Assembly (NCBI GenBank): GCA_030650415.1
Contig: JAUSEG010000006.1
Span: 1 to 50,874, forward strand
Source: a bacterium
GTDB lineage: Bacteria > Patescibacteriota > Patescibacteriia > Patescibacteriales > GWC2-42-12
Direction: 5' to 3'
DNA: 50,874 nt
Part shown: positions 1-50,874 of the stretch, in pieces
Numbering within the stretch: position 1 is the first letter of the stretch
Layout of the letters: the number at the start of each line of letters is the position of its first letter
The notes under the pieces: model-generated
Databases searched by the model: none
What the model was told of the DNA's origin: nothing
Seen by the model: the letters and a program-made list of their open reading frames with translations, nothing else
Position numbers and translations under genes: made by a program

Positions 1-1594
1 GCATCTGTATAAAAACAGGGTTTAAGGACTCTGTTTTTATTTTATTTAAGCCATTAAACATCGGTTCGAACATCGCCGAATTTTGTTTTATAGCTTGAGA
101 GTTCCCCAAAATATATTTAAAGGGTTTTTGTATATCTATAGCCAATTTTCCGTCCTTTAGTATTTGGTTCGAACCTAAACAGGCCAGTATCTCTTTTCTG
201 GTCTGCAGGTCGCCATTTTTAAACCAATAACTGGCATAGCAGGCAAAGTTAAAAGTTTTTTCCGATAATTCCAGCCATTGATCGGCCCGGTGTTCTGTGT
301 CCCTTAACCTTTCAGTCATACCGTCTCTTTGCTTTATTAACTGGTTTTTCTGTCTAAGATATTCATCGTCATCAATTAAATTTTTAAACCGCATCTTGGT
401 AAGTTCGTCAATTTCTCCTTGGACTTGGTTATAGGTTTTTTGCTGATTCTGGTAAATCGTTGTTCTGCCGTCTATTTCTTGGTCGTTCAGTTTATTCAAC
501 CATTTTATCGCCCAATCTTTAAAGCTTTCCGGTATTTCAATTTGTTTTAAATAACCGGCGACTTGTTTTTCCAATTCTTTTTCTTCAATGCACTTTTGCG
601 AGCAATCGGGATTTTTCCTTTTCGTGCAATGATAGTAGGTATAGGTTTTATTTTGCCCGGTCAGTTTCATTATTTTAGTTTTCGTTTCGGCCGTGATTAA
701 AGCCCCGCATTCGCCGCAGCGCATCGAGCCTCTTAAAGGAAAGTCATGTTTTTTAGGCCTTGGCTTGCCCTTCCCGCCCAGTAAAAATTGCACCCGGTCG
801 AATTCCTCGCTGGTTACCATCGGTTCATGCTTGCCAATTTTAATTTCCCCTTGGCAGTGTATCTCGCCAAAATAAAAAGAATTGGTAAAGATTTTATACA
901 AAGTGCTTAGGGCCAAAGGTCTGCCGCCGGACTTTCTTCTTTTAGGAGTTCTAAAGCCCCATTCATTATTGGCCATTTCCCAGATTTGTCTAACCGAATA
1001 ATTGCCGGTTAGCATTAAATCCCACATTTTCCTGATTAGTTTAAATCTTTCAGGATCTGTCAGTATTTTTTTCTCGCCTTTATCGCAAAATTTATCGTTT
1101 CTATAACCTAGAGGCGCGACGCCCGGCATCCAGCCATTATCATATTTAGTTTTTAAGCCTCTTTTAGTATTTTTGCTTAAATCCAATATAAATTGATTGG
1201 CCATGCCGAACTCTACGGCCATGAGCAAGACATTATCTCCTGGCCAATATTCCCTGTCAGAGGCCTGGATATGCTTAATTTTGCCCTTCTGGAGCATATC
1301 TATTAGGTTGCCGCCGTCAATCATATTGCGCGCCAGCCTATCAAGTTTCCAGCAAATAATTCCCTGCGCTTCGCCGCTATCTATTCTTTTGATTACTTCA
1401 TTGAATATCGGCCTGCCGGTGGCTTTAGCCGACTTTGATTCGGTCAAAATATCAATCACTTTAAGATTCATTGTCTCGGCTATCTTTTTTAGTTCATTTA
1501 ACTGCGATTCAATGGATAAAACCTGGCGGTCTTCAGTTTCAGAAGACTTACGGCAGTAAATGATATAATTTATTTTAGAATTTTTATTATTCAT
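1..1594 (-). CDS. Large serine recombinase (partial; C-terminus runs off the left window edge)
   Basis: Absent from the ORF track because it is open to the window edge. Reverse-strand translation from the ATG at 1594 gives MNNKNSKINYIIYCRKSSETEDRQVLSIESQLNELKKIAE...GIICWKLDRLARN, a resolvase-type catalytic domain. Further on it gives ...FPLRGSMRCGECGA...YYHCTKRK, a recombinase zinc ribbon. I checked by hand that the frame at 700-742 agrees with the ATG at 1594, and that it stays open from about base 121 down to base 2. Confidence 0.85.
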   Translation of the reverse strand, partial: MNNKNSKINYIIYCRKSSETEDRQVLSIESQLNELKKIAETMNLKVIDILTESKSAKATGRPIFNEVIKRIDSGEAQGIICWKLDRLARNMIDGGNLIDMLQKGKIKHIQASDREYWPGDNVLLMAVEFGMANQFILDLSKNTKRGLKTKYDNGWMPGVAPLGYRNDKFCDKGEKKILTDPERFKLIRKMWDLMLTGNYSVRQIWEMANNEWGFRTPKRRKSGGRPLALSTLYKIFTNSFYFGEIHCQGEIKIGKHEPMVTSEEFDRVQFLLGGKGKPRPKKHDFPLRGSMRCGECGALITAETKTKIMKLTGQNKTYTYYHCTKRKNPDCSQKCIEEKELEKQVAGYLKQIEIPESFKDWAIKWLNKLNDQEIDGRTTIYQNQQKTYNQVQGEIDELTKMRFKNLIDDDEYLRQKNQLIKQRDGMTERLRDTEHRADQWLELSEKTFNFACYASYWFKNGDLQTRKEILACLGSNQILKDGKLAIDIQKPFKYILGNSQAIKQNSAMFEPMFNGLNKIKTESLNPVFIQM

Positions 1595-1662
1595 AAAAAG
1601 TTATTCAATGTTTTAAATTATAGCACTATTTTTTATTATACAAAAGAATTTAAAATATTATT

Positions 1663-1815
1663 TTAACTTTTTATCGGTTTGTAAATTTTACTAAATAATC
1701 CTAATAGTTTATAGCCCAACGCCAAAACTTCTTGGTCAGACAAATGTCGGCCAAATTCGTTATAATATATTTCTTTTAGCTCATCGCGGGCTTTTTTAGG
1801 AATTTCAGGACTCAT
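1663..1815 (-). CDS. Small hypothetical protein (50 aa)
   Basis: ATG at 1815 and TAA at 1665-1663. Product is MSPEIPKKARDELKEIYYNEFGRHLSDQEVLALGYKLLGLFSKIYKPIKS. It is below the track cutoff but co-oriented and tightly packed with its neighbours. No family recognised. Confidence 0.35.
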   Translation of the reverse strand: MSPEIPKKARDELKEIYYNEFGRHLSDQEVLALGYKLLGLFSKIYKPIKS

Positions 1816-1931
1816 TATATTTACTGTTTATTTTTTTATAGTTTAATCCGGAAGCATAGATTGGACATTCCGGGGGTGGCAATTCAATTTTTTCATTGTA
1901 GATAAAAGCACCAAATTGCAAAGAATTGATT

Positions 1932-2192
1932 TTAAGCAGAAACCACTGCCGCTCTTTTGGCCTCTCTGGCTTTTTTGAACCGGTCAGCTATTTCTTGTCT
2001 TTGCTTATCTGTAAAAATTCTTTTTTTGCCTTCCGCCGGTCGTTTGCCAAAGCGACAGGGGAACAGAGCGCAAGATGTTGACTGTATGCCATCACAAGTG
2101 CACAGTTTTACTTCTTTGGCGCTGCCGCCTACGCAGTCGAGGCATTTTGCTCTAATTAATTTTAGCGGAGAGATACATTTTTTATTATCCAT
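1932..2192 (-). CDS. Small Cys-rich (putative zinc-binding) protein with basic tail
   Basis: Track ORF of 86 aa. Cys pairs CLDC...CTC...C...C are followed by a Lys/Arg-rich C-terminus. No family recognised. Confidence 0.5.
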   Translation of the reverse strand: MDNKKCISPLKLIRAKCLDCVGGSAKEVKLCTCDGIQSTSCALFPCRFGKRPAEGKKRIFTDKQRQEIADRFKKAREAKRAAVVSA

Positions 2193-2214
2193 ATTTTTAA
2201 GTTAAAAATAATTT

Positions 2215-2880
2215 TATTGCATTAAGCATTTCCACCGCCTCCGCGTTCGTGGCTGGACACGGCTGGCGTGAGGCGGTAGGGGACGAACGCCGGCAACGAA
2301 ACGAAAATGCCGAGAATAAAGAACGGTCGTTTAAGGAGTGAAGTTTTATTTTTTAAAGGCCGAGCCTCCGCTTCCGAAGAAGCGGTGGCCTTTAAAAAAT
2401 AAAACTTCGATTTAATGGCGGGTTAAAGCGTGAATGGCTAAAAAGGTTTGAGCGCGTCCGACGGCGGGCGTGCGCCTAACTCGATTTTTTAAGACGCCTC
2501 TAAGGTCGTCGTAAAAAACAAGTTAGGCGACGCCCTTGAGCCTGCATCGCCAAGTTCGGCGTGTCGTGGCGCGAAATTAAATGCCGTGAATTGGAGTGGT
2601 CGGGCGAAATCCCACGATAACGGCGGAAAGCGAAAACTAAAAATTTAAAAATTGAAATTGCGAAACGGCCGTCCGAAAAATAGCAAACGCTTGAAACCGG
2701 CGAAGCGTTTAATATTTTTCCGACCGCCGTTTCTTTAGATGAGGTTATCTTTTAAATTTTCAGTTTTCGCTCACCGCCTGCCTGAATGGCACGGTAAATG
2801 CCGAGAGGGAAGAGTGCTCGGAAGTTGCGGGCGGGGAAGTGTTAGTGCGGCTCGCCAAGTTATTGCTCCGCCCGCTGAAA
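2215..2880. ncRNA. Large G+C-rich, ORF-free, multi-helix structured element (candidate large ncRNA, or a DNA-level ori/packaging/recombination structure); strand unresolved
   Basis: There is no credible ORF. G+C is visibly far above the flanks. Nested long helices:
- 2340-2361/2387-2408 (22 bp perfect), capping 2368-2374/2379-2385.
- 2445-2457/2530-2542, enclosing 2473-2481/2521-2529 and 2485-2496/2507-2518.
- 2630-2650/2750-2770, enclosing 2662-2682/2713-2733 and 2685-2692/2703-2710.
- 2232-2241/2270-2279.
- 2827-2834/2868-2875. Confidence 0.55.
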
Positions 2881-2883
2881 TTA

Positions 2884-3447
2884 TTAATGTGCGAATAAAA
2901 CGCCTTGTTGTAAATTAACGCCATATTTATCGGTGGCTTTTTGGAATATGGCCAGAATGTCTTTATCAACATCATCGTTGCCGGTAAGTACCTGATAGCG
3001 GAGTTTCATTAATTTTTCTAAATCGCTAACATCAAAAACATAGTTATTGCTCGTTGCCCGGAGTTTAATCTGTTTAAACGCCAGATCGATTAATTCTATG
3101 GTTCTTTGCAGGTGAACGGATTGGGCTGTGGCCTCGCTGATTAAATCATGATTGATTATCTTAGCGGTAATTTCCATCTGCCGGTCAAAGTAATTCGCGA
3201 AATGTCGTGACATGGTGGACTTGGAAAATAAAATATTATGCTTTTCTTTCATGGCGTCGATTATCTGGTGCTGTTTTAGGCCGTTATTTCTTAGTTCGTG
3301 AATTTTTATCATATAGGGCGATTTGCAGATTTCGCAAGGTTTTCTGCAAACTCGTTCGATTTTCAGTTTTTCCAGTTCGTTATTTTTTTCCAATTCGGGC
3401 GATGCGGGATTTTCTGTTTTTTCGTCTGGTTTTGTTTTTTCGTTCAT
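2884..3447 (-). CDS. Hypothetical DNA-binding-like protein (CxxC followed by a helical/HTH-like segment)
   Basis: Track ORF 2884..3492. I prefer the internal ATG at 3447 (MNEKTKPDEK...), because the extension MHLTILITIIIFLKI overlaps the AT-rich repeat region. CRKPCEICKSPYMIKIHELRNNGLKQHQIIDAM resembles small phage/plasmid DNA-binding proteins. Confidence 0.5.
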   Translation of the reverse strand: MNEKTKPDEKTENPASPELEKNNELEKLKIERVCRKPCEICKSPYMIKIHELRNNGLKQHQIIDAMKEKHNILFSKSTMSRHFANYFDRQMEITAKIINHDLISEATAQSVHLQRTIELIDLAFKQIKLRATSNNYVFDVSDLEKLMKLRYQVLTGNDDVDKDILAIFQKATDKYGVNLQQGVLFAH

Positions 3448-3466
3448 AATTTTTAAAAAAATGATA

Positions 3467-3615
3467 ATTGTTATAAGAATTGTTAAATGCAAATTGTTAA
3501 ATACAGATTGTTAATACATATATAGGGCGGGGGTCGGATTTAACCTTGGGCAAGAGTCGGATTTAACCTTTAGCTGGTGTTGGATTTGACCTTAACCGGT
3601 GTTGAATTTAACCTG
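3467..3615. repeat. Origin-like region: four ATTGTTA direct repeats plus four 15-bp iterons
   Basis: ATTGTTA occurs at 3467, 3479, 3493 and 3507. The iterons are GTCGGATTTAACCTT at 3533 and 3556, GTTGGATTTGACCTT at 3579 and GTTGAATTTAACCTG at 3601. Their spacing is 23, 23 and 22 bp. The region lies directly downstream of the wHTH gene. Confidence 0.7.
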
Positions 3616-3653
3616 AGTGTTGATAACTTTTTTTGGCGATTTTATAACATTTA

Positions 3654-4169
3654 TTAATCTGCATAGTCAAGTTGCTCTTCTGAAAACGGCTGGACAAATC
3701 TGTTGCTATTATTTCTCTTCCGAAACTGGCTATCATTTTTTTCAATATTCATTTGCTGTTGATTCCTCAATCTTACATTTTTATCCTCGCCGGCTTTCCT
3801 TGGATTGATGCAGCTGTCAGGAAAGACTAGTGTATAAATTTTAGATTGGCTGTTTTCCTTTTTCCTTTTTTTAACCCAGCCCCTTTGCACCAACTCTTTT
3901 ATATGGTCTTTTATTCTTTCCAATGACATCCCGAGCGCCTTGGCCATACGCCTTTGTTTCCAAAAGCTTTCCCCGTATTTATTAGAAACCAGGTAAAGGA
4001 ATAGCCAAACCATTTTAGCCCCCTTAGTTACTGTTTTATCACGCAGATATTCGCCCGGAATGCTTGCGTAGCGTTTTAGCGTTTTGCTTAAACCAGCCTC
4101 GCGCTTGAGATCTTCAGGCGACTTGAATTCGGGCTCTTTAAATTGTTGCTCTTCCATCGTATCTGGCAT
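3654..4169 (-). CDS. Winged-helix protein, replication-initiator-like
   Basis: Track ORF of 171 aa. AKMVWLFLYLVSNKYGESFWKQRRMAKALGMSLERIKDHIKELVQRGWVKK is a typical wHTH segment. The gene is adjacent to the iterons. Confidence 0.5.
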   Translation of the reverse strand: MPDTMEEQQFKEPEFKSPEDLKREAGLSKTLKRYASIPGEYLRDKTVTKGAKMVWLFLYLVSNKYGESFWKQRRMAKALGMSLERIKDHIKELVQRGWVKKRKKENSQSKIYTLVFPDSCINPRKAGEDKNVRLRNQQQMNIEKNDSQFRKRNNSNRFVQPFSEEQLDYAD

Positions 4170-4304
4170 TTTATTTTAATTTATTTGCTTAATTGCAGGG
4201 CCTAAAATTTTTTCCATACAAAAAAACTAAGTGTCATACTTAGTCTATAAAACCAATAAATATTTGTATATGAAACTAAAAACGGGGTTTTAAATTCCTA
4301 AATT

Positions 4305-5141
4305 TTATCCAGGATATCTAATATCATCTGCGTATAATAAATGGCTCCACACCATTTTATTTATATCTGAATCTTTGCATTCTTTGGGCATAAGACTGGA
4401 GAATTCATCTTCAAGCGTCAACCTTGTTTCTTTATATGACTTCTTGTTAATTCTCCGTAATTCATAAGCTCTTAAGTTTCTTTTGTACAGCTTATTTTTA
4501 TTCATGTTAATTTGCAGTTTATATTTATTTTTGTAAGCTCGCTTTTTTATTTTAAGTTCATGTTTAATAAACTTAAAATCCCCGATTTCGGTCGCCTCAT
4601 GAATCTTAATTGTAAGATCGTCGTTGACCTTCGGCAAATAGTCGGCTAGTATTGATTCTCTATGCTTTATTGTCAGATTCTTTGGTATAGTTAAAAGCCT
4701 GGCGCTAATAGGTTTTTTCCAAACACGATGATTTCTTCTCACGAGATAATAAATAAAAGATTTGCCGACTATAATTTCTTTTATAAGGCCCAGGATATTG
4801 TTTTTTCTTGTTGGGTAGGGCCGGTTAATTTTTTCCGCTTCTTTTTTAACTGAATCATAATCTGAGTGTAGCGAAGAAATATTTTTATCTATTTCTTGAA
4901 TCTTCGGCCCTTCTTCGGGGATTGAATCGGCCCAAATGTTAAATGCCCGGTCTATTAATTCATCAAGGTTAGCCGCTCCAGCAAATTTGTCTTTGTTTTT
5001 ATCGAATAAATCGTCGGGTATTTTAAACATGACTCTGAAGTCTTCTATTTCCAAAGTAACCCTTTTATTTCTATATATTCCTATAATATTAGATTCAATT
5101 CTATCTAAGATTATTTCTTTGGCAGATTTAGTCTTAAGCAT
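4305..5141 (-). CDS. Hypothetical protein (278 aa, Lys-rich)
   Basis: Long track ORF with no competing frame. No motif recognised. Confidence 0.5.
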   Translation of the reverse strand: MLKTKSAKEIILDRIESNIIGIYRNKRVTLEIEDFRVMFKIPDDLFDKNKDKFAGAANLDELIDRAFNIWADSIPEEGPKIQEIDKNISSLHSDYDSVKKEAEKINRPYPTRKNNILGLIKEIIVGKSFIYYLVRRNHRVWKKPISARLLTIPKNLTIKHRESILADYLPKVNDDLTIKIHEATEIGDFKFIKHELKIKKRAYKNKYKLQINMNKNKLYKRNLRAYELRRINKKSYKETRLTLEDEFSSLMPKECKDSDINKMVWSHLLYADDIRYPG

Positions 5142-5347
5142 AAGTTTTGTTATTTGTCTTTATTTTACCTTAATATTAAAATTCAATCAAAGCGGACTTT
5201 TATTTTTGTTGAAAGAGAATTTAAAAGGTGATATACTTTTGTTATCAGAAGATTGTAATAATCGCCAAGCCGAACAACTAGCCAGTCTAAAAATCGTAAC
5301 TGGTTTGATATCGGCATTGACGAATTAATAAATAATAAAATATAAAG

Positions 5348-6331
5348 ATGCCGATAGATCAAGGCAGAGCATTTGAATATGCCTGCATATCAGCGTTAAA
5401 TGAAGCTATCACTCGAGCCGGTCAAAACCCGACAATAAATCGGGATAGTAGTTTTGAAATCGCCGAGCAAAATTTTAATTTATTAGCCGATGAAAATAGG
5501 GAGCATGCGGAAGATTTGCGCAAAGCCGCTAGTAAAGTTTCCGAAACGCTTTTAAAAACAGAGCCAAAGCTCAATACGGCTGAAGACTCTTTTCGGGAGC
5601 TAACGCTTTCAATACAGCCTGACACGGCCGGGATGTCTGGAGATGTGCGGGATGTTATTGTTATAAAAGCAAGTACTGGAAATCAAGATAATTGGGAGAT
5701 CGGATTATCTTGCAAGCATAATCATCAAGCGGTTAAGCATCAGCGGGTTTCACCAACAATTGATTTTGGCGATATCTGGCTTGGATTTCCTTTGAGCCAA
5801 GATGAAAAATTAGAGTTGAATAGAATATTTGGGCAAATTGATAACGAGATAGCGGGCGGAAAAATAAAATGGTCTGAAGTAGAAACAAAAGAGGATCGTT
5901 ATTATATTCCAATTTTAAATTTAATTTTGGGAAAAATAGGAAACCATCCCGAGCAGAGCCAATTAGCCAATCATTTTCTCGGGTATTTGATAGGGAAAAA
6001 AGATTTTTACAAAGCAATCTACCGGCAGGCGAAGGGTACTGTTCAGATTCAGGGCTTTAATTTATACGGAAGCTTAAACAAACCAGCGGGGAGTCGGCGC
6101 CCGGAACAAAATATAAACAGGATTAATTTGCCGGAAAGAATTATAGGCTGTGGAATTAAGCCCGGCAGCAAGACCACCTTAGAAATCTTTTTTGACCGGG
6201 GCTGGCAAGTATCTATGAGAGTGCATAATGCCTCTACACGCTTAGAAAAGAGCCTTAAAATGGATGTTGGGCTTATAGGCAATCCCCAAGAATTATTTAG
6301 TTTTACACATACATTAAATGACAACCAATAA
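5348..6331 (+). CDS. Type II restriction endonuclease, HaeIII-family-like
   Basis: The 327-aa ORF overlaps the start of a HaeIII-like C5 methylase by 14 nt. The N-terminus MPIDQGRAFEYACISALNEAI resembles what I recall of HaeIII/NgoPII-type enzymes. The assignment rests mainly on context. Confidence 0.6.
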   Translation: MPIDQGRAFEYACISALNEAITRAGQNPTINRDSSFEIAEQNFNLLADENREHAEDLRKAASKVSETLLKTEPKLNTAEDSFRELTLSIQPDTAGMSGDVRDVIVIKASTGNQDNWEIGLSCKHNHQAVKHQRVSPTIDFGDIWLGFPLSQDEKLELNRIFGQIDNEIAGGKIKWSEVETKEDRYYIPILNLILGKIGNHPEQSQLANHFLGYLIGKKDFYKAIYRQAKGTVQIQGFNLYGSLNKPAGSRRPEQNINRINLPERIIGCGIKPGSKTTLEIFFDRGWQVSMRVHNASTRLEKSLKMDVGLIGNPQELFSFTHTLNDNQ

Positions 6332-7400
6332 TTTAAAAATTGCATCTTTATTTTCTGGCTGCGGCGGGTTAGACCTAGGCTTTGACAAAGCTGGGTTTTA
6401 CGTTGTTTGGGCAAATGAATTTGATGGCACAATTTGGGAAACATTTGAATTTAATTTTCCAAAAGTAAAGCTGGATAAAAGGAGTATCGTAGATGTTCCG
6501 GCTTCTGAAATTCCCGATATTGATGGGATGATAGGCGGTCCGCCATGCCAAAGCTGGAGCGAGGCTGGGGCGGGTAGGGGAATAAACGATAAGCGAGGCC
6601 AGTTATTTTATGATTATATCCGCATACTTAAAGCAAAGCAGCCGAAATTTTTTCTTGCTGAAAATGTTTCCGGCATTCTCCACCCGCAACATGCCAAAGC
6701 TTTTACGAATATTATCCAAGAATTTAAGAATGCTGGATATGAAGTGTCTTATAAACTTTTGAACGCCAACGATTATGGCGTCCCCGAGGATAGGCTCCGC
6801 GTGATTATAGTCGGTTACCACAAAAAATTGAAAAAGAAATTTGAATTTCCAAATCCCCTAAAGAGCAAGCCAGTTTTGAAAGATGCCATTTTTGATTTGC
6901 GCTTGGCAAAGCCTGCTAAAGATAAAAATAAAACTAATGGCGATGTTTTAAAGGTTCCGAACCATGAATATATGAATGGTGGCTTTTCGACTATTTATAT
7001 GTCCCGAAATAGGGTGAGGGGTTGGGATGAGCCATCGTTTACCATCCAGGCAGGCGGAAGGCATGCCCCAATTCACCCTCAAGCCCCCAAGATGAAATTT
7101 ATTAGCCAAAATAAACGAATTTTTATGCCGGGCAAGGAAAAATTATATCGCCGCCTTTCGGTTAGGGAATGTGCACGAATACAAACATTCCCTGATAATT
7201 TTATTTTTAAATATCGTGATATAGCAGATGGGTATAAAATGATTGGGAATGCAGTGCCTGTTGAATTCGCCCGCCACATTGCAAATAAAATATGCCAGGA
7301 TTTAAGCGGTATATCGGAGGCATTAAACTATGGACAAATTTACCAAAGAAAAGAGGAGCGAGATTATGTCAAAAATTCGCTCGCAAAATACCAAAGTTGA
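6318..7400 (+). CDS. DNA (cytosine-5)-methyltransferase, M.HaeIII-like (probable GGCC specificity)
   Basis: Motifs FSGCGGLDLGF (I), GGPPCQSWS (IV), ENV (VI), QTFPD and GNAVP (X). The variable region HEYMNGGFSTIYMSRNRVRGWDEPSFTIQAGGRHAPIHPQAP closely parallels M.HaeIII as I remember it. Confidence 0.9.
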   Translation: MTTNNLKIASLFSGCGGLDLGFDKAGFYVVWANEFDGTIWETFEFNFPKVKLDKRSIVDVPASEIPDIDGMIGGPPCQSWSEAGAGRGINDKRGQLFYDYIRILKAKQPKFFLAENVSGILHPQHAKAFTNIIQEFKNAGYEVSYKLLNANDYGVPEDRLRVIIVGYHKKLKKKFEFPNPLKSKPVLKDAIFDLRLAKPAKDKNKTNGDVLKVPNHEYMNGGFSTIYMSRNRVRGWDEPSFTIQAGGRHAPIHPQAPKMKFISQNKRIFMPGKEKLYRRLSVRECARIQTFPDNFIFKYRDIADGYKMIGNAVPVEFARHIANKICQDLSGISEALNYGQIYQRKEERDYVKNSLAKYQS

Positions 7401-7734
7401 AATTTTAATTTTTCGTGAGTTAAGGAAGCGAAAAATATATTTTCAAAAGCATTATAAAAAAATTCTTGGTTGCCCGGATATAGCTTTGCCAAGAAAAAAG
7501 AAAGCAATATTTATTGATGGAGATTTTTGGCACGGATACCAATTTTTAAGATTAAAAAAGAGATTACCCAAAAAATATTGGTTAAAGAAAATTGAAGGCA
7601 ATGTAAAGCGCGACTTAAGAAATCGCACACAATTGAAACGCGCTGGTTGGAAAATTTTAAAAATTTGGGAGCATGAGATTGCTAACGATTTTACAAAGAG
7701 CATGAATAAAGTAATTAACATTTTGGGAGATTGA
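7330..7734 (+). CDS. vsr: Very short patch repair endonuclease
   Basis: KEKRSEIMSKIRSQNTKVE...FIDGDFWHG...GWKILKIWEHE is the Vsr signature. The gene overlaps the 3' end of the methylase by 71 nt in another frame. Confidence 0.85.
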   Translation: MDKFTKEKRSEIMSKIRSQNTKVEILIFRELRKRKIYFQKHYKKILGCPDIALPRKKKAIFIDGDFWHGYQFLRLKKRLPKKYWLKKIEGNVKRDLRNRTQLKRAGWKILKIWEHEIANDFTKSMNKVINILGD

Positions 7735-7779
7735 CTATAAAATAAAATACCAAAATTAAAATATAGTCATTTTAATTTA

Positions 7780-7808
7780 TTGACTTTAGGTTTATGATTT
7801 GGTAAGAT
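7780..7808 (+). promoter_or_regulatory. Sigma70-like promoter TTGACT-N17-TAAGAT
   Basis: TTGACT lies at 7780-7785 and TAAGAT at 7803-7808, about 20 nt upstream of the riboswitch P1 stem. Confidence 0.5.
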
Positions 7809-7829
7809 AAAAGTACAATTGAATAGTTA

Positions 7830-7934
7830 AGTTATCAAGAGTGCAGCGAGGGAACTAGCCCGACGACCTGCCAGCAACCCCGGAGCAATCCATCCGGAAG
7901 GTGCCAATTCTAGCCCGACAAGGGAAAGATAAAG
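7830..7934 (+). promoter_or_regulatory. SAM-I (S-box) riboswitch aptamer
   Basis: GTTATCAAGAGTGCAGCGAGGGAACTAGCCCGACGACCTGCCAGCAACC...GGTGCCAATTCTAGCCCGACAAGGGAAAGATAAAG matches the S-box blocks in order. The blocks are TTATCAAGAG, GAGGGA, GCCCGA.GA, GCAACC, GGTGC.AATTC and AGATAA closing P1. Confidence 0.9.
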
Positions 7935-7954
7935 GTCGATTTTTTATTGGTAAA

Positions 7955-7996
7955 ATAAAAAACTCTTTCTTTTCTCGGGGAAGAGGTTTTTTATTA
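7955..7996 (+). terminator. Riboswitch expression-platform terminator
   Basis: CTCTTTCTT (7963-7971) pairs with GGGGAAGAG (7977-7985), with some G-U pairs. A T6 run follows one nucleotide later (7987-7992), about 24 nt before the downstream ATG. Confidence 0.55.
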
Positions 7997-8015
7997 ATTA
8001 TTAACAATTAAATTT

Positions 8016-8726
8016 ATGGAAAACAAAATTAAAGAGCTGCGTGATTTTTATCTTTTAGACGGCAAGCTACTATACGTTTCCAAAGACTTTATTGGTTTTG
8101 ACCCGATTATTGGTAAAGGGTTATCTTATGAGCGCAATAAAAAAGAAAATACCACAATCAAGCTTGATAAATTTAAAATCGGGGAAACTTCTTTTAATGT
8201 TGTTTTGACTAGCTTTATGGATTGGGGTCCGTTAAGGGGTTATCATCGAGCAGAAATATTAAAAAATGGCTATAGCATTATAAATTATGAACACGGCGGC
8301 ATGGGGCATGGGTCTAACTATTGTAAAGGTGATTATTTTCACAAAGAAAATAAAGACGCTTTTTTACTCAAAAATGGTTATGCGCTTAAAGATAGATTAA
8401 GTGATAAAATTTATTTAGATCTTAACGGCAATAATGATTATCTGTTTTGGTTTAAGAATATAGTTATACCGACTAAGGGCAAAAATTGGCCAGCCGATGG
8501 CAGAGCGTTAGAAAATAACCGCTCCTATATTTGCGCTGAAATAGAATCTCTAAGGCAAATTCAATGGGAAGCGAATGTAAATTTTAGCAATCACCATATT
8601 TATATCAAAAAGACAGCTGTGCCGTATTGCTCACTTGTTTATTGGAGATCGGCCGATGATTATCAAATATATAGAAAAGATAGTTGGCAGACGGCGCTTG
8701 ATAAAATAGAGCTCATATTCATATAA
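8016..8726 (+). CDS. Hypothetical soluble protein (236 aa) under SAM-I riboswitch control
   Basis: Track ORF and first gene after the riboswitch. It contains HGGMGHGSNYCKGDYFH. No TM segment or known motif recognised. Confidence 0.6.
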   Translation: MENKIKELRDFYLLDGKLLYVSKDFIGFDPIIGKGLSYERNKKENTTIKLDKFKIGETSFNVVLTSFMDWGPLRGYHRAEILKNGYSIINYEHGGMGHGSNYCKGDYFHKENKDAFLLKNGYALKDRLSDKIYLDLNGNNDYLFWFKNIVIPTKGKNWPADGRALENNRSYICAEIESLRQIQWEANVNFSNHHIYIKKTAVPYCSLVYWRSADDYQIYRKDSWQTALDKIELIFI

Positions 8727-8756
8727 AGCTGATTAAATAATTAAAATTTATTAAAT

Positions 8757-8981
8757 ATGATTATTCCAAATTTAGGGCAATATAAGTCAGTAGGCGAATG
8801 GTATGACCATTTTATAACTAACGGCTATGCTATACCTTTATCTTTATGCAACGGCTTGACATGGGTTATGAAAAGACATAATTTTACCTTTGCTCAAGCA
8901 TTTGAATTCTTAGAGAAGAATGAAAAAATTATATTAGCCGGTAGATCATTTATCTATGACATGTCTGGCGACGGACTATAA
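8757..8981 (+). CDS. Hypothetical protein (74 aa)
   Basis: Track ORF lying 30 nt after the previous stop on the same strand. Confidence 0.45.
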   Translation: MIIPNLGQYKSVGEWYDHFITNGYAIPLSLCNGLTWVMKRHNFTFAQAFEFLEKNEKIILAGRSFIYDMSGDGL

Positions 8982-9134
8982 TTGATTTAATTTACTAATT
9001 TCTGATGTAATAGCTTATTTTACAGCAAGTATTAGACTTTTTTAGGTTGACTTAGAGATTCAAGGGTGGTAGATTAAGAATATAAGTTTTACATTTTTGG
9101 ACATAAAATTAGGTAGATTATTTTATTAAATAAT

Positions 9135-9293
9135 ATGTCAGAAGAAAAAGACGAGCTTTATAATCAAGTTAAAATAAAACTAGTTGGAATGAAAACAATT
9201 TCAGCAAATTTTTTAAAGCAAAAGTATGATATACGTTTATCAGAAGCGGCCGAAATTTTAGATAGACTAAAAGAAGATGAGTTAATCTTATAA
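9135..9293 (+). CDS. Small wHTH protein resembling an FtsK gamma domain (52 aa)
   Basis: ATG at 9135 and TAA at 9291. MSEEKDELYNQVKIKLVGMKTISANFLKQKYDIRLSEAAEILDRLKEDELIL follows the D.LY...S...LQ....I....A..I.D.LE pattern of FtsK-gamma. A TTGACT-N17-TAGATT promoter-like site lies at about 9047-9075. Confidence 0.45.
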   Translation: MSEEKDELYNQVKIKLVGMKTISANFLKQKYDIRLSEAAEILDRLKEDELIL

Positions 9294-9298
9294 TATTT

Positions 9299-9700
9299 AT
9301 GAATATTTATTTAGATATTGACGGTGTTTTAATTCATGATTCATTAAAAAATTACCAGAAAATTGCTAACGGGGCGGTAGATTTTCTGCGAATGATTACT
9401 GATAAGCATAATTGCTATTGGCTGACTACACATTGCAAGGGCGACACTATACATACATTAGAATATTTAAATGATAGATTGCCAGTTGAAGCTAGGCAAT
9501 ATATTAATTTAATTAAACCGACTAATTGGCGAACATGGAAAACTGAAGCAATTAATTTCAGCCAGGATTTCCGCTGGATAGACGACGAGACATATGAGCC
9601 GGAACTTGAAAAATTACGCGAACACCATAGTGAAGACAAGTTGATTCGCGTTAATCTTGAGCAAAACCCGAATTTTCTTAAAGATATTTATTTTTCATAA
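9299..9700 (+). CDS. Small stand-alone HAD-like hydrolase
   Basis: N-terminal YLDIDGVLIHD is the DxDGV nucleophile motif. The protein is 133 aa. Confidence 0.6.
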   Translation: MNIYLDIDGVLIHDSLKNYQKIANGAVDFLRMITDKHNCYWLTTHCKGDTIHTLEYLNDRLPVEARQYINLIKPTNWRTWKTEAINFSQDFRWIDDETYEPELEKLREHHSEDKLIRVNLEQNPNFLKDIYFS

Positions 9701-9743
9701 CCCTAATTACAGATGGGTTTTTTCGTATTAAATTATATTAAGT

Positions 9744-10394
9744 ATGTTAGAAAAATTTTGGGATAAAAATAAACATATCATTAATCTTGCGGCTATTCTT
9801 GTGGCAGTTGGTGCAATATTTTTGACAATCCCGCTTCCTCAAAATGAAGAAGCAAAAAAGTATTTAATAAATGTACAACTTTTTTGGTTAGTCATTATTT
9901 CGATAATGATTGTTGTTATTTTAGTATTATTTTATTTATTTTCAATAGAAATAGAAAAGAAAATAGAAGAGAAAAAATTTAATATAAACGGAGCATTATC
10001 AACCCTTATTTTTATGTCAGCATTATGGTTTATGGGCAATTTGTGGAAGTATATATTAGTATTGTATAAAGAACAATATTTAAAGCTCGCATCTAACTTG
10101 GGGTATGCAATAACTTTATTTTATTTTGGGTTACTTGTTTTTGTCAGCGAAAAAATTATACCATACTATTTCTCCAATAATAAAAAAAAGTTTTTTTCAT
10201 TATTCGCAATTACAGCTCTGTTGGGTTCTATGGGCGTAGCCTTTATTGAAGCCATTATAAATTTAAATTTTGATATTATTGACTGGGTCTTTGCTACAGA
10301 AATTAAAGTGATTAGTAGTATTATTATAATTTTTATAAAATGCGAAATTACAATCAGAAGAACAAAAAATATTAAGGGCAAAAATCCTCAATAA
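9744..10394 (+). CDS. Multi-pass membrane protein, hypothetical
   Basis: Track ORF of 216 aa with five to six hydrophobic segments. Confidence 0.55.
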   Translation: MLEKFWDKNKHIINLAAILVAVGAIFLTIPLPQNEEAKKYLINVQLFWLVIISIMIVVILVLFYLFSIEIEKKIEEKKFNINGALSTLIFMSALWFMGNLWKYILVLYKEQYLKLASNLGYAITLFYFGLLVFVSEKIIPYYFSNNKKKFFSLFAITALLGSMGVAFIEAIINLNFDIIDWVFATEIKVISSIIIIFIKCEITIRRTKNIKGKNPQ

Positions 10395-10671
10395 TTAAAA
10401 AGTATATTGCCCCCCGTTGATTGAACCAGGATTATTATCACTACCGAGCACATTAATTTTGTGGTATAATGTGTATAAGTCAATAACTTCTTAAATGTTA
10501 GCAAATTTTGCTAATTTAATAATAGCCTAATGTAAAAGAGTTAAAGTTTCCAAACAAGCCCTTGACTTTTTTTATTTATTGTCTTAAGATAGTTATTCAT
10601 TGAAAATTTTTTATTTAGTGTTAGGGTAAAGAATTTATAGTTATTAAGTTTTTTCTTTTTCAAGCTTTGAG

Positions 10672-10845
10672 TTAGTTGCCACCCTTAGTCGGTCTCACTA
10701 AAATTACCTTCTGAAGGTGGCCTGGTGTATTAGGCGGCACAACGTCGCCCTTAGATAATGCTAATTCAGTTTCCCTCCCTACATATCTGTAAATCCCTGA
10801 TTGCGGTGTCCTAGTGCCAGTTTTGGCTGAAATTTGTTTGGACAT
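10672..10845 (-). CDS. Small YjzC-like protein (57 aa)
   Basis: ATG at 10845 and TAA at 10674-10672. MSKQISAKTGTRTPQSGIYRYVGRETELALSKGDVVPPNTPGHLQKVILVRPTKGGN follows the G.K.P.SGIY....G.E..L.KGD..PP pattern that I associate with YjzC-family proteins. Confidence 0.5.
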   Translation of the reverse strand: MSKQISAKTGTRTPQSGIYRYVGRETELALSKGDVVPPNTPGHLQKVILVRPTKGGN

Positions 10846-10897
10846 ATTTTATTTCTTTATGTTTTTTCTTCACCCCAACACGAAATAAAAAATTCAC

Positions 10898-11245
10898 ATA
10901 ATGCGATCGTCCTGGTCAAGTTATGTTAATTAATACAAACAACAAACGAAAGGAACTGTTACAAGCAGTTCTTTTTGTTTTTATTTTTATTTACGCCGGT
11001 TATCGTTAGGCCGGGAATTTTAAATATGAGGAGCTTTTTGGAAAAATAGCTTTTCCAGCCCTCATAATATAATTACACAGCATCCAATCGGTTCCGTCCT
11101 TTTCGGTAATTAAGAAGCATACCTGTGAAGGCAGCTTTTCTTTTTTTTCTTCCATAAATTTCTGTTTCGCCCGTCACTCAAAATTGGGTTGTATAAGCCC
11201 GTTTAAATGGCGGGCTTTCTTATTTGGCCAGAACGATCGCATTAT
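10898..11245. repeat. 22-bp inverted repeat pair (2 mismatches) enclosing 304 bp
   Basis: ATAATGCGATCGTCCTGGTCAA at 10898-10919 pairs with TTGGCCAGAACGATCGCATTAT at 11224-11245. Each arm reads outward like a TTGNCC...CATTAT promoter sharing a CGATCG core. Confidence 0.7.
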
Positions 11246-11267
11246 ATAAATTTTTAAACGAACAAAA

Positions 11268-11388
11268 AAACTACTGAATTGGCGGAACTTCATAGGGTGA
11301 GAATTAGTCCAATTTTCACCCTAAGATGTGAGGTCATAGGGCTATCCATTTAGATTTCCCCTATGAAGCACCACCGATTAAGTAGTTT
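11268..11388. ncRNA. Candidate structured RNA: 30-position closing helix around a 60-nt core
   Basis: 11268-11297 pairs with 11359-11388 (25 Watson-Crick pairs, 1 G-U, 4 mismatches). CATAGGG occurs twice (11291, 11335) and competes for a single CCCTATG (11359). An internal hairpin GGGTGA/TCACCC is also present. No known RNA class recognised. Confidence 0.35.
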
Positions 11389-11516
11389 CTGCCTTGGTCT
11401 GGCAAACGTCCGCCTGCTTCTCCTCACAAGAAGCAAAAATAAAATTTTAATGTTCCGTGATTATATTTTAACATGCTATAAATAGCTGTCAAGTTTAACG
11501 GCCTACATATTGTCGG

Positions 11517-11545
11517 GTCAGCTTTCCGTCAAGCTGACTTTATTT
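11517..11545 (+). terminator. Intrinsic terminator-like hairpin
   Basis: GTCAGCTT, loop TCCGTC, AAGCTGAC, followed by TTTATTT. Confidence 0.5.
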
Positions 11546-11820
11546 AATATAGCCCAATTTATTTAGTTTTGCGGGCTTATTTAAACTATCCGGTAGATGC
11601 TGTAGAGTTTGGTAAATATGTAATCTGGGGGCGAGAATTAACAAATTTAACCCATTATGGTAGACTAATCCTGTGCTCTTAGATCAGGTATATGAATGTA
11701 ACTATTAACTCGTTGGCAGGAAGTTCTAACTTCCTCTACGACTCGGAGCATTACTTAATGAAACGAACTCATTGTTAGTTTTCTGCCTTAAGGCAGAAAA
11801 ATTTTCAGGCAGGGAAAGAG

Positions 11821-11851
11821 CCCCGCCCCGCACTTCGGGGGCGGGGTTTTC
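11821..11851 (+). terminator. Strong intrinsic terminator
   Basis: CCCCGCCCC, loop GCACTTCG, GGGGCGGGG, followed by TTTT. Confidence 0.7.
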
Positions 11852-11935
11852 GGTTTGGAGCGAATTAAAAAAGTTTTAAACTATTTAATAAAAAGCTTTT
11901 AAAAGCAATAATTTCCCCGCGGGCAAAGCCCGACT

Positions 11936-12232
11936 TTAGGCAATTTTAAGTTTTTTTAGCACACAGTCTAAATCATTGTCATTTTCAAAACAAAAATTTG
12001 GCTCAATCTCTTTAATAAAAAAATCAATCATTTGATCAGCCGATAAAAATAATCGAAAATGTATACCCTCGTAATTATAAATAAAAACGAGCTTTTTATT
12101 TTTTTTGTTGCTCAAAAGGATTGATTCAATAGTTCTGTTCGGTCGTAAATAATTTGTATCTAACATAGTTATTGTGTTCATAAATTTCTCTATTATTATT
12201 TTGTTATGCCTTCTTAAATTTAAAACTGCCAA
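11936..12232 (-). CDS. Hypothetical protein (98 aa; true start may be the internal ATG at 12181)
   Basis: Track ORF, divergent from the XRE gene. No motif recognised. Confidence 0.4.
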   Translation of the reverse strand: MAVLNLRRHNKIIIEKFMNTITMLDTNYLRPNRTIESILLSNKKNKKLVFIYNYEGIHFRLFLSADQMIDFFIKEIEPNFCFENDNDLDCVLKKLKIA

Positions 12233-12388
12233 AGAACCCTAAAAAATATCGGCTCGAACTTCATTTTAAGCTAAAAGCAACCTTTTCTTATGCTCATCCG
12301 CAAACCTTAACACCACCCCTTGATTTTGATATTCCAGTTTGGCATATTACACTATGGAATATAAAATTTAAGTATTAATAAAATAAGT

Positions 12389-12613
12389 ATGACTAAAACA
12401 ATTTATTCAAAAGATCACAAATTTTTAGTTGAGCGGTTAAAAAAGGCCAGAATTGAGGAGAACATAGATCAAAAAAAGGCGGCCGAGCTTTTGGGCAAAA
12501 CTCAATCCTTCATCTCAAAAATTGAGGCTGGGCAAAGAAGAATAGATGTGGTTCAACTAAAAGAATTTGCGAGAGTTTATAAAAAGTCGCTCAGTTATTT
12601 TATTAAAAAATAA
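12389..12613 (+). CDS. XRE-family HTH transcriptional regulator
   Basis: IDQKKAAELLGKTQSFISKIEAGQRRIDVVQLKEFARVY is a canonical HTH_3 segment. A palindrome TATTCCA-N17-TGGAATA overlaps the putative promoter just upstream. Confidence 0.8.
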   Translation: MTKTIYSKDHKFLVERLKKARIEENIDQKKAAELLGKTQSFISKIEAGQRRIDVVQLKEFARVYKKSLSYFIKK

Positions 12614-12731
12614 TATTGATTTAGAAATTTTAAAGAAACTTTTCAAATATTATTACCCAACCGAGCATACAGACGGCTCAAAAAATCGCAGCCTGTTTGG
12701 GTATCGGCGTTGATGAATTGATAAAATAAAT

Positions 12732-13390
12732 ATGACGAAATTAAAAGATATTCCAAAATTTGATCGTCCCAGAGAGAAATTTTTGGAGAAGGGATCGGAC
12801 GCTTTAACCGATAGCGAGCTTTTGGCTATTTTGCTTGGTAGCGGGATTAAAGGAACAAATGTAAAAGTGTTGGCACAAAAGATTTTGAAAAAATTCGGAG
12901 ATAATTTATTGAACGCTTCGGTTGATGATTTGATGCAAATTTCGGGAATCGGCCAGGCAAAAGCTTTGCAAATTTCATCCGCGCTTGCGTTGACGAGGAG
13001 AATCTTTGACAAGCAAAATTCTTTGGACAATTTAATTTTATCGGCGCAGGATGCCATTGCTTTCGTTTCGGACTTGAAAGATAAAAAACAAGAACACTTG
13101 ATTTGTCTTTATTTAAACGCACGCAATGCCTTATTAAAAAAAAGACAATTTCAATCGGCACCTTGGACAAAAGTATTATTCATCCGCGAGAAATTTTCGC
13201 TCCCGGGTTGGAAATACACGCCGCCGGGGTGATACTTGTTCACAATTATCCTTCCGGTGATTCAAGCCCAAGTGAGCAAGACAAGCAAGTGGCCAAAAGG
13301 ATAATCGAGGCGGGGCAATTGATGGGTATTAATGTAGTCGATTTTTTGATCATTGCAAAAAACGGTGTGCATAGCATACTTGGCGAGATT
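12732..13390 (+). pseudogene. radC: radC-like JAB-domain gene interrupted by a -1 frame change in an A8 run
   Basis: Frame 0 gives MTKLKDIPKFDRPREKFLEKGSDALTDSELLAILLGSG...LYLNARNALLKK. The -1 frame continues TISIGTLDKSIIHPREIFAPGLEIHAAGVILVHNYPSGDSSPSEQD, which carries the JAMM HxHPSGD-like motif. The switch maps to AAAAAAAA at 13136-13143. Confidence 0.8.
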
Positions 13391-13567
13391 AAAAGTACGG
13401 AGCTGACGGATACGGAGTATGTTGCTGATGGTTCTCAATCTTCTTTGCTTGATCTGCTTGTTGATACAAAACCAGTAACTTTTTACAAAAAAAGTGAAAC
13501 CTCAGATATTAAATTTAAAATTTTAAACAACGAAAGAAGGAAAAATATTCACCAAAAATCAGAGAGC

Positions 13568-13954
13568 AAAGATTTATTTATAAATCAAATTATTTGCGGC
13601 GATGCCGTTGATGTAATGAAAAAAATCCCAGATAATACTGTGCAACTGGTGATTACTTCACCACCTTACAATTTGAAAAATTCTACAGGAAACGGGATGA
13701 AAGATGGCCGCGGTGGAAAGTGGGCGAATGCCGCTTTGCAGAAAGGTTATTCTCATCATAACGACAATATGCCTCATGATGAATATGTAAAATGGCAGAG
13801 AGATTGCCTTGCGGAAATGTTTCGGATTATCCCTAATGATGGTGCGATTTTTTATAACCACAAATGGCGAGTGCAAGGCGGTGTTTTGCAGGGGCGTCAA
13901 GATATAGTTAACGGTTTTCCGGTTCGTCAAATTATAATTAAAAATGTATTATAA
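13568..13954 (+). pseudogene. N4/N6 DNA methyltransferase, N-terminal fragment only (fused in frame to the radC -1 frame)
   Basis: INQIICGDAVDVMKKIPDNTVQLVITSPPYN carries the SPPY catalytic motif. Similarity ends at VRQIII, where a W.K is expected. The AdoMet-binding C-terminal half is absent. Confidence 0.7.
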
Positions 13955-14165
13955 ACTCATGGCTCAATTAACGAAAAAACAAATCAAAAGACAGGATTTT
14001 GTGGATAACGAAATATTTGAGTTAATTAAACGGCTGGCGCCGTCCGCGAAAATTAAATGGGATATTGAGATAATAGCGGATGTTCGAGAATCAATACGAA
14101 TACAGCTTATTAATAAGAAAAAAATAAAAAGTGAAATGGGATTTTATCCATACATAAAAATATGA
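13944..14165 (+). CDS. Hypothetical protein (73 aa)
   Basis: Track ORF. Its stop overlaps the next start (ATGA at 14162-14165). Confidence 0.4.
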   Translation: MYYKLMAQLTKKQIKRQDFVDNEIFELIKRLAPSAKIKWDIEIIADVRESIRIQLINKKKIKSEMGFYPYIKI

Positions 14166-15199
14166 AACTCGAAGTTAGAGAATCGCAAATCGAAGATGTG
14201 TTTGTGAGTGCGGGCGTTCTAACGCGTCGCATTCTCAATCTTGAAGACGAACCACGACTGCTTGTGCGACAGATGATTTTACCTTCGGGACGGCTTGATT
14301 TATTGTATGCTTACCAAACCAAACTGCTTTTAATAGAACTGAAAGCTGTTAAATTCAAGCGCGATTTTTTGGATCAAGTATTGAACTATAAGAACGAACT
14401 TTTGGAATATCAGCAAAGAGGCAAATTGTTGCAAGGCGATATCGAATCGTTCTTACTGTGTACTGAAGCAACTTCGTTAGAAAAATCTTTAGCCGAAAAA
14501 AGAGGGGTAAATCTAACCAAATATGATCCGCAAGAGGTGTTAGGTTTTTTTTATAAAAATTTCAAGCCAATTGCTTTTTTTACCAAAACAAAACCGATAG
14601 ATATAGGAATTTGGAATCTGCATTTAGTACATGAATTTATTTATCTCTTAGAGCAAACAAATTCAGTCATTCGGTTGCGTGAGTTAATTGGCGGTTCCCA
14701 AAAGACCCTATATAACAAGATCAAGTTTGCTTTTGAGTTACGTTTGATTAATTGGTTACCCAACCAAGATAAAGTTTCTTTGACGAATTTGGGTAAACAG
14801 TATGTACAGAGCAAAGATAAAATTTTGTCTCAACGAATGAGCGAGGAACAAGCGGAACTGTTGCGGAGATTTGTTATCCAAAACCCTTATGAATCGTCGG
14901 TTATTTTGGGAATTGCGGCTGTCGTTGAATCAGTTTTTGCCTTGTCTAAGAATACTTATCCAGTGCCAATGGGGCACTTGATAGAATACTTTGCTTACTT
15001 TGCAGGTAAGTATTTTGATTGGCAAACGCCCAAAGCAAAATTTAACGCCACACGAATGTATTCTAATTATGCTGTTGATTTGGGATTACTAGCAAAAACA
15101 GACAATACGGTTTACCTTACACCCGAGGGATTTCGCTTTACGGTTCAAATGCAGCTGCATAAAAGTTTTAAAATGGTAGAGTCGTTACGAGTTTTTTGA
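14162..15199 (+). CDS. PD-(D/E)xK (NucS/DUF91-like) nuclease domain protein with C-terminal helical/wHTH-like region
   Basis: GRLDLLYAYQTKLLLIELKAVKF is a D...E.K nuclease core. The protein is 345 aa. Confidence 0.55.
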   Translation: MKLEVRESQIEDVFVSAGVLTRRILNLEDEPRLLVRQMILPSGRLDLLYAYQTKLLLIELKAVKFKRDFLDQVLNYKNELLEYQQRGKLLQGDIESFLLCTEATSLEKSLAEKRGVNLTKYDPQEVLGFFYKNFKPIAFFTKTKPIDIGIWNLHLVHEFIYLLEQTNSVIRLRELIGGSQKTLYNKIKFAFELRLINWLPNQDKVSLTNLGKQYVQSKDKILSQRMSEEQAELLRRFVIQNPYESSVILGIAAVVESVFALSKNTYPVPMGHLIEYFAYFAGKYFDWQTPKAKFNATRMYSNYAVDLGLLAKTDNTVYLTPEGFRFTVQMQLHKSFKMVESLRVF

Positions 15200-15221
15200 G
15201 GATAATCACTATACTAAAGTA

Positions 15222-15386
15222 ATGATGTTGCAAAAATTTAGTTTTGAAAAATTTCTAAACGCGCTTGAGCAAGGTAAAATATTTGTAGATTTTGACGCGC
15301 GGACGGGACATAATCATGGAACAAAGTTTAGAATGAAACAAGATTGTTTGCCGATGTTGTATGAAAAAGCGACAGTAATAATTTAA
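15222..15386 (+). pseudogene. MvaI/BcnI-family restriction endonuclease, C-terminal tail only (54 codons)
   Basis: MMLQKFSFEKFLNALEQGKIFVDFDARTGHNHGTKFRMKQDCLPMLYEKATVII. The DFDART...HNHGTKFR...LY block matches my memory of the C-terminus of this family. Confidence 0.5.
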
Positions 15387-15416
15387 CCTAATTTTGATTT
15401 TTTTAGAATTTTTTGT

Positions 15417-16109
15417 TTGAAATTATTTCGGCAAGCCGGACATAGTTTTAAAAAAAATATAAAGCGGTTATTTTTCTTGACTCTTGCTTTTAGCCCGGCT
15501 GTAAAAAAATGTAAACTCCAGGCTAATCGGATTTTAGACTTTAAGTTTGCTGACAGTACTGCTTGGCGAGTAGATTTTTCCGATGTATTTGAAAAATTTG
15601 TACAATATATATTTAAAGAAGTAGCGAAAGAATCCGGCGGGCGCTTGTTGGTAAATTATAAGTTTGATGGATATTCGCCTCGACAATACGCGTGGGAATT
15701 AAATTATCTTGAACCCGATGCAATATTACAGAAAGGTAAGGCGATAGTTATTATAGACGCAAAGTATAAATCTCACCTTTACAATAAATTTGGGGCCAGC
15801 GAAATTTTAAAAGAAGAACATAGGCGAGATTTGCATCAATTATTAGCGTACGTTTCGTTTAGCAAAACCGAAACAAAATTTGGCCTCCTATGCTATCCAT
15901 CGCAAGAAATTGAAATGAAAGAAATACAGTATCGTAACCCCATAAATCAAACTCTAAATAAAATAAAAATATTTGGCCTCCCATTAAAAAATAGTAGCGT
16001 TAGTGAGGCTAAGCGATTATTGTCAAATGAGTTAATGCTAATTGAAGAATTAAGCGATAATGAATCAAGCAAAATTTTGCATAGTACTCTTATGTTAAGA
16101 GGCGCATAA
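15417..16109 (+). CDS. McrC-like PD-(D/E)xK nuclease domain protein, probably N-terminally truncated; no McrB partner
   Basis: FEKFVQYIF...LEPDAILQKGKAIVIIDAKYKS is the McrC-type nuclease core. The track start is a TTG and the N-terminal 40 aa look non-native. Confidence 0.5.
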   Translation: MKLFRQAGHSFKKNIKRLFFLTLAFSPAVKKCKLQANRILDFKFADSTAWRVDFSDVFEKFVQYIFKEVAKESGGRLLVNYKFDGYSPRQYAWELNYLEPDAILQKGKAIVIIDAKYKSHLYNKFGASEILKEEHRRDLHQLLAYVSFSKTETKFGLLCYPSQEIEMKEIQYRNPINQTLNKIKIFGLPLKNSSVSEAKRLLSNELMLIEELSDNESSKILHSTLMLRGA

Positions 16110-16315
16110 AAATAGTATGTTCCCGCCAATTTTACTGGTAAACAATTTAACGGTTTGTACGCGGAAAAATTTGAAATTTAGCTATCATAAAAAATTATGC
16201 TATAATGTGTATATCTGCGGATAAGTCTTGACAAGTAAAATTTTTTAGAGTAATGTTGCTCTACTGGAAGTATCGCAGAAATATGGATGGAATTTCTTTG
16301 ATTTTGCTAAAATCA

Positions 16316-16353
16316 CCCACTCTGCTCCCTTCGGGGGGCACGGTGGGCTTTTT
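16316..16353 (+). terminator. Hairpin plus T5 in the leader of the NYN gene
   Basis: CCCACTCTGCTCCC, loop TTCG, GGGGGCACGGTGGG (one mismatch), then C and TTTTT. It ends 9 nt before the ATG at 16362. Upstream promoter-like sites are TGCTATAAT (16198-16206) and TTGACA-N17-TAATGT (16228-16256). Confidence 0.6.
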
Positions 16354-16361
16354 GTTATATT

Positions 16362-16925
16362 ATGCAAAAGAATGAAAGAGTCGCTGTTTTTATTGACGGC
16401 AGCAATTTATATCATAAGTTAAAGGAACTGCGTATTCCCAACACTATTAATTTTAGTTACGCGGGGTTATGCAAAAAACTTGCCCGAGGCAGGTAAATAA
16501 TTTTCTGCCGCTATTATGTCGGGGCTATTAGGGCCAAAGAAAATGATCAGAAAGGACAAAATCTCCGAGCTAATCAGCTAAGATTATTTAATAATTTAAC
16601 AGCGCAAGGATTTGTTATTAAGAAAGGAAATTTTTTGTTTAATAGCGGCGGTTATCATGAAAAAGGCGTTGATGTTAAATTGGCGGTTGATTTATTAGTT
16701 GGGGCGTATGATGATATATGGGATATCGCTATAATTATTTCATCTGATTCAGATTTAAACCCCGCGATAAAAAAAGTAAAACATCTGAACAAGAATGTTG
16801 AATATATAGGATTTTCTCATAGTCCCTGTTATTCATTGCAAAAAGTTTTATCGTTATCACGATTATTAATAAAAGATGATATAGAGGAATTTATTGCTTT
16901 TAAAAGCGGGGGCGGGCGCTTTTAA
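16362..16925 (+). pseudogene. NYN/LabA-like domain gene with one in-frame TAA (16494-16496)
   Basis: MQKNERVAVFIDGSNLYHKLKEL...LARGR, then a stop, then IIFCRYYVGAIRAKENDQKG...GVDVKLAVDLL...IIISSDSDLNPAIKKV. I verified that 16362 and the track ORF 16635..16925 share the same frame. Confidence 0.75.
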
Positions 16926-17036
16926 AAGCTTTTTATAAAATAGTTTAAAACCTTTTTTTGAATTCAATTCGAGCTGAGGCGTAAAATCGGAGCCCTTCGA
17001 CAAGCTCAGGACAAGCACGATAAAAAAGTTTTAAAC

Positions 17037-17071
17037 GACCGACCCCCCTGTTAGGGGATCGGTCGCTTTTC
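17037..17071 (+). terminator. Intrinsic terminator
   Basis: CGACCGACCCCC, loop CTGTTA, GGGGATCGGTCG (one mismatch), followed by CTTTTC. Confidence 0.65.
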
Positions 17072-17203
17072 TATGCGACCGATTTTTGTTAATTCGCTTT
17101 ATTGAGGCGGTTTTTTATGCTATGATTAAATAATCAAGAATAAATTTTTTAGTCCTACCACCTTCTCCGTTCTCGGAAAGGTTGTGGTAATAAGAATAAA
17201 TTT

Positions 17204-20200
17204 ATGGAAAACGAAAATATTAATGTACCAGCAACGGAAAATATACCTCCGACCAAGCCATTATCGCCGCTCCAACCGAATAAGAAAAATAAACGAATTT
17301 GGCCGGGAATAGGCATAGTAATATTTTTAGCTTTAGTTGTTTTTATTTCAGCTTTCTTTTATTTTCAAACACGGACGACCGGTCCTTTAGGCGGCAAGAC
17401 CCCGGAAAGAAAAGATTTATTTAGCGGCTTTTCAAAACTAATTATCAGCGCTGCTAATGCCAATGATAACTTTACTTTAAAACCTTTAAACATTGATAGT
17501 TTGGGTGTTAAGGCTGATACGGTTTATGTGATAAAAAGCAAAGAACCCTTGAATACGGATATAATTAAAGACAATTTGCAAATTAAGCCTGATTTTCCTT
17601 ATGACTTTAAAAAAATTTCTGACACAGAATGGCATTTAGTACCGCGCCAGACCCTGCCGGCCAATACCTTAGTGCAGATTGCCTTAGCCACGGCTTATAT
17701 CGATGAGAATAATCAAACCCAAGAACGCGATTATTCCTGGGTATATCAAGTCAAGGATAGTTTTAAAGTGCTTCATAGTATTCCTCGTGACGCCGGCACG
17801 AATGTTCCGGTTAATACTGGTGTTGAGATTACTTTTAGCCATGACAATTACTACGATTATGAAAAATATTTTTCTATTAATCCTTCAGTTAAGGGAAAAT
17901 TTGAACAGCACGGCCGCACTTTAGTTTTCGTTCCAGAAACAACCTTAAATTTTAAAACCTTATATCAAGTTACGATTAAGCGCGGTTTGCCGTTAGCCGA
18001 TTCCGCGGAAACTTTAGCCTCTGATTATATTTTTACTTTTGAAACTCAGTTAGCCAGTAATGCCAAAGCTAATAATTGGTATGGAGTTTATGACCGATTG
18101 ATTGAGGCTAATTCCCAAGACGCGCCAATTATACAAGTTTCTTCTTATGCGGCGCCCGACCAGCTGGAAGTTGAAATTTTTCGTTTTAATGATTGGCAGG
18201 AATATTTAGAGTCAATCCGCGAACGTGATAATTTGCCCTGGTGGTCTTACAGTAAAGACGATTTTTTAATGGCTACCGCCAAATTAAAAAAGATCAGCAT
18301 CTTTACCGTACCGGTGAAGGCAAACAGCCAGGTAAAATACATCGAATTCCCAGAAAAGTTGCCCCCAGGTTTTTATTTAGCCGAATTGAAAAACAATAAC
18401 GATAAAGTGCAAGTCTGGATACAAGTAAGCGATTTATCAGCTTATTATAATGTGACAAAAACCCAGACGATTTTTTGGGTAAACGATAATATAAATAAAA
18501 ATCCGGTTAGCGGCGTTAAATTGGAATTACTTGATAGTTCATTATCGGTTTTAACCGACGCGCAGGGCGTGGCTGTATTTAAAACGCCGGACGAGATATT
18601 AAATAATGCCACTAACGAAAAAGTCGCTAAGCGCCAGTATTTTAAATTAAACAAAGACAATGGCACCTTAATTTTACCGGCCTCGCAAATTTCGCATGAT
18701 TGGTGGTGGAATCGTCCAGTCGCGGCTGATAATTACTGGCTCTATCTTTATACTGACCGGCCGCGCTATCAGACGACCGACACGATAAAATTTTGGGGGC
18801 TGGTTAAAGACCGCAGCTCTAAATCCATAAATGAAAAAGCCACTTTGACGCTTTTTAAGGAAGGGTATGTCGATTATTATTATCAACCGGTAGCCATTAT
18901 GAGCCAGGAGCTAAAAATTAGCGACTTGGATACTTTTAAGGGCGAGATGGCGATAAAAAATTTACGCCCCGATTATTACACCCTGGAATTAAAAATCGGT
19001 GAAATCGTGGTTAAACGAAGCTATATAACCATCATGCCTTATACCAAGCCAGCTTTTCAGTTAAGCCTGGTGCCGGATCATCATGCGGCTTTCGCCGGCG
19101 ATACGATTAATTTAAAAGTTAAAGCCAATTTTTTTGAAGGCACTCCGGTACCGGCTTTGTCGCTCAAGTTTGAAACTCCGGAAAAAGTAGAAAAAATATT
19201 TACTACCGATGAGAATGGGGAGGCTAATTTGACGTATACTGCAAATTATAATGATTGCCCTGACGATTACGGCTGTTGGCCGAAATCAACCAGATTATCA
19301 ATCTCGCCGGAAAATTCCGAACTGGCGGAAATCAGCGCTGAAACTTATGTTAATTTTTACGGCCCGAAAGTTTATCTTGAAAGTAAAACCATTTATCCTG
19401 CCAAAGGCCAGGGCCAGGTGGAAATGACCGCCAAGTTAATTGATTTGGCTAAACTGGAAACTGATGAATCGGGGAGTCGGAGTCTGGGCGACAGACCGGC
19501 GGCCGGAATTAAGATTGAAGGTGATTTAATAAAGACTTCATATGTTAAGAAGGAAACCGGCACAGCCTACGATTTTATCAACAAAACCAGCTATAAAACT
19601 TATAGCTACGACAGGCGCGAGGAAAAAGTCAGGAGTTTCAGCGGTATGACCGACCAAAATGGCCAATATATTTTTAAACAGCAGCTTGAACCGGAAATTT
19701 CCTACCAGCTCAAGTATCGCGTTATTGACAGCCAAGGCCGATTCGACAACCAGACCAATTATTTATATTACTATAACGGTATTTCCCTTAATCACTACGA
19801 TGGCTTTAACTACCAATATTATCATTTAAGCTTAACTGACCCCATAACCCAGCAAATTAAAACTTACTCGGTTAATGATCAAGTTAAGGCAATTTTTAAG
19901 AAAAATGATGAGCCGGTGCAAAATGGCAGCAACCGTTTTCTCTATCTAGAGCTCCAAAACGGCTTACAGGAATATCAGATTACCAGTAAAAACGAATACA
20001 ACTTTGCTTTTGAATCCCGCGATGTACCGAACGTTAATCTGGTTGGAGTTTATTTTGACGGCCAGTCGTACCACTCAACTGCCGCAAGCTACTGGGGCGA
20101 TTCGATCAATTTTAAAACCGCGGACAGGCAGCTAAAAGTCAAAGTTGAAACCGATAAAGATAACTACTTGCCCGGCGAAAATGTCAAATTAAATTTTGCG

Positions 20201-22699
20201 GTAACTGACATGAATAATAAACCCTTGCCGGCGGAAATAAACTTAAATTTAGTGGATGAAGCCTATTATGCGGTAGCCGAAGATACGGCCGCCCCCTTAG
20301 AATCAATTTATACCAACGTTGGCATGGGCACTTTGATGGCATTTTCTACCCATGAAAGCCTAGTTGATAGTTCTGGCGGCGCGGAAAAAGGCGGTTGTTT
20401 TACTGCCGGTACAAATATTTTACTGGCCGACGGGACGAATAAGCCGATAGAAAAAATGGCCGTAGGCGACCAGGTATTAACCTTTAGCGACCCGGTCAGC
20501 CGGCAATTAATCGTCGGCCGGGTAGAAGAGGTGGTTGAACATTTGGTCGGCGAATACCTGATTATCAACAAAAAAATCAAGATTACTCCGGAACACCAGG
20601 TTTTTTCCAATAATCATTTTGTTGATGCCGGCCGGTTGAAAGCAGGCGACTGGCTTTGGTCACCCGCCAGAGAAAAAGTCTTCGTGCGCGACATCGAAAT
20701 AAAGCATGAATTGGTAAAAGTCTATAACCTGCGCATTGACCCGCAGCATACTTACATTGCCGATGGCATTTGGGTTCATAATGCTGAAAAGGGCGGCGGA
20801 GCCAGAGAATATTTTACCGATGCCGCCGTCTTTCAGTCCGTCCGCACCGGCAGCGACGGCCGGGCAAATACCGAATTTAAACTACCGGATAACATCACTT
20901 CTTGGCGCGTGACAGCGCAGGGTTTAACTCAAGATTTATGGGCCGGGGTAAGTGTTACCAAGATCCCGGTATCTTTGCCGGTTTTTGCCGAAGTGACTAT
21001 CGGTAATGAATATTTAACCGCAGATAAACCCTTGGCGCGTTTACGCGCCTACGGTACTGCTTTGACTGCCGCCGACAAAGTTGATTTTTTATTGTCAGCT
21101 CCGACCTTAGGTTTAGATAAATCACCGATTCTTTCCGCCCCGGCTTTTAAGCCTGTCTATTATAATTTACCGGCGTTGTCCTTGGGTGAGCATAAAATCG
21201 TTTATGAATTAAAATCAGCCAAAGGCGATGACGCCATTAAGCTGCCGCTTCAGGTGGTTAGCTCGCGGCTGGCAGGACAGACGTCCCAAAGCAGCCAGCT
21301 TACTACCGAGACTAAGGTCAAAGCGATTAATAATTTCCCCATGGCGGTGGTGTTAAGTGATTTAGGCCGGAATGAACTTTACGACCCGCTGCTGAATTTA
21401 AGCTGGTCCTGGGGCGACCGTCTTGATCAAAAGTATGTCCGTAAATTAAGCCGGGAGGCTTTAAAAAAGTACTACCAGGAAGATATCATTGAGCCGGCTT
21501 TTAACCCTTTTGATTATCAGCTTTCCGGCGGCGGCCTGACTTTACTGCCGTATAGCAGTGAAGACTTGGAGTTTTCCGCCAGAGTGTCGGCCTTGGGCGC
21601 GGAGGCGTTTGACAAGATTTCTTTAGCCCAGTATTTTTATAAAAAGCTGGAGGACAATCAGGCTAATCGCGAGGAAATTAGTTATGCTTTGTTCGGTTTG
21701 GCCGAATTAGGCGAGCCGGTACTAACCAGGATTAACTCTTGGCTGAAGCGGACCGACTTAAGCCCCAAGGAGCAACTTTATCTGGCCCAAGCGCTGGTTG
21801 ATTTAGGAGCTAAAGAGTTGAGTCAGACAATTTTTTATGGAGTTTTAAAGCAATACGGCGAGGAAAAATTACCGCAAATCGTCATCCGCGTCAGCAACAA
21901 TTACGATGAAGTCTTCCAGGCTACGGCCATCGCCGCAGTCTTGGCCGCTTCGCTCGACGTTAGCGAAGCCAAGGGCTTGTTTAAATATTTAGCAGAGAAC
22001 CAGGCTTTATACGGCCAAAATAAAAACAGTGAGAATTTGTTTAGCTTGGAAAAATTAAATTATATAAAACATGTTTTACCTAATTTAAAACCCAGCCCGG
22101 CCAAAGTAGCCTATGAATTAGCGGGTGAAACCAAAGAAGTTAATGTTACCGGCAGTAATTTATATTCTTTCCAATTGGCTCCGGAACAAGCCGGCAGCCT
22201 TAATTTTAAGTCCGTTACCGGCCAGGTAGGAATTTCCGTACGCTACCTAGAAACGTTGGACTTAAATAAAGTTAAACGCGACAGCGATATAAGCGTTAGG
22301 CGAGAATATTACGTTAACGGAGCGCCAACCACGCAAATTAAGGAAAAAGATTTAGTGGAAGTCAGGCTTTATCCGGTTTTTAACAAACAAGCCCTGTCCG
22401 GCAATTACCAGATTACCGATATATTGCCGAGCGGCTTAGCGCCGGTTACTAAATTATATTACCGCGGTAATAATTATGAATGCAATTATTGGTATCCTTA
22501 TAACACCGACGGGCAAATGGTCAAATATTTTATTAATCGGGATTGGCGCAGTAATTATTGCGGCGGCGATTATATTAAATATTATGCGCGCGTAAAAAAT
22601 CGCGGAGTTTATTCGGCTGAACCCGCTATTATCCAATCGTTTGTCAACCCCGATTTTATTAATTACTCTAATTCCCAAAGCATAACCATTGCCGAATAA
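17204..22699 (+). CDS. Membrane-anchored alpha-2-macroglobulin-like giant protein (no thioester motif) with inserted Hint domain
   Basis: The protein is 1831 aa with an N-terminal TM helix (IWPGIGIVIFLALVVFISAFFYF). The post-bait A2M block is REYFTDAAVFQSV...FKLPDNITSWRVTAQG. The C-terminal part is a helical TED-like region in which SWGDRLDQ replaces the GCGEQ thioester site. Confidence 0.8.
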   Translation: MENENINVPATENIPPTKPLSPLQPNKKNKRIWPGIGIVIFLALVVFISAFFYFQTRTTGPLGGKTPERKDLFSGFSKLIISAANANDNFTLKPLNIDSLGVKADTVYVIKSKEPLNTDIIKDNLQIKPDFPYDFKKISDTEWHLVPRQTLPANTLVQIALATAYIDENNQTQERDYSWVYQVKDSFKVLHSIPRDAGTNVPVNTGVEITFSHDNYYDYEKYFSINPSVKGKFEQHGRTLVFVPETTLNFKTLYQVTIKRGLPLADSAETLASDYIFTFETQLASNAKANNWYGVYDRLIEANSQDAPIIQVSSYAAPDQLEVEIFRFNDWQEYLESIRERDNLPWWSYSKDDFLMATAKLKKISIFTVPVKANSQVKYIEFPEKLPPGFYLAELKNNNDKVQVWIQVSDLSAYYNVTKTQTIFWVNDNINKNPVSGVKLELLDSSLSVLTDAQGVAVFKTPDEILNNATNEKVAKRQYFKLNKDNGTLILPASQISHDWWWNRPVAADNYWLYLYTDRPRYQTTDTIKFWGLVKDRSSKSINEKATLTLFKEGYVDYYYQPVAIMSQELKISDLDTFKGEMAIKNLRPDYYTLELKIGEIVVKRSYITIMPYTKPAFQLSLVPDHHAAFAGDTINLKVKANFFEGTPVPALSLKFETPEKVEKIFTTDENGEANLTYTANYNDCPDDYGCWPKSTRLSISPENSELAEISAETYVNFYGPKVYLESKTIYPAKGQGQVEMTAKLIDLAKLETDESGSRSLGDRPAAGIKIEGDLIKTSYVKKETGTAYDFINKTSYKTYSYDRREEKVRSFSGMTDQNGQYIFKQQLEPEISYQLKYRVIDSQGRFDNQTNYLYYYNGISLNHYDGFNYQYYHLSLTDPITQQIKTYSVNDQVKAIFKKNDEPVQNGSNRFLYLELQNGLQEYQITSKNEYNFAFESRDVPNVNLVGVYFDGQSYHSTAASYWGDSINFKTADRQLKVKVETDKDNYLPGENVKLNFAVTDMNNKPLPAEINLNLVDEAYYAVAEDTAAPLESIYTNVGMGTLMAFSTHESLVDSSGGAEKGGCFTAGTNILLADGTNKPIEKMAVGDQVLTFSDPVSRQLIVGRVEEVVEHLVGEYLIINKKIKITPEHQVFSNNHFVDAGRLKAGDWLWSPAREKVFVRDIEIKHELVKVYNLRIDPQHTYIADGIWVHNAEKGGGAREYFTDAAVFQSVRTGSDGRANTEFKLPDNITSWRVTAQGLTQDLWAGVSVTKIPVSLPVFAEVTIGNEYLTADKPLARLRAYGTALTAADKVDFLLSAPTLGLDKSPILSAPAFKPVYYNLPALSLGEHKIVYELKSAKGDDAIKLPLQVVSSRLAGQTSQSSQLTTETKVKAINNFPMAVVLSDLGRNELYDPLLNLSWSWGDRLDQKYVRKLSREALKKYYQEDIIEPAFNPFDYQLSGGGLTLLPYSSEDLEFSARVSALGAEAFDKISLAQYFYKKLEDNQANREEISYALFGLAELGEPVLTRINSWLKRTDLSPKEQLYLAQALVDLGAKELSQTIFYGVLKQYGEEKLPQIVIRVSNNYDEVFQATAIAAVLAASLDVSEAKGLFKYLAENQALYGQNKNSENLFSLEKLNYIKHVLPNLKPSPAKVAYELAGETKEVNVTGSNLYSFQLAPEQAGSLNFKSVTGQVGISVRYLETLDLNKVKRDSDISVRREYYVNGAPTTQIKEKDLVEVRLYPVFNKQALSGNYQITDILPSGLAPVTKLYYRGNNYECNYWYPYNTDGQMVKYFINRDWRSNYCGGDYIKYYARVKNRGVYSAEPAIIQSFVNPDFINYSNSQSITIAE
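20396..20782 (+). other. Hint / mini-intein-like (BIL-type) domain, aa 1065-1193 of the A2M-like protein
   Basis: It starts CFTAGTNILLADG (block A). It contains ITPEHQVF (block B TxxH). It ends VYNLRIDPQHTYIADGIWVHN (blocks F/G). The +1 residue is Ala. No endonuclease domain is present. Confidence 0.8.
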
Positions 22700-23610
22700 T
22701 GAATAAACTATCCAATAATATAATTATCATTATCGGTTTGAGCTGTTGTCTGGTATTATTGTTTTGTTTTTGGTTTATCAAACCGTTAAAATTATCACCG
22801 CATCCGGCTGACAAACAAAATATTTCAAATTTGCCACTAGTGGAAATGCAAGACAGTTTTTATAACCGAGAACAATTTTTTTCAGCCATAAAAAAGGCCG
22901 ATGAAATAATACCTCAATCCGATGTCTACGCGATTATTGTGCCGCATCACTTGGTCGGCGCCGATATCATAGCCGAACTGATAAAAATAGCTAGTGGCCG
23001 GCAAATTAATACGGTGGTTGTTATCGGGCCTAATCATGAAAATGTCGGCCGCGAACCGCTGGCTAGCGCGCCGGTTAATTGGCAGACGCCCGAAGGTGAT
23101 TTGCCCGCCAACGTTAAGCTGGAGGAATTATTTTTAACCGACAACCGGCTACAGCCTAACCCATCGGCGCTGGAAAAAGAACATTCAGTCGGCGCGATAA
23201 TGCCATTTATTAAGCATTATTGGCCCCAAGCGCAAGTCCTGCCTATAGTTTTATCTTCTTATGCCGGAAAAGCCGGAGCTGAAAAATTAAGCGATTGGCT
23301 TAAAAGCCGTTTAGGAAAAAACTGTCTGGTTATTTTTTCCCTTGACTTTTCCCATTATCTGACGAAAGGGGAAGCGGATTTAAAAGATGAAGAAACCAAA
23401 AATTTAATAGAAAATTTTTTAATTGATAAAATTTACAACTTAAATAACGACTATCTGGATTCGCCGGCCGGTCTGGCTACGGCCATGCTGTTGGCGCAAA
23501 AATCCGGTCTTAAAGTTTCTTTTATCCGTCATAGTAATTCCTTTGATTACGCCATCTCTAAACCGGCGGCCACCACCAGTTATTTTGGGATTGCGTTTAC
23601 AAGCGAATAG
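22699..23610 (+). CDS. Memo-like / AmmeMemoRadiSam system protein B family, N-terminal TM anchor
   Basis: The order IIVPHH..., EHSVGAIMPF and LDFSHY follows the Memo/LigB-type metal site. The start ATG shares its A with the TAA of the upstream gene (TAATG). Confidence 0.6.
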   Translation: MNKLSNNIIIIIGLSCCLVLLFCFWFIKPLKLSPHPADKQNISNLPLVEMQDSFYNREQFFSAIKKADEIIPQSDVYAIIVPHHLVGADIIAELIKIASGRQINTVVVIGPNHENVGREPLASAPVNWQTPEGDLPANVKLEELFLTDNRLQPNPSALEKEHSVGAIMPFIKHYWPQAQVLPIVLSSYAGKAGAEKLSDWLKSRLGKNCLVIFSLDFSHYLTKGEADLKDEETKNLIENFLIDKIYNLNNDYLDSPAGLATAMLLAQKSGLKVSFIRHSNSFDYAISKPAATTSYFGIAFTSE

Positions 23611-23673
23611 TTATGGATTTTTATGACTATTGGCGAATCGCCTTTTTGTATTGAAGTAAAATTATAAAATTTC

Positions 23674-23708
23674 GACAATAAATTCACCCTGCGCTCCCTG
23701 GCGCAGGG
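23674..23708 (+). repeat. 35-nt hairpin repeat, copy 1 (GACAATAAATTCACCCTGCGCTCCCTGGCGCAGGG)
   Basis: Identical apart from one base to 50733-50767. It contains the stem CCCTGCGC/GCGCAGGG. Confidence 0.8.
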
Positions 23709-23864
23709 CATTTACTAATCAACGGTCTAATACTATGAATATGGCTGGCCTGGCTAGATTCGCTGGATTTATTGAGAATAAAGTGCTAAGCTGAAAAAAT
23801 AGCATTATTTACCGGCTAAACCAATCAGCGTAATTCATATCAGCGTTTACTAAATTTTTCCATT

Positions 23865-24899
23865 ATGCCTGAAAATAAGATGAAAATTTTAATCGATTCG
23901 TTAAGGAGGGATTTATTGTCCGCCAAACTTATCAATGATACGGAAAAAATTTGGCGTCAGTATTTTGGCGGCAGCGGCTCCATAAAATTAGCCCTGAAAG
24001 AGATAAAGAATTTGCCGGTGGCTGAAAAAAAAGCCAAGGCGCCGCTTATGCAACGGCTTAATCAGGAGGCTCTTGATTTATTTAAGGAGAAAGAGAAATC
24101 TTTAAAAAATGATAAGTTGAAATTGGAACTCGAAGCCGGCGCGGAAGAGTTAAATTATAATTTGCCGAAAATCGGCCATCTCCATCCGATATCGCAGACA
24201 ATCAGAGAAATGAACAAGCTCTTTATAAGCATGGGCTTTAGTATTATGGATGGACCTGAAATAGAAAAAGACGAATATTGTTTCCAAAGGTTGAATGTTC
24301 CAATTGATCATCCGGCCAGAGACATGCAGGATACGATTTATATCAAAGAGCCCAATTTTTTATTAAGGACGCAAACTTCTTCAGTTGAAGCAAGGGTTAT
24401 GGAAAATTACAAGCCGCCGTTTAAAATTGTTTCGCCCGGTCGAGTTTATCGGAATGAAAATGTTAATAAAAGTAATCATTTTATTTTTCATCAATACCAA
24501 GGGCTGGTAGTTGTTGAAAAGACAAGTATGAAAGATTTATTTGGAACTCTTGATGTTTTGTTTAAAAAAATGTACGGTTCGGAGGTAGTCGTTCGTTATC
24601 GCAATAAATATTATCCGGAAGTTGAGCCGGGCGTGGGGCCGGACATGCAATGTTTCAATTGCCATGGCAAAGGATGCTCATTATGTAAAGGCATCGGTTG
24701 GATTGAAATGGGTGGCGCCGGCATTATTCATCCCGATGTTTTAAAAATGGCCGGGATTGATCCTAAAAAATGGATGGGATTCGCTTTTGGTTTGGGGCTC
24801 GATCGCTGGGTCATGGCTAAATATAACATTACGGATATTAGAACCTTATTAGGCGGTAATTTAGGTTATAAATATTACGAAAATGAAAATACTATATAG
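23865..24899 (+). CDS. pheS: Phenylalanine--tRNA ligase alpha subunit
   Basis: Class II motifs HPARDMQDT, YRNENV and GFAFGLGLDRW. The gene is followed by pheT. Confidence 0.9.
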   Translation: MPENKMKILIDSLRRDLLSAKLINDTEKIWRQYFGGSGSIKLALKEIKNLPVAEKKAKAPLMQRLNQEALDLFKEKEKSLKNDKLKLELEAGAEELNYNLPKIGHLHPISQTIREMNKLFISMGFSIMDGPEIEKDEYCFQRLNVPIDHPARDMQDTIYIKEPNFLLRTQTSSVEARVMENYKPPFKIVSPGRVYRNENVNKSNHFIFHQYQGLVVVEKTSMKDLFGTLDVLFKKMYGSEVVVRYRNKYYPEVEPGVGPDMQCFNCHGKGCSLCKGIGWIEMGGAGIIHPDVLKMAGIDPKKWMGFAFGLGLDRWVMAKYNITDIRTLLGGNLGYKYYENENTI

Positions 24900-26847
24900 C
24901 CAAATTAAAGAATTAGTGCCCGGTCTAAAAGCCGGTCCGAAAGAAGTGGGGGAAGCTTTAAGCTTAACCGGTTTTATGATGGACAGTTTTAGCGAAGTTC
25001 TATGTAAAGGAGCTAAAGATTATTTGATCGGACTAGAAATCAGGCAAAATCGCGCTGATTGTCTTAGCGTTTTAGGTTTGGCGAGAGAAGTTGCCGCCTA
25101 CTACAACCTTAAAATCTCAATGCCGAAAGTTAAGCCAGTGGCCGGGAAGGGAAAACAATTGGATATTAAGATAGAGGCGGCTGATTATGTAAAGCGAGTT
25201 TTGGCGGTTCAAATTGATGGAATTACAAATAGAGAATCGCCGGATTGGCTTAAGGAGTATGTCGCCTTCTATGGTTTAAACAGCATAAGCCTCTTAGTTG
25301 ATTTATCAAATTATGTCATGCTGCTAACCGGCTATCCGTCGCATTTAATCGATTACAAAAAAATAACCGGTCAAGTATCATGGTCGTTAAATCGTAATTT
25401 TGACCAGATGACGACTCTATTAGGAGCTTCGGTAAAGTTGCAAAAGAATACCGAACTGATAATTAGAGACGAAAAAAATATTTTAGCTTTGGCTGGCATA
25501 GTTGGCGGGACAGAAGCGGCCATTGGCATGGAAACAACCTCGATTATCGCCGAAGTCGCAGTTTACAACCGCTCGATCGTTAGAAAAAATTCAAGGAGTT
25601 TAAGCATCACAACCGAGGCGAGCCACCGCCTGGAGAAGGAGATTGATTCAACCAGTTCATACTATGCCCTGCAATTACTGGTTTTTTTGATTATTAAATA
25701 TGCCGGAGGCGATGTCTCCAGCGGATTATTCGATTATTATCCGAAAGAACATCTTTCTCCAATAATAAAATTTGACACCAGTCTGCCCGGTAAATTTTCG
25801 GGTGTTGAAATTTCCGAGAAAAATGCGCTTAAAATATTAAAGAATTTGGATTTTAGCATTGCCAAAAAACCTGGTTCATTCTTTGTTTCCCCGCCTATTT
25901 ACAGGATGGACGTTTCAATAGCTGAAGATCTGGTTGAAGAAGTTATTAGAATGCATGGCTATAATAAAATACCTTCGAATGAAATTCCTAAGCTTGAAAT
26001 AGTCCAAGAGATTACCCCTAAAAATATCATTTTGACAGAAAAAATCAGAGACATTTTAGCTGCTTTGGGTTTCGATGAAATTTTATCGTGGCCGTTAACG
26101 AAGACTGGTGATAACGAACAGGTTAATTATCTCGATTGGAACATGGTTGCTGCGCAGAATTCATTTAATGACGCCTATCCTAACCTACGGCAATCGATAA
26201 CGGTCGGATTATTAAATCAATTGAATGAATATATCAAAAAGAAGGTTGATTTTATAAATATTTTTGAAATTGGTAAAGTTTTTGGCGAGAAGAACGGTGA
26301 ATATATGGAACATGAAGCGTTGGGAATAATCTCGACTTCAAACGTAGAGGCAATAGCAGAGTTTAAAAATAAAACGGAATCGTTATTACGTTTGATAGGG
26401 CTTGGCGATATTAAATATTTTGAGGCCGCAGCCAAACCAAAAATAGCCAATGCCAGTTCCTGTTGGGAAATTTATGCCAGCGGAGAAAATATCGGGATTT
26501 TTTATAAACTTATCCCGCAGGAAGCAAAGCTAAACGTGTATTCTGCGGAAATAAACATAACCAAAATAACCGGGCTGCTCTTAAAGATACAAAACAATCC
26601 GGTGGTTGAGATTACCCAAAAATTAATCACCCTTGACGCCAATATAGAGCTAAGCGCCAAAGAATCAATTTATAAGTATTTAGATAAACTTGAAAAAAAA
26701 TTGAATAAAAATCATATCTGGAGCGTAAATGTTGCCGATACTTATCCTTTGGGAGAGAAAGTCAGATATACCTTGCGAGTGACCTATCAGGAATTATCCG
26801 ACCAGGATGCCAAAAAAATCCATCTAAAAATTTTTGAATTAAAATAA
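24883..26847 (+). CDS. pheT: Phenylalanine--tRNA ligase beta subunit (short form, 654 aa)
   Basis: NRADCLSVLGLAREVAAYY is the typical PheT block. The gene overlaps pheS by 17 nt. Confidence 0.85.
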   Translation: MKILYSQIKELVPGLKAGPKEVGEALSLTGFMMDSFSEVLCKGAKDYLIGLEIRQNRADCLSVLGLAREVAAYYNLKISMPKVKPVAGKGKQLDIKIEAADYVKRVLAVQIDGITNRESPDWLKEYVAFYGLNSISLLVDLSNYVMLLTGYPSHLIDYKKITGQVSWSLNRNFDQMTTLLGASVKLQKNTELIIRDEKNILALAGIVGGTEAAIGMETTSIIAEVAVYNRSIVRKNSRSLSITTEASHRLEKEIDSTSSYYALQLLVFLIIKYAGGDVSSGLFDYYPKEHLSPIIKFDTSLPGKFSGVEISEKNALKILKNLDFSIAKKPGSFFVSPPIYRMDVSIAEDLVEEVIRMHGYNKIPSNEIPKLEIVQEITPKNIILTEKIRDILAALGFDEILSWPLTKTGDNEQVNYLDWNMVAAQNSFNDAYPNLRQSITVGLLNQLNEYIKKKVDFINIFEIGKVFGEKNGEYMEHEALGIISTSNVEAIAEFKNKTESLLRLIGLGDIKYFEAAAKPKIANASSCWEIYASGENIGIFYKLIPQEAKLNVYSAEINITKITGLLLKIQNNPVVEITQKLITLDANIELSAKESIYKYLDKLEKKLNKNHIWSVNVADTYPLGEKVRYTLRVTYQELSDQDAKKIHLKIFELK

Positions 26848-26934
26848 TTATTTTATGGATTTTTATAAAGGCTAAGGGCAATATTTTCTATGTTGAATTG
26901 CCGGGTAATGTTTAAAATAAAAAATTATATAAAA

Positions 26935-26966
26935 ATAGGCGCCTTAAAAGGGCGGCCTATTTTTTG
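26935..26966 (+). terminator. Intrinsic terminator after pheT
   Basis: TAGGCGCC, loop TTAAAAG, GGCGGCCTA (one bulge), followed by TTTTTT. Confidence 0.6.
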
Positions 26967-27040
26967 TGGTTTATTTAGTCTTATCGCCGATTTTATGATA
27001 TAATAGAGGCAAGAAAATTAGAAAAATTTTTCATAAAATC

Positions 27041-27799
27041 ATGGCGAAGAAACATAAAATTATTATTTATGGCTTGAGCCTGGCGTTAGCGATCGCGGCC
27101 TATCTCTTATTGGCGCATTTTTTCATTTTTTATCGCATTAAAACCGCCGGGTTAATCGCGCCGGATCGGCAGGACATCTATGTTATCGGCGCGGATAAAA
27201 CTATGGCTAAAAATTTATTATATGTTGCCTTGGGCGATAGTTTAACTGCCGGCGCGGGCGTGTTTAAGTATGAAGAATCTTATCCTTATTTATTAACCCG
27301 GAGTCTGGCCGGCGGAAAAGCGGTCGGAGCAAGCCTAAAGAATTTTTCTTATCCCGGAGCTAAGACGTCTGATTTAATAAAGGGTTTGCTGGCGCCGGCC
27401 GTGGAGGCTCAGCCGGATTTAGTTACTTTATTAATCGGCACTAATGATATTTTCGGCGGCGTTAGCCGGGCGGTTTTTAAAAAAAATTATCAGTATATAT
27501 TAGAACGTTTAACTAAGAAAACCCAAGCTAAAATTTATTTAATTAATCTGCCTCATCTTGGTACGCCTAAACTGCTCTTAACGCCTTACGATTATTATTA
27601 CGCCTGGCGCACCGATCAATTTAATAAAATTATCAGAGAATTGGCCGAAAAGTATAATCTAAATTATATTGACTTGGATCGGTCGACCAGGGCTGAATTT
27701 AAAAAAGATCGTTTACTATACGCGAAAGATTTATTTCATCCGTCGGCGGCCGGTTATAAGCTTTGGGCGCGAATAATTTATGACGATATCAATAAATAA
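27041..27799 (+). CDS. SGNH/GDSL hydrolase, membrane-anchored
   Basis: ALGDSLTAG is the GDS block, GTND is also present, and DLFHPS is the C-terminal D..H block. Confidence 0.8.
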   Translation: MAKKHKIIIYGLSLALAIAAYLLLAHFFIFYRIKTAGLIAPDRQDIYVIGADKTMAKNLLYVALGDSLTAGAGVFKYEESYPYLLTRSLAGGKAVGASLKNFSYPGAKTSDLIKGLLAPAVEAQPDLVTLLIGTNDIFGGVSRAVFKKNYQYILERLTKKTQAKIYLINLPHLGTPKLLLTPYDYYYAWRTDQFNKIIRELAEKYNLNYIDLDRSTRAEFKKDRLLYAKDLFHPSAAGYKLWARIIYDDINK

Positions 27800-28928
27800 C
27801 CCGGTCGAATCAACTTATATTTTTGCCGCCATACTCTTAGTGGCGATTATAGTTTGGACGCGCCGGCGCCGAGGCGGTGATTTTTTTCCGCCCGAAGCAA
27901 CTCAAGAGCTTAAAGGCTTGGCGATTTTAGCCATAGTTTTTTCGCATATCGGCTATTTTTTAATTTCCGGACAAAAATTTCTTTTTCCTTTATCGGTTAT
28001 GGCCGGAGTGGGCGTAAATTTATTTTTATTTTTATCCGGTTACGGCCTGACCGCCAGTTCCATAAAAAGCAAGTTTACATGGAAAAAAATTGGGCAATTC
28101 TATCGGTGCCGCTGGTTAAAATTATTTATGCCTTTTTGGCTGACTTTGGCAGTTTTTTTTCTTTTAGATTATTTTTTGCTTGATTTAAATTATGGCCTAA
28201 GCTATCTGGTTCAGTCTTTTTTAGGATTTTTTCCTCGAGCCGATTTATATAATGACGTTAATTCACCTCTCTGGTATTTTAGCTTGATTTTGTTTTACTA
28301 CTTGCTTTTCCCCTTGGTTTTTCTCCTGAGAAATCATCGCCTGTCGGCGCTAGCGGTTTATTTAATCACTTACTTAATAATCTGGTTGAATCCCGGTTAT
28401 TTAAGCCAGGTTATGCATCTATACAAGGTTCATATCCTGGCTTTTCCTCTAGGCATGCTCTTCGCCAGCCTGTATTATGAACCGAATAATTTTTTAAATC
28501 AGGTCGTTTTTCGCATTCGGAGCCTGGTTTCAGGAAGTTCATCCGGAGTTAAATATTTTAAAAAAATCTTTTACTGGATTTTTGTAATAATTCTTTTAGC
28601 CATCGCCGTCTATACGGCAGATTATTCGAATATCGGCAGCTACAAGGAAGAATTTACCAGTATCATTACCATGTCGGCGCTGATAATTCTATTTTTAATT
28701 AAGAAAATTAATTTTGGCTTTTTATATATTGTAGGCGTATATTCTTATGAAATATACTTGCTCCATTGGCCGATTCTTTACCGCTACGAAATGTTTTATG
28801 GGTCCATGCCGGCTTGGCTGGCGACCGCCCTGTATTTATTATTGTTTTTAATTCTCGGCTTGGCGTTAAAAAAAGTTTCGGAGGTGGTTTTGAAATTTTT
28901 TAATCGAGGGGAGAAAATAGTTAATTAA
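27780..28928 (+). CDS. Acyltransferase-3 family membrane protein (O-acyltransferase)
   Basis: LKGLAILAIVFSHIGY is the N-terminal motif. The protein has about 10 TM segments and its gene overlaps the SGNH gene by 20 nt. Confidence 0.75.
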   Translation: MTISINNPVESTYIFAAILLVAIIVWTRRRRGGDFFPPEATQELKGLAILAIVFSHIGYFLISGQKFLFPLSVMAGVGVNLFLFLSGYGLTASSIKSKFTWKKIGQFYRCRWLKLFMPFWLTLAVFFLLDYFLLDLNYGLSYLVQSFLGFFPRADLYNDVNSPLWYFSLILFYYLLFPLVFLLRNHRLSALAVYLITYLIIWLNPGYLSQVMHLYKVHILAFPLGMLFASLYYEPNNFLNQVVFRIRSLVSGSSSGVKYFKKIFYWIFVIILLAIAVYTADYSNIGSYKEEFTSIITMSALIILFLIKKINFGFLYIVGVYSYEIYLLHWPILYRYEMFYGSMPAWLATALYLLLFLILGLALKKVSEVVLKFFNRGEKIVN

Positions 28929-28931
28929 TTT

Positions 28932-30275
28932 ATGAAACAGCGATTGGCAAAATTAATTCCAGCCGGCAGCGTGGTTTTAGGCATTACTATTTTAATTTCC
29001 TATTCATTGGGCTTGGTCCGCGATCATTATTTCGCCCGGATTTTTGGCGCTAGCCGGGCCTTAGACGCTTACAACGCGGCTTTTTTAATTCCCGATTTGC
29101 TATTTAATATTCTGGTCGCGAGCGGCATCGCCGCGGCTTTCGTTCCGGTCTTAACCGGGCTTTTAAAGCTGGACGCAAAGCGCGCCGCCGAATACGCCAA
29201 TTCGGTTATTACGGCCGCTATCGGATCGATGATTATTACTTCGGCGATTATTATGGTTTTTGCCGGTCCGATTAGCGCCTTGGTGGTTCCCGGCTTTGAT
29301 TTAACGGATCGAGCTCTAGTAGCTAAAATTCTTCGCGTCTTGGCTATTTCGCCGATATTTTTCGGCATCTCTAATGCCATCGGCGCCATGCTTGTCACTA
29401 AGCGGCGTTTTCTCTATTACGGCCTGTCGCCGGTTTTATATAATTTGGGAATTATCGGCGGTACGATTTTCCTCGCTCCGCGTTTTGGAATTATGGGCGT
29501 GGCTTTTGGCACGGTCGGCGGAGCCTTTCTTCATTTCGCCGTCAGATGGTTTGACGCGCGGCGGTCCGGCTTTGTTTTTAGTTTTAAACATGCCTTTAAG
29601 ACCGCGGAATTTAAGCAAACGATTAAGCTGATGCTGCCGAAAATGTTCGGCCACCCAATCGAGCTCGCGACTTTTTGGGCCTTTACGGCCATTAGCTCCA
29701 CCTTGGTTCCCGGCTCGGTGGCGGTTATGAGTTTTGCCAGAAATTTTGAAAGCGTGCCGGTCAGCCTAATCGGCATAACCATCGCTACCACGACTTTTCC
29801 GATTTTAGCCATGACGATTGTCGATCGTTCGGTTGAACGCTTCCGGAAAGTTTTAAGAAATTCTTTTCTGCTAATATTTTTTACGAGCATCGCCGCCGCT
29901 TTGGTGACTTTCTTGATTAGAGAACCCTTGGTTAGCTTGGCTTTAGGCGGCGGAGCGTTTAAGGCCGGCGACATTGAGAGAACAGCCATGGCTCTAGGCG
30001 TCTTTACTTTGGCCATACCGGCCGAGGCTTCAATTCAGCTCTTGGCGCGCGCTTTTTATGCCACAAAAAACACGATCATTCCGGTCGTGCTAAGTATCGC
30101 GGGTTTTATTATTTCGGTCGGCGGCGCCTATTTACTCGTGCCGCGCTATGAGATTTTAGCTTTGCCGCTGGGATTTTTTATGGGCGGGGCGGTGGAATTA
30201 GTTTTATTAGGATTCTTAATTTCTATAAGGACAAAAAAATTGTTTGATCATGTCGCTAAAAATGAAATACTTTAA
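28932..30275 (+). CDS. murJ: Lipid II flippase MurJ
   Basis: LGLVRDHYFARIFGASRALDAYNAAFLIPDLLFNILVASGIAAAFVPVL matches the MurJ/MviN N-terminal signature. Confidence 0.8.
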   Translation: MKQRLAKLIPAGSVVLGITILISYSLGLVRDHYFARIFGASRALDAYNAAFLIPDLLFNILVASGIAAAFVPVLTGLLKLDAKRAAEYANSVITAAIGSMIITSAIIMVFAGPISALVVPGFDLTDRALVAKILRVLAISPIFFGISNAIGAMLVTKRRFLYYGLSPVLYNLGIIGGTIFLAPRFGIMGVAFGTVGGAFLHFAVRWFDARRSGFVFSFKHAFKTAEFKQTIKLMLPKMFGHPIELATFWAFTAISSTLVPGSVAVMSFARNFESVPVSLIGITIATTTFPILAMTIVDRSVERFRKVLRNSFLLIFFTSIAAALVTFLIREPLVSLALGGGAFKAGDIERTAMALGVFTLAIPAEASIQLLARAFYATKNTIIPVVLSIAGFIISVGGAYLLVPRYEILALPLGFFMGGAVELVLLGFLISIRTKKLFDHVAKNEIL

Positions 30276-30276
30276 G

Positions 30277-30465
30277 GCAATTGTCTGGCGTTAGTAATTT
30301 TTTCTCCGCCAGCTGGCGGATCGCTCACACCATTTTTTAAGTTATATTTTAATATTTTTGTTGAAACCAGGACAGGAAATTATTAATAGTTTGGGACAGG
30401 GGGAGAAAAAATGGTGGGGGCTCAAACAATCCTCACTTCAAAAATTACTAACGCCAGACAATTGC
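30277..30465. repeat. 26-bp perfect inverted repeat with a 137-nt spacer between convergent genes
   Basis: GCAATTGTCTGGCGTTAGTAATTTTT at 30277-30302 pairs with AAAAATTACTAACGCCAGACAATTGC at 30440-30465. Confidence 0.85.
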
Positions 30466-30472
30466 TAATTTG

Positions 30473-31162
30473 TTACTTCGATATAATCAACGCGATTTTC
30501 CTATTTGCTTCCATTTTCTTCGTGGCGTTATTCCAGTCGGCCGAAGCTTTTTGCAAAACAGAAAATGAGTATTCATTGCCTTCGCCATTATCGGTGCCCG
30601 GGTCGTTAACTATGAAAGTGTGACCCCTGAAACCCCTGACGACTATCATATGGTAAGTTGGGCCGTCTTTTAAATATTGCGGACTGTTTAAGAGTTTAGC
30701 GTTAATGGGCAGTAAGATCGGCTGTCCTTTAAGCAGCTCGGTTTTTAAATTCGCTTCCGTATAGTCTTTTATTTCCTTAACTTTTAAGCCGAAAGCCTCT
30801 CGCGCCATTCTGGTCGTGGCGCCGGCTCCGGTGTCGGCGTTATAGCCTAAATTGGCTTGTTCCCAGGTTTTTAAATAATTTATGGACTCTTGAGTCAGGG
30901 GAGCGGACAGTTTTTTTTCCAGGTTGCCGTCTAAAAAGGCCTTAACCATAACTAGACTGGTTTCTTCGCAGTCCTCATTGCGGCTCCAGTTGTTAGTCGG
31001 AGCTTGAGCGCTAAAAGGCACTTCCAGGATAAAGCTGGTTGGGAAGTTTTTTAGTGCCGCGATTTTTATAACATAAAATCCGGCTCCGCTTAATAAAATA
31101 AAAGCCATTCCGACATAGAACCAGTATGATTTTAGACTTTTCATATTTAATTTATTAATCAT
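30473..31162 (-). CDS. Peptidase C39-like domain protein, membrane-anchored
   Basis: FSAQAPTNNWSRNEDCEETSLVMVKAF carries the C39_2-type Cys. I prefer the ATG at 31162 to the track TTG at 31165. Confidence 0.65.
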   Translation of the reverse strand: MINKLNMKSLKSYWFYVGMAFILLSGAGFYVIKIAALKNFPTSFILEVPFSAQAPTNNWSRNEDCEETSLVMVKAFLDGNLEKKLSAPLTQESINYLKTWEQANLGYNADTGAGATTRMAREAFGLKVKEIKDYTEANLKTELLKGQPILLPINAKLLNSPQYLKDGPTYHMIVVRGFRGHTFIVNDPGTDNGEGNEYSFSVLQKASADWNNATKKMEANRKIALIISK

Positions 31163-31272
31163 CAAATAAAGATTTTACGGCCGTAGAGCTTTGCTCGCTG
31201 TAAAATCTTTATTTGATACTTTATATTTTTTGAAAATATTAAAAACTTTTTCTAAAAAAGTTTTTAAAGGTA

Positions 31273-32085
31273 TTATTTTGAAACCACAATCATTAATTTC
31301 TTGGACTGGTCTATGGTATCGGTCTTATGATCCCAGTCCGCGCCCGCGCTATAGAGAGTCTTAAAAGCGTAAGAGTAGTTCTGCCCGAGCCGGGTGCCGG
31401 AGTCATTGGTAATTAGTTTAGTCTCAGTATAGCCGCGGATTACCAGCATATGGTAAATCGGTCCGGGCTGTTTGTAATTAGGGTTGCCAATCACTCGTCC
31501 GTTGACCGGTAAAATTACGACATGCTGTAAATTGAGTTCACGCTTAATATCCGCTAAAGTATAGTCGTTAAAAACTTTCGCTTGCAAACCGTAGAAACCC
31601 TCAATCATCCGCGCGGTTTCTTCCGTCGTAGAGTCTAGGTGGTAGCCGAGGTTTTTATCCTGCCAGACAGTTAAATCGCTAATTTCTTTTTCCACTCGGG
31701 TCGCGGGAATAACCGCGTTTCGGTCGCCGGTTAAATAGGCGTTAGCCATTATGGCGCTCGCTTCCTCGCAAGCTTCGTTATGAAGCTTGTCCCAGTTGCC
31801 AGTCGGCGCTTGGGGCGTAAAGGGAATTTGCAGATTTAATAGGTTCGGATTTTTGGGAGCCGGAACAGCCGTTTCGGGCGCTGGCGCGGTTATTTCAGGC
31901 GTCGGAGTTTTAATATCCGCGAGCGGGCTGCTATTTTCGGTCGTGGCAGTTGTCTTTTCAATTTGATCATTGTCATTAATAACTTTTGGCACTTTACTGT
32001 TGAAAAAATTAATCGCCACCGCCAAAAGAATTATCGCGACAATAAGCAAGAGACCGTAAATTTTTATTTTTTTTGGATTTGTCAT
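31273..32085 (-). CDS. Peptidase C39-like domain protein, paralog
   Basis: FTPQAPTGNWDKLHNEACEEASAIMANAY. The architecture matches that of 30473-31162. Confidence 0.65.
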   Translation of the reverse strand: MTNPKKIKIYGLLLIVAIILLAVAINFFNSKVPKVINDNDQIEKTTATTENSSPLADIKTPTPEITAPAPETAVPAPKNPNLLNLQIPFTPQAPTGNWDKLHNEACEEASAIMANAYLTGDRNAVIPATRVEKEISDLTVWQDKNLGYHLDSTTEETARMIEGFYGLQAKVFNDYTLADIKRELNLQHVVILPVNGRVIGNPNYKQPGPIYHMLVIRGYTETKLITNDSGTRLGQNYSYAFKTLYSAGADWDHKTDTIDQSKKLMIVVSK

Positions 32086-32221
32086 AATCGTGAGATTTAA
32101 TTATAGGCTTTATCGCGGTATTTGTATATAGCGCTTTTCGCTTGTAAAATTATCCAATATATGATAATTTACTTTTGTTAATTGTCCTTTTTAACAATCA
32201 ACCTAAAGAACGGAAATAAAC

Positions 32222-33271
32222 ATGAAAATCATACCCAACGAGAGAATCACCATGCGTCGTTTTGACGACCTGCACTGCCATTTTCGGCTCAACCCGCTTC
32301 TAACCGAAGTTTTGCCTTATACCACGCGCTACGCTAGCCGGGCGATCGCTATGCCAAACACTCGGCCGCGCGCCATCCTTACCGGCAAAGACGTAATTTG
32401 GTATCGCAATGAAATTATGAAGGCGCTCGAAGTTTCGTCCGATTCGGAAGCGGATTTTGAGCCACTCATGACCATCGAGATCAGAGATAACACTTCGTCG
32501 AAGATGATTGAGGAAGCGTGTAGGGCAGGCGCGATCGCCGGCAAGGTCTATCCTCTCGGGGTTACCACCAATTCGGACGAAGGGCTCAAGAATTTTTTTA
32601 AGCCGGAAATTTTGGATACTTTTTGGGCCATGCAGGACGAGGGTATGTTGCTTCTTCTCCATGGCGAGCTGGATTTGCCACGAACACTGGTGACGAAACG
32701 GGAACGGGCTTTTCTGCCGATTCTTCGAACCCTGGCCGAAAAGTTTCCGGAATTGAAAATTGTGCTTGAGCATGTTTCGAGCGAAAGAGGGATCAATATG
32801 GTGGAGCGGCTCGGCGACAACGTGGCCGCGACGATTACCGCCCATCATCTCTGCTTGACCTTGAACGATGTCATCGGCGATGGGATAAGGCCACATCACG
32901 GTTGCAATCCCATGCCCAAGGATTTTCATGATCTCGACGCGCTCCTAAGGGCGGCGACCAGTGGCGATCCGAAGTTTTTTTTGGGTTCAGACTCGGCGCC
33001 TCATCCGAAAGAGAAGAAAGAAGGCGCTAAAGGTTCTTGCGGCGTTTTTACCGCGCCGGTTTTGCCCGAGCTTTTGGCCGAGATTTTCGAGAAAGAGGGA
33101 AAACTCGATCGGCTCGAAGATTTCACTTCGCGTTTCGGCGCCGAGTTCTACGGTTTGCCCCTGAACCAGGGGACTATCACGTTGGTGAAAAACAAATGGA
33201 TCGTGCCGGAGCAGATTGGCAGCGTGGTGCCGTTCCGCGCCGGAACCGAACTCCAGTGGCGGCATCAATAA
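32222..33271 (+). CDS. pyrC: Dihydroorotase (E. coli-type class II)
   Basis: DDLHCHFR, AIAMPNT, LLLHGE, VLEH and FLGSDSAPH occur in the order seen in E. coli PyrC. The gene is clearly more G+C-rich than its neighbours. Confidence 0.85.
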   Translation: MKIIPNERITMRRFDDLHCHFRLNPLLTEVLPYTTRYASRAIAMPNTRPRAILTGKDVIWYRNEIMKALEVSSDSEADFEPLMTIEIRDNTSSKMIEEACRAGAIAGKVYPLGVTTNSDEGLKNFFKPEILDTFWAMQDEGMLLLLHGELDLPRTLVTKRERAFLPILRTLAEKFPELKIVLEHVSSERGINMVERLGDNVAATITAHHLCLTLNDVIGDGIRPHHGCNPMPKDFHDLDALLRAATSGDPKFFLGSDSAPHPKEKKEGAKGSCGVFTAPVLPELLAEIFEKEGKLDRLEDFTSRFGAEFYGLPLNQGTITLVKNKWIVPEQIGSVVPFRAGTELQWRHQ

Positions 33272-33274
33272 TCA

Positions 33275-33323
33275 CCCCGCCCACTTTAATCGTAAAAAAC
33301 GATTTTTAGTGGGCGGTTTTTTA
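33275..33323 (+). terminator. Intrinsic terminator after pyrC
   Basis: CCGCCCACT (33277-33285) pairs with AGTGGGCGG (33308-33316) and is followed by TTTTTT. Confidence 0.75.
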
Positions 33324-33395
33324 TTTAAAAAAATTGCCGCGCGCGATTATAAGGCCAAGCCTTGCATAAAAATATGAAAGTGATATTATAAGAGT

Positions 33396-33695
33396 GTGCT
33401 GTGGTTAAGAAATGGAGGTAAACCGTTAAAACAAATCAAACCGATGGAACCAACGGATCACGGAACAACAGCCCAGCGAGTGGCCGGTTGTTTAGACTTT
33501 CAACCTTCGCTCATCTACCGATATTGCCTATGAATATCATCAACACTTCTCGCACTTCCTAATGCCCTTAGGCGGCCCCCCGAACGGGGCCTTTGGTAAA
33601 CTCAACCTCCTTGGGTATGGAGGGTCGCTTGCAACGCAGGCGAAAACAGCCCACCTGGCAATCTTGAGCACCAAGCTCTCGGTTGCCTCTTTTTA
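33396..33695 (+). ncRNA. Candidate stand-alone ~300-nt transcript of unknown class
   Basis: TTGCAT-N16-TATTAT lies at 33362-33389. A terminator GGCAA...TTGCC plus TCTTTTT lies at 33657-33695. Internal hairpins include GGCCCC/GGGGCC, CCTCC/GGAGG and GCTTGC/GCAGGC. There is no ORF. A separate typA promoter follows. Confidence 0.4.
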
Positions 33696-33699
33696 TCCT

Positions 33700-33728
33700 T
33701 TGACTTTTTATGAATGATGTAGTATAGT
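33700..33728 (+). promoter_or_regulatory. Sigma70-like promoter TTGACT-N17-TATAGT upstream of typA
   Basis: TTGACT lies at 33700-33705 and TATAGT at 33723-33728. Confidence 0.5.
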
Positions 33729-33863
33729 AATTATCAAAGTTGCCGCACTAAGTGGCGGTTTTTATTTATACACGAAAAGAACGAACAATAAAGACAAAAA
33801 GTATTAATCAGATAATAATTTTGGCAATTTATTTCGTTTAGCTTCGTTAAGTTTATATATTTT

Positions 33864-35654
33864 ATGGAAATCAGAAACATCGCGATTATCGCCCATGTTG
33901 ATCATGGCAAGACCACTTTAACGGATAGGTTAATGCAGCAAACCGGCATGACCGAGGCGGGCGTTACTATGGACTCGAACGCTTTGGAACTTGAGCGGGG
34001 CATTACCATTTATTCAAAAAATACCTCGGTGCTTTATAAAGGCACGAAGATTAATATTGTCGATACGCCCGGCCACGCGGACTTTGGTTCGGAAGTGGAA
34101 CGAGTTTTAAAATCGATTGATTCGGTAGTCTTAGTCGTGGACGCGCAGGAAGGACCCATGCCCCAGACGAAATTCGTTTTGAAAAAATCTTTGGAATTAG
34201 GTTTAAAACCGATTGTGGTAATCAATAAAATTGATAAGCCGGCGGCCAGAGCGGCCTGGACCTTAGAAAAAGTTTACGAATTATTTTTAGACTTGGGAGC
34301 GAATAACGAGCAACTGGATTTCGCGGTGGTTTACGCGATCGCGCGCCAAGGCATCGCTAAAATGAGTCTGGAGGCCGAGAGTAAGAATTTAGATCCGCTC
34401 TTGGATGTCATATTGGAAAAAGTTGAACCGGCCGGCAGTCAGGAGGCGGAAAAATTACCATTTAAAATTCAGCCGTTTAATTTGGCTTATGATAATTTCA
34501 TGGGCCGTTTAGCGATCGGTAGAATTTATGAAGGCATAGTTAAGCAAGCCGACAATGTTTTCATAAAAACTCCGGAAGGGCAAATCAGAACCGGAAAAAT
34601 CAGCAAACTCTATACTTTCGAAGGCATTAAGCGCAAAGAAGCCGAGCAGGCCGTGGCCGGAGATATCGTTATGATTGCCGGTCTGCCTGATATTTATATC
34701 GGCGAAACGATCTGCGCTTCGGTTGAAGTCCAACCTCTACCGGCTATTGCCATAGATCAGCCGACTATTTCGTTAAATTTTTTAGTTAACAATTCGCCCT
34801 TCGCCGGCAAAGAAGGGAAGTATGTTACCAGCCGCCAGATTAGAGAGCGCTTGGAAAAAGAATTGGAAGTTAATGTCGGGCTGAAAATTGATTTTAGCGC
34901 GGGCGATTATTATAAGGTTTACGGCCGCGGCGAATTGCATATTGCCATCCTGCTCGAAAATATGAGGCGCGAAGGCTTTGAACTGCAGGTTTCCCAACCC
35001 ACGGTAATTATTAAAGAAGAAAATGGCGTTAAGCTTGAGCCTTATGAAGAAGTGACGGTTGACGCGCCCCAGGAATTATCCGGTGTGATTATAGAAAAAT
35101 TAGCCAAACGGAAAGGCTTGATGAAGGAAATGATGCCTGAGCATAGCGCGATTAGAATGGTTTTTGACATTCCGGTCAGAGGCTTTCTCGGTTATCGTAA
35201 TGAATTCGTGGTTGATACTCGGGGCGAAGGCATTCTCTCCACGCACAATGCCGGCTTTCGTCCCTACGCCGGCGACATTCCAAAAAACGAACTTGGCTCC
35301 ATGGTTTCCATGGCTCAAGGCAAGGCTCTGGCTTTTTCCATTTGGAATTTGCAGGAGCGCGGCCAGATGTATATCAACGCCAACACCCAGGTTTACGAAG
35401 GCATGGTGATCGGCAATGTGGCCAAGGGTAATGACCTGGAAGTCAACCCGATAAAAGGCAAGCAGTTAAGCAACATGCGCGCCTCCGGTTCGGATGAAGC
35501 TATCTTATTAATACCATCGTATGAAATCACTTTGGAGCGGGGGCTGGCGATTATGAAAGCCGATGAATATCTGGAAGTTACGCCCAAGAGCGTTCGCTTA
35601 AGAAAAATTTATTTAACCAGAAACGATCGAACTAAGGCGAATAGAGGAAAATAA
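33864..35654 (+). CDS. typA: Translational GTPase TypA/BipA
   Basis: G motifs AIIAHVDHGKTTL, DTPGHADF and NKID. The length of 596 aa and overall layout are typical of BipA. Confidence 0.9.
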   Translation: MEIRNIAIIAHVDHGKTTLTDRLMQQTGMTEAGVTMDSNALELERGITIYSKNTSVLYKGTKINIVDTPGHADFGSEVERVLKSIDSVVLVVDAQEGPMPQTKFVLKKSLELGLKPIVVINKIDKPAARAAWTLEKVYELFLDLGANNEQLDFAVVYAIARQGIAKMSLEAESKNLDPLLDVILEKVEPAGSQEAEKLPFKIQPFNLAYDNFMGRLAIGRIYEGIVKQADNVFIKTPEGQIRTGKISKLYTFEGIKRKEAEQAVAGDIVMIAGLPDIYIGETICASVEVQPLPAIAIDQPTISLNFLVNNSPFAGKEGKYVTSRQIRERLEKELEVNVGLKIDFSAGDYYKVYGRGELHIAILLENMRREGFELQVSQPTVIIKEENGVKLEPYEEVTVDAPQELSGVIIEKLAKRKGLMKEMMPEHSAIRMVFDIPVRGFLGYRNEFVVDTRGEGILSTHNAGFRPYAGDIPKNELGSMVSMAQGKALAFSIWNLQERGQMYINANTQVYEGMVIGNVAKGNDLEVNPIKGKQLSNMRASGSDEAILLIPSYEITLERGLAIMKADEYLEVTPKSVRLRKIYLTRNDRTKANRGK

Positions 35655-35676
35655 AAAACGACAGTTTGATAACTTT

Positions 35677-35858
35677 TGTCATTGCGAGCCTTTAGCCCCG
35701 GGCTTGACCCGGGGAATCTCTTTATTTGTCATCCCCGCGAAGGCGGGGATCCAGAAAATTTTGTGGAAATGCCGCGCCCGCAACGCCTTGCTTGCGAGGC
35801 GGGCGGGGATTCCCGCCTTCGCGGGAATGACAGAAAGGTGGCGCTCCTCGCAATGACA
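35677..35858. repeat. Nested palindromic element (outer TGTCATTGCGAG/CTCGCAATGACA, inner TGTCATCCCCGCGAAGGCGGGGATCC/GGATTCCCGCCTTCGCGGGAATGACA)
   Basis: The outer arms lie at 35677-35688 and 35847-35858. The inner arms lie at 35727-35752 and 35807-35832. Confidence 0.85.
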
Positions 35859-35888
35859 ATAAGCAAATGTCGTTTTTTATTTGAAAAT

Positions 35889-36284
35889 TTATTTTTTTAA
35901 TAAGTCCCTGATTTCCTCCAATAACAATTCCTGACGAGGAGTGGCCGGCGCGGGCGCTTGCGCTTTTTCTTGCCGCTTTAAATTGTTAATTATTTTTATC
36001 AGCATGAAGATGGCGAAGGCGATAATTAAGAACTCAATCGTGGTTTGGATAAAATTGCCATAATTCCAAGAAGCGGAAGGGGAGCCGTCGGCGGTTCTGG
36101 TCAAAATGATTTTCAAGTCTCTAAAGTTTATGCCGCCGGTGATGAAGCTGATGGGCGGCATGATTAGGTCGTTAACCAGCGAAGCGGTGATTTTACCGAA
36201 GGCGCCGCCGATAATTACGCCGACCGCCAAGTCGATAACGCTGCCTTTTACGGCGAATTCTTTGAATTCTTTAATGATTTTCAT
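35889..36284 (-). CDS. mscL: Large-conductance mechanosensitive channel
   Basis: [32 protein letters not shown] is the canonical MscL N-terminus. Confidence 0.9.
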
Positions 36285-36405
36285 AAGTTTGATGGTTAGG
36301 ATTTACTTAACTATTATAGCACTTTTGATTTTTTGCATAAACTTTGAGTGATAAGTTTGGGTTTTTATGCTATAATTATTTTATAAATTATTTAACCAAG
36401 AACTT

Positions 36406-36633
36406 ATGCAAAATCTGATAAAAAAAATCAAGAGGAAAATCGACTGGGCCATAATAAATTTAGTTTCTACGGGCATAGTTTTGATTTTTCTGGGAATTTT
36501 AATCGTCTGGACCGATTTTGTCCTTAGACTCGTAATTGGGCTCTTCGTCATGGTTATAGCTTACATTTTTTTCTACTTGGCTTATAAAGTTTGGTGGATT
36601 AAGCGGGAAGTGGAAAAATATTTTAAATTGTAA
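36406..36633 (+). CDS. Small two-TM membrane protein, hypothetical
   Basis: Track ORF of 75 aa with two hydrophobic helices. Confidence 0.45.
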   Translation: MQNLIKKIKRKIDWAIINLVSTGIVLIFLGILIVWTDFVLRLVIGLFVMVIAYIFFYLAYKVWWIKREVEKYFKL

Positions 36634-36696
36634 AAAAAGACCCGCGCAGATTGTTCCGTAGAACGTTCTAACGCGGGGGTTTGCGACCACGAAAGG

Positions 36697-36966
36697 TCAC
36701 TTCCCTATATGGATGGCGCGGATTGCATTTTGCATTTGCCACTTGGCCGGACAATTGAAGGGGCACCTTGGCCAGCACAAGTGTTTAAGTTCGTCATCGT
36801 ATTTTGGGCTAAGGTTTAGCATATGGAGACTTATCTCTCCGGGCGTTCGCTCAATTCTTTGAGCATTTTCTTCCTGCTCTTGAGAGAGATGACACTCGCC
36901 AGACCTATTTCCAGTGAAGAACACTTTCCCCTTGGCTACCAATAATTCGATTTTGCGTTTATTCAT
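36697..36966 (-). CDS. Hypothetical Cys-containing protein (89 aa)
   Basis: Track ORF. The hairpin CCCGCG...CGCGGG at 36640-36690 can act as its terminator, with a T-run on the minus strand. Confidence 0.4.
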   Translation of the reverse strand: MNKRKIELLVAKGKVFFTGNRSGECHLSQEQEENAQRIERTPGEISLHMLNLSPKYDDELKHLCWPRCPFNCPAKWQMQNAIRAIHIGK

Positions 36967-37121
36967 GTGATTTTCTCCGAAAAGTTTTGCCTGTCTTGAT
37001 TGACGGGACTATTATTAAAGCATAACAATTTAAGAATGTCAAGCTTGATTTTTTGCTTAATAAATGTTAATATAAAAATGTTAAATTGCCATAATTTAGC
37101 TGAAATTAACATTCTAACAAT

Positions 37122-38774
37122 ATGCCGATAAATCCCACCTTATCAAGGAAAGATGAAGTATATTTTACGCCTAACGAAAATGCCAAGAAATTATTCCAGA
37201 TAATTTACCGCGAAGAAAATAAAACCGAAATCGAGGACGACACGCCAAAAATAAAGGTTTCCGACCTGATTTCCATGCTGGCTTTTTATTATGAAAAAAT
37301 TCGCAATTCGGTTGATTATAAGGAAGAATATCTTTTGCGCCGCAGTTCGATTTTAAGAACTTTAAAAAGGCAAATTATAATCGAGGGACAGTTAAAAACC
37401 CTGACGCCGGAGGAGATTTCCAAAAATCTCTTGGTTGAGCTGATTCGCGCCGGCTATCTGCCGAACAACAAACTGCCGGAAACTAAAATCGGCGAATTGG
37501 CCATAGTGATAGATAAATATTTAAAACTTAGGCATGAGAGCCTGCTTAAAATTAACGATGATAAGCAGAATCATGAGGTCAGCAAGTGGATTTTAGCCAT
37601 GGCCTCGACCGAGATTGAAGAAAAATTAAACGATGACATCATCAGTCAGACCACTATCGGAAATATGTATGAATTGCTGTCTAAGCATCTGGTCTTGCCC
37701 GAAGAGTCAATTTATCAGCCGGACAGAGAGATTCAAATCTATTTAAGCATTCATCGGATTTATATGAAATTCGACGACGACATGCTGGAATTTTTACTGC
37801 TTAAATATTATAACGCTAACTGGCTTAATGGCGCTGATAAGGAAATAAAATATTTGGCCAATCATCTGGAAACCGTTAGGCAAGCAATTAAAGAGCAACT
37901 GGATCACCCTTTAGCCGCGCAAGTGAATAAGATTATTAATCGTTATTCGGTTTATTATACGATTCTAAATGATGTGATTATGGATGATCCGGTCGGAGTT
38001 TATGAAGGGATTAAGAGCGATCCGAAAGCCTTTCCCCGCCTGATTAAAAAATTCGCCCAGAAAAGATATCATGAGTCAAAAGTTAAATTGCGCCGAGCGG
38101 CCGTCAGAAGCATTATCTATATCTTTTTAACTAAAATGGTTTTAGCCCTGATTCTGGAAATACCGGTTACGATTTGGCTCGGTGAAATTTTAAACTATAC
38201 TTCCTTAACCATAAATGTCACCTTCCCGCCATTTTTATTATTTTTAATCGTTCTATTTACCAGGACGCCGTCAGAAGCCAATTCTTTAAAGATTGTGCAG
38301 GGGATTGAAGAAATTGTATTTAAAGAAAAGGCTAAAAAAGAGCCGATTGTTTTAAGACAGACGGTTAAACGGAAAAAGGGCATTGGCGGAGTCTTCGCCA
38401 CGCTCTACGCCGTGACTTTTTTAATAACTTTCGGTTTGGTGATTTACTTTTTGGACAAGATTCATTTTACTATCGTCAGTATAATTATCTTCCTCTTTTT
38501 CTTGACTTTAGTCAGTTTCTTTAGCTTAAGAATCAGAAAAGTGGCGCGCGAGATGTATATTATTGAACGCCAGGATAGTATTTTTTCTTTTGTCATGGAT
38601 TTCTTTTATGTACCGATTATTGAAGTGGGTAAGTGGCTTAATGAAAAATTCTCACGGCTTAATTTTTTCGTTTTCTTTTTGGACTTTATCATTGAAGCGC
38701 CGTTTAAGGTTTTAGTCGATATCGCCGAAGAGTGGACTAAGTATGTTAAGGAAAGGAAGGAAGAAATCATGTAA
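37122..38774 (+). CDS. Hypothetical membrane protein (soluble N-terminal ~330 aa, C-terminal TM bundle)
   Basis: Track ORF of 550 aa. No motif recognised. Confidence 0.55.
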   Translation: MPINPTLSRKDEVYFTPNENAKKLFQIIYREENKTEIEDDTPKIKVSDLISMLAFYYEKIRNSVDYKEEYLLRRSSILRTLKRQIIIEGQLKTLTPEEISKNLLVELIRAGYLPNNKLPETKIGELAIVIDKYLKLRHESLLKINDDKQNHEVSKWILAMASTEIEEKLNDDIISQTTIGNMYELLSKHLVLPEESIYQPDREIQIYLSIHRIYMKFDDDMLEFLLLKYYNANWLNGADKEIKYLANHLETVRQAIKEQLDHPLAAQVNKIINRYSVYYTILNDVIMDDPVGVYEGIKSDPKAFPRLIKKFAQKRYHESKVKLRRAAVRSIIYIFLTKMVLALILEIPVTIWLGEILNYTSLTINVTFPPFLLFLIVLFTRTPSEANSLKIVQGIEEIVFKEKAKKEPIVLRQTVKRKKGIGGVFATLYAVTFLITFGLVIYFLDKIHFTIVSIIIFLFFLTLVSFFSLRIRKVAREMYIIERQDSIFSFVMDFFYVPIIEVGKWLNEKFSRLNFFVFFLDFIIEAPFKVLVDIAEEWTKYVKERKEEIM

Positions 38775-38796
38775 AATTTTTGTTTACAAAAATTTC

Positions 38797-38943
38797 AAAT
38801 CCTAAATTCTAATATCTAAATTCTAAACAAATCACAAATTCTAAATTCAAATGTTCCAAACAAGATACCTTTGCCTTTGCGTTTGTTTTGAATTTTGAAT
38901 TTGGAACATTAGAATTTGTTTAGGATTTAGGATTTAGAATTTA
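38797..38943. repeat. AT-rich imperfect palindrome built from 7-8-nt tandem units
   Basis: The left arm has units of the type TCCTAAA, TTCTAAA and TTCAAA. The right arm has their complements TTTGAAT, TTTAGGA and TTTAGAA. A core ATGTTCCAAA/TTTGGAACAT pairs across the centre. The element ends 12 nt before the rsmI ATG. Confidence 0.75.
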
Positions 38944-38954
38944 TTTGTTTTTTT

Positions 38955-39821
38955 ATGCCTACCCTATATATAGTCGCCACGCCAATAGGTAATTTAGAAG
39001 ATATCAGTATGAGAGCGCTTCGCGTTTTAGGCGAAGTTGATTTTATTTTGTGCGAAGATACGCGAGTAACCAGAGTGCTCTTAGATCGCTATAATATAAA
39101 AACCAGGACTATTTCTTATCATCAGCATTCAAATGAAAATAAAGTCAGCGAGATTATAAATTTATTGATTCAAGGAAAGAATTTAGCTTTGGTTTCCGAC
39201 GCGGGCACGCCCGGCATATCCGATCCGGGCGGGAAACTCGTTCAGGCGGTACTGGAAAAATTTGGTAGCGAGATTTACCCCGTCAAATCCCCGCTAAAGC
39301 GGGGTGCGGAGCAATTTTACGGGGTGAACCCCGTCAAATCCCGCTCCGCGGGAATTACGCCGGAAGCGGAATTATTTGACGGGGTTAAAATTGAATCCGT
39401 GCCCGGTCCGTCGGCCGTAACCGCCGCTCTTTCCATCTCCGGCATACCGACCGATAAATTCATCTTCTTGGGTTTTCCGCCCCATAAAAAAGGCCGGCAG
39501 ACTTTTATCAGAAAAATTTTGGTCAGTGATTATCCGGTGGTGGTGTATGAATCAAAACATAGAATCGTCAAATTTTTACAGGAACTGCAGGAAGCGGTTG
39601 AAAAAAATTTGGTGGTTGATGGCGAAAAAGCGAATCAGGAATTAGGAATTAGGAATAATGGAAAAGGCAAAACTCCCAGCCTGACTTCGGTCGTAGTCTG
39701 CCGCGAATTATCTAAAATGCATGAAACGGTTTATCGGGGGGACCTTAAGAGCATTATGGAAAAAATTAAATTGAATAAGAATGATCAAAAAGGCGAGTTT
39801 GTGGTAATTATTGGAAAATAA
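38955..39821 (+). CDS. rsmI: 16S rRNA (cytidine1402-2'-O)-methyltransferase with two insertions
   Basis: LYIVATPIGNLEDIS, CEDTR, SDAGTPGISDPG and VPGPSA are RsmI blocks. Extra segments lie at about aa 105-144 and about aa 223-243. Confidence 0.85.
   Translation: MPTLYIVATPIGNLEDISMRALRVLGEVDFILCEDTRVTRVLLDRYNIKTRTISYHQHSNENKVSEIINLLIQGKNLALVSDAGTPGISDPGGKLVQAVLEKFGSEIYPVKSPLKRGAEQFYGVNPVKSRSAGITPEAELFDGVKIESVPGPSAVTAALSISGIPTDKFIFLGFPPHKKGRQTFIRKILVSDYPVVVYESKHRIVKFLQELQEAVEKNLVVDGEKANQELGIRNNGKGKTPSLTSVVVCRELSKMHETVYRGDLKSIMEKIKLNKNDQKGEFVVIIGK
39268..39387. repeat. Palindromic element lying in frame inside rsmI
   Basis: CCCCGTCAAATCC occurs twice and its complement TTTGACGGGG once. Hairpins CCCCGC-TAAA-GCGGGG and TCCCGC-TCC-GCGGGA are present, the latter sharing an ATCCCGC/GCGGGAAT core close to the ATTCCCGC family. 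The element encodes SEIYPVKSPLKRGAEQFYGVNPVKSRSAGITPEAELFDG. Confidence 0.65.
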
Positions 39822-39830
39822 TAATTTCTT

Positions 39831-39917
39831 TGTCATTCCCGAAGCCGAAGGCTGTCGGGAATCCAGGAGTAAACAGCAAAAACTTGTTTCTGGATTCCCG
39901 CCTGCGCGGGAATGACA
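39831..39917. repeat. Palindromic element of the TGTCATTCCCG...CGGGAATGACA family
   Basis: TGTCATTCCCGAAGCCGAAGGCTGTCGGGAATCCAG lies at 39831-39866. CTGGATTCCCGCCTGCGCGGGAATGACA lies at 39890-39917. Confidence 0.85.
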
Positions 39918-39941
39918 AAATTATCCATTAATTAATTTTGT

Positions 39942-41396
39942 ATGAAAAAATTCTATATTACAACTCCGGTTTACTATGTTAACGACGTGCCCCATATCGG
40001 CCATACTTATACGACCGTGGCGGCCGATGTTTTGGCGCGCTGGCATCGCGAGCTGGGAGATGAAACTTTTTTCTTAACCGGTACGGATGAGCATGGCGCG
40101 AAAATTGAAACCAAGGCCGGAGAAATGAAAATTGATCCGAAAGCTTATGCCGATGGAATTTCCGCTAAATTTTTAGAGGCTTGGCAGAAGTTAAATATCT
40201 CCAATGATAATTTTATCCGCACGACTGACGAACAACATGTAAAAGCTGTGCAAACTGCTTTGCAATTTATGCATGATAAGGGCGATATTTATTTAGGCAA
40301 ATATGAAGGGCTGTATTGCCGCGGCTGCGAGCAATATAAGAGCGACCGCGACTTAGTCGACGGTTTATGCCCCGACCATAAGGTCGCGCCGGAAAAAATG
40401 AGCGAAGAATGCTACTCGTTCAGATTGTCGAAATATCAGGATCAGCTGCTTGAACTTATAAAAAAAGATAAATTAAAAATCCTGCCGGCCAATCGTAAAA
40501 ATGAGGTCGTCAGTTTTATTGAAAAAGAAGGCCTGGAAGACGTATCGTTTTCTCGCAAAAATATAAAGTGGGGCATACCGATTCCCTGGGATAAGTCGCA
40601 TACGGTCTACGTTTGGGCGGACGCGTTTTTAAATTATTTAACCGGCCTAGGCTGGGATCCTTCGGCAGGCTCCCCTCGGCCTGAGCTCGGGACGAAGGCA
40701 GGACAGGCGGCACTTAAATTTTGGCCGCCGACCGTGCAACTCATGAGCAAGGATATTCTGCGCGTGCACGCCACCATCTGGCAGGCCATGCTTTTGTCTT
40801 TAGGCCTGCCGACTTCGGAGACCATCTTTGTGCACGGCTATTTTCAGATTAACGGCCAGAAAATGGGCAAGTCCTTAGGCAATGTTATTGCGCCGGATGA
40901 TTTAATTAAAAAATACGGTGTGGATGCCAGCCGCTACTTAATTATGAGTGCGGCCGTCTTCGGTCATGATGGCGATATTAGCTTTGAAAAATTTGACGAA
41001 AAATATAATGCCGATCTGGCCAACGGACTGGGGAATCTAACGGCGCGGGTTTCTAATTTAATAGAAAAAAATAACCTAGAGTTTAACCTAAAAGCCGGGA
41101 GCGATGAAAAATTAGTTGAAAATTTTTCTAAAAGTATGCAGGCTTTTCAGTTTGACGAAGCGCTTAAAATACTCTGGCTCGTTTTAAGAGCCGGCGATGA
41201 GGTTTTGAGCGATAAAAAACCCTGGAAGCTCGAAGATAAAAAGGCCATTGAGAAAATTTTAAAACCGATCGCGCAGAATATTTTAGACGTGGCCGTTTTA
41301 TTAAAACCGTTTATGCCGGAAGTCTCCGAAAAAATTGTCGCCCAATTCAGCGCCAAGCAGATTAAAAAAGGCGAATCTCTTTTTCCGAGGATATAA
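39942..41396 (+). CDS. metG: Methionine--tRNA ligase (short form)
   Basis: PHIGHTYT is the HIGH motif, KMGKS is the KMSKS motif, and CRGCEQ...CPDH is the zinc knuckle. Confidence 0.9.
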   Translation: MKKFYITTPVYYVNDVPHIGHTYTTVAADVLARWHRELGDETFFLTGTDEHGAKIETKAGEMKIDPKAYADGISAKFLEAWQKLNISNDNFIRTTDEQHVKAVQTALQFMHDKGDIYLGKYEGLYCRGCEQYKSDRDLVDGLCPDHKVAPEKMSEECYSFRLSKYQDQLLELIKKDKLKILPANRKNEVVSFIEKEGLEDVSFSRKNIKWGIPIPWDKSHTVYVWADAFLNYLTGLGWDPSAGSPRPELGTKAGQAALKFWPPTVQLMSKDILRVHATIWQAMLLSLGLPTSETIFVHGYFQINGQKMGKSLGNVIAPDDLIKKYGVDASRYLIMSAAVFGHDGDISFEKFDEKYNADLANGLGNLTARVSNLIEKNNLEFNLKAGSDEKLVENFSKSMQAFQFDEALKILWLVLRAGDEVLSDKKPWKLEDKKAIEKILKPIAQNILDVAVLLKPFMPEVSEKIVAQFSAKQIKKGESLFPRI

Positions 41397-41404
41397 ATTT
41401 AAAT

Positions 41405-41504
41405 TGTCATTGCGAGCGACCGCAGGGAGCGAAGCAATCTCACGTATGCCTTAAATAGATATCCGTGAGATTGCTTCGCCCTGATTACAGGGCTCGCAAT
41501 GACA
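41405..41504. repeat. Palindromic element TGTCATTGCGAGC...GCTCGCAATGACA with an inner 16-bp palindrome
   Basis: The outer arms lie at 41405-41417 and 41492-41504. The inner arms are GCGAAGCAATCTCACG (41429-41444) and CGTGAGATTGCTTCGC (41464-41479). Confidence 0.85.
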
Positions 41505-41515
41505 ATAACAAACCT

Positions 41516-42016
41516 ATGCCAATTTTTGATATCATCCTAATAATTATTATCGCCGGTTTCGTTTTTTACGGCTTGTTTTTCGGCTTAATCAGGACGATCG
41601 GCTCCTTAGTCGGCTTAGTGGTTGGCCTCTGGCTGACCTTTGTTTTTCATTTAACGGTTTATGAGTGGCTGAAAAATTTATTTTTTGGCCATGAATTATC
41701 CGGAAAAGTTATAACTTTTATTATATTATTTACTTTTATCAACCGCCTGATTGGTTTTATTTTTGCTATTTTAGATCGAACCTTTGATCTTTTATCGGTC
41801 ATTCCGTTTTTAAAAACCATTAATCGCCTGGCCGGTATGGTCTTAGGTTTAGTCGAAGGCGGATTGGTTTTAGGCTTTCTGCTTTTATATATTTCTCAAA
41901 CTTCTTTCGGCTACTGGCTTACGGGCTCGCAGGTGGCGCCGTTTTTAATTAAATTTACCAAAGTTATTTTGCCACTCCTGCCCGGGCTCATAAATAAACT
42001 TAAAGTGGTGGTATAA
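41516..42016 (+). CDS. cvpA: CvpA-family membrane protein
   Basis: MPIFDIILIIIIAGFVFYGLFFGLIRTIGSLVG is present. The track start at 41465 lies inside the palindromic element, so I chose the ATG at 41516. Confidence 0.7.
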   Translation: MPIFDIILIIIIAGFVFYGLFFGLIRTIGSLVGLVVGLWLTFVFHLTVYEWLKNLFFGHELSGKVITFIILFTFINRLIGFIFAILDRTFDLLSVIPFLKTINRLAGMVLGLVEGGLVLGFLLLYISQTSFGYWLTGSQVAPFLIKFTKVILPLLPGLINKLKVVV

Positions 42017-42019
42017 AAT

Positions 42020-43012
42020 ATGATAAAAAATATTAAAAATAAAGGTGAGATAGTAATTTATAAAACCAAGCAGGGTCCGAAATTGGACGTTAAGATGGAG
42101 AAGCAAACTGTTTGGTTGACCCAGGCGCAAATTGGGTTGCTTTTTGGCACGCAAAGGCCGGCAATTACCAAACATTTTAAAAATATTTTTGAAAGCGGAG
42201 AGTTGGAAGAAAAATCAGTATGTTCCATTTTGGAACATACTGCCGCTGACGAAAAAGTTTATAAAACTCAATTTTATAATCTAGATGCAATCATATCAGT
42301 GGGTTATCGAGTCAATTCCAAGAGAGCTACCCAATTTCGTATCTGGGCGACCAAGACTTTAAAAGATCATTTGGTTCAGGGCTATACGATTAATGAAAAA
42401 AGATTGCTGGAAGCTAAAGAGAAATTTGCCGAACTGCAAACCGCTATTTCATTTTTACGAGATAAAGCCAAAAACGAGCTATTGATCGGGCAAGAGCAGG
42501 AAATATTAAATCTGCTGGCTTATTATTCCAGCTCGCTTACTATTCTGGAGAAGTATGATAAAAACAAGTTAGCTTTGCCCGCAGACGGAAAAACTAAATA
42601 TAAATTAACTTTTGAGCTGGCGCTGGAAATTATAGAAGGCATCAAAGTCGAACTCGTAAAGAGAAAAGAAGCCAGTGATATTTTCGGCCGGCAAAGCGCT
42701 CATAAGTTGGAAAGCATCTTAGCCAATCTCTGGCAGACTTTTGGCGGGCGAGAGCTTTATAAAAATTTGGAAGAAAAGGCCGCGCATCTTTTATATTTAA
42801 TTATAAAAGATCATCCGTTTATCGACGGTAATAAACGTATCGGCTCATTTTTGTTTGTTTATTTTTTGGATAAAAATAATTTTCTTTACCGCAAAAACGG
42901 TGAGAAAAAGATTAACGATAACGCTTTAGTAGCCCTGGCATTACTCACCGCCACGAGCGATCCTAAGGATAAAGAGGTGATGATAAAAATTATTGTGAAT
43001 TTGTTGAAATAA
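42020..43012 (+). CDS. RhuM-like N-terminal domain fused to a Fic/Doc domain
   Basis: YNLDAIISVGYRVNSKRATQFRIWATK is the RhuM block. HPFIDGNKRIG is the Fic motif. Confidence 0.8.
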   Translation: MIKNIKNKGEIVIYKTKQGPKLDVKMEKQTVWLTQAQIGLLFGTQRPAITKHFKNIFESGELEEKSVCSILEHTAADEKVYKTQFYNLDAIISVGYRVNSKRATQFRIWATKTLKDHLVQGYTINEKRLLEAKEKFAELQTAISFLRDKAKNELLIGQEQEILNLLAYYSSSLTILEKYDKNKLALPADGKTKYKLTFELALEIIEGIKVELVKRKEASDIFGRQSAHKLESILANLWQTFGGRELYKNLEEKAAHLLYLIIKDHPFIDGNKRIGSFLFVYFLDKNNFLYRKNGEKKINDNALVALALLTATSDPKDKEVMIKIIVNLLK

Positions 43013-43016
43013 AATT

Positions 43017-44321
43017 ATGACTAAAGAACAAATAAAAAAGAAAGTCTTGGCGTTTAATGATTGGGAATTTTGGTTTAATCGCCCGTTCGGCGCTTTTTTA
43101 ATGTCTTGCTTTAAGGGTGGGCAGAGTAGGAAATATATGAGAAACGCCGGTGTTGATGTCGAGTGGCCGGCAATTTTATTCCAGAATAGTGCCTGGTTTA
43201 AAAGCGAAAAAGTTTGGAATATTTTTGAGGCAGAACTTAAAAAATATGGAAAAGACAAGGTGTTTGAAGTTGTAAAATATTGTGAAAACTATGCCAAGCC
43301 GGCGGAAAAACGGATTATAAGGATTAGCAAAATATCAGCCAGTCCTAAAGAAAAACTATTAGAACTCTATGATATTTTTACCCAAGTCGCGAGTTTTATT
43401 TGGCTGGCGCATGGCATGGAGCATCTTTATAATAAAATTTTGCATGAAGAAGCGCCGAAATATATGACCGGTGACGTGGAAAAGAATATCGGCGATATAA
43501 GTTTTCCTAAAAAGAAAAACGCGAATTTTTATTTTGAACAAGTTTTAAAGAGCAATCTATCTTTAGAAAAAGTTAGGCAGAGGTTCGGCTGGATTAAGGC
43601 GCGAGGTGGATTCGCGGATGGGTTTAGTATCAAAGAGCTGGCCGTGGAACGCAATCGCCTTAAAGCCGAGTCTAAAAAAGATAAAAAATTTGTTCGCCCG
43701 AGAATTCATCCGAAATTAAAAGATTTAGCGGCTATCGCGCAAGAATTGGTCTATTTTCGGACTCTGCGAACCGATATTCTTTTTGAGCTAATGTGGATCG
43801 CCAGGCCGGTTTTAACCGAGATCGCCAAGTCTTTTGGTCTAACCTTTAAAGAACTTCAAGACTACAGTATTTTTGATTTAGTAAAGGGCGAGTTAGAAAA
43901 ATATGAGTATGAAAAATTTTCCGCCATTTCATATGGTAAGGAGCTAGCGCTACTTCATGAGCCGATTTTTTTTGAGAAAGCGCGAGTAGGTAGAGCTGAG
44001 CTTAAAGGTGCGGTCGCTTTTGAAGGTGTTGTTTCCGGAATCGTTAAAGTTGTTATGACCGCACAGGAAATCGAAAAAGTAAATATGGGCGACATCCTGG
44101 TCGCACCGACGACCGCTCCATCTTTTATCTTCGGCATGAGAAAAGCTGCGGCTTTCGTTACCGACGAAGGCGGGATCACCTCTCACGCGGCGATAGTTGC
44201 CCGTGAAATGAAAAAACCTTGTATCATCGGCACGAAGATTGCTACTAAGGTTTTTAAAGATGGCGACTTAGTCGAAGTGGATGCAAACAAGGGTATTGTA
44301 AAAATAATCAATCCAAGATGA
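43017..44321 (+). CDS. PEP-utilising-enzyme swivel (phospho-His) domain protein lacking an obvious ATP-grasp, paralog 1
   Basis: The C-terminus is GDILVAPTTAPSFIFGMRKAAAFVTDEGGITSHAAIVAREMKKPCIIG. The N-terminal ~320 aa are helical and unassigned. Confidence 0.75.
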   Translation: MTKEQIKKKVLAFNDWEFWFNRPFGAFLMSCFKGGQSRKYMRNAGVDVEWPAILFQNSAWFKSEKVWNIFEAELKKYGKDKVFEVVKYCENYAKPAEKRIIRISKISASPKEKLLELYDIFTQVASFIWLAHGMEHLYNKILHEEAPKYMTGDVEKNIGDISFPKKKNANFYFEQVLKSNLSLEKVRQRFGWIKARGGFADGFSIKELAVERNRLKAESKKDKKFVRPRIHPKLKDLAAIAQELVYFRTLRTDILFELMWIARPVLTEIAKSFGLTFKELQDYSIFDLVKGELEKYEYEKFSAISYGKELALLHEPIFFEKARVGRAELKGAVAFEGVVSGIVKVVMTAQEIEKVNMGDILVAPTTAPSFIFGMRKAAAFVTDEGGITSHAAIVAREMKKPCIIGTKIATKVFKDGDLVEVDANKGIVKIINPR

Positions 44322-45775
44322 ATGTCAAACAGCTAGAGAAAAAATTATCCGGATATAAATTTTTACCCGAAGGAGGCAGGGCATGTTTTTTTTATCCGCA
44401 TTATGAAATTATCAGGCAGATGAGCAAACCTGGATTTCCATGGTCAGCAAATTATAAAGAAATTGATACCTCTTTCGGGTCATACAGCAAGAACCATATT
44501 GTTGAGTGGTATTTTATTTCCAGCGACGAGAAGCATTACATTAATTTTATTGAACGCTACATAAAAAATCCCAAACTTTTAGAAGATTTGAAAAAATATG
44601 CCGATGATCTAAAAAATAAAATAACAAAATTGGTTGATAAAGATTTTTTTAAACGTTCAAACGAGGATTTGGGAAATATTCTTTCCGAATATTACGATTT
44701 ATATCAAGAGCTTTTTAAAGGATCGGTAACCTTGCGCACTCTTGATCGGGGAATCGTTATGAGCGTGCGCCAGCGACACCCGGAAGAAAAAGCCGATGAA
44801 ATTTTAAGGAACATAACCATCAGTGACAAGCCGACGGTTTCCCTTAAAGAGGAACTCGACGTTTTAAATTTAGCCTTGAAACTTAATAAAGAACATAAAA
44901 CAATCGAATCTCTAAGGGGAAAGCTAGGAATAAAAAAATTGCTGAAAAAATACGCGTGGAGTATTCTTGGCTATTACAAAGAGCAGCCAAATACCGAAGG
45001 AACCTTTGAAAAAAGAGTTTCTGACTTAATGAAAGAAAATCCTGAAGTCTTGTTAAACAATTTACAAGAACGGATTGCGGAGGACAGAATTAAGAGAGAT
45101 AAATTATTAATGGGGCTATCTTCCGAGGAAAAAAAGATTGCTTTTATTGCTTCGGAAACGCCGTATCTTAAAGATTATGTTAAGTCTAAAATTAATGAAG
45201 CGCAATATTATGCCGAACCCCTGTTTATTGAAATTGCTAAGCGGATCAAAAAATCTCTCGAATATATTAAAGATTTGATGATTGAGGAGGTAAAAAGATT
45301 GCTCGCCGGCGGCTCGGTTGATGATTCTATTATTAAGGAAAGAACAAAAGAAAATTTTATAATTTCGCTTAATGGCGAAGTATTTGTTCTAGTCGGGAGC
45401 GATGCCGGTTATATTAATAATAAATGCGTTGGCGATACTTTCAATGCAGATTCTGAAGAATTTAAAGGACGGGTGGCTTCTCTCGGCTATGCCAAGGGTC
45501 TCGTAAAAGTAGTATATGATGTAGGTGATTTCCATAAAGTTCAAGCCGGTGATATCTTGGTGGTAATAAACACCAGCCCGGATTTTATTCCGGTTATTCG
45601 CAAAGCCGGAGCGATTGTGGCGGAAGAGGGCGGTCTAACGGCGCATGTCTCTGTTGTTTCTCGTGAGTTTGGCGTGCCGTGCATCGTCGGAGTTAAAGGC
45701 GCTACGAGTTTGCTGAAGGATGGTGATTTGGTGGAAGTGAACGCGAATAAGGGGATTGTCAGAAAAATAAAATAA
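44318..45775 (+). CDS. PEP-utilising-enzyme swivel domain protein, paralog 2
   Basis: The C-terminus is GDILVVINTSPDFIPVIRKAGAIVAEEGGLTAHVSVVSREFGVPCIVG. The start overlaps the paralog 1 stop (ATGA). Confidence 0.75.
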   Translation: MNVKQLEKKLSGYKFLPEGGRACFFYPHYEIIRQMSKPGFPWSANYKEIDTSFGSYSKNHIVEWYFISSDEKHYINFIERYIKNPKLLEDLKKYADDLKNKITKLVDKDFFKRSNEDLGNILSEYYDLYQELFKGSVTLRTLDRGIVMSVRQRHPEEKADEILRNITISDKPTVSLKEELDVLNLALKLNKEHKTIESLRGKLGIKKLLKKYAWSILGYYKEQPNTEGTFEKRVSDLMKENPEVLLNNLQERIAEDRIKRDKLLMGLSSEEKKIAFIASETPYLKDYVKSKINEAQYYAEPLFIEIAKRIKKSLEYIKDLMIEEVKRLLAGGSVDDSIIKERTKENFIISLNGEVFVLVGSDAGYINNKCVGDTFNADSEEFKGRVASLGYAKGLVKVVYDVGDFHKVQAGDILVVINTSPDFIPVIRKAGAIVAEEGGLTAHVSVVSREFGVPCIVGVKGATSLLKDGDLVEVNANKGIVRKIK

Positions 45776-45783
45776 AAGCTATA

Positions 45784-46932
45784 ATGGAGCTGTATAAAAA
45801 TTATAATTTTTATAAATTTATGAATGAATCAAAAATAGAGCAAGGTTCAGCTAACAGCGATAATGAGCAAGCCATGGTTGCTAAGTTTGAAAGAATGGGT
45901 ATTAAAAATGTAGTCAGCGTTTTTAGGGTTGAGAATGAAAAATCGTTAGACGGAAAGGAAATTAAAGCTGAAATATTTTGGGTAAAATTTAAGAAACCAG
46001 AAGGCCAGGAATTTTCTGATTTATCCGAGGTCGAGGGCAAAATATATTTACCGGTGGAGCCAAGCGGAGAATTAATCCTGTTTACTCCGGGGTTTCCCGG
46101 CGGCAACGCCGGAAGATTTGAACAACTTTACGCGGAAGATTTTACCGACGCCGGTTATGCTTTTTTTACTGTTCGGCACAACGGCACATCTTTGACTAAT
46201 GGCGCAACCTCTCTGGAAATTTTGAATTCAGCCAAAAGAATGGAAATCGCGCAGAAACAAGGTGAGCACCATATCGGCGGCACCAGGCCGGAAGGCTATA
46301 GCCCGTTTGATATAATTAATGAATCAATCACGCCATTGATGGCCTTACAGAATAAATATGAAAAAATTCATTTGATGGGGCAATCAATGGGCGTGGCGGC
46401 GAGTTATAATGCCATAAGAAGAACACAAGGGCATCCTGAAGTTCAGAATAAAATTGGCAATGTGGTAGGAATATCCGGTTATGTGGGTAAAGAACATGAG
46501 GGCGCGACCTGGGATACTATGAATATGCCCATGGCCGATTTAACCGAGTATGAATATGGCTATGTTAAAAAAGTGGACGCCAACATAGTGCCTAAAGAGC
46601 AATTTCAAGCCGAAATGGCAAAAGTTGCTGAAGCAAACAAGGCTCTAAAAATTCCCGGGCATATAGGCAATGTTTTGGTTTATACACCGAAAGATCCATT
46701 GGTTGCCGGGCCGGATAAATCTAAAAAAGATTACGCCTTAAATTATGGCCCCGTATCCGCTAAAAAAATTATTATTGAAGACGAAACTAATCTTGCAGAT
46801 AAAAAGCCCCATTCCATGTTATGGATTTCGCCAGAGAATTTATTAAGAGCCGTGAAAGCCAAGGTTTCAAGCCATGGGCCGCATTTTGTAAAAGTTCCAA
46901 GAGCTAAAGACGGATTAATAGAAAGGGGTTAA
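45784..46932 (+). CDS. Alpha/beta hydrolase
   Basis: GQSMG is the nucleophile elbow, in HLMGQSMGVAAS. The upstream block is TPGFPGG. Confidence 0.65.
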   Translation: MELYKNYNFYKFMNESKIEQGSANSDNEQAMVAKFERMGIKNVVSVFRVENEKSLDGKEIKAEIFWVKFKKPEGQEFSDLSEVEGKIYLPVEPSGELILFTPGFPGGNAGRFEQLYAEDFTDAGYAFFTVRHNGTSLTNGATSLEILNSAKRMEIAQKQGEHHIGGTRPEGYSPFDIINESITPLMALQNKYEKIHLMGQSMGVAASYNAIRRTQGHPEVQNKIGNVVGISGYVGKEHEGATWDTMNMPMADLTEYEYGYVKKVDANIVPKEQFQAEMAKVAEANKALKIPGHIGNVLVYTPKDPLVAGPDKSKKDYALNYGPVSAKKIIIEDETNLADKKPHSMLWISPENLLRAVKAKVSSHGPHFVKVPRAKDGLIERG

Positions 46933-46934
46933 TT

Positions 46935-47702
46935 ATGATAAAAAAATATTTCATTCCAAGCGACAAAAATAAAATTTATTTAGAGTTGAATTATCCTAAG
47001 AATATTAAGTTGCCGGCCTCGGCGGTAGTTATAGCGCACGGCTTAAGATCGTATTATCCGGGTTTTTTAGATATATTCGCGAAAGCCATCAGGCAGGCCG
47101 GATATATTTCAGTCAAGTTTCATTATGTAGGCACAGGGAAAAGCAGTGGTAAATTTGAGCACAAGAGTACGACCACGATGTTAAAAAATTATAAAGATAT
47201 TCTGAATTTCTTAAAGAAGCATGCTGACATAAAGAATTTAGGCATAATGGCTCGCAGTAATTCAGCAAATTTGGCTACCTTGGCTGGACCTGATCCCAGA
47301 ATTAAAGCCTACGTTTTTTTAGCTCCACCCGCGTTTTATTCCCTAAATATGGGAAAATTCGTTACCGAATCAAAGATCAAGAGCAATTATTTTTATCATA
47401 AATCTTTTAAACGACCCCATACTAATGGCCCGGGACGGTTGCCGCTCGGCTACATGAGAAATTTAAAAAAATACGATCAGCCACTACTTAAAAATATTTC
47501 TAAGATGAAACCGGTGATATTTTTTCAAAGTACCGAGGACGAGGCAGTGCCGATAGCCGAAGGCCATTATGATTATTGGCTGAAACATCTGCCCAATCCG
47601 AAAAAGATGGTTTTAATCAAGGGCGGAAATCATAGTTATAAAGGACATAAGAAATATGTTATAGATACAGGCGTTAGATGGTTAAGGAAGTATTTAAAGT
47701 AA
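46935..47702 (+). CDS. Alpha/beta hydrolase (dienelactone-hydrolase-like), atypical elbow
   Basis: VVIAHGLRSYYPGFLDIFAKAIRQAGYISVKFHYVGTGKSSG is present. The elbow reads ARSNS instead of GxSxG. Confidence 0.55.
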   Translation: MIKKYFIPSDKNKIYLELNYPKNIKLPASAVVIAHGLRSYYPGFLDIFAKAIRQAGYISVKFHYVGTGKSSGKFEHKSTTTMLKNYKDILNFLKKHADIKNLGIMARSNSANLATLAGPDPRIKAYVFLAPPAFYSLNMGKFVTESKIKSNYFYHKSFKRPHTNGPGRLPLGYMRNLKKYDQPLLKNISKMKPVIFFQSTEDEAVPIAEGHYDYWLKHLPNPKKMVLIKGGNHSYKGHKKYVIDTGVRWLRKYLK

Positions 47703-47715
47703 TTAAAATAATCAA

Positions 47716-49176
47716 ATGAAAAACAACGAACTCGAAAATTTAAAAAATAAAGATTTAACCTATTTCGGCTATCGAATAGAGCCGTATTTTGTATCCTATT
47801 TACTTATTTCCGGCATGCAAAATGAAGAAAAATCTTTAGAAATTTTTGGTTTTGGCGAGACGGTAAGGTGGCTGCAACTAAATAATTACTTATACCAATT
47901 TACTTCCGATCTTTTAAAAGTTGAGAAGGCGGTGAAAAGTAAATTAGGAAAAAACGCCAACCAATACGCAGATTATCTGATTGGAAAATGCCTTAGTTCC
48001 GGAGAAAAATTGCGTGAAGAATCAATCAGCTTTGGAAAAATGGCCGATCGTCCGATAAATAAGAAAGAAATGTCGGAAGCTCTTTCGGATTATGTTAAAG
48101 TGGTTTTAGATTACACGATTTTTTATCAAATAACCTTCTTTGAGGGAGCGGTAATGCAGATAGCCGAGAAAGTTATTGAAAACAATACTAAAACAAAAGA
48201 GGAAGCCGAAGAATTTTTTAGCCTAATATCTATTGCCGACAGTTTAACGGCAGCCGAACATGAGCAGGATGATTTTCTTCGCTTAGCCGCTCTGCCGAAA
48301 AATGAGCAGAAAAAAATGGCCGGGGAGCATGCTAAAAAATATGGCTGGCTGTCCGTAAGATATTTTATCGGCGATTCTTGGACAAAGGATGAAGTGTTAA
48401 AACGTTTAGAGACGGTTGATAAGCAACAGGCTAAAAAAGAGCTGGCTGGCAGGTTGGCTCATCGCCGGGAAGGAGAAAAAAAGATCGCTAGAGCCATTAA
48501 AGATTTTAGCCATGATGACAAGCAGACAATAAAACAGATTAGAAAAATTATTTATTTAAGAACCCAGAGGGGAGATTTTTTTCATGAATCAGCAGCTCTC
48601 ATAAGACCTCTTTTGAATTTGATTGCTAAAGAATTAGATGTTAATTATTTAGGTTTAATTAATTCATCAGCCCCGGAGATTGTGCTCGCGCTTGGCGGTA
48701 ATTTAGATTATAAAAAACATATTAGAAATCGTTTAGATAATTTTTTAATATACTACGACCGGTCCGATAAAACCGTGATTTTAGAAGGGGAAGAAGTTGA
48801 AAGTTATTTAACGACTCATCGGTTTCTACGGATGGAGACGGAAAATATTTCCGAGTTTTCAGGGAAAATAGGCTATAAAGGCAAACTAAGAGGAGTCGTA
48901 AAAGTGGTTAAAGCCAACGATGATATGATAAAGGTTCAAAGGGGAGATATTATTGTTACCCCTATGACTACTGCGAATTTACTGCCGGCCATGGAAAGGG
49001 CTTCGGCGTTTATAACCGATGAAGGCGGCATAACTTCCCACGCCGCAATTATTGCCAGGGAGATGAGAAAGCCTTGCATCATCGGCACGAAAATTGCTAC
49101 TAAAGTTTTGAAAGATGGAGATATGGTAGAAGTGGATGCGGATAGGGGATTCGTGAAGATATTAAAAAGAAAATAA
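47716..49176 (+). CDS. PEP-utilising-enzyme swivel domain protein, paralog 3
   Basis: The C-terminus is GDIIVTPMTTANLLPAMERASAFITDEGGITSHAAIIAREMRKPCIIG. Confidence 0.75.
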   Translation: MKNNELENLKNKDLTYFGYRIEPYFVSYLLISGMQNEEKSLEIFGFGETVRWLQLNNYLYQFTSDLLKVEKAVKSKLGKNANQYADYLIGKCLSSGEKLREESISFGKMADRPINKKEMSEALSDYVKVVLDYTIFYQITFFEGAVMQIAEKVIENNTKTKEEAEEFFSLISIADSLTAAEHEQDDFLRLAALPKNEQKKMAGEHAKKYGWLSVRYFIGDSWTKDEVLKRLETVDKQQAKKELAGRLAHRREGEKKIARAIKDFSHDDKQTIKQIRKIIYLRTQRGDFFHESAALIRPLLNLIAKELDVNYLGLINSSAPEIVLALGGNLDYKKHIRNRLDNFLIYYDRSDKTVILEGEEVESYLTTHRFLRMETENISEFSGKIGYKGKLRGVVKVVKANDDMIKVQRGDIIVTPMTTANLLPAMERASAFITDEGGITSHAAIIAREMRKPCIIGTKIATKVLKDGDMVEVDADRGFVKILKRK

Positions 49177-49204
49177 AATCTATAGTTTTTTTACTAAGGA
49201 AGTG

Positions 49205-49230
49205 GATTGCGGATCAAGTCCGCAATGACA
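49205..49230. repeat. Half-size member of the ...GCAATGACA palindromic family
   Basis: The sequence is GATTGCGGATCAAGTCCGCAATGACA. Confidence 0.6.
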
Positions 49231-49254
49231 ATAATAAAAATGAAGTTTTAAGTA

Positions 49255-49291
49255 TAAAAAGAGGGGTCTTAGCTTAATTGCTTCGACCCCT
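49255..49291 (-). terminator. Intrinsic terminator for the minus-strand gene 49311-49850
   Basis: The AGGGGTC/GACCCCT stem at 49262-49291 is followed on the minus strand by a T5 run. Confidence 0.55.
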
Positions 49292-49310
49292 TGAAGTTTG
49301 TTTGCGGAAA

Positions 49311-49850
49311 TTAGACGGTTCCGGCTTCCGCGACACCTGTCGCTTTGACTTCCTGGATTTCCAGGTTGTCGAGCGTGAGCGTGCCGGTGATGCCTTGGCA
49401 GTAGATATTGATGCGGTAAACCGCGGCTGACTTGGCGTCTTTCACGCCGAGCGAGATCATCGCGGGGCGGCCGGCGCAGATGACGGCGTTGTCGGGGGCG
49501 GTTTTGAGAACCGCCAGCATCGCGGCAGTGCGATCATCCCCGACAGGGAAGTTTTCCAATGGCACGGTCATACCGTCAGCCAGTATGACCATGTCTTTGC
49601 CCTGGATTTTTTCGAGGGATTCCGGTCCGCCGACTGATGGCGTCCAAATCGTTGGCAAATAGTTAAAACCCAGAGCCTTACGCACATTCTCATGGCGCTT
49701 GCCGGCGCCGCAGATGATGAGTGGAAGAATGGCCGGAAGTAACGGTCGGAGCAAACTGATCTGATCGTACCCTTCTACGGTCATGCCAGGATTAGTTCCT
49801 TTGTGCTTGTCACCGTGGCAAACTACATACACTGTGGTTTTCATGCTCAT
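49311..49850 (-). CDS. Hypothetical protein (179 aa), G+C-rich
   Basis: Track ORF. A GAAGGA Shine-Dalgarno-like site precedes the ATG. The composition is clearly atypical for the window. VYVVCHGDK only loosely recalls the histidine-phosphatase RHG motif, so no family is called. Confidence 0.55.
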   Translation of the reverse strand: MSMKTTVYVVCHGDKHKGTNPGMTVEGYDQISLLRPLLPAILPLIICGAGKRHENVRKALGFNYLPTIWTPSVGGPESLEKIQGKDMVILADGMTVPLENFPVGDDRTAAMLAVLKTAPDNAVICAGRPAMISLGVKDAKSAAVYRINIYCQGITGTLTLDNLEIQEVKATGVAEAGTV

Positions 49851-50124
49851 GATTTGTCCTTCGTTTGGTTTTTTGGTTTGTTTGTTGACTTAACTAAATG
49901 CTGAATTAAAGGTTATAAGTTTACAGCCCTTAATTCAGCATTTAGCGCCTAACTTTAAAGAACAAACTGACTTATTATGATAGCATAAATTTTATTAAAT
50001 GTCAATAGTTAGCGGTAATGGGAAATGTTTTTGTCTATGATTTTAGCTAATTTTAAGATAAATAAACTGCCCTTGCTTCACTTTATAATTATAGATGCTA
50101 TAATTCAGTTAAGAGAACAAAGCT

Positions 50125-50664
50125 ATGAATAAATATAAAAATAATTTTGCCTATATTGACGGGAATAACCTTTATCAAGGCGTGAAAAATTCAGGTTGGA
50201 AAATAGATTTCCGCCGTTTTAGGCAGTGGTTGTCGGATAAATACGGCATCAAACGCGCTTATTATTTTATTGGTTTAATTCCCAAAGAAAAAGATTTATA
50301 CGCGTCACTCGCTAAAGCGGGGTTTACTTTAATTTTTAAAGAAGTAACTTATGATAGGGCTGGTAAGCCGAAGGGTAACTGCGACACCGATTTGGTTCTA
50401 CAATCAGCGATTGATTTTTTTAAAAAAAATTGTGAAGGGCAGGTTCTAGTAACAAGCGACGGAGATTACGCGTGTTTGGCGAAATTTTTGAAAGACGGAA
50501 ATAAATTAATGGCGATTTTGTCGCCTTATCAAAAAGATAAGTGCTCTATTTTTTTAAAAAGAATTAATATTTCAATAATCTATTTAAGAGATATAAAAAG
50601 AAAAATCAACTTAAATAAAAAAGCCCCCAGTAAGGACGGAACCTTAAAGGGGTCTTTTTCGTGA
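50125..50664 (+). CDS. NYN/LabA-like domain protein
   Basis: FAYIDGNNLYQG...CDTDLVLQSAIDF...VLVTSDGDYACL is present. An extended -10 TGCTATAAT lies upstream at about 50096-50104. Confidence 0.75.
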   Translation: MNKYKNNFAYIDGNNLYQGVKNSGWKIDFRRFRQWLSDKYGIKRAYYFIGLIPKEKDLYASLAKAGFTLIFKEVTYDRAGKPKGNCDTDLVLQSAIDFFKKNCEGQVLVTSDGDYACLAKFLKDGNKLMAILSPYQKDKCSIFLKRINISIIYLRDIKRKINLNKKAPSKDGTLKGSFS

Positions 50665-50732
50665 GAATTCTATATTAATCTTAGCAGGTTTTTAATAAAA
50701 GTCAAGAAAAATGACAAAAATAGCTAGTAGTA

Positions 50733-50816
50733 GATAATAAATTCACCCTGCGCTCCCTGGCGCAGGGAACCTCTTAAGAGGGTGCAGGGGGATATCCCCC
50801 TGCGCGCGTAAGCGCA
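50733..50816 (+). repeat. 35-nt hairpin repeat, copy 2, followed by overlapping G+C-rich hairpins
   Basis: GATAATAAATTCACCCTGCGCTCCCTGGCGCAGGG lies at 50733-50767. It is followed by CCTCTTAAGAGG, GCAGGGGG-ATAT-CCCCCTGC and CTGCGC-GCGTAA-GCGCAG. Confidence 0.75.
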
Positions 50817-50874
50817 GATTTGGAATGTGGTACAATCAGGTTATGACTAGAACAGACATAACGCATGACCAATG

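Follow-up and report, generated by a model that had tools for sequence, protein, structure and literature searches.

Gene content of the element

The window (the whole stretch of 50,874 nt that was analysed) begins with part of a mobile element, in which a non-coding block is enclosed by genes. The following features were recognised.

1 to 1597, minus strand: large serine recombinase with Pfam Resolvase, Recombinase and Zn_ribbon_recom matches, running off the window start
1932 to 2192, minus strand: 86-aa Cys-rich protein (p86) with homologs P0071-P0081, commonly found downstream of the block in satellites
2193 to 2930, minus (gene-sense) strand: whole conserved non-coding module, based on the nhmmer profile, alignment A7 and covariation counts
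2884 to 3447, minus strand: 187-aa probable small terminase subunit (terS), based on synteny with TerL and weak family matches
3533 to 3593, strand not applicable: three iterons (T/G)CGGATTTAACCTT, the third copy being TTGGATTTGACCTT, read from the sequence
3654 to 4169, minus strand: 171-aa replication initiator (Rep; HTH_36/DnaD-like), based on Pfam and PHROG matches

According to the preliminary description, the mobile element that carries the block encodes a large serine recombinase, and the Pfam matches bore this out. Rep matched HTH_36, DnaD_N and O-like families, and RepL just with an E-value of 0.0047, below the cut-off of that family. The iterons adjoin Rep and are, from their sequence, the probable origin of the satellite. 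No capsid, portal or terL genes were found in 1-5141, and neither terL nor capsid genes in the window as a whole. The window does not reach the left end of the element, and relatives of the element adjoin tRNA genes. By its gene content, the element looks like a phage satellite; a literature search found no specific description of phage satellites in Patescibacteria. In the related satellites, the block always lies between the rep/terS side and the integrase/excision side. The p86 gene follows it in L002, L003, L005 and L006 (loci are given by their L numbers) and is missing after it in L166, while terS is carried by the window element and L001 and adjoins the block in both.

The 187-aa protein had 69 homologs, and those in phages were encoded directly upstream of TerL in podophages of Patescibacteria with genomes of about 14 kb. 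It was 46-57% identical to the TerL-adjoining phage proteins, with the strongest homology in the C-terminal part, and 78% identical to its counterpart in L001. Five members of the family matched phrog_426 'terminase small subunit' and seven matched Pfam Phage_Mu_Gp27, both weakly (best E-values of 1.8e-4 and 6.6e-4). The AlphaFold model had a pLDDT of 74, and a Foldseek search with it against the PDB and BFVD gave nothing at E ≤0.001; the P74-26 and G20c small terminases recurred among the weak matches only. A sequence-profile search of the PDB found nothing. Synteny and the family matches suggest that the gene product is probably a small terminase.

A non-coding block that folds on both strands

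The block had been described as lacking a credible open reading frame, and indeed nothing of at least 60 aa lies wholly inside 2193-2883; the sole exceptions were shadow ORFs of 59 and 71 aa at the right edge of the block. When TGA was read as sense, no ORF appeared and the longest stop-free run was 83 codons. The G+C content was 49.8% in the block, 39.3% in the window and 35-37% in the flanks, and the earlier hand counts of 38 of 60 bases (2221-2280) and 12 of 60 (2161-2220) were exact.

For the plus strand of the block, the minimum free energy (MFE) was -284 kcal/mol and the shuffle mean -218 (z-score of -9.9); for the minus strand, the values were -268 and -187 (z-score of -11.8). The block thus folds beyond chance on both strands. 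Every helix and motif that had been listed earlier was present. A mechanical helix search returned 2340-2361/2387-2408 (22 nt, 100% complementary), the long inverted repeats 2622-2650/2750-2778 and 2662-2692/2703-2733, and further repeats at 2364-2374/2379-2389, 2473-2489/2513-2529 and 2485-2496/2507-2518. The MFE folds of both strands contained the helices 2232-2241/2270-2279 and 2827-2834/2868-2875, and helix 2445-2457/2530-2542 was found in the plus-strand fold only. The motif AAATGCCGWGA recurs as described, at 2305, 2579 and 2796. Its core, CGGCATTT, has three minus-strand copies in the block and one other, at 35774; the plus strand of the 50.9-kb window has none.

The conserved module extends over the block and about 45 nt of the 3′ end of terS (2193-2930), its upstream boundary being set by alignment A7. 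In relatives without terS, these 45 nt are retained and are non-coding. The parts of the module, in gene-sense order, are as follows.

2827 to 2875, minus strand: helix P1, in which GCGGGCGG (2875-2868) pairs with CCGCCCGC (2834-2827)
2820 to 2828, minus strand: conserved single-stranded tract GCAACTTCC immediately 3′ of P1, consensus GCAAYTTCY
2788 to 2808, minus strand: small hairpin GGCAT/GTGCC with motif copy 1 (CTCGGCATTT)
2622 to 2778, minus strand: domain 2, a long nested rod of 2622-2650/2750-2778 over 2662-2692/2703-2733
2579 to 2591, minus strand: motif copy 2 (CGGCATTT) in a loop closed by CGTGG/CCACG
2457 to 2547, minus strand: domain 3, rod GGGCGTCGCCTAAC...GTTAGGCGCACGCCC, near-invariant in satellites, with recognisable counterparts in phages L132 and L173
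2340 to 2408, minus strand: domain 4, the bulged-hairpin core module, based on covariance model R1 and outer-stem covariation
2290 to 2317, minus strand: hairpin CGGCA/TGCCG with motif copy 3 (CGGCATTT)
2224 to 2290, minus strand: 3′ domain, helix ACCGCCTC/GAGGCGGT (2279-2270 with 2241-2232) and segment 2285-2290

Segment 2285-2290 has two possible pairing partners. A pseudoknot, 2243-2250/2283-2290, had been proposed, and these segments are complementary; the comparative data gave it no clear support, and the H-type arrangement was rejected since the variants in L166 and L157 conflict with it and the alternative partner fits better. That partner is 2454-2459, and a G.U pair found there in five sequences is G-C in L166.

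The block is conserved and its helices covary

The block is present at full length in at least seven related integrated elements and in diverged form in four others. A nhmmer profile matched L005, L006, L166, L157, L151 and L002 over the full length, with E-values from 1e-173 to 1e-224. Pattern scans of metagenomes and genomes gave 23 matches, five of which were new true loci, and the GCAAYTTCY tract was part of the search pattern that recovered true homologs. One metagenome-assembled genome had two copies of the block. Among satellites that differ in Rep, in integrase (Ser or Tyr) and in terS and p86 content, the block is about 80-90% identical, and it thus moves independently of its neighbours.

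In alignment A4, double changes occurred at 34 of 157 pairs, whereas shuffles had 13.8±2.4 and slid controls 3-9, so the homologs show compensatory substitutions. P1, which has a 33-nt loop with GCGGAGC and GGCGAGC, was unchanged across close homologs and covaried in distant relatives, reading GCGCGCGG/CCGCGCGC in L001 and L169 and GCGGCGG/CCGCCGC in L003 and L149. The inverted repeats of domain 2 are 90% and 87% complementary; double changes were found at five pairs of its outer stem, and a different hairpin was substituted for its inner part in L005, L006, L166 and L157. In domain 3 of L166, a change of CT to GG was compensated by AG to CC, and in the 3′ domain helix of L003 a T-A pair was replaced by C-G.

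In domain 4, a perfect outer stem of 22 bp encloses an inner stem whose loop is UUCG, and six nucleotides, AGGCUC, bulge out on the 3′ side. Double changes were found in 8 of the 13 outer-stem pairs in alignment A8. Covariance model R1, which was built without the window sequence, scored 39.5 bits (E 5.8e-5) for the minus strand of the window against 32.4 bits for the plus strand. The model also recovered the held-out L166, L006, L132 (E 2e-7), L003 and phage L142 (E 2e-3).

These results established the block as a genuine conserved, non-coding element that folds from a single strand and has covarying helices. They also bear on the proposal of a decayed gene or of palindromic filler without function. 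Although sequence turns over fast between the phage groups described below, as such filler would, no frame holds anything of 60 aa or more under codes 11 and 4, the indels are not multiples of three, compensatory changes are far above the controls, and 14 of 14 phages keep the corresponding gap despite genomes of 13-16 kb. We consider this proposal scarcely credible; the covariation counts in particular disfavour a decayed protein gene, which had been named as an outcome that would refute a structured element.

Related structured gaps lie between terS and TerL in phages

All 14 phages examined had an uncalled gap of 0.4-1.5 kb after the terS homolog and before TerL. In genomes of 13-16 kb, this hairpin-rich gap takes up 3-11% of the genome, and 13 of the 14 gaps folded well below shuffles. 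The match between phages and satellite was partial, never full-length. L132 and L173 share P1, the bulged hairpin and domain 3 with the window block, and L132 also has the 3′ domain (nhmmer, E 6e-10), in which the helix reads ACGGCTTC/GAAGCCGT and thus carries two double compensatory changes. P1 reads GGAGCGG/CCGCTCC in L129 and TCGGGCGG/CCGCCCGA in L173. In the P1-bearing phages L129, L132 and L173, the 5′ arm of P1 is within the 3′ end of terS and P1 spans the terS stop. The GCAAYTTCY tract occurs, with variants, in type-1 and type-2 satellite blocks and as diverged versions in L132 (GCAACATCC) and L173 (GAAATTCC).

The satellites have two types of block that match different phage groups. 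The window type pairs with L132 and L173. Beyond its first ~170 nt, the L001 block is of the other type, in which a palindromic stem, TCGCATAACGNACATT, is common to L001, L003 and L149 and to phages L140, L141, L142, L145 and L172. Between phage groups, the gaps showed fast sequence turnover and almost no common primary-sequence core. Near-identical phage contig pairs were tried as a source of substitutions and were uninformative because their gaps were 100% identical.

The preliminary description had asked whether homologs of the block are always syntenic with a large serine recombinase or with the 187-aa gene. In phages, the gap adjoins the terS homolog in 14 of 14; the satellites have Ser or Tyr integrases and occur with or without terS. 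No homologs of Rep, p278, p86, p50 or the recombinase were found in the phage loci. The best reading of the shared sequence is that the block was acquired from the terS-proximal region of a phage lineage of the L132/L173 type.

Two motifs were restricted to one strand of the phage gaps, with 26 sense and no antisense copies of GCGAGC and 20 sense and no antisense copies of GCGGAGC, and both were 10-15-fold enriched in the gaps compared to the rest of the phage genomes. An extended -10 of the TGCTATAAT type ends the gap in about 7 of 12 phages, and in six of those it is positioned 6-10 nt before the TerL ATG, which implies leaderless late mRNAs. The gap ends at the late promoter and is therefore upstream of that promoter and not a TerL leader. 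GCGAGC-N3-GCGAGC lies upstream of the -10 at a distance of about 7 nt in L138, about 20 nt in L172 and about 60-75 nt in L132 and L170.

The position of the promoter fits another proposal, in which the block is a transcriptional and post-transcriptional insulator between two operons and a stack of hairpins ends or processes the upstream (early, rep or terS) transcript. Phages would then have control sites for the late (TerL) promoter in the gap, and in satellites p86, excision and integrase genes would stay silent until a helper factor acts. The GCGAGC motifs near the -10 agree with this, as do an A-tract/hairpin/T-tract terminator-like structure directly after P1 in L132 and the placement of the block between the rep/terS and integrase sides. 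However, no intrinsic terminator (hairpin and U-run) was found on the minus strand in 2193-2883, 0.4-1.5 kb is far beyond what termination needs, and the strong conservation of non-stem tracts and the retention of phage-type sequence are left unexplained. An insulator is in our view improbable.

No known RNA family matches the block

The block had been described as unassignable to any known RNA class, and no Rfam model gave it a gathering score. In the Rfam scan of the whole window at the gathering threshold, no family matched the block, and the only match was a SAM riboswitch at 7829-7935; the 14 phage loci gave no matches. A relaxed scan of 2100-3000 with E-values up to 10 returned spurious, far-sub-threshold matches such as plant microRNA hairpin models. 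Covariance models of GOLLD, ROOL, OLE, HEARO, raiA, pRNA and c4 had no gathering-score match to the block. In distant-mode blastn, the block matched none of 50,697 phage records and 72,556 plasmids. A loose 14-base pattern gave at least 120 matches in IMG/VR, which arose by chance and had the block in none, so the resulting loci L009-L128 are irrelevant; three specific patterns of the window type gave 0, 2 (by chance) and 0 matches there. No tRNA-like elements were found in the phage gaps.

The strand and the nature of the structured molecule

The strand had been left open earlier, and the evidence now leans modestly to the minus, gene-sense strand. The covariance model scored higher on the sense strand in every case. 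G.U pairs in long helices numbered 18 on the sense and 6 on the antisense strand in phages, and 9 and 0 in type-2 satellites; two G.U pairs in L003 are A-U in L001 and L169. The phage gaps had a sense-strand G+T excess of +0.054 compared to -0.031 elsewhere, and the sense-strand MFE was lower in 12 of 14. In contrast, the close type-1 set showed no asymmetry, with 13 G.U pairs on the minus strand and 14 A.C pairs (equivalent to plus-strand G.U), and in the window and L132 it is the antisense strand that is G-rich and folds slightly better.

The preliminary description compared the block to large RNAs such as OLE, GOLLD and ROOL. The part of this claim that stands is that the block is non-coding, structured and covarying; the part that does not fit is that its long stems are almost purely Watson-Crick and lack tetraloop enrichment. 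In its present form, the proposal is that the minus strand of the block gives rise to a large structured RNA of a new class, which may be a separate ncRNA or belong to a long, structured 3′ part of the terS transcript. As a scaffold of covarying hairpins, this RNA would show loop and bulge motifs (the AGGCAA/AGCGAA bulge, the UAAU loop and GCGRAGC loops) to a protein partner, such as TerS or another phage or host factor, with a role in packaging, terminase expression or helper-satellite interference. We take this proposal seriously and nevertheless doubt it.

Beyond the strand bias and the double changes at 34 pairs, several observations favour an RNA. Cruciform formation is impossible for P1 (8 bp with a 33-nt loop) and for the 6-bp long-range helix 2454-2459/2285-2290, and P1 covaries across distant relatives. 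The core module is asymmetric: its stems vary freely and its 3′ bulge and loop are retained, as is usual at RNA-protein sites. The motifs occur on the sense strand only and so lie outside stems. The window has one cUUCGg loop, on the minus strand. Co-oriented neighbours and the lack of a terminator-like site in the window block suggest that a sense transcript probably exists.

Other observations count against an RNA. The long stems are 98% Watson-Crick, with 25 transversion mismatches and 24 wobbles. The conserved outer stem is 99.1% Watson-Crick and had no one-sided (G.U) changes among nine variants and 110 cells. On either strand, 4 of 136 tetraloops were of the GNRA or UNCG kind, close to the chance level. 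Perfect RNA duplexes of 22-28 bp are RNase III substrates, and those of the block would be no exception. The phage groups share almost no core sequence, no convincing promoter or terminator bounds the block, no Rfam family fits it, and it is not apparent why a satellite should carry its own copy of a trans-acting RNA. A more specific version is a terminase-associated class of large (0.4-1.5 kb) gene-sense RNAs directly after terS in the podophages and their integrative satellites, with covarying, fast-evolving rods that would show the AGGCAA/AGCGAA and GCGRAGC motifs to the packaging machinery; packaging specificity, or its hijacking by the satellite, would then be mediated by RNA. This version is somewhat unlikely.

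With near-perfect Watson-Crick pairing, very few wobbles and no tetraloop bias, the stems behave like DNA palindromes. Strict Watson-Crick pairing is also expected of DNA hairpins in a single-strand initiation site or lagging-strand origin (sso/ssi-like). Such a site would fold in the displaced sense strand and be used by host RNA polymerase or primase, and it would be host-specific and exchangeable between replicons. The block is structured, orientation-specific, non-coding and common to unrelated replicons that probably use the same hosts. Phage loop motifs contain TAGCGA, which resembles the CS-6 sequence TAGCGT of ssoA; we take this as a lead only. Known sso elements are described as having large secondary structures, functioning in one orientation only and limiting host range (PMC5703833). 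However, the satellite Rep is HTH_36/DnaD/O-like with iterons, L132 has a weak DnaD-like match, and HUH rolling-circle initiators were not found, which weakens the rolling-circle idea. Known sso elements are also 3-8 times smaller than the block, and its constant association with terS in phages would have to be coincidental. We regard an sso as very improbable.

A proposed packaging signal borrowed from helper phages

The preliminary description had mentioned a packaging site as an alternative at the DNA level. This alternative is strengthened and raised to at least equal standing with an RNA because a terS homolog adjoins the block and a block of the same kind fills the terS-terL gap of phages. 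From the sequence comparisons, we tentatively propose, at somewhat less than an even chance, that the block is a cis-acting packaging-signal region borrowed from helper phages. It would be the non-coding half of a phage packaging module and act in cis as a pac-type initiation signal. The P1/GCAAYTTCY region and the motifs repeated on one strand (CGGCATTT three times here; GCGRAGC/AGCGA in phages) would be recognised by a TerS that the element itself or the helper supplies. This TerS would recruit the helper TerL, and replicated satellite DNA would then be cut and encapsidated. Relatives without terS would keep the block and rely on the helper TerS. The hairpins may provide an extruded or bent DNA architecture for the TerS ring, or the signal may be read as single-stranded DNA. 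We infer the binding of TerS at the block, the start of cutting there and the role of the hairpins.

The adjacency to terS and the sharing of sequence between the satellite and its candidate helpers would fit a packaging signal, and the one-strand motifs resemble arrays of terminase-binding sites. The independent movement of the block, the match of its two types to different phage groups, the palindrome-like stems and the gene content of the element also speak for this reading. In L001, a TerS 78% identical to that of the window is found with a block that beyond its first ~170 nt is of the other type, which implies that TerS, if it reads the block, reads only the 5′ part. Several points count against a packaging signal: 0.4-1.5 kb is large for a pac site, P1 and the long-range helix have no cruciform form, and the TerS assignment is drawn from synteny and weak profile matches. 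Moreover, in tailed phages it is the duplex DNA of pac and cos sites that is recognised, and we know of none with maintained hairpins and compensatory changes; packaging alone thus leaves the covariation unexplained.

Satellites reportedly share little with their helpers besides packaging signals (PMC11417361). In phage ICP1, the predicted pac is in a 489-bp intergenic sequence, of which the satellite PLE copies 89 bp at 71% identity (PMC11417361). The present block resembles this mimicry of pac or cos, as found in PLE-ICP1, cos-type SaPIs and PICIs, and P4, in that satellite and helper have mainly one sequence in common, a non-coding stretch beside the packaging genes, which is kept even without terS. 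It differs in that the shared region is about 700 nt with hairpins kept by compensatory change and the host belongs to the Patescibacteria. Satellites of the SaPI type with their own terS are similar in having an integrase, Rep with iterons, and terS in the absence of terL and capsid genes. Here, by contrast, the integrase is a serine recombinase (tyrosine in relatives), repressor and capsid-remodelling genes are not recognisable, and the helper phage lineages are only candidates.

Among RNAs, the pRNA of phi29 is likewise a structured nucleic acid of a phage that is tied to packaging. It is 174 nt long and belongs to protein-primed phages without TerS, and its Rfam model did not match the window block even at E-values up to 10. 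GOLLD, ROOL, OLE, HEARO/omega RNA and raiA are similar to the block in being hundreds of nt long, relatively G+C-rich, multi-helix and borne by phages or mobile elements, whereas the block has long near-perfect rods, few G.U pairs, no GNRA or UNCG bias and little conserved core. A survey of IMG/VR phages found 14 candidate csRNAs consistently upstream of a putative large terminase (PMC10690425), which is the same genomic position as that of the block. The ssoA and ssoU elements are similar as orientation-specific, structured, exchangeable cassettes with conserved loop motifs, but they are 160-300 nt long and work with HUH Reps (PMC5703833), whereas this block is linked to terS in an element with a DnaD/O-like Rep.

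The window element is a candidate satellite in uncultivated, ultra-small bacteria, and the block links it to phages of about 14 kb. A consequence of this link is a concrete helper-satellite pair to look for, and the bulged-hairpin module and the P1-GCAAYTTCY signature are handles for metagenome searches. A hairpin gap that occupies 3-11% of phage genomes of only 13-16 kb suggests an unrecognised requirement for packaging or late-gene expression. If the block is a pac signal, the signal would depend on a folded nucleic acid, which is uncommon among tailed phages. Read as an RNA, the block would define a new class of large RNA linked to terminase, and if that RNA mediates packaging, it would be a distant functional analogue of the phi29 pRNA in phages that use a terminase.

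Structure and coding capacity of the block

The block lies between two minus-strand genes of an integrated element and is read on the strand of these genes. The features needed here are the following (positions in the window):

3533-3593: three direct repeats, (T/G)CGGATTTAACCTT, the third being TTGGATTTGACCTT, between the genes for Rep and the 187-aa protein
3447-2884, minus strand: gene for the 187-aa protein (probable terS)
2193-2883, minus strand: the block
2875-2868/2834-2827: helix P1
2622-2778: domain 2
2457-2547: domain 3
2340-2408: domain 4, a bulged hairpin
2224-2290: 3' domain
2192-1932, minus strand: gene for an 86-aa protein (p86)

No ORF was found in 2193-2883 beyond shadow ORFs of 59 and 71 aa at the right edge, and reading TGA as a sense codon still gave none, the longest stop-free run being 83 codons. 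Its G+C content, 49.8%, exceeded that of the window as a whole (39.3%) and of the flanks (35-37%), and the hand counts in the preliminary description (38 and 12 G+C in stretches of 60) were exact on recount. All eight helices listed there were present, five by mechanical repeat search, three of them with slightly longer arms, and three in MFE folds. The repeat search also recovered the motif described as occurring three times, and its repeats included a mismatch-free inverted repeat of 22 bp and a pair of nested rods. Both strands folded far below dinucleotide shuffles, with z = -9.9 for the plus strand and -11.8 for the minus strand. ORF scan, composition and folding thus bore out an ORF-free, G+C-rich, multi-helix block.

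A scan of the whole window against Rfam 15 gave no family at the block. The sole match was a SAM-I riboswitch at 7829-7935 (plus strand, 58.5 bits, E 4.6e-11), upstream of a 236-aa ORF (8016-8726) that had no Pfam match. A relaxed scan of the block returned only sub-threshold microRNA hairpins, and blastn against phage and plasmid collections found no match. The block is a member of no Rfam family, in agreement with the earlier statement that it could be assigned to no known RNA class. In a survey of IMG/VR, 14 candidate structured RNAs, all unnamed, are predicted to lie upstream of large terminases (PMC10690425); none could be linked to the block family.

Relatives of the element and selection on the structure

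Relatives were found through homologs of two flanking proteins, contig look-ups and a 21-base gapped pattern. The full-length block was present in L005, L006, L166, L157, L151 and L002 (nhmmer E 1e-173 to 1e-224), and a diverged form in L003, L149, L169 and L001, all integrated satellite-like loci. The common gene order was a 250-320-aa protein of unknown function, Rep (HTH_36/DnaD-like), block, p86, a protein of about 50 aa and integrase. Constant synteny of the block with a serine recombinase or with the 187-aa gene was not found, as the elements are mosaic: the integrase was a tyrosine recombinase in some relatives, and the 187-aa gene was present only in the window and L001. L166 lacked p86, and in L157 the block directly followed a fragment of the 278-aa gene. 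Elements without terS retained about 45 nt of its 3' end with an in-frame stop, so the start of the conserved unit, near 2930, precedes the terS stop. In L002 (4900-5170) the centre of the block was replaced by G and C runs (GGGGG/CCCCC) that look like poor assembly, and it was discounted in pair counts.

One MAG carried two copies of the block. This was Patescibacteria STB_78, where L005 (=L163) and L166, on contigs 15 and 17, are satellite-like elements, one with a tyrosine integrase beside tRNA-Gly and the other with a serine recombinase beside tRNA-His; tRNA genes adjoin relatives. The remainder of the window was ordinary chromosome (PheT, BipA, MetRS). It included an 1831-aa alpha-2-macroglobulin-like protein (17204-22699, plus strand) with a Hint/PT-HINT domain at residues 1065-1194, which could be an intein or pretoxin module, and, among five co-directional ORFs at 43017-49176 (plus strand), three paralogs (about 430-490 aa) with a PEP-utilising mobile domain at the end of each.

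RNAalifold predicted 157 pairs from seven close sequences, with 92.6% of cells paired. Two-sided changes occurred in 34 pairs; shuffled controls gave 13.8±2.4 such pairs, and sliding the partners gave 3-9. In domain 2, entire inner hairpins were swapped for different hairpins between relatives. P1 was invariant in the close set and covaried in distant relatives and phages, with the variant arms GCGCGCGG/CCGCGCGC, GCGGCGG/CCGCCGC, GGAGCGG/CCGCTCC and TCGGGCGG/CCGCCCGA; the 3' helix ACCGCCTC/GAGGCGGT became ACGGCTTC/GAAGCCGT in phage L132. The architecture of domain 4 recurred in nine independent variants:

outer stem, 13-24 bp, perfectly paired
inner stem
loop of 4-6 nt, UUCG in the window and mainly UAAU otherwise
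bulge of 6 nt, confined to the 3' side: AGGCAA, AGCGAA or AGGCUC

In the outer stem, 99.1% of cells were Watson-Crick, and 8 of 13 pairs had double changes and none one-sided changes. A covariance model trained on four members, with the window left out, recovered the held-out L166, L006, L003 and L132 (E 2e-7), scored the window at 39.5 bits on the minus strand versus 32.4 on the plus strand, and gave a candidate bulged hairpin in phage L142. The block structure is under selection, and a decayed gene or filler was effectively excluded.

A probable phage packaging module around the block

Most homologs of the 187-aa protein were on contigs of 12-16 kb. Those examined were genomes of small podophages, encoding an SU10-type capsid, an SPP1-type portal and an M23/LysM lysin, with all genes on one strand, and two of them (L129 and L130) were mutual circular permutations. 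In every phage examined the homolog was directly upstream of the large terminase (TerL), which in L132 was verified as such. Proteins of the 187-aa family combine a cluster of Cys residues with a helix-turn-helix and a helix of 57 residues, and their C-terminus is highly conserved. Family members gave weak matches to PHROG 'terminase small subunit' (five members, best E 6.6e-4) and Pfam Mu gp27 (seven members, best E 1.8e-4); Foldseek on the 187-aa protein gave nothing significant. Mainly on synteny, the protein is probably TerS.

An uncalled gap of 389-1536 nt, 3-11% of the genome, separated terS and terL in 14 of 14 phages. Thirteen gaps were strongly structured (z -4 to -31), the exception being a truncated gap in L144 (z +1.1 sense, -1.7 antisense). 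Their primary sequence was almost wholly different between phage groups, and they contained long near-perfect inverted repeats, such as those of 28 nt (100%) and 34 nt (94%) in L172. At L129 8360-8560 a hairpin of about 75 nt was present in two tandem copies, each with like-oriented TAGTCT or AGTCT on its two arms, and L172 4764-4944 had a similar unit. This is a further conserved asymmetric internal-loop motif.

Short motifs in the gaps were confined to, or concentrated on, the gene-sense strand: GCGAGC (26 sense versus 0 antisense), GCGGAGC (20 versus 0) and AGCGA (51 versus 6). The first two were enriched 10-15-fold in the gaps relative to the remaining parts of the phage genomes. GAGCG[G/T/A]AGCGA had 15 copies, on the sense strand only, and often capped short variable stems, with at least four flanking pairs in 40% versus 7% of controls. 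As the gaps are mostly inverted repeats, any motif that never appears in reverse complement must lie outside the stems. The analogous motif of the window, CGGCATTT, had three copies, on the minus strand only.

An extended -10 of the TGCTATAAT type was seen at the 3' gap end in about 7 of 12 phages (L132, L138, L139, L143, L145, L170 and L172); that of L132 is at 6185-6208, before the TerL gene. The distance to the TerL ATG was 6-10 nt in six phages, implying leaderless late mRNAs, and about 55 nt in L172. In these phages the gap precedes a leaderless late promoter and is not a TerL leader. A role as an insulator between operons, or in control of the late promoter, was judged unlikely for the block.

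Sharing between phages and a satellite-like element

L132 matched the window block in its 3' domain (nhmmer E 6e-10) and also carried P1, domain 3 and the bulged hairpin. L173 had the same layout, and its TerS was 64% identical to that of the window. A palindromic stem, TCGCATAACGNACATT, was common to the second satellite block type (L001, L003 and L149) and to phages L140, L141, L142, L145 and L172, with both arms in L140, L141, L145, L172 and L149 and one arm in L001, L003 and L142. The two arms were about 60-130 nt apart, and several of the phage gaps that share the stem could not otherwise be aligned.

None of the satellite proteins tested (Rep, p278, p86, p50 and the recombinase) had a homolog in the phage loci. 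The element has an integrase, Rep with iterons and terS, and no terL or capsid gene was present in the window. It therefore looks like a satellite. The direct repeats at 3533-3593 are probably its iteron origin. That the block itself is a single-strand initiation site appeared very unlikely, as the satellite and phage initiators look DnaD/O-like and not of the rolling-circle type (PMC5703833).

Restriction-modification genes directly adjoin the element at 5348-7734 (plus strand; HaeIII-type restriction endonuclease, C5 cytosine methyltransferase and a Vsr-like 134-aa ORF), and others lie beside relatives (HpaII in L002, Eco57I-type in L005 and type I in L003). These neighbouring systems could be satellite cargo.

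RNA or DNA

A single-stranded, sense-strand form of the block is suggested by the covariation itself and by the asymmetric bulge of domain 4, and P1 and a 6-bp long-range helix cannot be cruciforms. In long helices, G.U outnumbered A.C on the sense strand (18 versus 6 in phages, 9 versus 0 in L001/L003/L149-type satellites), phage gaps had a G+T excess, the sense MFE was lower in 12 of 14 gaps, and the block is co-oriented with all neighbouring genes. It is possible that the block is a new sense-strand structured RNA working with the packaging module. Against a classical structured RNA, however, stems were about 98% Watson-Crick, with transversion mismatches as many as wobbles, and the outer stem of domain 4 had no G.U. 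GNRA and UNCG loops were not enriched, the close window-type set showed no wobble asymmetry (13 versus 14), the antisense strand was G-rich and folded slightly better in the window and L132, and no promoter or terminator was found bounding the block. The large-RNA reading in the preliminary description is possible, and the packaging site named there as an alternative is at least as good.

The best-supported reading, which we put forward tentatively, is a packaging-initiation (pac-type) region. It draws on a location typical of pac sites, on oriented repeats and on a kind of sequence that satellites copy, helper sequences of the pac kind being known to be copied in this way (PMC11417361). The pac-type reading alone leaves the maintenance of the hairpins unexplained.

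The block is real, conserved and unusual, and it probably belongs to a phage packaging module. The window element would have taken the terS-proximal region from an L132/L173-type phage, and the closest likeness in the way of working is to pac/cos mimicry with a SaPI-style private TerS.

What the first reader, a model, noticed from the sequence alone, without database searches (positions are those of the whole stretch)
7780..8981. Complete SAM-I riboswitch drives genes of unknown function beside an R-M module
Bases 7830-7934 match the S-box aptamer block by block. They are preceded by TTGACT-N17-TAAGAT and followed by a hairpin plus T-run, so this looks like a full transcriptional OFF switch.

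SAM-I normally controls Met/Cys/SAM biosynthesis or transport genes. Here the first regulated gene encodes a 236-aa soluble protein (MENKIKELRDFYLLDGKLLYV...HGGMGHGSNYCKGDYFH...) with no motif I can place. A 74-aa unknown follows. The locus lies immediately after a SAM-consuming HaeIII-type R-M-Vsr module, inside an accessory island.

There are two readings:
- It is a new SAM/methionine-related enzyme.
- It is an accessory defence or anti-defence function that turns on only when SAM falls, for example when an invader deploys a SAM-degrading anti-restriction enzyme. This reading is speculative.
Basis: partly seen in the sequence, partly recalled or inferred. Interest (0 to 1): 0.75.

Follow-up and report, generated by a model that had tools for sequence, protein, structure and literature searches.

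The report
SAM riboswitch plus mobile orphan gene
A genuine S-adenosylmethionine (SAM)-sensing RNA switch turns on a small protein only when SAM runs short; the protein has no known relatives or matching fold and travels with its switch between bacterial defence islands, so it marks an undescribed SAM-linked function.

Summary
Bases 7829-7935 are a canonical SAM-I (S-box) aptamer (Rfam 58.5 bits, gathering score 44.4). It has an intrinsic terminator (7963-7985 plus a U-run) and a nearly isoenergetic antiterminator, so it is a complete transcriptional OFF switch ahead of the 236-aa ORF.

The new result is that switch and gene form a conserved, mobile cassette. Of 13 distinct homologue loci, 9 carry a SAM riboswitch directly upstream. 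The Saccharibacteria-type clade has SAM-I. The deepest, Bacteroidota-type clade has SAM-I/IV. The flanks are unrelated.

The protein family is tiny (about 52 clusters among 1.8 billion representatives) and is under purifying selection. It matches nothing in Pfam, NCBIfam, PADLOC, PHROGs, PDB or BFVD, although two AlphaFold models are confident and all-beta.

Neighbours are mostly defence genes or mobile elements (R-M systems, Shedu, PDC-S15, PDC-S26, serine recombinases). One subgroup sits on a phage-like contig without a switch. Adjacency to R-M itself is not conserved, and neither is the 74-aa ORF.

The protein's function is not resolved:
- SAM supply, salvage or sparing: about 0.4.
- A conflict-related role triggered when SAM collapses: about 0.3.

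The riboswitch class is known. The regulated family and its mobile, defence-island setting are new.

The parts
7780..7808 (+). Sigma-70-like promoter TTGACT-N17-TAAGAT with a TG extension, 21 nt upstream of the aptamer
   Evidence: 9 of 12 matches. It is not above chance on its own. DNA homology to related loci begins at 7811-7815, just downstream of the -10 box, which fits a transcription start there. This is an inference.
7829..7935 (+). SAM-I (S-box) aptamer with a four-way junction P1-P4
   Evidence: -: 58.5 bits against a gathering score of 44.4.
- 6 base pairs in P2/P3 keep pairing through changes on both sides across 5 related leaders.
- canonical SAM-contact blocks. The P2-loop/J3-4 pseudoknot covaries (CUAG:CUAG against CUGG:CCAG).
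7908..7929 (+). 5' strand of the antiterminator. It overlaps the 3' strands of P4 and P1 and pairs with 7964-7985.
   Evidence: With the P1 5' strand unavailable, the leader folds into this helix at -45.8 kcal/mol. The aptamer-plus-terminator form is -46.6 kcal/mol. The two are mutually exclusive.
7940..7962 (+). A/U-only spacer hairpin between aptamer and terminator
   Evidence: An equivalent hairpin is visible in the L005 and L019 leaders. It is absent in L001 and L010.
7963..7992 (+). Intrinsic terminator: hairpin 7963-7985 followed by a U-run
   Evidence: Equivalent terminators lie in L005 (5953-5971) and L001 (7936-7962).
8016..8726 (+). 236-aa orphan protein, the conserved gene regulated by the switch
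   Evidence: - No Pfam, NCBIfam, PADLOC, PHROGs or PDB-sequence match.
- About 52 clusters in 1.8e9 representatives.
- dN/dS 0.08-0.20.
- AlphaFold2 pLDDT 92.8, all-beta, no Foldseek match in PDB or BFVD.
- A second model of a 31%-identical homologue gives the same result.
8757..8981 (+). 74-aa ORF, probably co-transcribed (30-nt gap, no terminator) but lineage-specific
   Evidence: It has only two homologous clusters, at 76% identity. It is not related to the ORFs that follow the gene in L005 (65 aa) or L001 (143 aa).
5348..7734 (+). Context: HaeIII-type REase (5348-6331), C5 DNA methylase (6318-7400) and Vsr (7330-7734). No + strand terminator lies between the Vsr stop and the aptamer.
2..1594 (-). 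Context: large serine recombinase at the left end of the low-GC island. It is homologous to the recombinase next to the module in L001.

Best explanation
**The unit.** Window 7780-8726 is a self-contained, horizontally mobile cassette. It consists of a canonical SAM-I riboswitch and the single gene it controls.

**RNA mechanism (shown in silico, confidence about 0.95).** When SAM is bound, P1 and P4 form. The hairpin at 7963-7985 plus its U-run then stops transcription 30 nt before the start codon. When SAM falls, 7908-7929 pairs with 7964-7985 as an antiterminator. The 236-aa ORF is then transcribed, together with the lineage-specific 74-aa ORF in this genome.

**Link between switch and gene (shown, about 0.9).**
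- The same pairing of a SAM sensor with this protein family recurs across about 30-100% protein identity.
- It recurs across two aptamer architectures, SAM-I and SAM-I/IV.
- The DNA on both sides is unrelated.
- The protein is therefore wanted specifically when SAM is scarce.

**Protein function (inferred, about 0.4).** This is the most likely single reading. The protein is a new kind of SAM-economy factor. It would be an enzyme or ligand-binding protein that restores, salvages or spares SAM or methionine, closing the usual negative-feedback loop of S-box regulons. Mobile elements and phages would carry it because their DNA methyltransferases depend on the host SAM pool. The conserved Gly-rich hairpin (G94, G97, G99, Y102, G105) and the E175/E177/R180/W184 helix are the candidate ligand site.
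For: **RNA**
- Rfam score.
- Compensatory changes in stems.
- Canonical ligand-contact blocks and covarying pseudoknot.
- Terminator.
- Near-isoenergetic terminator and antiterminator folds.

**Link between switch and gene**
- SAM-I lies upstream of P0005 (67.3 bits), P0002 (62.6), the L014 copy from a Candidatus Saccharibacteria genome assembled from a metagenome (MAG) (58.6) and P0004 (66.3).
- L019 begins at the 3' edge of the aptamer and keeps the same expression platform.
- SAM-I/IV lies upstream of the 28-32%-identical P0020, P0071 and P0043 (49, 50.5 and 48.1 bits; gathering score 41.1).
- DNA homology of the window to all of these loci is limited to 7811-8629.
- No neighbouring protein family is shared across loci.
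- L005 and L014 share the cassette at 95% nucleotide identity (gene pS 0.02), while the adjacent rpoA-rpsI core is only 83-89% identical. This indicates recent transfer.

**Protein**
- Purifying selection.
- Two confident models.
- Conserved Gly-rich loop and acidic/Arg helix.

**Prior**
- SAM riboswitches mainly regulate SAM biosynthetic enzymes (PMC6411933 abstract).
- SAM-I also regulates sulfur, methionine and cysteine metabolism (PMC10853860).
- A DNA methylase lies in the same island in 3 contexts.
- A phage-like contig carries a homologue, which is compatible with an auxiliary metabolic gene.
Against: - There is no similarity by sequence or predicted fold to any Met/SAM enzyme, transporter or binding protein.
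- Few conserved polar residues. Most conserved positions are Gly, Pro or aromatic.
- The family is very rare and patchy for a useful metabolic function.
- It sits in defence islands and mobile elements rather than in metabolic operons.
- 4 of 13 loci have no riboswitch.
- No ligand binding, transcription or expression data exist. No RNA runs were found.
Confidence: 0.4

Rival explanations
1. **Conflict-related role triggered by SAM collapse.** The riboswitch would be used as a sensor of failing methylation capacity. The failure could come from starvation of an epibiont, or from a phage SAM lyase.

The protein would then do one of two things:
- Protect the cell or the element from its own restriction systems (restriction alleviation).
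- Act as a back-up or abortive defence.
For: - Five independent long contexts place the cassette among defence genes:
  - HaeIII R-M, Vsr and an McrBC fragment in the window.
  - C5 R-M and Vsr in L001.
  - A type III-like Mod/Res pair in L005.
  - Shedu SduA (2e-100) and PDC-S15 (4.5e-60) in L014.
  - PDC-S26 (1e-99) and WYL regulators in L004.
- Toxin-antitoxin-like neighbours occur in L019, L020 and L008.
- The distribution is rare, patchy and horizontally transferred.
- The conservation pattern does not look like an enzyme.
- Phage SAM-degrading enzymes were discovered as a counter-defence against R-M. SAM degradation de-represses SAM-controlled (MetJ) genes (PMC7877911).
- In the window, R-M transcripts have no terminator before the switch. 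Read-through into the gene would therefore happen only at low SAM.
Against: - No PADLOC model matches.
- The SAM-I/IV loci (L008, L016, L017) are not clearly in defence islands.
- HaeIII-type cleavage does not need SAM, so a phage SAM lyase would not disable it (established knowledge).
- A toxic effector that ordinary SAM fluctuations could de-repress would be costly.
- A general inhibitor of unrelated restriction enzymes is hard to imagine.
- The family's pI ranges from 5.2 to 9.4, so it is not a DNA mimic.
- No non-metabolic SAM-riboswitch regulon is known.
Confidence: 0.3
2. **Anti-defence or establishment protein of mobile elements and phages.** It would, for example, inhibit a SAM-dependent host defence. 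On chromosomal islands its expression would happen to be SAM-gated.
For: - Homologues occur on a phage-like contig between large unannotated ORFs and replication genes.
- The cassette lies on serine-recombinase elements.
- One gene call fuses the domain to pentapeptide repeats.
Against: - SAM-OFF logic has no obvious use for an entry-phase anti-defence gene.
- There are no matches in IMG/VR, GenBank phages or PLSDB plasmids.
- The pentapeptide fusion truncates the domain at residue 202, so it may be a frameshift artefact.
Confidence: 0.08
3. **No functional link.** The aptamer and terminator mainly end the upstream R-M-Vsr operon, or are a hitch-hiking relic. The 236-aa gene is unrelated to SAM.
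For: - There is no other + strand terminator after Vsr.
- Four homologue loci lack any riboswitch.
Against: - The switch travels with the gene, not with R-M. The same leader-plus-gene unit occurs after rpsI, after KilA-N and after a recombinase, with no R-M upstream.
- A second aptamer class occurs in the most distant clade.
- The stems keep pairing through compensatory changes.
Confidence: 0.04
4. **Altered ligand.** The aptamer would be a specificity variant that senses something other than SAM, as the spermidine-sensing SAM-I variants do.
For: An unusual gene association is exactly how such variants were found (PMC10853860).
Against: - Those variants carry changes in J1/2 and in the P3 internal loop.
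- All five leaders here keep the canonical UUAUC(A/C)AGAG, GCAACC, AAGGUGC and AAAGAUA blocks.
- Distant homologues use SAM-I/IV, a second SAM-binding architecture.
Confidence: 0.03

Closest known systems
S-box / SAM-I riboswitch leaders of Firmicutes met/cys/SAM genes (Rfam RF00162; the structural reference is the T. tengcongensis metF aptamer, from my own knowledge)
   Same: - Full-length match above the gathering score.
- Four-way junction.
- Pseudoknot.
- Canonical ligand-contact nucleotides.
- Terminator/antiterminator OFF logic.

   Different: - The host is a groundwater bacterium of the Saccharibacteria/Patescibacteria type.
- The regulated gene is not a Met/Cys/SAM enzyme or transporter. 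It is an orphan protein on a mobile island.
- Leader and gene move together as a cassette of about 1.2 kb.
SAM-I/IV riboswitch (Rfam RF01725, same clan CL00012)
   Same: It sits directly upstream of the most distant clade of the same protein family (L008, L016, L017; 48-50.5 bits against a gathering score of 41.1). The regulatory logic is therefore shared.
   Different: - The peripheral architecture differs.
- The expression platform was not resolved here.
- The two classes may share ancestry, so this is not proof of independent recruitment.
Spermidine-sensing variants of SAM-I (Salvail et al. 2023, PMC10853860)
   Same: A SAM-I-like aptamer with an atypical gene association and a transcription-termination OFF switch.
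   Different: - Those variants have mutated J1/2 and P3 internal-loop nucleotides and control polyamine genes.
- The aptamers here are canonical, and the gene is not a polyamine gene.
Riboswitch candidates tied to a protein of unknown function, such as the yjdF motif (PMC4793209, abstract seen)
   Same: A conserved structured leader is almost the only clue to the role of an uncharacterised protein.
   Different: Here the ligand is known and the protein is the unknown. In the yjdF case both were unknown.
Phage SAM-degrading enzymes (T3 SAMase, Svi3-3 SAM lyase; PMC7877911)
   Same: They are the known route by which infection lowers SAM and de-represses SAM-controlled genes. This is the trigger assumed in the defence reading.
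   Different: - There is no sequence or fold similarity to the 236-aa protein: no PHROGs or BFVD match.
- A SAM degrader under a SAM-OFF switch would make no regulatory sense.
Restriction-alleviation proteins of phages and prophages (lambda Ral, Rac Lar; from my own knowledge, not tested)
   Same: They are small accessory proteins, carried by phages or mobile elements, that modulate the balance between restriction and modification. This is a possible functional analogy.
   Different: - No homology.
- Those proteins act on type I systems.
- No SAM-sensing control is known for them.

Membership tests
SAM-I riboswitch (RF00162) | Covariance-model score at or above the curated gathering score, over the full model | tested here: met
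   58.5 bits against 44.4, model positions 1-108 of 108, E = 4.6e-11.
SAM-I riboswitch (RF00162) | P1-P4 four-way junction supported by covariation | tested here: met
   among 5 related leaders, 6 of 24 predicted pairs (in P2 and P3) keep pairing through changes on both sides. P4 is conserved. P1 is short (5 canonical pairs; the outer 3 are non-canonical).
SAM-I riboswitch (RF00162) | Conserved ligand-contact nucleotides in P1/J1-2, the P3 internal loop and the P1 3' strand | tested here: met
   UUAUCAAGAG, GCAACC, AAGGUGC and AAAGAUA are present in all five leaders.
SAM-I riboswitch (RF00162) | Pseudoknot between the P2 loop and J3/4 | tested here: met
   Sequences. The pairing is CUAG:CUAG in the window, L005 and L014, and CUGG:CCAG in L001 and L010. 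This is a compensatory change, read directly from the sequences.
SAM-I riboswitch (RF00162) | Expression platform with mutually exclusive terminator and antiterminator | tested here: met
   -46.6 against -45.8 kcal/mol. The antiterminator uses 7908-7929 and 7964-7985.
SAM-I riboswitch (RF00162) | Selective binding of SAM over SAH, and SAM-dependent termination | not testable with these tools
   This needs in-line probing, ITC or single-round transcription. No RNA-seq runs hold the locus.
Spermidine-sensing SAM-I variant | Altered J1/2 and P3 internal-loop nucleotides, and association with polyamine genes | tested here: not met
SAM-I/IV riboswitch (RF01725), leaders of distant homologues | Score at or above the gathering score, directly upstream of the homologue | tested here: met
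   L008 49 bits, L016 50.5, L017 48.1, against a gathering score of 41.1. The aptamer ends 45-51 nt before the start codon.
Known Met/Cys/SAM metabolic or transport protein families | Match to a curated family (Pfam, NCBIfam), to a solved structure by sequence, or to a fold | tested here: not met
   - no sequence-based match.
- best Foldseek E = 0.06 and TM-score at or below 0.2 for two models.
- AlphaFold DB was not available.
Known anti-phage defence proteins (PADLOC-DB 2.0) | Match to a defence-system model | tested here: not met
   no match for the 236-aa or the 74-aa protein. Neighbours in other loci do match.
Phage protein families (PHROGs, BFVD folds) including SAM lyases | Profile or fold match | tested here: not met
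Type II R-M with Vsr (context genes) | REase, C5 MTase and Vsr domains, adjacent and co-oriented | tested here: met
   -.
- GGCC is under-represented in the window: 184 observed against 270 expected.

The most novel reading that the evidence does not exclude
The SAM riboswitch is used by mobile defence islands as a metabolic alarm. When SAM collapses, through starvation of the epibiont or through a phage SAM lyase, the cassette expresses a new-fold protein. That protein either shields the genome from its own restriction enzymes or provides back-up immunity. This would be the first riboswitch-gated immune or self-protection function. It would also be the first SAM-riboswitch regulon member outside metabolism.
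Probability: 0.3. Interest if true: 0.9.

Novelty: new variant of a known kind. Interest (0 to 1): 0.68.

Why it matters
- **A known ligand pointing at an unknown protein.** The family has no sequence or fold relatives, yet it has been kept under two SAM-sensing architectures in two phyla. It should therefore do something specific at low SAM. That makes an otherwise unapproachable protein directly testable through binding, metabolite and restriction assays.
- **If it is metabolic.** It adds a new activity to SAM/methionine economy in ultra-small, host-dependent bacteria and in their phages.
- **If it is conflict-related.** It would show that defence islands can read cell metabolism through a riboswitch. 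It would also link SAM depletion, a known phage counter-defence, to a host response.
- **A practical by-product.** It supplies a compact natural SAM-responsive OFF switch from a Saccharibacteria-type lineage, a group for which inducible control elements are wanted (PMC11665869).

Tried and rejected
1. **Known-family assignment.** Pfam, NCBIfam, PADLOC, PHROGs, a PDB profile search, and Foldseek against PDB (two models) and BFVD all gave nothing.
2. **Conserved partner gene.** The ORFs after the gene (74, 65 and 143 aa) are unrelated. An all-against-all BLASTP of 13 loci found no shared neighbour family beyond the related elements. The '74-aa partner' idea is rejected.
3. **Specific linkage to R-M.** This is rejected as a rule. 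L014 has the same cassette at 95% identity with Shedu and PDC-S15 instead of R-M. L008, L016 and L017 have no R-M.
4. **DNA-mimic anti-restriction protein.** Rejected, because family pI ranges from 5.2 to 9.4.
5. **Altered-ligand variant.** Rejected on the conserved core.
6. **Fusion partners as clues.** The pentapeptide-repeat fusion (P0035) truncates the domain and may be an artefact. The other extensions have no Pfam match.
7. **Phage or plasmid relatives.** None in IMG/VR (4 scans), GenBank phages or PLSDB. Only the metagenomic contigs L022 and L023 look phage-like.
8. **Literature.** No paper combines SAM riboswitches with restriction-modification, phage defence or Saccharibacteria.
9. 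**Transcript evidence.** No RNA runs hold the locus. DNA contigs show only that the island is near single-copy: depth about 40 against about 47 in the core.
10. **First attempt at locus retrieval.** The 18-sequence alignment had no stretch conserved enough to search with.
11. **SAM-I/IV expression platform.** It could not be resolved from three sequences.
Full report
**1. The observation**

A scan of the whole window against Rfam finds one family above its gathering score. It is SAM-I (RF00162) at 7829-7935 on the + strand, with 58.5 bits against 44.4 and full model coverage. The blocks that contact the ligand are canonical: UUAUCAAGAG, GCAACC, AAGGUGC and AAAGAUA.

A TTGACT-N17-TAAGAT element with a TG extension lies at 7780-7808. 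Promoter-like matches are no commoner here than in shuffled sequence, so it is only plausible. The hairpin at 7963-7985 followed by a U-run is the only terminator-like site on the + strand. Such sites are enriched in the region, 4 found against 0.8 expected.

Folding shows two mutually exclusive states of almost equal energy:
- Aptamer plus terminator: -46.6 kcal/mol.
- An antiterminator in which 7908-7929 (the 3' strands of P4 and P1) pairs with 7964-7985: -45.8 kcal/mol, obtained when the P1 5' strand is withheld.

This is the anatomy of a transcriptional OFF switch.

**2. The setting in the window**

Bases 1 to about 17,000 are a low-GC island. It contains:
- a large serine recombinase at the left edge (2-1594, minus strand);
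- a RepL/DnaD-like initiator gene (3654-4169, minus strand) with iteron-like tandem repeats beside it;
- the R-M-Vsr module;
- the riboswitch cassette;
- small wHTH and XRE genes;
- decayed fragments of RadC, an N6/N4 methylase, McrBC and NYN.

Core genes follow from 17,204 (an A2M-like protein, PheST, MurJ, BipA, MetRS). The sequence comes from a groundwater metagenome. In that run the island is at about the same depth as the core, roughly 40 against 47.

**3. The protein**

The 236-aa product has no match in Pfam, NCBIfam, PADLOC or PHROGs, nor in a profile search of PDB sequences. A word-indexed search of 5.8 billion clusters found 20 relatives, none with an informative name. A full HMMER profile search of 1.84 billion representatives found only 52. 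It is a real gene, with dN/dS of 0.08-0.20 in four comparisons.

AlphaFold2 gives a confident all-beta model (pLDDT 92.8, pTM 0.86). A 31%-identical homologue gives the same strand order (pLDDT 89.1). Neither model has a Foldseek neighbour in PDB or BFVD. The best E-values are about 0.06 for the two PDB searches and 0.008 for BFVD, and TM-scores are about 0.2 or lower. AlphaFold DB could not be searched, so 'new fold' is provisional.

Across 46 members the conserved positions are mostly Gly, Pro and aromatic. They include a Gly-rich hairpin (G94, G97, G99, Y102, G105) and an E175/E177/R180/W184 segment. The pI ranges from 5.2 to 9.4, which argues against a DNA mimic.

**4. The key result: the switch belongs to the gene**

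I fetched DNA for 13 distinct family members.

| Riboswitch upstream | Loci |
|---|---|
| SAM-I, full aptamer | window; P0005 (L001, 67.3 bits); P0002 (L005, 62.6); the L014 copy from a Candidatus Saccharibacteria genome assembled from a metagenome (MAG) (58.6); P0004 (L010, 66.3) |
| SAM-I, expression platform only | L019 (P0006); the contig starts at the 3' edge of the aptamer and has the same platform |
| SAM-I/IV (RF01725) | P0020 (L008, 49 bits), P0071 (L016, 50.5), P0043 (L017, 48.1); 28-32% identical to the window protein; gathering score 41.1 |
| None, even at permissive thresholds | P0018 (L004), P0010 (L015), P0012/P0088 (L018, L022, L023), P0069 (L020) |

In a neighbour-joining tree the SAM-I clade is monophyletic. 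The SAM-I/IV clade is the deepest branch, and the switch-less members lie between them.

The five SAM-I leaders keep P2 and P3 through compensatory changes and the pseudoknot through a CUAG/CUGG swap. The RNA is therefore under selection.

**5. The cassette is mobile and has no fixed partner**

DNA similarity between the window and every other locus is confined to 7811-8629, that is, the leader plus the gene. All-against-all BLASTP finds no neighbour family shared across independent loci. The ORFs that follow the gene (74, 65 and 143 aa) are unrelated.

L005 and L014 share the cassette at 95% nucleotide identity (synonymous difference 0.02). The adjacent rpoA-rpsI genes are only 83-89% identical, and the cargo to the right differs completely. 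This indicates recent horizontal transfer of a unit of about 1.2 kb.

**6. What surrounds the cassette**

| Locus | Neighbours |
|---|---|
| Window | HaeIII R-M, Vsr, McrBC fragment |
| L001 | Serine recombinase, then the cassette, then a C5 methylase, a 344-aa ORF and Vsr; related to the window element |
| L005 / L011 | A type III-like Mod, a helicase and a TnsA-like nuclease, with no terminator or promoter detected between the gene and the Mod |
| L014 | AntA and KilA-N upstream; DUF6804, PDC-S15 (4.5e-60) and Shedu SduA (2e-100) downstream |
| L004 | PDC-S26 (1e-99), WYL regulators, an AAA ATPase |
| L019, L020, L008 | Panacea/HTH, Rv0078B-like and Fic genes |
| L022 / L023 | Phage-like: DnaB-like helicase, a phrog_2825 polymerase, a GIY-YIG homing endonuclease, large unannotated ORFs of 450-1,107 aa |
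| L016, L017 | Uninformative |

R-M adjacency is therefore not conserved. A variable defence or mobile-element setting is.

**7. Interpretation**

*Shown:* a canonical SAM-OFF switch, and a long-lived, transferable link between SAM sensing and this protein family.

*Inferred:* the protein is needed when SAM is low.

Two readings remain.
- **SAM-economy reading (about 0.4).** It follows the logic of essentially all known SAM riboswitch regulons (PMC6411933 abstract). It explains carriage by methylase-bearing elements and by phages. It fits a Gly-rich candidate ligand loop.
- **Conflict reading (about 0.3).** This covers restriction alleviation or back-up defence when methylation capacity fails. 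It explains the defence-island setting, the rarity and the weak catalytic signature. It also connects to phage SAM lyases, which lower SAM and de-repress SAM-controlled genes (PMC7877911).

Against a toxic effector: ordinary SAM fluctuations would trigger it. Against a specific guard of the HaeIII module: that enzyme does not need SAM to cut (established knowledge).

Three minor rivals are disfavoured for the reasons given in their entries. They are an anti-defence gene, an incidental terminator for the R-M operon, and an altered-ligand variant of the kind found for spermidine (PMC10853860).

**8. Comparison with what is known, and verdict**

The RNA is an ordinary member of the SAM-I class. 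What is new:
- the regulated family, which has no homologues of known function and no fold match;
- its behaviour as a mobile leader-plus-gene cassette;
- its residence in defence islands of Saccharibacteria-type and Bacteroidota-type genomes;
- the use of two SAM aptamer architectures for the same protein family. SAM-I and SAM-I/IV belong to one clan, so shared descent cannot be excluded.

I found no paper that links SAM riboswitches with restriction-modification, phage defence or Saccharibacteria. I rate it a new variant of a known kind, with interest 0.68. The cis element is solid. The biology of the protein is open and directly testable.

Noticed in passing
window 3478-3614, beside 3654-4169 (-): There are iteron-like tandem repeats: 14 bp x 3, and 22-23 bp x 3.5. 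They lie directly upstream of a RepL/DnaD_N/HTH_36-like initiator gene. This looks like a replication-origin module inside the integrated island.
   Followed up: partly
window 17204-22699: An 1,831-aa alpha-2-macroglobulin-like protein carries a HINT/intein-like insert at about residues 1056-1194, between the bait-region and A2M domains.
   Followed up: no
window 12732-16925: The right part of the island is decaying.
- RadC is split into two overlapping frames. Its JAB half is fused to the N-terminal fragment of an N6/N4 methylase (13103-13954).
- Only a C-terminal McrBC fragment remains (15417-16109).
- An NYN gene is split (16362-16496 and 16635-16925).

   Followed up: partly
window, whole (GGCC sites): GGCC, the HaeIII site, is under-represented. 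It occurs 184 times against 270 expected from a Markov estimate, in both island and core. CCGG and GCGC are not depleted. GATC is also low, 109 against 153.
   Followed up: partly
window 43017-49176: Three paralogous ORFs of 434-486 aa each end in a PEP-utilizers mobile domain. They have no other recognised domain. A RhuM+Fic gene lies just upstream at 42020-43012.
   Followed up: no
L005 5626-6835 vs L014 5636-6831; L014 4600-4702: The cassette is 95% identical between two genomes whose flanking ribosomal and rpoA genes are only 83-89% identical. In L014 a 113-nt copy of the cassette's upstream region is repeated on the other side of the KilA-N gene. This suggests an insertion flanked by direct repeats.
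   Followed up: partly
L001, L005, L011, L014 (downstream of rpsI): In three Saccharibacteria-type genomes the region just after rplM-rpsI is a variable hot spot. It holds different cargo in each: a recombinase with a C5 R-M; a type III-like R-M; AntA/KilA-N with Shedu and PDC-S15.
   Followed up: partly
L008 4990-5140: GCTAGC-rich palindromic repeats (GCTAGCGGCTAGTAGCTAAAAGCTAGCGGCTG and related) lie just upstream of the SAM-I/IV aptamer. Their nature is unknown.
   Followed up: no
window 7830-7948 in run X14: Another groundwater sample of the same study holds several short contigs that match only the aptamer region, with 1-7 differences, at depth 10-20. Closely related SAM-I leaders therefore exist in other community members.
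   Followed up: no
L022 8001-8909 (P0012/P0088): The phage-like homologues are called as 302 aa, with an acidic, low-complexity N-terminal extension of about 70 aa. An internal Met just before the conserved FYLLDGKLLY start could be the true start.
   Followed up: no

Follow-up and report, generated by a model that had tools for sequence, protein, structure and literature searches.

In ribosomal RNA operons, RNase III sites lie in the leader-trailer helices that flank the 16S and 23S rRNAs. To our knowledge, long stems around an entire protein-coding mRNA are known from few studied cases, namely hbs and icaR, whose pairings are shorter, and the open reading frames (ORFs) of intervening sequences (IVSs) inside rRNA. 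The IVS of Coxiella burnetii carries a 28-bp terminal stem and an ORF (S23p), and is cut by RNase III (PMC4990558). [quoted passage not shown]

The locus described here lies in a window of 50,874 nucleotides, the whole stretch of DNA analysed, from a tiny groundwater bacterium with a 1.29-Mb genome. As the initial annotation had noted, positions 10395-11935 contain no ORF of 60 or more amino acids, the longest being a 57-aa frame at 10672-10845 on the minus strand. That frame lies between a membrane-protein gene and intergenic DNA. We read this region, with a probability of roughly 0.6, as a non-coding patchwork of four parts and not as one locus, situated where a mobile defence island of this Patescibacteria (CPR) genome has its left border. 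The four parts would be a YjzC-like cassette (10598-10900), the closing helices of 10888-11255 and 11268-11388, a tRNA-Asn relic (~11638-11877) and an island repeat (11867-11938). The individual features are as follows.

10453-10480, plus strand: promoter-like site by sequence pattern, with an extended -10 element TGGTATAAT at 10463-10471, antisense to the YjzC-like gene
10605-10633, minus strand: 3' arm of the closing helix, beginning 38 nt beyond the stop codon
10672-10845, minus strand: YjzC-like gene, 57 aa, recognized by its ORF, homologues, Pfam similarity and AF2 model
10866-10895, minus strand: 5' arm of that helix, which stops 20 nt short of the ATG
10888-11255, no strand assigned: second stem-closed unit, with 32-nt arms (10888-10919 and 11224-11255) around 304 nt
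10944-10980, plus strand: strong terminator-like hairpin of 17 pairs with a T-run, and a weaker minus-strand reading at 10971-10953
11195-11222, plus strand: terminator-like hairpin, plus-strand specific, the hairpin proper at 11195-11217
11268-11388, no strand assigned: 121-nt hairpin element, a 30-position helix (11268-11297/11359-11388) with a 61-nt interior
11465-11492, minus strand: promoter-like site TTGACA-N16-TAAAAT, 11 of 12 positions, with TG upstream, a pattern match only
11515-11545, plus strand: terminator-like hairpin, plus-strand specific, the hairpin proper at 11515-11540
11702-11750, plus strand: decayed 3' half of a tRNA-Asn gene, running from the anticodon loop through a T-arm-like hairpin to the acceptor end
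11745-11877, plus strand: conserved tRNA-Asn 3' flank, with hairpins at 11777-11805 and 11821-11851, each followed by a T-rich run
11867-11938, plus strand: terminal inverted repeat at the left end of a 5.1-kb island; the opposite end is at 16918-16957 on the minus strand

The 57-aa ORF is a real gene, as had been proposed from its sequence. It has eight homologues at 63-91% identity, with 31 invariant residues, and 37 cluster representatives among 1.84 billion proteins. Strain variants in another sample fall on third codon positions or exchange Val for Ile, and the ORF is under purifying selection. Its closest named family is Pfam YjzC (PF14168; B. subtilis YjzC, function unknown), a stand-alone protein of 55-60 residues; the homologues measure 56-71 aa. 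The similarity is weak and consistent, spanning residues 1-45, and is shared by the window protein and eight of the nine relatives tested, yet neither the window protein (18.2 bits, E 0.0032) nor any relative (14-23 bits) reaches the gathering cut-off of 25 bits. The protein is hydrophilic, and its AF2 model (pLDDT 85) is beta-rich, with four beta strands and no hydrophobic helix; a fold search with this model returned no PDB match at E ≤0.001. Our literature search found no paper on the function of YjzC. The gene is sporadic, occurring in one of 25 genomes of the family and three of 401 of the phylum, and its neighbours differ in every locus. Genome-contig and viral-contig collections yielded no homologue of the module, and the only further homologues in the 401 phylum genomes are two distant ones (L044 and L045). 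In the window, the Shine-Dalgarno sequence of the gene is weak, and immediately before the 5' arm there is no promoter-like site that reaches the scan threshold.

Upon examination of the flanks, we observed that the gene is enclosed by an inverted repeat absent from the initial annotation (10605-10633 with 10866-10894; 29 nt, 90%). Over 30 positions, the helix comprises 26 Watson-Crick pairs, three sense-strand G.U pairs and one mismatch, and it closes 232 nt that hold the ORF. The minimum free energy (MFE) structure of 10590-10900 on the minus strand includes it (z -3.8). To score such helices, we searched the 110 nt before the ATG against the 110 nt after the stop codon for an ungapped helix, with 300 shuffles; this score replaced the duplex energy between the flanks, which we dropped because shuffled sequences gave similar energies. 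Five independent loci, the window and four metagenome relatives (L038, L039, L040 and L041), carry an ungapped helix of 18-32 bp flanking the gene, with scores of 17-25 against 13-15 for the best of 300 shuffles; the two distant homologues show no clear helix. The arm sequences differ among the five loci. RNAalifold nevertheless recovers the helix from an unguided MAFFT alignment, in which 90.8% of the cells pair, compared with 42-49% when the partner is slid by one to three columns. Compensatory changes on both sides affect 12 of the 19 helix pairs, a count reached by none of 500 shuffles; a covariation analysis of a comparative alignment had been suggested as a check by the initial annotation. 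In all five loci the 5' and 3' UTRs share a complementarity kept by compensatory change, as expected of an end-paired mRNA of the hbs type, and the terminal stem has the form of that of an IVS (20-30 bp around the element, a small ORF being optional). These comparisons show 10598-10900 on the minus strand as a self-contained small-gene cassette with UTRs predicted to pair over ~30 bp. Because ~30 nt of the 5' UTR would pair with ~30 nt of the 3' UTR, the whole YjzC-like mRNA would be held in one stem loop.

The positions that deviate from Watson-Crick pairing bear on the level at which the stem is maintained. Over the five loci they comprise 12 G.U pairs on the sense strand, one A.C (a G.U on the antisense strand) and five others. 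A single DNA-binding protein that fits both repeats would also give covariation, and the 12:1 G.U bias is the one argument for RNA; it argues that selection on the closing stem acts through the sense RNA.

The YjzC-like unit shares with the ORF-bearing IVSs of 23S rRNA its complementary termini, a stem of ~28-30 bp, a size of a few hundred nucleotides and the single small ORF. IVS elements are selfish and sporadic, their stem being cut by RNase III, and the YjzC-like gene is likewise sporadic. The host genome itself holds a true IVS inside 23S rRNA (C31:2036-2389) as well as a 23S_rRNA_IVP gene enclosed by a stem outside rRNA. By contrast with IVSs, which sit inside helix 25 or 45 of 23S rRNA, the YjzC-like unit lies outside rRNA genes (Rfam models find no rRNA match across the whole window), its selected ORF belongs to the YjzC-like family, and its cleavage is putative. 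With the leader-trailer helices of rRNA it has in common a long-range helix between the flanks of a functional unit and an arrangement of several units in tandem, on what would be one strand; in two relatives (L038 and L040) a tRNA in a 24-26-bp stem follows the YjzC-like module. Here, however, the stem encloses a protein-coding mRNA, and co-transcription of the tandem units is putative. As in hbs, a 5'-UTR segment would pair with a 3'-UTR segment of a small, structured, monocistronic mRNA; the YjzC-like helix differs in its length of 18-32 bp, which is long enough for RNase III, and in staying clear of the ribosome-binding site.

This geometry suggests how the stem may act. The genome encodes an RNase III (G000:C31:13295-13690, 137 bits), for which a duplex of ~30 bp would be a substrate, and the same duplex would bury both transcript ends. 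Most likely, the stem lets the unit be excised or insulated from longer transcripts, and sets the lifetime of the mRNA, in the manner of 23S rRNA IVSs and of rRNA leader-trailer helices. Stems of the same geometry surround further single genes in the genome, two of the GIY-YIG type, the 23S_rRNA_IVP gene, an NYN gene and a tRNA-Cys. Because the genome holds these other stem-enclosed genes together with the true 23S IVS, we consider the YjzC-like unit to be probably an IVS-like, RNase III-processed cassette. The arms of several of these genes, which encode GIY-YIG or IVS-type selfish proteins, are perfect over 19-33 nt and could reflect processes at the DNA level.

Two more stems follow in tandem, neither of which encloses a conserved ORF. 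The first had been described as a 22-bp inverted repeat (10898-10919/11224-11245); the repeat exists and its true extent is 32 nt, with arms that are 88% complementary (28 Watson-Crick pairs) and three G.U pairs on the minus strand versus one on the plus strand. The minus-strand fold of 10888-11255 has a z of -7.0, its interior contains four hairpins and orphan micro-ORFs only, and it has no relative in its own or in related genomes. The bidirectional terminator at 10944-10980 lies inside this unit ahead of either candidate 3' arm, and therefore a single RNA spanning both arms fits poorly. The second, the 121-nt element, bears out its earlier description: its 30-position helix is 83% complementary, with fold z of -5.5 on the minus and -6.5 on the plus strand, and two copies of CATAGGG (11291-11297 and 11335-11341) compete for one CCCTATG (11359-11365), the plus-strand MFE and centroid structures each using one of the two alternative pairings. 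A contig from another sample carries this element at ~98% identity, the sole change within it falling on a mismatch position; among 60 related genomes no relatives were found, and hence none for covariation. Short words (CGGTGGT, GAA..TT) occur both in the arms of the 121-nt element and in the stems that surround the L038 and L040 tRNAs. We rejected the interpretation of this element as a decayed tRNA-in-stem module, the interior being only 61 nt and homology not demonstrable. Within the 1.29-Mb genome, the arms of all three stem units match only one another. By analogy with the YjzC-like cassette, we infer two further tandem stem-closed units, one possibly a cassette that has decayed or lacks an ORF, the other a minimal stem. 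On the minus strand, the best promoter-like site of the stretch (11465-11492) precedes all three stem units.

Toward the right end of the stretch, positions 11702-11750 are collinear with intact tRNA-Asn genes (alignment A2), with a local alignment score of 24 that 0.2% of shuffles reach at that fixed place, and neither ARAGORN nor Rfam RF00005 calls a complete cloverleaf there. The adjoining 11745-11877 is 79-89% identical to the DNA directly behind tRNA-Asn(GTT) in this genome (G000:C6) and in four other genera, and both of its stems are kept by compensatory changes. Since only the portion from anticodon loop to T-arm and the 3' flank can be aligned and no tRNA is called, we regard this as a relic. 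The evidence thus largely establishes ~11638-11877 as a defunct tRNA-Asn transcription unit, a copy made up of a decayed 3' half and a conserved double terminator, and the relic is probably an integration scar. In the repeat-bounded islands of this bacterial family, a repeat of ~105 nt, GAATTCAAAAAAAGGTTT...CCCGCGGGCAAAGCCCG, stands inverted around variable cargo led by an XRE-type HTH gene; in four genomes (G003, G004, G016 and G017) it brackets 3.4-6 kb of such cargo. The window island has the same layout, with its HTH gene at 12389-12613, and its left repeat lacks one GCTTTTAAAAGC unit. Positions 11867-11938 are therefore the terminal inverted repeat of the island.

The stretch as a whole is rich in non-random, RNA-type structure. 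Its three long inverted repeats are crowded into 790 nt, whereas the genome averages 0.14 per kb; the genome-wide scan returned 182 repeats in 1.29 Mb, all three included, and a block-shuffled genome none. The region had been described as packed with promoter-like sites, hairpins and terminators. Terminator-like sites are indeed enriched (6 observed, 1.6 +/- 1.2 expected), and all five hairpins listed earlier exist (10944-10980, 11195-11217, 11515-11540, a palindrome at 11779-11800, and ~11821-11851), whereas promoter-like sites are not clearly in excess (16 observed, 10.2 +/- 3.2 expected). No Rfam family reaches its gathering score anywhere in the stretch, across sRNA, riboswitch, tRNA, tmRNA, RNase P, SRP and 6S classes, and ARAGORN finds neither tRNA nor tmRNA, in agreement with the initial annotation; the one Rfam match of the window is a SAM riboswitch outside the stretch, at 7829-7935. 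The fold energies of the two strands are alike (-255 and -251 kcal/mol) and give no strand discrimination.

These sites invite the reading, also voiced by the initial annotation, that the plus strand encodes a cluster of separate small RNAs, each with a promoter-like site at its start and a terminator of its own. Its units would be a ~500-nt cis-antisense RNA across the whole yjzC mRNA (10463-10471 to 10980), 11039-11068 to 11222, 11224-11252 to 11545 with the 121-nt hairpin, and 11638-11666 to 11805/11851. We regard it as a possible, if doubtful, alternative, in part compatible with the patchwork. The extended -10 element had been placed at 10473-10481 and actually lies 10 nt to the left, and the motif TTGACT-N17-TAAGAT is found at 10562-10590 as reported; no plus-strand ORF lies behind the 10453-10480 site, and 25-28 nt of it recur at 96% in two other genomes (G006 and G028) at true intergenic, gene-upstream promoter positions. 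Paired with the terminator at 10944-10980, it is predicted to give an RNA antisense to the YjzC-like gene. In three of the four relatives' loci, too, the antisense strand has a promoter-like site, matching 10-11 of 12 positions, downstream of the module (L038 3568..3540, L041 3439..3411 and L040 678..650). Plus-strand terminator-like hairpins (10944-10980, 11195-11217, 11515-11540 and 11832-11847) would close the units, the second and third being specific to that strand and the first weaker on the minus strand. Against the cluster, three of its four putative promoters match only 8-9 of 12 positions, the promoter-like sites show no significant enrichment, the segments match no Rfam family and are conserved in none of 60 related genomes, and the wobble bias of the gene helix lies on the sense, not the antisense, strand. 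The last unit is better read as the dead tRNA gene, and the right-hand 300 nt consist of the tRNA-Asn relic and the island terminal repeat instead of small RNAs.

A second alternative holds that the inverted repeats act on DNA, as terminal repeats of small non-autonomous insertion cassettes, recombinase sites or operators, the stems in RNA then being a by-product; duplicated divergent promoter-operators, for example, could account for the two 32-nt arms and their CGATCG core. The stretch does border a mobile island, the yjzC gene is sporadic, serine recombinase genes of this bacterial family are bracketed by ~190-nt inverted repeats, and the perfect 19-33-nt arms around several GIY-YIG/IVS-type genes point the same way. 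Each arm of 10888-11255 also reads outward as TTGRCC-N17-TRAATT, which had been taken for paired promoters, yet these sites score only 8 of 12, below the scan threshold. MITE-like elements are normally multi-copy, and each of the three repeats occurs only once in the 1.29-Mb genome. A target-site duplication is not readable in the A-rich flanks, and a DNA site would not be expected to show a 12:1 excess of sense-strand G.U pairs across five loci. We therefore consider this explanation unlikely.

Decay of coding sequence, which would make the stretch the remnants of one or more broken genes, is very improbable. In its favour, many genes of the neighbouring island are broken (radC is split, and the methylase, McrBC and NYN genes are truncated), and the right end carries a decayed tRNA gene. 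Ten micro-ORFs, however, have no Pfam match at E up to 1 other than one chance-level hit. The two micro-ORFs described earlier, of 28 aa (10923-11009, plus strand) and 49 aa (11006-11155, minus strand), are both present in our ORF list; a small-protein search, suggested as a further check, found no homologue of the latter among 5.8 billion proteins. Phage records contain no DNA match to the stretch, and related genomes match it only in the repeats: in 60 related genomes, 10880-11744 matched only low-complexity A/T sequence, apart from an 85-nt segment (11540-11624) with 74% identity to G003:C11:318-403. DNA contigs from four other samples carry short pieces of the stretch at 97-99% identity, without covariation. 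Decayed ORFs do not give fold z values between -5 and -9 or three long stems.

A type I toxin-antitoxin locus, with the 28-aa ORF or the 57-aa protein as a toxic peptide under an overlapping antisense RNA, has the faintest of chances: the small ORF and the convergent layout with a predicted antisense promoter and terminator resemble such systems, and Rfam antisense and antitoxin models match 10897-10976 below threshold (RefA9, E 0.0056; OrzO-P, E 7.6), but both scores lie far below gathering (for RefA9, the best in the stretch, 34.8 bits against a cut-off of 49) and rest on the hairpin at 10944-10980, the 28-aa ORF contains that terminator, lacks a Shine-Dalgarno sequence and owes its hydrophobic tail to the T-run (10965-10990) read as Phe, Val and Ile, the 57-aa protein is hydrophilic and modelled with beta strands, and the 49-aa ORF lacks a homologue; no hydrophobic, toxin-like peptide is left.

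Returning to the patchwork reading and its YjzC-like cassette, a bolder generalization can be drawn, to which we attach low odds. The stem-enclosed single genes (YjzC-like, GIY-YIG, IVS-protein, NYN and tRNAs) might form one class in Patescibacteria, IVS-like cassettes outside rRNA: selfish or accessory units that would be tolerated in any host transcript as RNase III cuts their closing stem, and that would decay to ORF-less stems such as 10888-11255 and 11268-11388. Our literature search found nothing on genes bracketed by inverted repeats in CPR bacteria.

For annotation, the analysis yields one real small gene, a dead tRNA-Asn copy marking an integration site and the exact left end of a defence island. 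Beyond this, it describes a 30-bp closing stem that surrounds a conserved small gene and is preserved by compensatory changes, in a genome that repeats the geometry for other small genes and a tRNA. If RNase III cuts such stems, bacteria with tiny genomes would process mRNAs in the manner of rRNA, which bears on how accessory genes are insulated, stabilized or tolerated in these genomes. If the wider cassette class exists, RNA-level excision would be a general strategy for gene cassettes and not a peculiarity of rRNA.

The central feature of the gene-poor stretch at 10395-11935 is a predicted closing helix, backed by covariation, around the mRNA of a conserved small protein, amid similar stems and mobile-element scars. 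The stretch lies on contig C17 of G000, a genome of 1.29 Mb (98.7% complete) from a groundwater metagenome, and spans the gap from a 216-aa membrane-protein gene (9744-10394, plus strand) to a 98-aa ORF (11936-12232, minus strand). An ORF scan bore out the initial annotation in finding no ORF of at least 60 aa, and a tRNA/tmRNA search likewise found none. The Rfam check that it called for, a covariance-model search, returned no family at gathering score; the best sub-threshold match, RefA9 (E 0.0056), is merely the hairpin at 10944-10980. Terminator-like hairpins are indeed dense (6 versus 1.6 ± 1.2 expected), whereas the promoter-like sites, although present, are not clearly enriched (16 versus 10.2 ± 3.2), and the extended -10 TGGTATAAT exists but lies 10 nt further left, at 10463-10471. 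The observation is confirmed; its interpretation, an sRNA cluster or type I toxin-antitoxin-like locus, is partly supported. Three long inverted repeats, spanning less than 790 nt, lie in the stretch:

10605-10633 with 10866-10894, 29 nt, 90%; flanks the YjzC-like gene (10672-10845, minus strand) on both sides and had gone unseen
10888-10919 with 11224-11255, 32 nt, 88%; real, but previously described as 22 bp
11268-11297 with 11359-11388, the 30-position helix, present as described

The 57-aa product of the YjzC-like gene scores 18.2 bits against Pfam YjzC, below the threshold of 25. Searching 1.84 billion representatives with a profile yielded 37 small proteins, most of the tested ones again with a weak YjzC score. 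The protein has 8 homologues (63-91% identity, 31 invariant residues), and its AF2 model is confident (pLDDT 85), with four beta strands that matched no solved fold. Compared with a contig from another sample, the five listed differences in the gene comprise three third codon positions and two Val to Ile changes. The homologues, the invariant residues and this strain-variant pattern together indicate that the gene is real and under purifying selection. Its occurrence is sporadic: it is present in 1 of 25 genomes of the family and in 3 of 401 of the phylum.

Five metagenome loci hold relatives of the gene (L038-L042, with L041 and L042 identical), and their DNA has no similarity to the window outside the coding region. 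Every one carries an inverted repeat of 17-32 nt around the gene at near-constant spacing: the 5' arm stops 20-34 nt short of the ATG and the 3' arm begins 38-40 nt past the stop, except in L039, where it begins 11 nt past the stop. Ungapped-helix scores are 17-25, against a maximum of 13-15 among 300 shuffles per locus, and RNAalifold recovered the helix from an unguided MAFFT alignment of four modules. In the helix register 90.8% of cells are paired, compared with 42-49% when the partner is slid, and both sides changed in 12 of 19 pairs, which none of 500 shuffles reached. Over five independent loci (the window and L038-L041), the non-Watson-Crick positions comprise 12 G.U on the sense strand, one A.C that is a wobble on the antisense strand only, and five others; this 12:1 wobble asymmetry is as expected if selection acts on the sense RNA. 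In the window module, the helix is part of the MFE structure (z -3.8). No clear helix was seen in two more distant homologues.

All three repeats of the stretch are among the 182 long inverted repeats found across G000 (0.14 per kb), versus 0 in a block-shuffled genome. About 25 of the 182 close around interiors of 140-700 nt, and these often contain precisely one small gene; GIY-YIG (twice), a 23S_rRNA_IVP gene not in rRNA, NYN and unknowns occur inside them. Examples from G000 are:

C35:48188-48591, GIY-YIG gene in stem
C18:26840-27288, GIY-YIG gene in stem
C18:8881-9383, 23S_rRNA_IVP gene in stem, not in rRNA
NYN gene in stem of like geometry
C31:2036-2389, true intervening sequence (IVS) inside 23S rRNA
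tRNA-Cys in stem with 34-nt arms
C42:13036-13672 and C45:28865-29051, further long inverted repeats

An 18-32 bp duplex would fall within the size range cut by RNase III, which G000 encodes. The Coxiella 23S rRNA IVS, whose 28-bp terminal stem surrounds an ORF and which is excised by RNase III (PMC4990558), is a documented analogue of the yjzC unit, and in B. subtilis hbs mRNA ribonuclease access is controlled by 5'/3'-UTR pairing (PMC5737220), although that pairing is shorter than the yjzC stem. Downstream of the gene module, L038 and L040 carry a tRNA inside a 24-26-bp stem and then a T-run. From the RNase III gene, the two analogues, the same-geometry stems in G000 and these tRNA stems, we infer that the yjzC unit is probably an IVS-like, stem-closed cassette that would be processed or protected at its stem. 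Unusually long tRNAs (84-93 nt, long variable arm; anticodons UGU, UAU) adjoin yjzC homologues, two of the three in 24-26-bp leader-trailer stems with a T-run after; LOOT RNA (RF03000) also scores above gathering near a homologue (L039 3884-4005). The long tRNAs are:

L038 3276-3359
L040 510-599
L043 3154-3246

The segment 10453-10480, which recurs at 96% identity before genes in two other genomes, is a credible predicted plus-strand promoter. Its sole product in reach would be a putative RNA antisense to yjzC, ending at the strong terminator 10944-10980. At the equivalent antisense position, 3 of 4 relatives' loci have a promoter-like site (10-11 of 12), a suggestive recurrence. The predicted antisense promoter and terminator keep part of the sRNA idea alive, but nothing supports a toxin: a search of 5.8 billion proteins gave no homologue of the 49-aa micro-ORF, and the hydrophobic tail of the 28-aa ORF is the T-run of a terminator located within it.

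The 10888-11255 unit encloses 304 nt with four hairpins, and its arms form 28 Watson-Crick pairs, with three wobbles on the minus versus one on the plus strand. A strain variant, 11033 G>A, retains a hairpin on the minus strand only; this variant and the wobble count hint weakly at minus as the transcribed strand. In the 121-nt hairpin 11268-11388, folding confirmed the two alternative CATAGGG pairings and stability on either strand, and neither strand of 10590-11458 folds better than the other. Of the promoter-like sites in the stretch, the best one (11492..11465 on the minus strand, scoring 11 of 12 and preceded by a TG) has the three stem units downstream of it, a position that fits a single rRNA-like, multi-stem transcript, but a bidirectional terminator (10944-10980) precedes the 3' arm and counts against it. 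For the 10888-11255 and 11268-11388 units, a search of 60 genomes gave no relatives, and G000 contains no further copy of either. The most coherent reading is that both would be decayed or ORF-less cassettes. Further along, the 85-nt segment 11540-11624 (core CCGRTAGATGYTGTA.AGTT.GGTAAATATGTAAT) shares 74% identity with G003:C11:318-403 (minus strand), which in that related genome closely follows a 322-aa gene.

At the right end, 11745-11877 shares 79-89% identity with the sequence that immediately follows tRNA-Asn(GTT) in G000 (C6:40275-40347) and four other genera, where a second, inverted copy lies beyond a large serine recombinase gene. Both hairpins are kept through compensatory changes. 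The adjoining 11702-11750 is collinear with tRNA-Asn from anticodon loop to acceptor end, with a local score that 0.2% of shuffles attain at this fixed position, although chance gives similar scores elsewhere in the window; no tRNA was called there. Judged by these alignments, a defunct copy of tRNA-Asn lies here, plausibly left as a scar of integration. The recombinase gene (530-561-aa ORF; Resolvase, Recombinase and Zn-ribbon domains) lies between ~190-nt inverted repeats, one abutting the tRNA-Asn(GTT) 3' end in several genera (79-89% identity), and the called ORF crosses repeat and tRNA on the antisense strand. Recombinase cassettes lie at:

G000:C6:40147-42090 (L002, L028)
L029
L030 4958-6753
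L031

LOOT RNA (RF03000) is above gathering score at L030 7121-7242, near the G004 cassette. In L035 (G009:C20), a group I intron (1969-2241; RF00028, 75.8 bits) directly precedes a tRNA-Asn 3' half and conserved flank, which may be an intron-split tRNA-Asn.

The overlapping 11867-11938 is one end of a ~105-nt repeat with its partner at 16918-16957 (minus strand); in four related genomes (G003, G004, G016, G017) copies of this repeat lie on either side of 3.4-6 kb of variable cargo, an XRE-type HTH gene first. In related islands the terminal repeat directly joins the counterpart of 12222-12289, ahead of the HTH gene; in the window a 283-nt piece, with the 98-aa orphan ORF, intervenes. The opening 17 nt of this piece match sequence that, in relatives, forms the inner flank at the other end of the island, and the island's left end is therefore rearranged. 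The cargo (12732-13954, 15417-16925) is largely broken: radC is divided between two frames and joined to the N-terminal part of a methylase, and McrBC C-terminal and NYN pieces are further fragments.

Amid these remnants, the closing helix of the yjzC mRNA represents a well-supported example of an architecture of which the literature gives only a poor account.

Follow-up and report, generated by a model that had tools for sequence, protein, structure and literature searches.

The window analysed here, a 50,874-nt stretch of DNA from a tiny, uncultured member of the CPR/Patescibacteria, encodes a large protein of the alpha-2-macroglobulin (A2M) fold with a Hint domain at the position of the protease bait, followed directly by a gene of the Memo-like family. 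The host protein and its downstream partner comprise the following features.

17204..22699, +: A2M-fold surface protein, host of the Hint domain (ORF, 1831 aa, 207 kDa)
17297..17368, +: N-terminal hydrophobic segment, aa 32-55, probable signal-anchor from hydropathy, IWPGIGIVIFLALVVFISAFFYFQ
19859..20272, +: A2M_BRD, the MG domain before the bait, aa 886-1023 (Pfam E 4.5e-9, better than the curated threshold)
20804..20998, +: first part of the MG domain that follows the bait, R-E-Y-F...LPDNITSWRV (aa 1208-1265 matched by Pfam A2M)
21371..22084, +: TED-like domain, helical as modelled by AF2, aa ~1390-1627
21407..21430, +: ex-thioester site SWGDRLDQ, aa 1402-1409 (hhalign against thioester-bearing A2Ms)
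22289..22654, +: C-terminal MG domain, bMG10-like, aa 1696-1817 (weak Pfam match, covered by hhalign)
22699..23610, +: Memo-like gene, AmmeMemoRadiSam-B family (Pfam Memo E 2e-20; TIGR04336 110 bits, cut-off 26)

The 1831-aa protein matches the Pfam models Big_5, MG2, A2M_BRD, PT-HINT, A2M and bMG10, and has the MG array, bait-region domain, CUB-TED insert and C-terminal MG domain of the A2M/C3 superfamily. Alignment with thioester-bearing A2Ms by hhalign gave a probability of 100% (E 1e-57), the family profile matched ECAM (E 4e-23), and a Foldseek search with an AF2 model, which covers aa 701-1831 only (mean pLDDT 82.8), retrieved ECAM (5a42, E 1e-38) together with SaA2M, C4, C5, CD109 and A2ML1. 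This model fits the activated forms of five A2M-family proteins better than the native forms (TMq 0.32-0.41 versus 0.19-0.24), which is weak support for a cut bait (see below), as AF2 conformations are unreliable evidence of state. The hydropathy maximum of the entire protein lies in the windows at aa 32-54, and the protein is probably anchored in the membrane at its N-terminus with most of the chain outside the cytoplasm. In its MG ring, bait-region, CUB/TED-like and C-terminal MG domains and its N-terminal membrane anchoring it resembles the known bacterial A2Ms, which comprise type I (ECAM/YfhM, Sa-A2M), with CxEQ and located next to pbpC, and type II (MagD), with no thioester and encoded in a six-gene mag operon (PMC5764988). 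The window protein lacks the CxEQ of type I and is in this respect like type II, but neither mag genes nor pbpC were seen adjoining its gene in the window. It also differs from the known bacterial A2Ms in having a Hint domain in the bait, a short Gly-rich loop, a Memo-like partner and a CPR rather than a Gram-negative host.

The Hint domain and the loop that carries it consist of the following elements.

20333..20395, +: N-side linker, aa 1044-1064, predicted disordered (pLDDT <50, model residues 344-364)
20396..20782, +: mini-Hint domain, type A BIL-like, 129 aa, aa 1065-1193 (Pfam, TIGR01443 and 2lwy matches)
20396-20398, +: codon of Hint Cys1 (Cys1065)
20585-20596, +: Hint block-B TPEH, aa 1128-1131
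Within the Hint, +: block F, VYNLRIDPQHTY
20777-20782, +: Hint His-Asn, H1192-N1193
20783..20803, +: C-side flank AEKGGGA, aa 1194-1200, with Ala1194 as +1
20789-20791, +: codon of the invariant Lys1196 in the C-side flank

A preliminary description of this DNA had placed a 129-aa Hint domain (aa 1065-1193 of 1831) at the bait position, and both the identity and the location are borne out. The domain, which starts with CFTAGTNILLADG and ends with IADGIWVHN, has PT-HINT (PF07591) as its best Pfam model (aa 1080-1194, E 3e-13, above the curated cut-off), scores 18.2 with TIGR01443 intein_Cterm (cut-off 15.6), and matches the bacterial intein-like (BIL) domain in PDB 2lwy with E values of 2.5e-8 as a single sequence and 4.5e-17 as a family profile, the profile also matching the mini-inteins 2in0, 5k08 and others. 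In Pfam order PT-HINT lies between A2M_BRD (886-1023) and A2M (1208-1265). The family profile immediately C-terminal of the Hint aligns with residues 721-806 of human A2M, the bait of which comprises residues 690-728 (PMC8267569), and E. coli ECAM residues 815-874 and 936-1000 flank the Hint on its two sides, the disordered ECAM bait being residues 923-942 (PMC4498604). The linkers on both sides of the Hint are predicted by AF2 to be disordered and leave one and the same MG domain, and Arg1201, where the MG domain after the bait begins, does not vary within the family.

All of the sequence hallmarks of a type A BIL are present, namely blocks A, B, F and G, Cys1, T-x-x-H, His-Asn and a non-nucleophilic +1 residue, here Ala1194. 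The C-terminal His-Asn distinguishes BILs of type A from those of type B (PMC4031507). Clostridium thermocellum BIL4 (PDB 2lwy), the best solved sequence relative, shares the mini-Hint fold, Cys1, T-x-x-H, a block F of the form 'VYN...HTY', the His-Asn end and the lack of a +1 nucleophile, and type A BILs are likewise found in secreted or surface proteins. However, while known BILs reside in variable regions of secreted proteins and toxins, the A2M Hint is fixed in one homologous loop of a conserved scaffold, and its clade is characterized by Gly-rich flanks and a Lys at +1/+2 that hardly varies ('HN-(x)-K-G-G'), the Lys after HN being found also in related multi-Hint proteins (tandem-Hint, pilin-like). 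Class 1 mini-inteins (RecA, DnaB) are similar in size and in blocks A, B, F and G but differ in having a +1 Cys/Ser/Thr, in having Asp where block F 'VYN' of the A2M Hint has Asn, and in their sporadic inheritance, whereas that of the A2M Hint, in an extracytoplasmic host protein, appears to be vertical. A classical class 1 intein was rejected, as there is no +1 Cys/Ser/Thr and no endonuclease and the Hint co-varies with its host (r = 0.79). Hedgehog Hh-C has the Hint fold and a Gly-Cys-Phe junction but is C-terminal, with a sterol-recognition region and neither His-Asn nor a C-extein; a Hedgehog-type Hog domain was likewise rejected, the A2M Hint being internal, 129 aa long, terminated by His-Asn and followed by 638 aa.

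The PT-HINT model is shared with polymorphic toxins (CdiA, MafB, Rhs-type), where autoproteolytic release is presumed, and relatives of the window protein carry the NCBI product name 'polymorphic toxin-type HINT domain-containing protein', both of which would fit a pre-toxin Hint that releases a C-terminal toxin domain. Yet what follows the Hint, 638 aa in length, is the conserved MG-CUB-TED-like-MG portion of an A2M, with the Hint inside the A2M fold, rather than a variable toxin, and the downstream gene is the conserved Memo-like gene rather than an immunity gene. This domain content refutes a polymorphic-toxin module and makes such a role for the Hint extremely improbable.

The loop around the Hint is rich in Gly. 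The pentapeptide AEKGG at both junctions, pointed out previously, is indeed present in the window protein, encoded at 20381-20395 by GCGGAAAAAGGCGGT and at 20783-20797 by GCTGAAAAGGGCGGC, with three differences that are all at third-codon positions. The exact pair is limited to the window protein, clusters P0002, P0072 and P0077 and four fetched genomes; in P0001 AEKG precedes the Hint, and the general family pattern is AE.GG / Hint / [AQE]?[DE]KGG. By column entropy, the N-side linker consists of a variable stretch of ~8 aa and then a conserved G-A-E-K-G-G, of which Gly1064 is the -1 residue. Hint-less CPR homologues have at the same site a Gly-rich loop of 18-23 aa, a Gly/Glu-rich motif of the type GAE.GG-(E/G)GG, and since this exists in the absence of a Hint, an origin of the AEKGG pair by duplication upon insertion was rejected. 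Human A2M with a Gly-Ser bait was left uncut by every protease tested (PMC8267569). The loop here, Gly-rich apart from the variable ~8 aa, is probably protease-resistant.

A Hint domain in the bait position was found in 64 protein clusters (90% identity) and in at least 147 species-representative genomes, far more often than chance would give, and we found no description of this arrangement in the literature. Conservation was counted over the 64 clusters and 80 fetched species genomes, 144 sequences in total. All 64 clusters and all 80 genomes keep Cys1-Phe2, VHN and a Hint length of 128-130 aa; Gly at -1 is kept by 63/64 and 80/80, respectively, and the block-B His by 64/64 clusters, with Thr in all except two (Ser). 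The +1 residue is D, E, Q, A, G or N in 139 of the 144 sequences and S or T in the other 5, so the domain is BIL-like and not a classical intein, as had been suggested from the window protein. Every one of the 64 clusters has a Lys in the C-side flank, at +2 or +3, and this Lys is invariant only where the Hint is present and is missing from Hint-less loops. Host identity falls to 27% across the 144 sequences and the surrounding Hint positions vary, but the catalytic ones do not. Hint identity follows host identity (Pearson 0.79), the Hint evolves more slowly than its host (52% versus 45% identity within the family), and the Hint GC content is inside the range of the gene. Judging from these comparisons, inheritance of the arrangement appears to be vertical, with conservation over many CPR classes, and the Hint is a fixed feature of the family and no stray intein; the interleaving of Hint-plus and Hint-less forms in a rough tree, a patchy distribution, is its sole intein-like trait. 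The preliminary description had raised the prospect of a common, invariant family part lacking catalytic residues: the domain is such an invariant part, and the catalytic residues have been retained. AF2 models the precursor without difficulty, which is compatible with a silent insert that goes unprocessed and either plugs the bait channel or serves for structure or binding, and there is nothing otherwise specific in its favor. The residues of the N-S shift and Asn cyclization are conserved over the 144 sequences (block-B Thr to Ser in two clusters), however, and we regard a silent insert as very improbable. Almost certainly, this is a domesticated type A BIL-like mini-Hint, permanently resident in the bait-position loop of a membrane-anchored CPR A2M-fold protein.

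What the domain does there is best explained by autocatalytic breakage of the otherwise Gly-rich bait loop, a reading of the sequences that we would give an even chance of being correct and that retains, as the most plausible activity, the self-cleavage of the bait suggested earlier. After export and folding, Cys1065 would undergo an N-S acyl shift at Gly1064-Cys1065, helped by Thr1128 and His1131, and Asn1193 would cyclize, helped by His1192; with no +1 nucleophile, the chain would break at one or both junctions. The 207-kDa precursor would thereby give a membrane-anchored N-terminal chain of 121 kDa and a C-terminal chain of 71 kDa, with the 14.7-kDa Hint freed or left dangling, and the two chains would stay associated, since both contribute to the MG domain that surrounds the bait. 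In complement C3, C4 and C5, furin processing and the ANA domain fall in the corresponding MG loop and the chains stay assembled. The predicted cut would be alike in lying in the corresponding loop of the corresponding MG domain of two chains held together, but it would be made autocatalytically by the inserted Hint, whereas complement is cut by external proteases. The Hint would thus take over, from inside the chain, the role of the protease that cuts the bait of a classical A2M, or of the convertase or furin that acts on C3/C4/C5. Its cut, which might come at once or only on a trigger (thiols, pH, contact or the Memo-like partner), would mature or fire the A2M scaffold. The computed fragments (121 + 71 kDa) resemble the pairs obtained from bait-cleaved Sa-A2M (102 + 77 kDa) and MagD (91 + 74 kDa) (PMC5764988).

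The main rival, which we consider somewhat unlikely, is non-canonical splicing, in which the Hint excises itself, the loop is re-joined (...GGAEKGG-AEKGGGARE...) and remains intact and bait-like, and the Hint is a tolerated passenger. A thioester would form at the N junction, Asn cyclization would cut the C junction, and the freed +1 alpha-amine would attack the thioester. Such an aminolysis mechanism has been described for type A BILs (PMC4031507), and it tells against self-cleavage that the A2M scaffold holds the flanks close, both connected to a single MG domain by flexible Gly-rich linkers that would keep the new amine near the thioester and favor ligation. The loop left by excision would be 21 aa, within the 18-23 aa of the Hint-less loops, and the interleaving in the rough tree is as expected if precise loss is harmless. 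On the other hand, BILs with no +1 nucleophile yield mainly cleaved products (PMC7664689, PMC4031507), and in tested BILs a single +1 change gave efficient splicing (PMC7664689), yet a +1 Ser/Thr/Cys, which greatly aids splicing, occurs in only 5/144 sequences. Given these data and the 139/144 non-nucleophilic +1 residues, efficient canonical splicing does not seem to be what selection maintains here. Moreover, the dependence of the post-HN Lys on the Hint suggests that the flank is tuned to the Hint rather than to the mature loop, and a Hint better conserved than its host is unusual for a passenger.

The loss of the host thioester, also noted earlier, is confirmed by profile alignment, where hhalign places WSWG-DRLDQ opposite YPFG-CVEQ, such that Arg, with an additional Asp before it, takes the place of Cys, Asp that of Glu, and Gln is kept. 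CxEQ was found at this site in 0/86 family members, and 22 Hint-less relatives lack it likewise. An intact YPYGC.EQT is present in the Hint-bearing A2Ms of six species genomes (L027, L063, L066, L070, L073 and L084), which also match Pfam TED_complement; long BLASTP alignments of three of these thioester-bearing proteins to the window protein show about 25-27% identity, and Hint identity between the thioester-plus and thioester-minus subfamilies is about 48-54%. Latency in these members needs an uncut bait, which favors splicing, and with constitutive cutting the thioester would be fired and lost, implying that, at least in these six, self-cleavage would be delayed or triggered or the loop re-ligated.

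Thioester status also bears on the alternative proposed earlier, that the Hint thioester replaces that of the TED. Here an external nucleophile (a Lys of the attacking protease, a cell-wall or host-surface amine, or a lipid) would resolve the Gly1064 thioester in the manner of Hedgehog and become joined to the membrane-anchored N-terminal chain. The host lacks CxEQ, the Hint site is where proteases dock on A2Ms, and the Gly-Cys-Phe junction is invariant and resembles the Hedgehog cleavage site. The Hint thioester of Hedgehog does serve a biological end other than splicing (PMC7664689). However, the Hint-less relatives without CxEQ and the six Hint-bearing genomes that keep CxEQ and TED show that thioester loss and Hint presence are uncoupled, and the replacement idea is therefore unsupported; furthermore, the C-terminal His-Asn, needless for Hedgehog-type transfer, is invariant, and the Hint, at 129 aa, consists of the core alone and has no region for adduct recognition. 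Covalent capture or attachment by the Hint is thus improbable.

A more far-reaching reading, which is speculative and in our view quite unlikely to hold, is that the Hint serves CPR episymbionts as a built-in, protease-independent trigger of the A2M/TEP machine and/or carries out Lys-branched chemistry. Thioester-bearing members would cut their own bait, change conformation, expose the TED thioester and fix covalently to something nearby (e.g., the host surface), and thioester-less members such as the window protein would undergo this conformational change too but would not become covalently fixed. Alternatively or in addition, the epsilon-amine of the clade Lys may resolve the Hint thioester to give an isopeptide-linked ('branched') splice product, a chemistry for which a keyword search of the literature found no description. 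To our knowledge, every protein of the A2M/C3 family is fired when an external protease cuts a single loop. A Hint that processes itself in just that loop, lineage-wide, would be without precedent in the A2M/C3 superfamily as an autocatalytic trigger or self-maturation device, and one of few cases besides Hedgehog of a Hint recruited for a fixed host function, in contrast to selfish splicing or toxin release. The A2M-Hint protein is in addition a large conserved surface protein of the CPR/Patescibacteria, whose surface biology and host attachment are little known, and its compact 129-aa Hint with Gly-rich flanks might serve as a cleavage or ligation tool.

The Memo-like gene is a conserved partner of the A2M-Hint gene. 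It lies directly downstream of the A2M gene in 51 of the 74 loci with room for it, and the previously reported TAATG overlap of the A2M stop with the Memo-like start is real. The encoded protein has its own N-terminal hydrophobic segment and, as an extracytoplasmic partner, could control the timing in the speculative trigger reading above. A Memo-like gene also adjoins the Hint-less P0071. The other neighbors in the window are pheS/pheT and fragments of defense genes.

The features of the window that bear on the Hint domain and its host protein are these, and the descriptive statements of the preliminary description (coordinates, Hint sequence, AEKGG pair and domain order) all proved correct.

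17204..22699, + strand: gene of the A2M-type protein, 1831 aa (ORF)
20381-20395, + strand: AEKGG, directly before the Hint (translation)
20396-20782, + strand: Hint domain, aa 1065-1193, CFTAGTNILLADG...ITPEHQ...VYNLRIDPQHTYIADGIWVHN, then Ala
20783-20797, + strand: AEKGG, directly after the Hint (translation)
20308..20610, - strand: antisense ORF of 100 aa opposite the Hint coding region, most likely a chance ORF as expected opposite a long gene
22699-23610, + strand: Memo-like gene (AmmeMemoRadiSam-B family; TIGR04336, 110 bits)

In the window protein, Pfam identifies PT-HINT at aa 1080-1194 (E 3e-13, above the curated cut-off), with weaker matches to Hom_end_hint, Hint, Vint, Intein_splicing and Hint_2 that begin at residue 1064/1065, while the intein C-terminal splicing model of NCBIfam also scores above its cut-off. 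The closest solved relative by sequence is a bacterial intein-like domain, 2lwy (E 2.5e-8, or 4.5e-17 with the family profile), and all of the sequence features of a type A bacterial intein-like (BIL) domain are present in this putative member. There is no second Hint copy in the window, and Cys1 of the Hint is one of only five cysteines in the protein, which has a single strongly hydrophobic N-terminal segment (aa 32-55).

The Hint lies between A2M_BRD (aa 886-1023) and A2M (aa 1208-1265), and Pfam thus bears out its earlier placement between the MG region and the post-bait block. The family profile matches both ECAM/YfhM of E. coli (E 4e-23) and human A2M. In ECAM, the segments that align next to the Hint are residues 815-874 on its N-terminal side and residues 936-1000 on its C-terminal side, and Arg923-Leu942 form the disordered bait (PMC4498604). 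Human A2M aligns from the last Hint residues onward with its residues 721-806, its bait being residues 690-728 (PMC8267569). These alignments place the Hint at the bait position. In an AlphaFold2 (AF2) model of aa 701-1831 (mean pLDDT 82.8), the Hint (model residues 365-493) hangs between low-confidence linkers (protein residues 1044-1064 and 1194-1198) through which the chain exits the MG scaffold and returns to it. The Hint is located in the flexible loop where an A2M fold is activated. A Foldseek search with the model found ECAM, Sa-A2M, C4, C5, CD109 and A2ML1 (E 1e-38 to 1e-30). For ECAM, A2M, CD109, A2ML1 and C5, superposition on native forms (5a42, 4u48, 7von, 8s3o, 7q1y; TMq 0.19-0.24) was consistently poorer than on protease- or methylamine-activated forms (4rtd, 4ziq, 6tav, 9fx3, 7q62; TMq 0.32-0.41).

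A search of 5.8 billion protein clusters gave 104 proteins, the best 85 of which were aligned with the window protein; 63 of these carry the Hint (down to 27% identity) and 22 relatives of 1610-1760 aa do not. Across the 64 Hint-bearing sequences, window protein included, there is no variation in Cys1, the terminal His-Asn, Lys1196 or Arg1201. Gly is found at -1 in 63 of them, the block-B T-x-x-H is kept except for Ser in place of Thr in two, and the domain is 129 aa long in 62 and 130 aa in two. The +1 residue is E (26), Q (15), D (15), A (5), G, T or S (one each). That the Hint is an inert insert is correspondingly a reading to which we give very little weight. When each GTDB species was represented by a single genome, the same arrangement was present in 147 genomes, and in a profile search of 1.84 billion representatives 888 clusters reached E <= 1e-30. 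In all 80 fetched loci the domain is 128-130 aa long, follows Gly(-1), begins with Cys-Phe and ends in ...VHN, with D (39), E (23), Q (10), A (4), S (3) or N (1) at +1. Their record titles include Magasanik-, Peregrini-, Morani-, Collier-, Falkow-, Parcu-, Gracili-, Portnoy-, Kerfeld-, Nomura-, Shapiro-, Gottesman- and Saccharibacteria. Several MAG records (L006, L010, L012, L024 and others) are titled 'uncultured Gammaproteobacteria/Pseudomonadales' and one (L021) 'Nanoarchaeia archaeon'; these look like wrong or placeholder taxonomy. The nearest labelled relative of the window is a Patescibacteria MAG, and L006 shares 85% DNA identity with the window.

Pairwise Hint identity tracks host identity (Pearson 0.79), the Hint is 52% identical across the family compared with 45% for the rest of the protein, and its GC content (0.463 vs 0.425 for the gene) is at the 72nd percentile of same-size windows. 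This co-variation, higher conservation and unremarkable GC point to probable purifying selection and mostly vertical descent of the Hint. Recent horizontal insertion is ruled out by a GC content within the range of the gene and by the co-variation of Hint and host distances. Hint-plus and Hint-less forms are interleaved in a neighbor-joining tree that carries no support values.

What occupies the Hint site in relatives lacking the insert also bears on the origin of the AEKGG pair. Hint-less CPR homologues have at this exact site a Gly/Glu-rich loop of 18-23 aa (for example GGAEKGGGGDGGG, GGAEQGGEGGAL and MAEGGGEGGGENI) and already carry GAE.GG-(E/G)GG, while Firmicute homologues have 34-66 variable residues. 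Since the loop is already present in Hint-less homologues and the Hint sits in the middle of its motif (the window loop without the Hint is 21 aa), the AEKGG pair is a pre-existing loop motif that the Hint interrupts rather than an insertion by-product. The general form of the flanks is AE.GG, Hint, [AQE]?[DE]KGG. A target-site or recent DNA duplication as the source is rejected on three counts: the two DNA copies differ only at three third-codon positions, which are all of the synonymous sites able to differ, Hint-less homologues already possess the loop, and the exact repeat occurs in few members. The Lys that follows His-Asn is absent from the loops of Hint-less homologues and typical of the closest non-A2M Hints, and so it belongs to the Hint unit. 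Among the best 147 representatives, 60 are multi-Hint proteins, some with type IV pilin-like N-termini (such as ...GFTLVEI...), and their Hints are followed by KGG in 68 of 165 cases and by KGC in 20 of 165. The nearest non-A2M relatives of this Hint (proteins P0107, P0114, P0116, P0117 and P0121) contain 2-5 or more tandem Hints with spacers of only 'KG', 'KP' or 'GKGGGG', and in these proteins His-Asn is as a rule followed immediately by Lys.

The thioester of canonical A2Ms is lost from the window protein. In a profile-profile comparison with thioester-bearing bacterial A2Ms (probability 100%, E 1e-57), L-S-WSWG-DRLDQ is opposite Y-P-F-G-C-V-E-Q, such that Arg, preceded by an extra Asp, takes the place of Cys, Asp that of Glu, and Gln is retained. 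CxEQ is missing here from all 86 aligned family members, and bacterial type II A2Ms such as MagD also lack the thioester (PMC5764988). Six of the 80 genomes encode more canonical, Hint-bearing A2Ms, at the following coordinates of the fetched loci:

L027: 5148-10451
L063: 5631-10610
L066: 5547-10649
L070: 2058-7157
L073: 2305-7125
L084: 3981-10529

These proteins show strong MG2, A2M_BRD, A2M, TED_complement and bMG10 matches in Pfam, have the same Hint with the same flanks between A2M_BRD and A2M, and contain an intact YPYGC.EQT ~225 residues past it. Compared with the Hints of thioester-less members, theirs show 48-54% identity, and they are nearer by bit score to other A2M Hints than to those of multi-Hint proteins. 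By BLASTP, three of the proteins give long alignments to the query that are only ~25-27% identical, and the remaining three give only shorter local alignments around the Hint (33-39%). Hint-A2Ms of CPR genomes thus include a second subfamily, one that bears the thioester. The preliminary description had suggested that the Hint thioester might replace the lost TED thioester. Hint and thioester are independent, given six A2Ms that have both and 22 relatives that have neither, so compensation fails as a general rule and the basis for this idea is gone. Instead, these comparisons link the Hint to the bait loop itself.

Established Hint chemistry (PMC4031507, PMC7664689) suggests that an N-S acyl shift at Gly1064-Cys1065 would be followed by cyclization of Asn1193 and, because a +1 nucleophile is absent, mainly by breakage of the chain; ligation through the freed alpha-amine would be a side reaction or an alternative outcome. 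The outcome that we rank first, with about half of our confidence, is that the Hint cleaves the bait loop itself. It is favored by the avoidance of a +1 nucleophile throughout the family, where tested BILs gained efficient splicing from a single change at +1 (PMC7664689), and by the design of the A2M fold, which suits it to function as a pair of chains severed at the bait loop. The predicted fragments of the window protein (121 + 71 kDa) would resemble those of bait-cleaved Sa-A2M/MagD (PMC5764988). For the untagged 1831-aa chain the calculated masses are 207 kDa for the precursor, 14.7 kDa for the Hint and 192.6 kDa for a spliced product. The loop is otherwise Gly-rich, which also argues for self-cleavage; human A2M with a Gly-Ser bait resisted all tested proteases (PMC8267569). 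The better superposition of the AF2 model on activated forms adds slightly to this. The main rival, splicing by aminolysis, is a less probable outcome that nevertheless deserves weight, since the A2M scaffold would keep the two ends next to each other, excision would leave a loop as long as that of Hint-less homologues and thioester-bearing members need an intact bait for latency; the family-wide avoidance of a +1 nucleophile argues against it. Capture by an external nucleophile is improbable. A keyword search of the literature gave no precedent for a natural Hint-Lys isopeptide.

Databases label the relatives merely 'polymorphic toxin-type HINT domain-containing protein', which is contradicted by the domain content. 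The toxin reading of this NCBI name conflicts with the A2M domains after the Hint and with the Memo-like downstream gene, and we regard toxin release as highly improbable. The components are each known, and we found no paper that combines alpha-2-macroglobulin with a Hint domain or describes a Hint at an A2M bait. Judged by title and abstract, a literature search on macroglobulins and intein-like domains gave nothing relevant, and 15 of the 17 PT-HINT papers concern mainly toxin systems or general genomics and none of these 15 A2M. On macroglobulins in the candidate phyla radiation, the literature search gave only a remark that A2M-domain membrane proteins of Vampirococcus may be defensive, and it does not mention a Hint. 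The Hint is a CPR-wide, conserved, predicted self-processing module at the firing pin of an A2M/C3 scaffold, testable with simple constructs.

The Memo-like protein has its own N-terminal hydrophobic segment, and its gene overlaps the stop codon of the A2M-type gene by one base (TAATG), as originally noted. In 51 of the 74 loci with room for it, a Memo-like gene comes immediately after the A2M-type gene on that gene's strand; such a gene also adjoins the Hint-less homologue P0071 and the thioester-bearing homologues in L063, L070 and L073, and is upstream in L027. This membrane-anchored gene is a conserved partner of A2M-like genes (window, L005-L084 and L003). A PDB sequence search with the protein gave no match, and its neighbors in the window include no evident AMMECR1 or radical-SAM gene. 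The two closest genomes, L005 and L006, are 91% and 85% identical in nucleotide sequence to the window only over 17202-23612 (the A2M and Memo-like genes), and the sequence on either side is unrelated; the gene pair is therefore in different neighborhoods in close relatives. Upstream, 13103-16925 looks like a decayed defense or restriction region. It encodes a fusion of a RadC-JAB domain with a partial N6/N4 DNA methylase, a 230-aa ORF whose match to McrBC is confined to the C-terminal part of McrBC, and an NYN-domain fragment of 96 aa. Downstream, pheS/pheT (23865-26847) precede a cell-envelope cluster on the + strand (27041-30275) of a GDSL-like lipase/acylhydrolase, acyltransferase_3 and a MurJ flippase.
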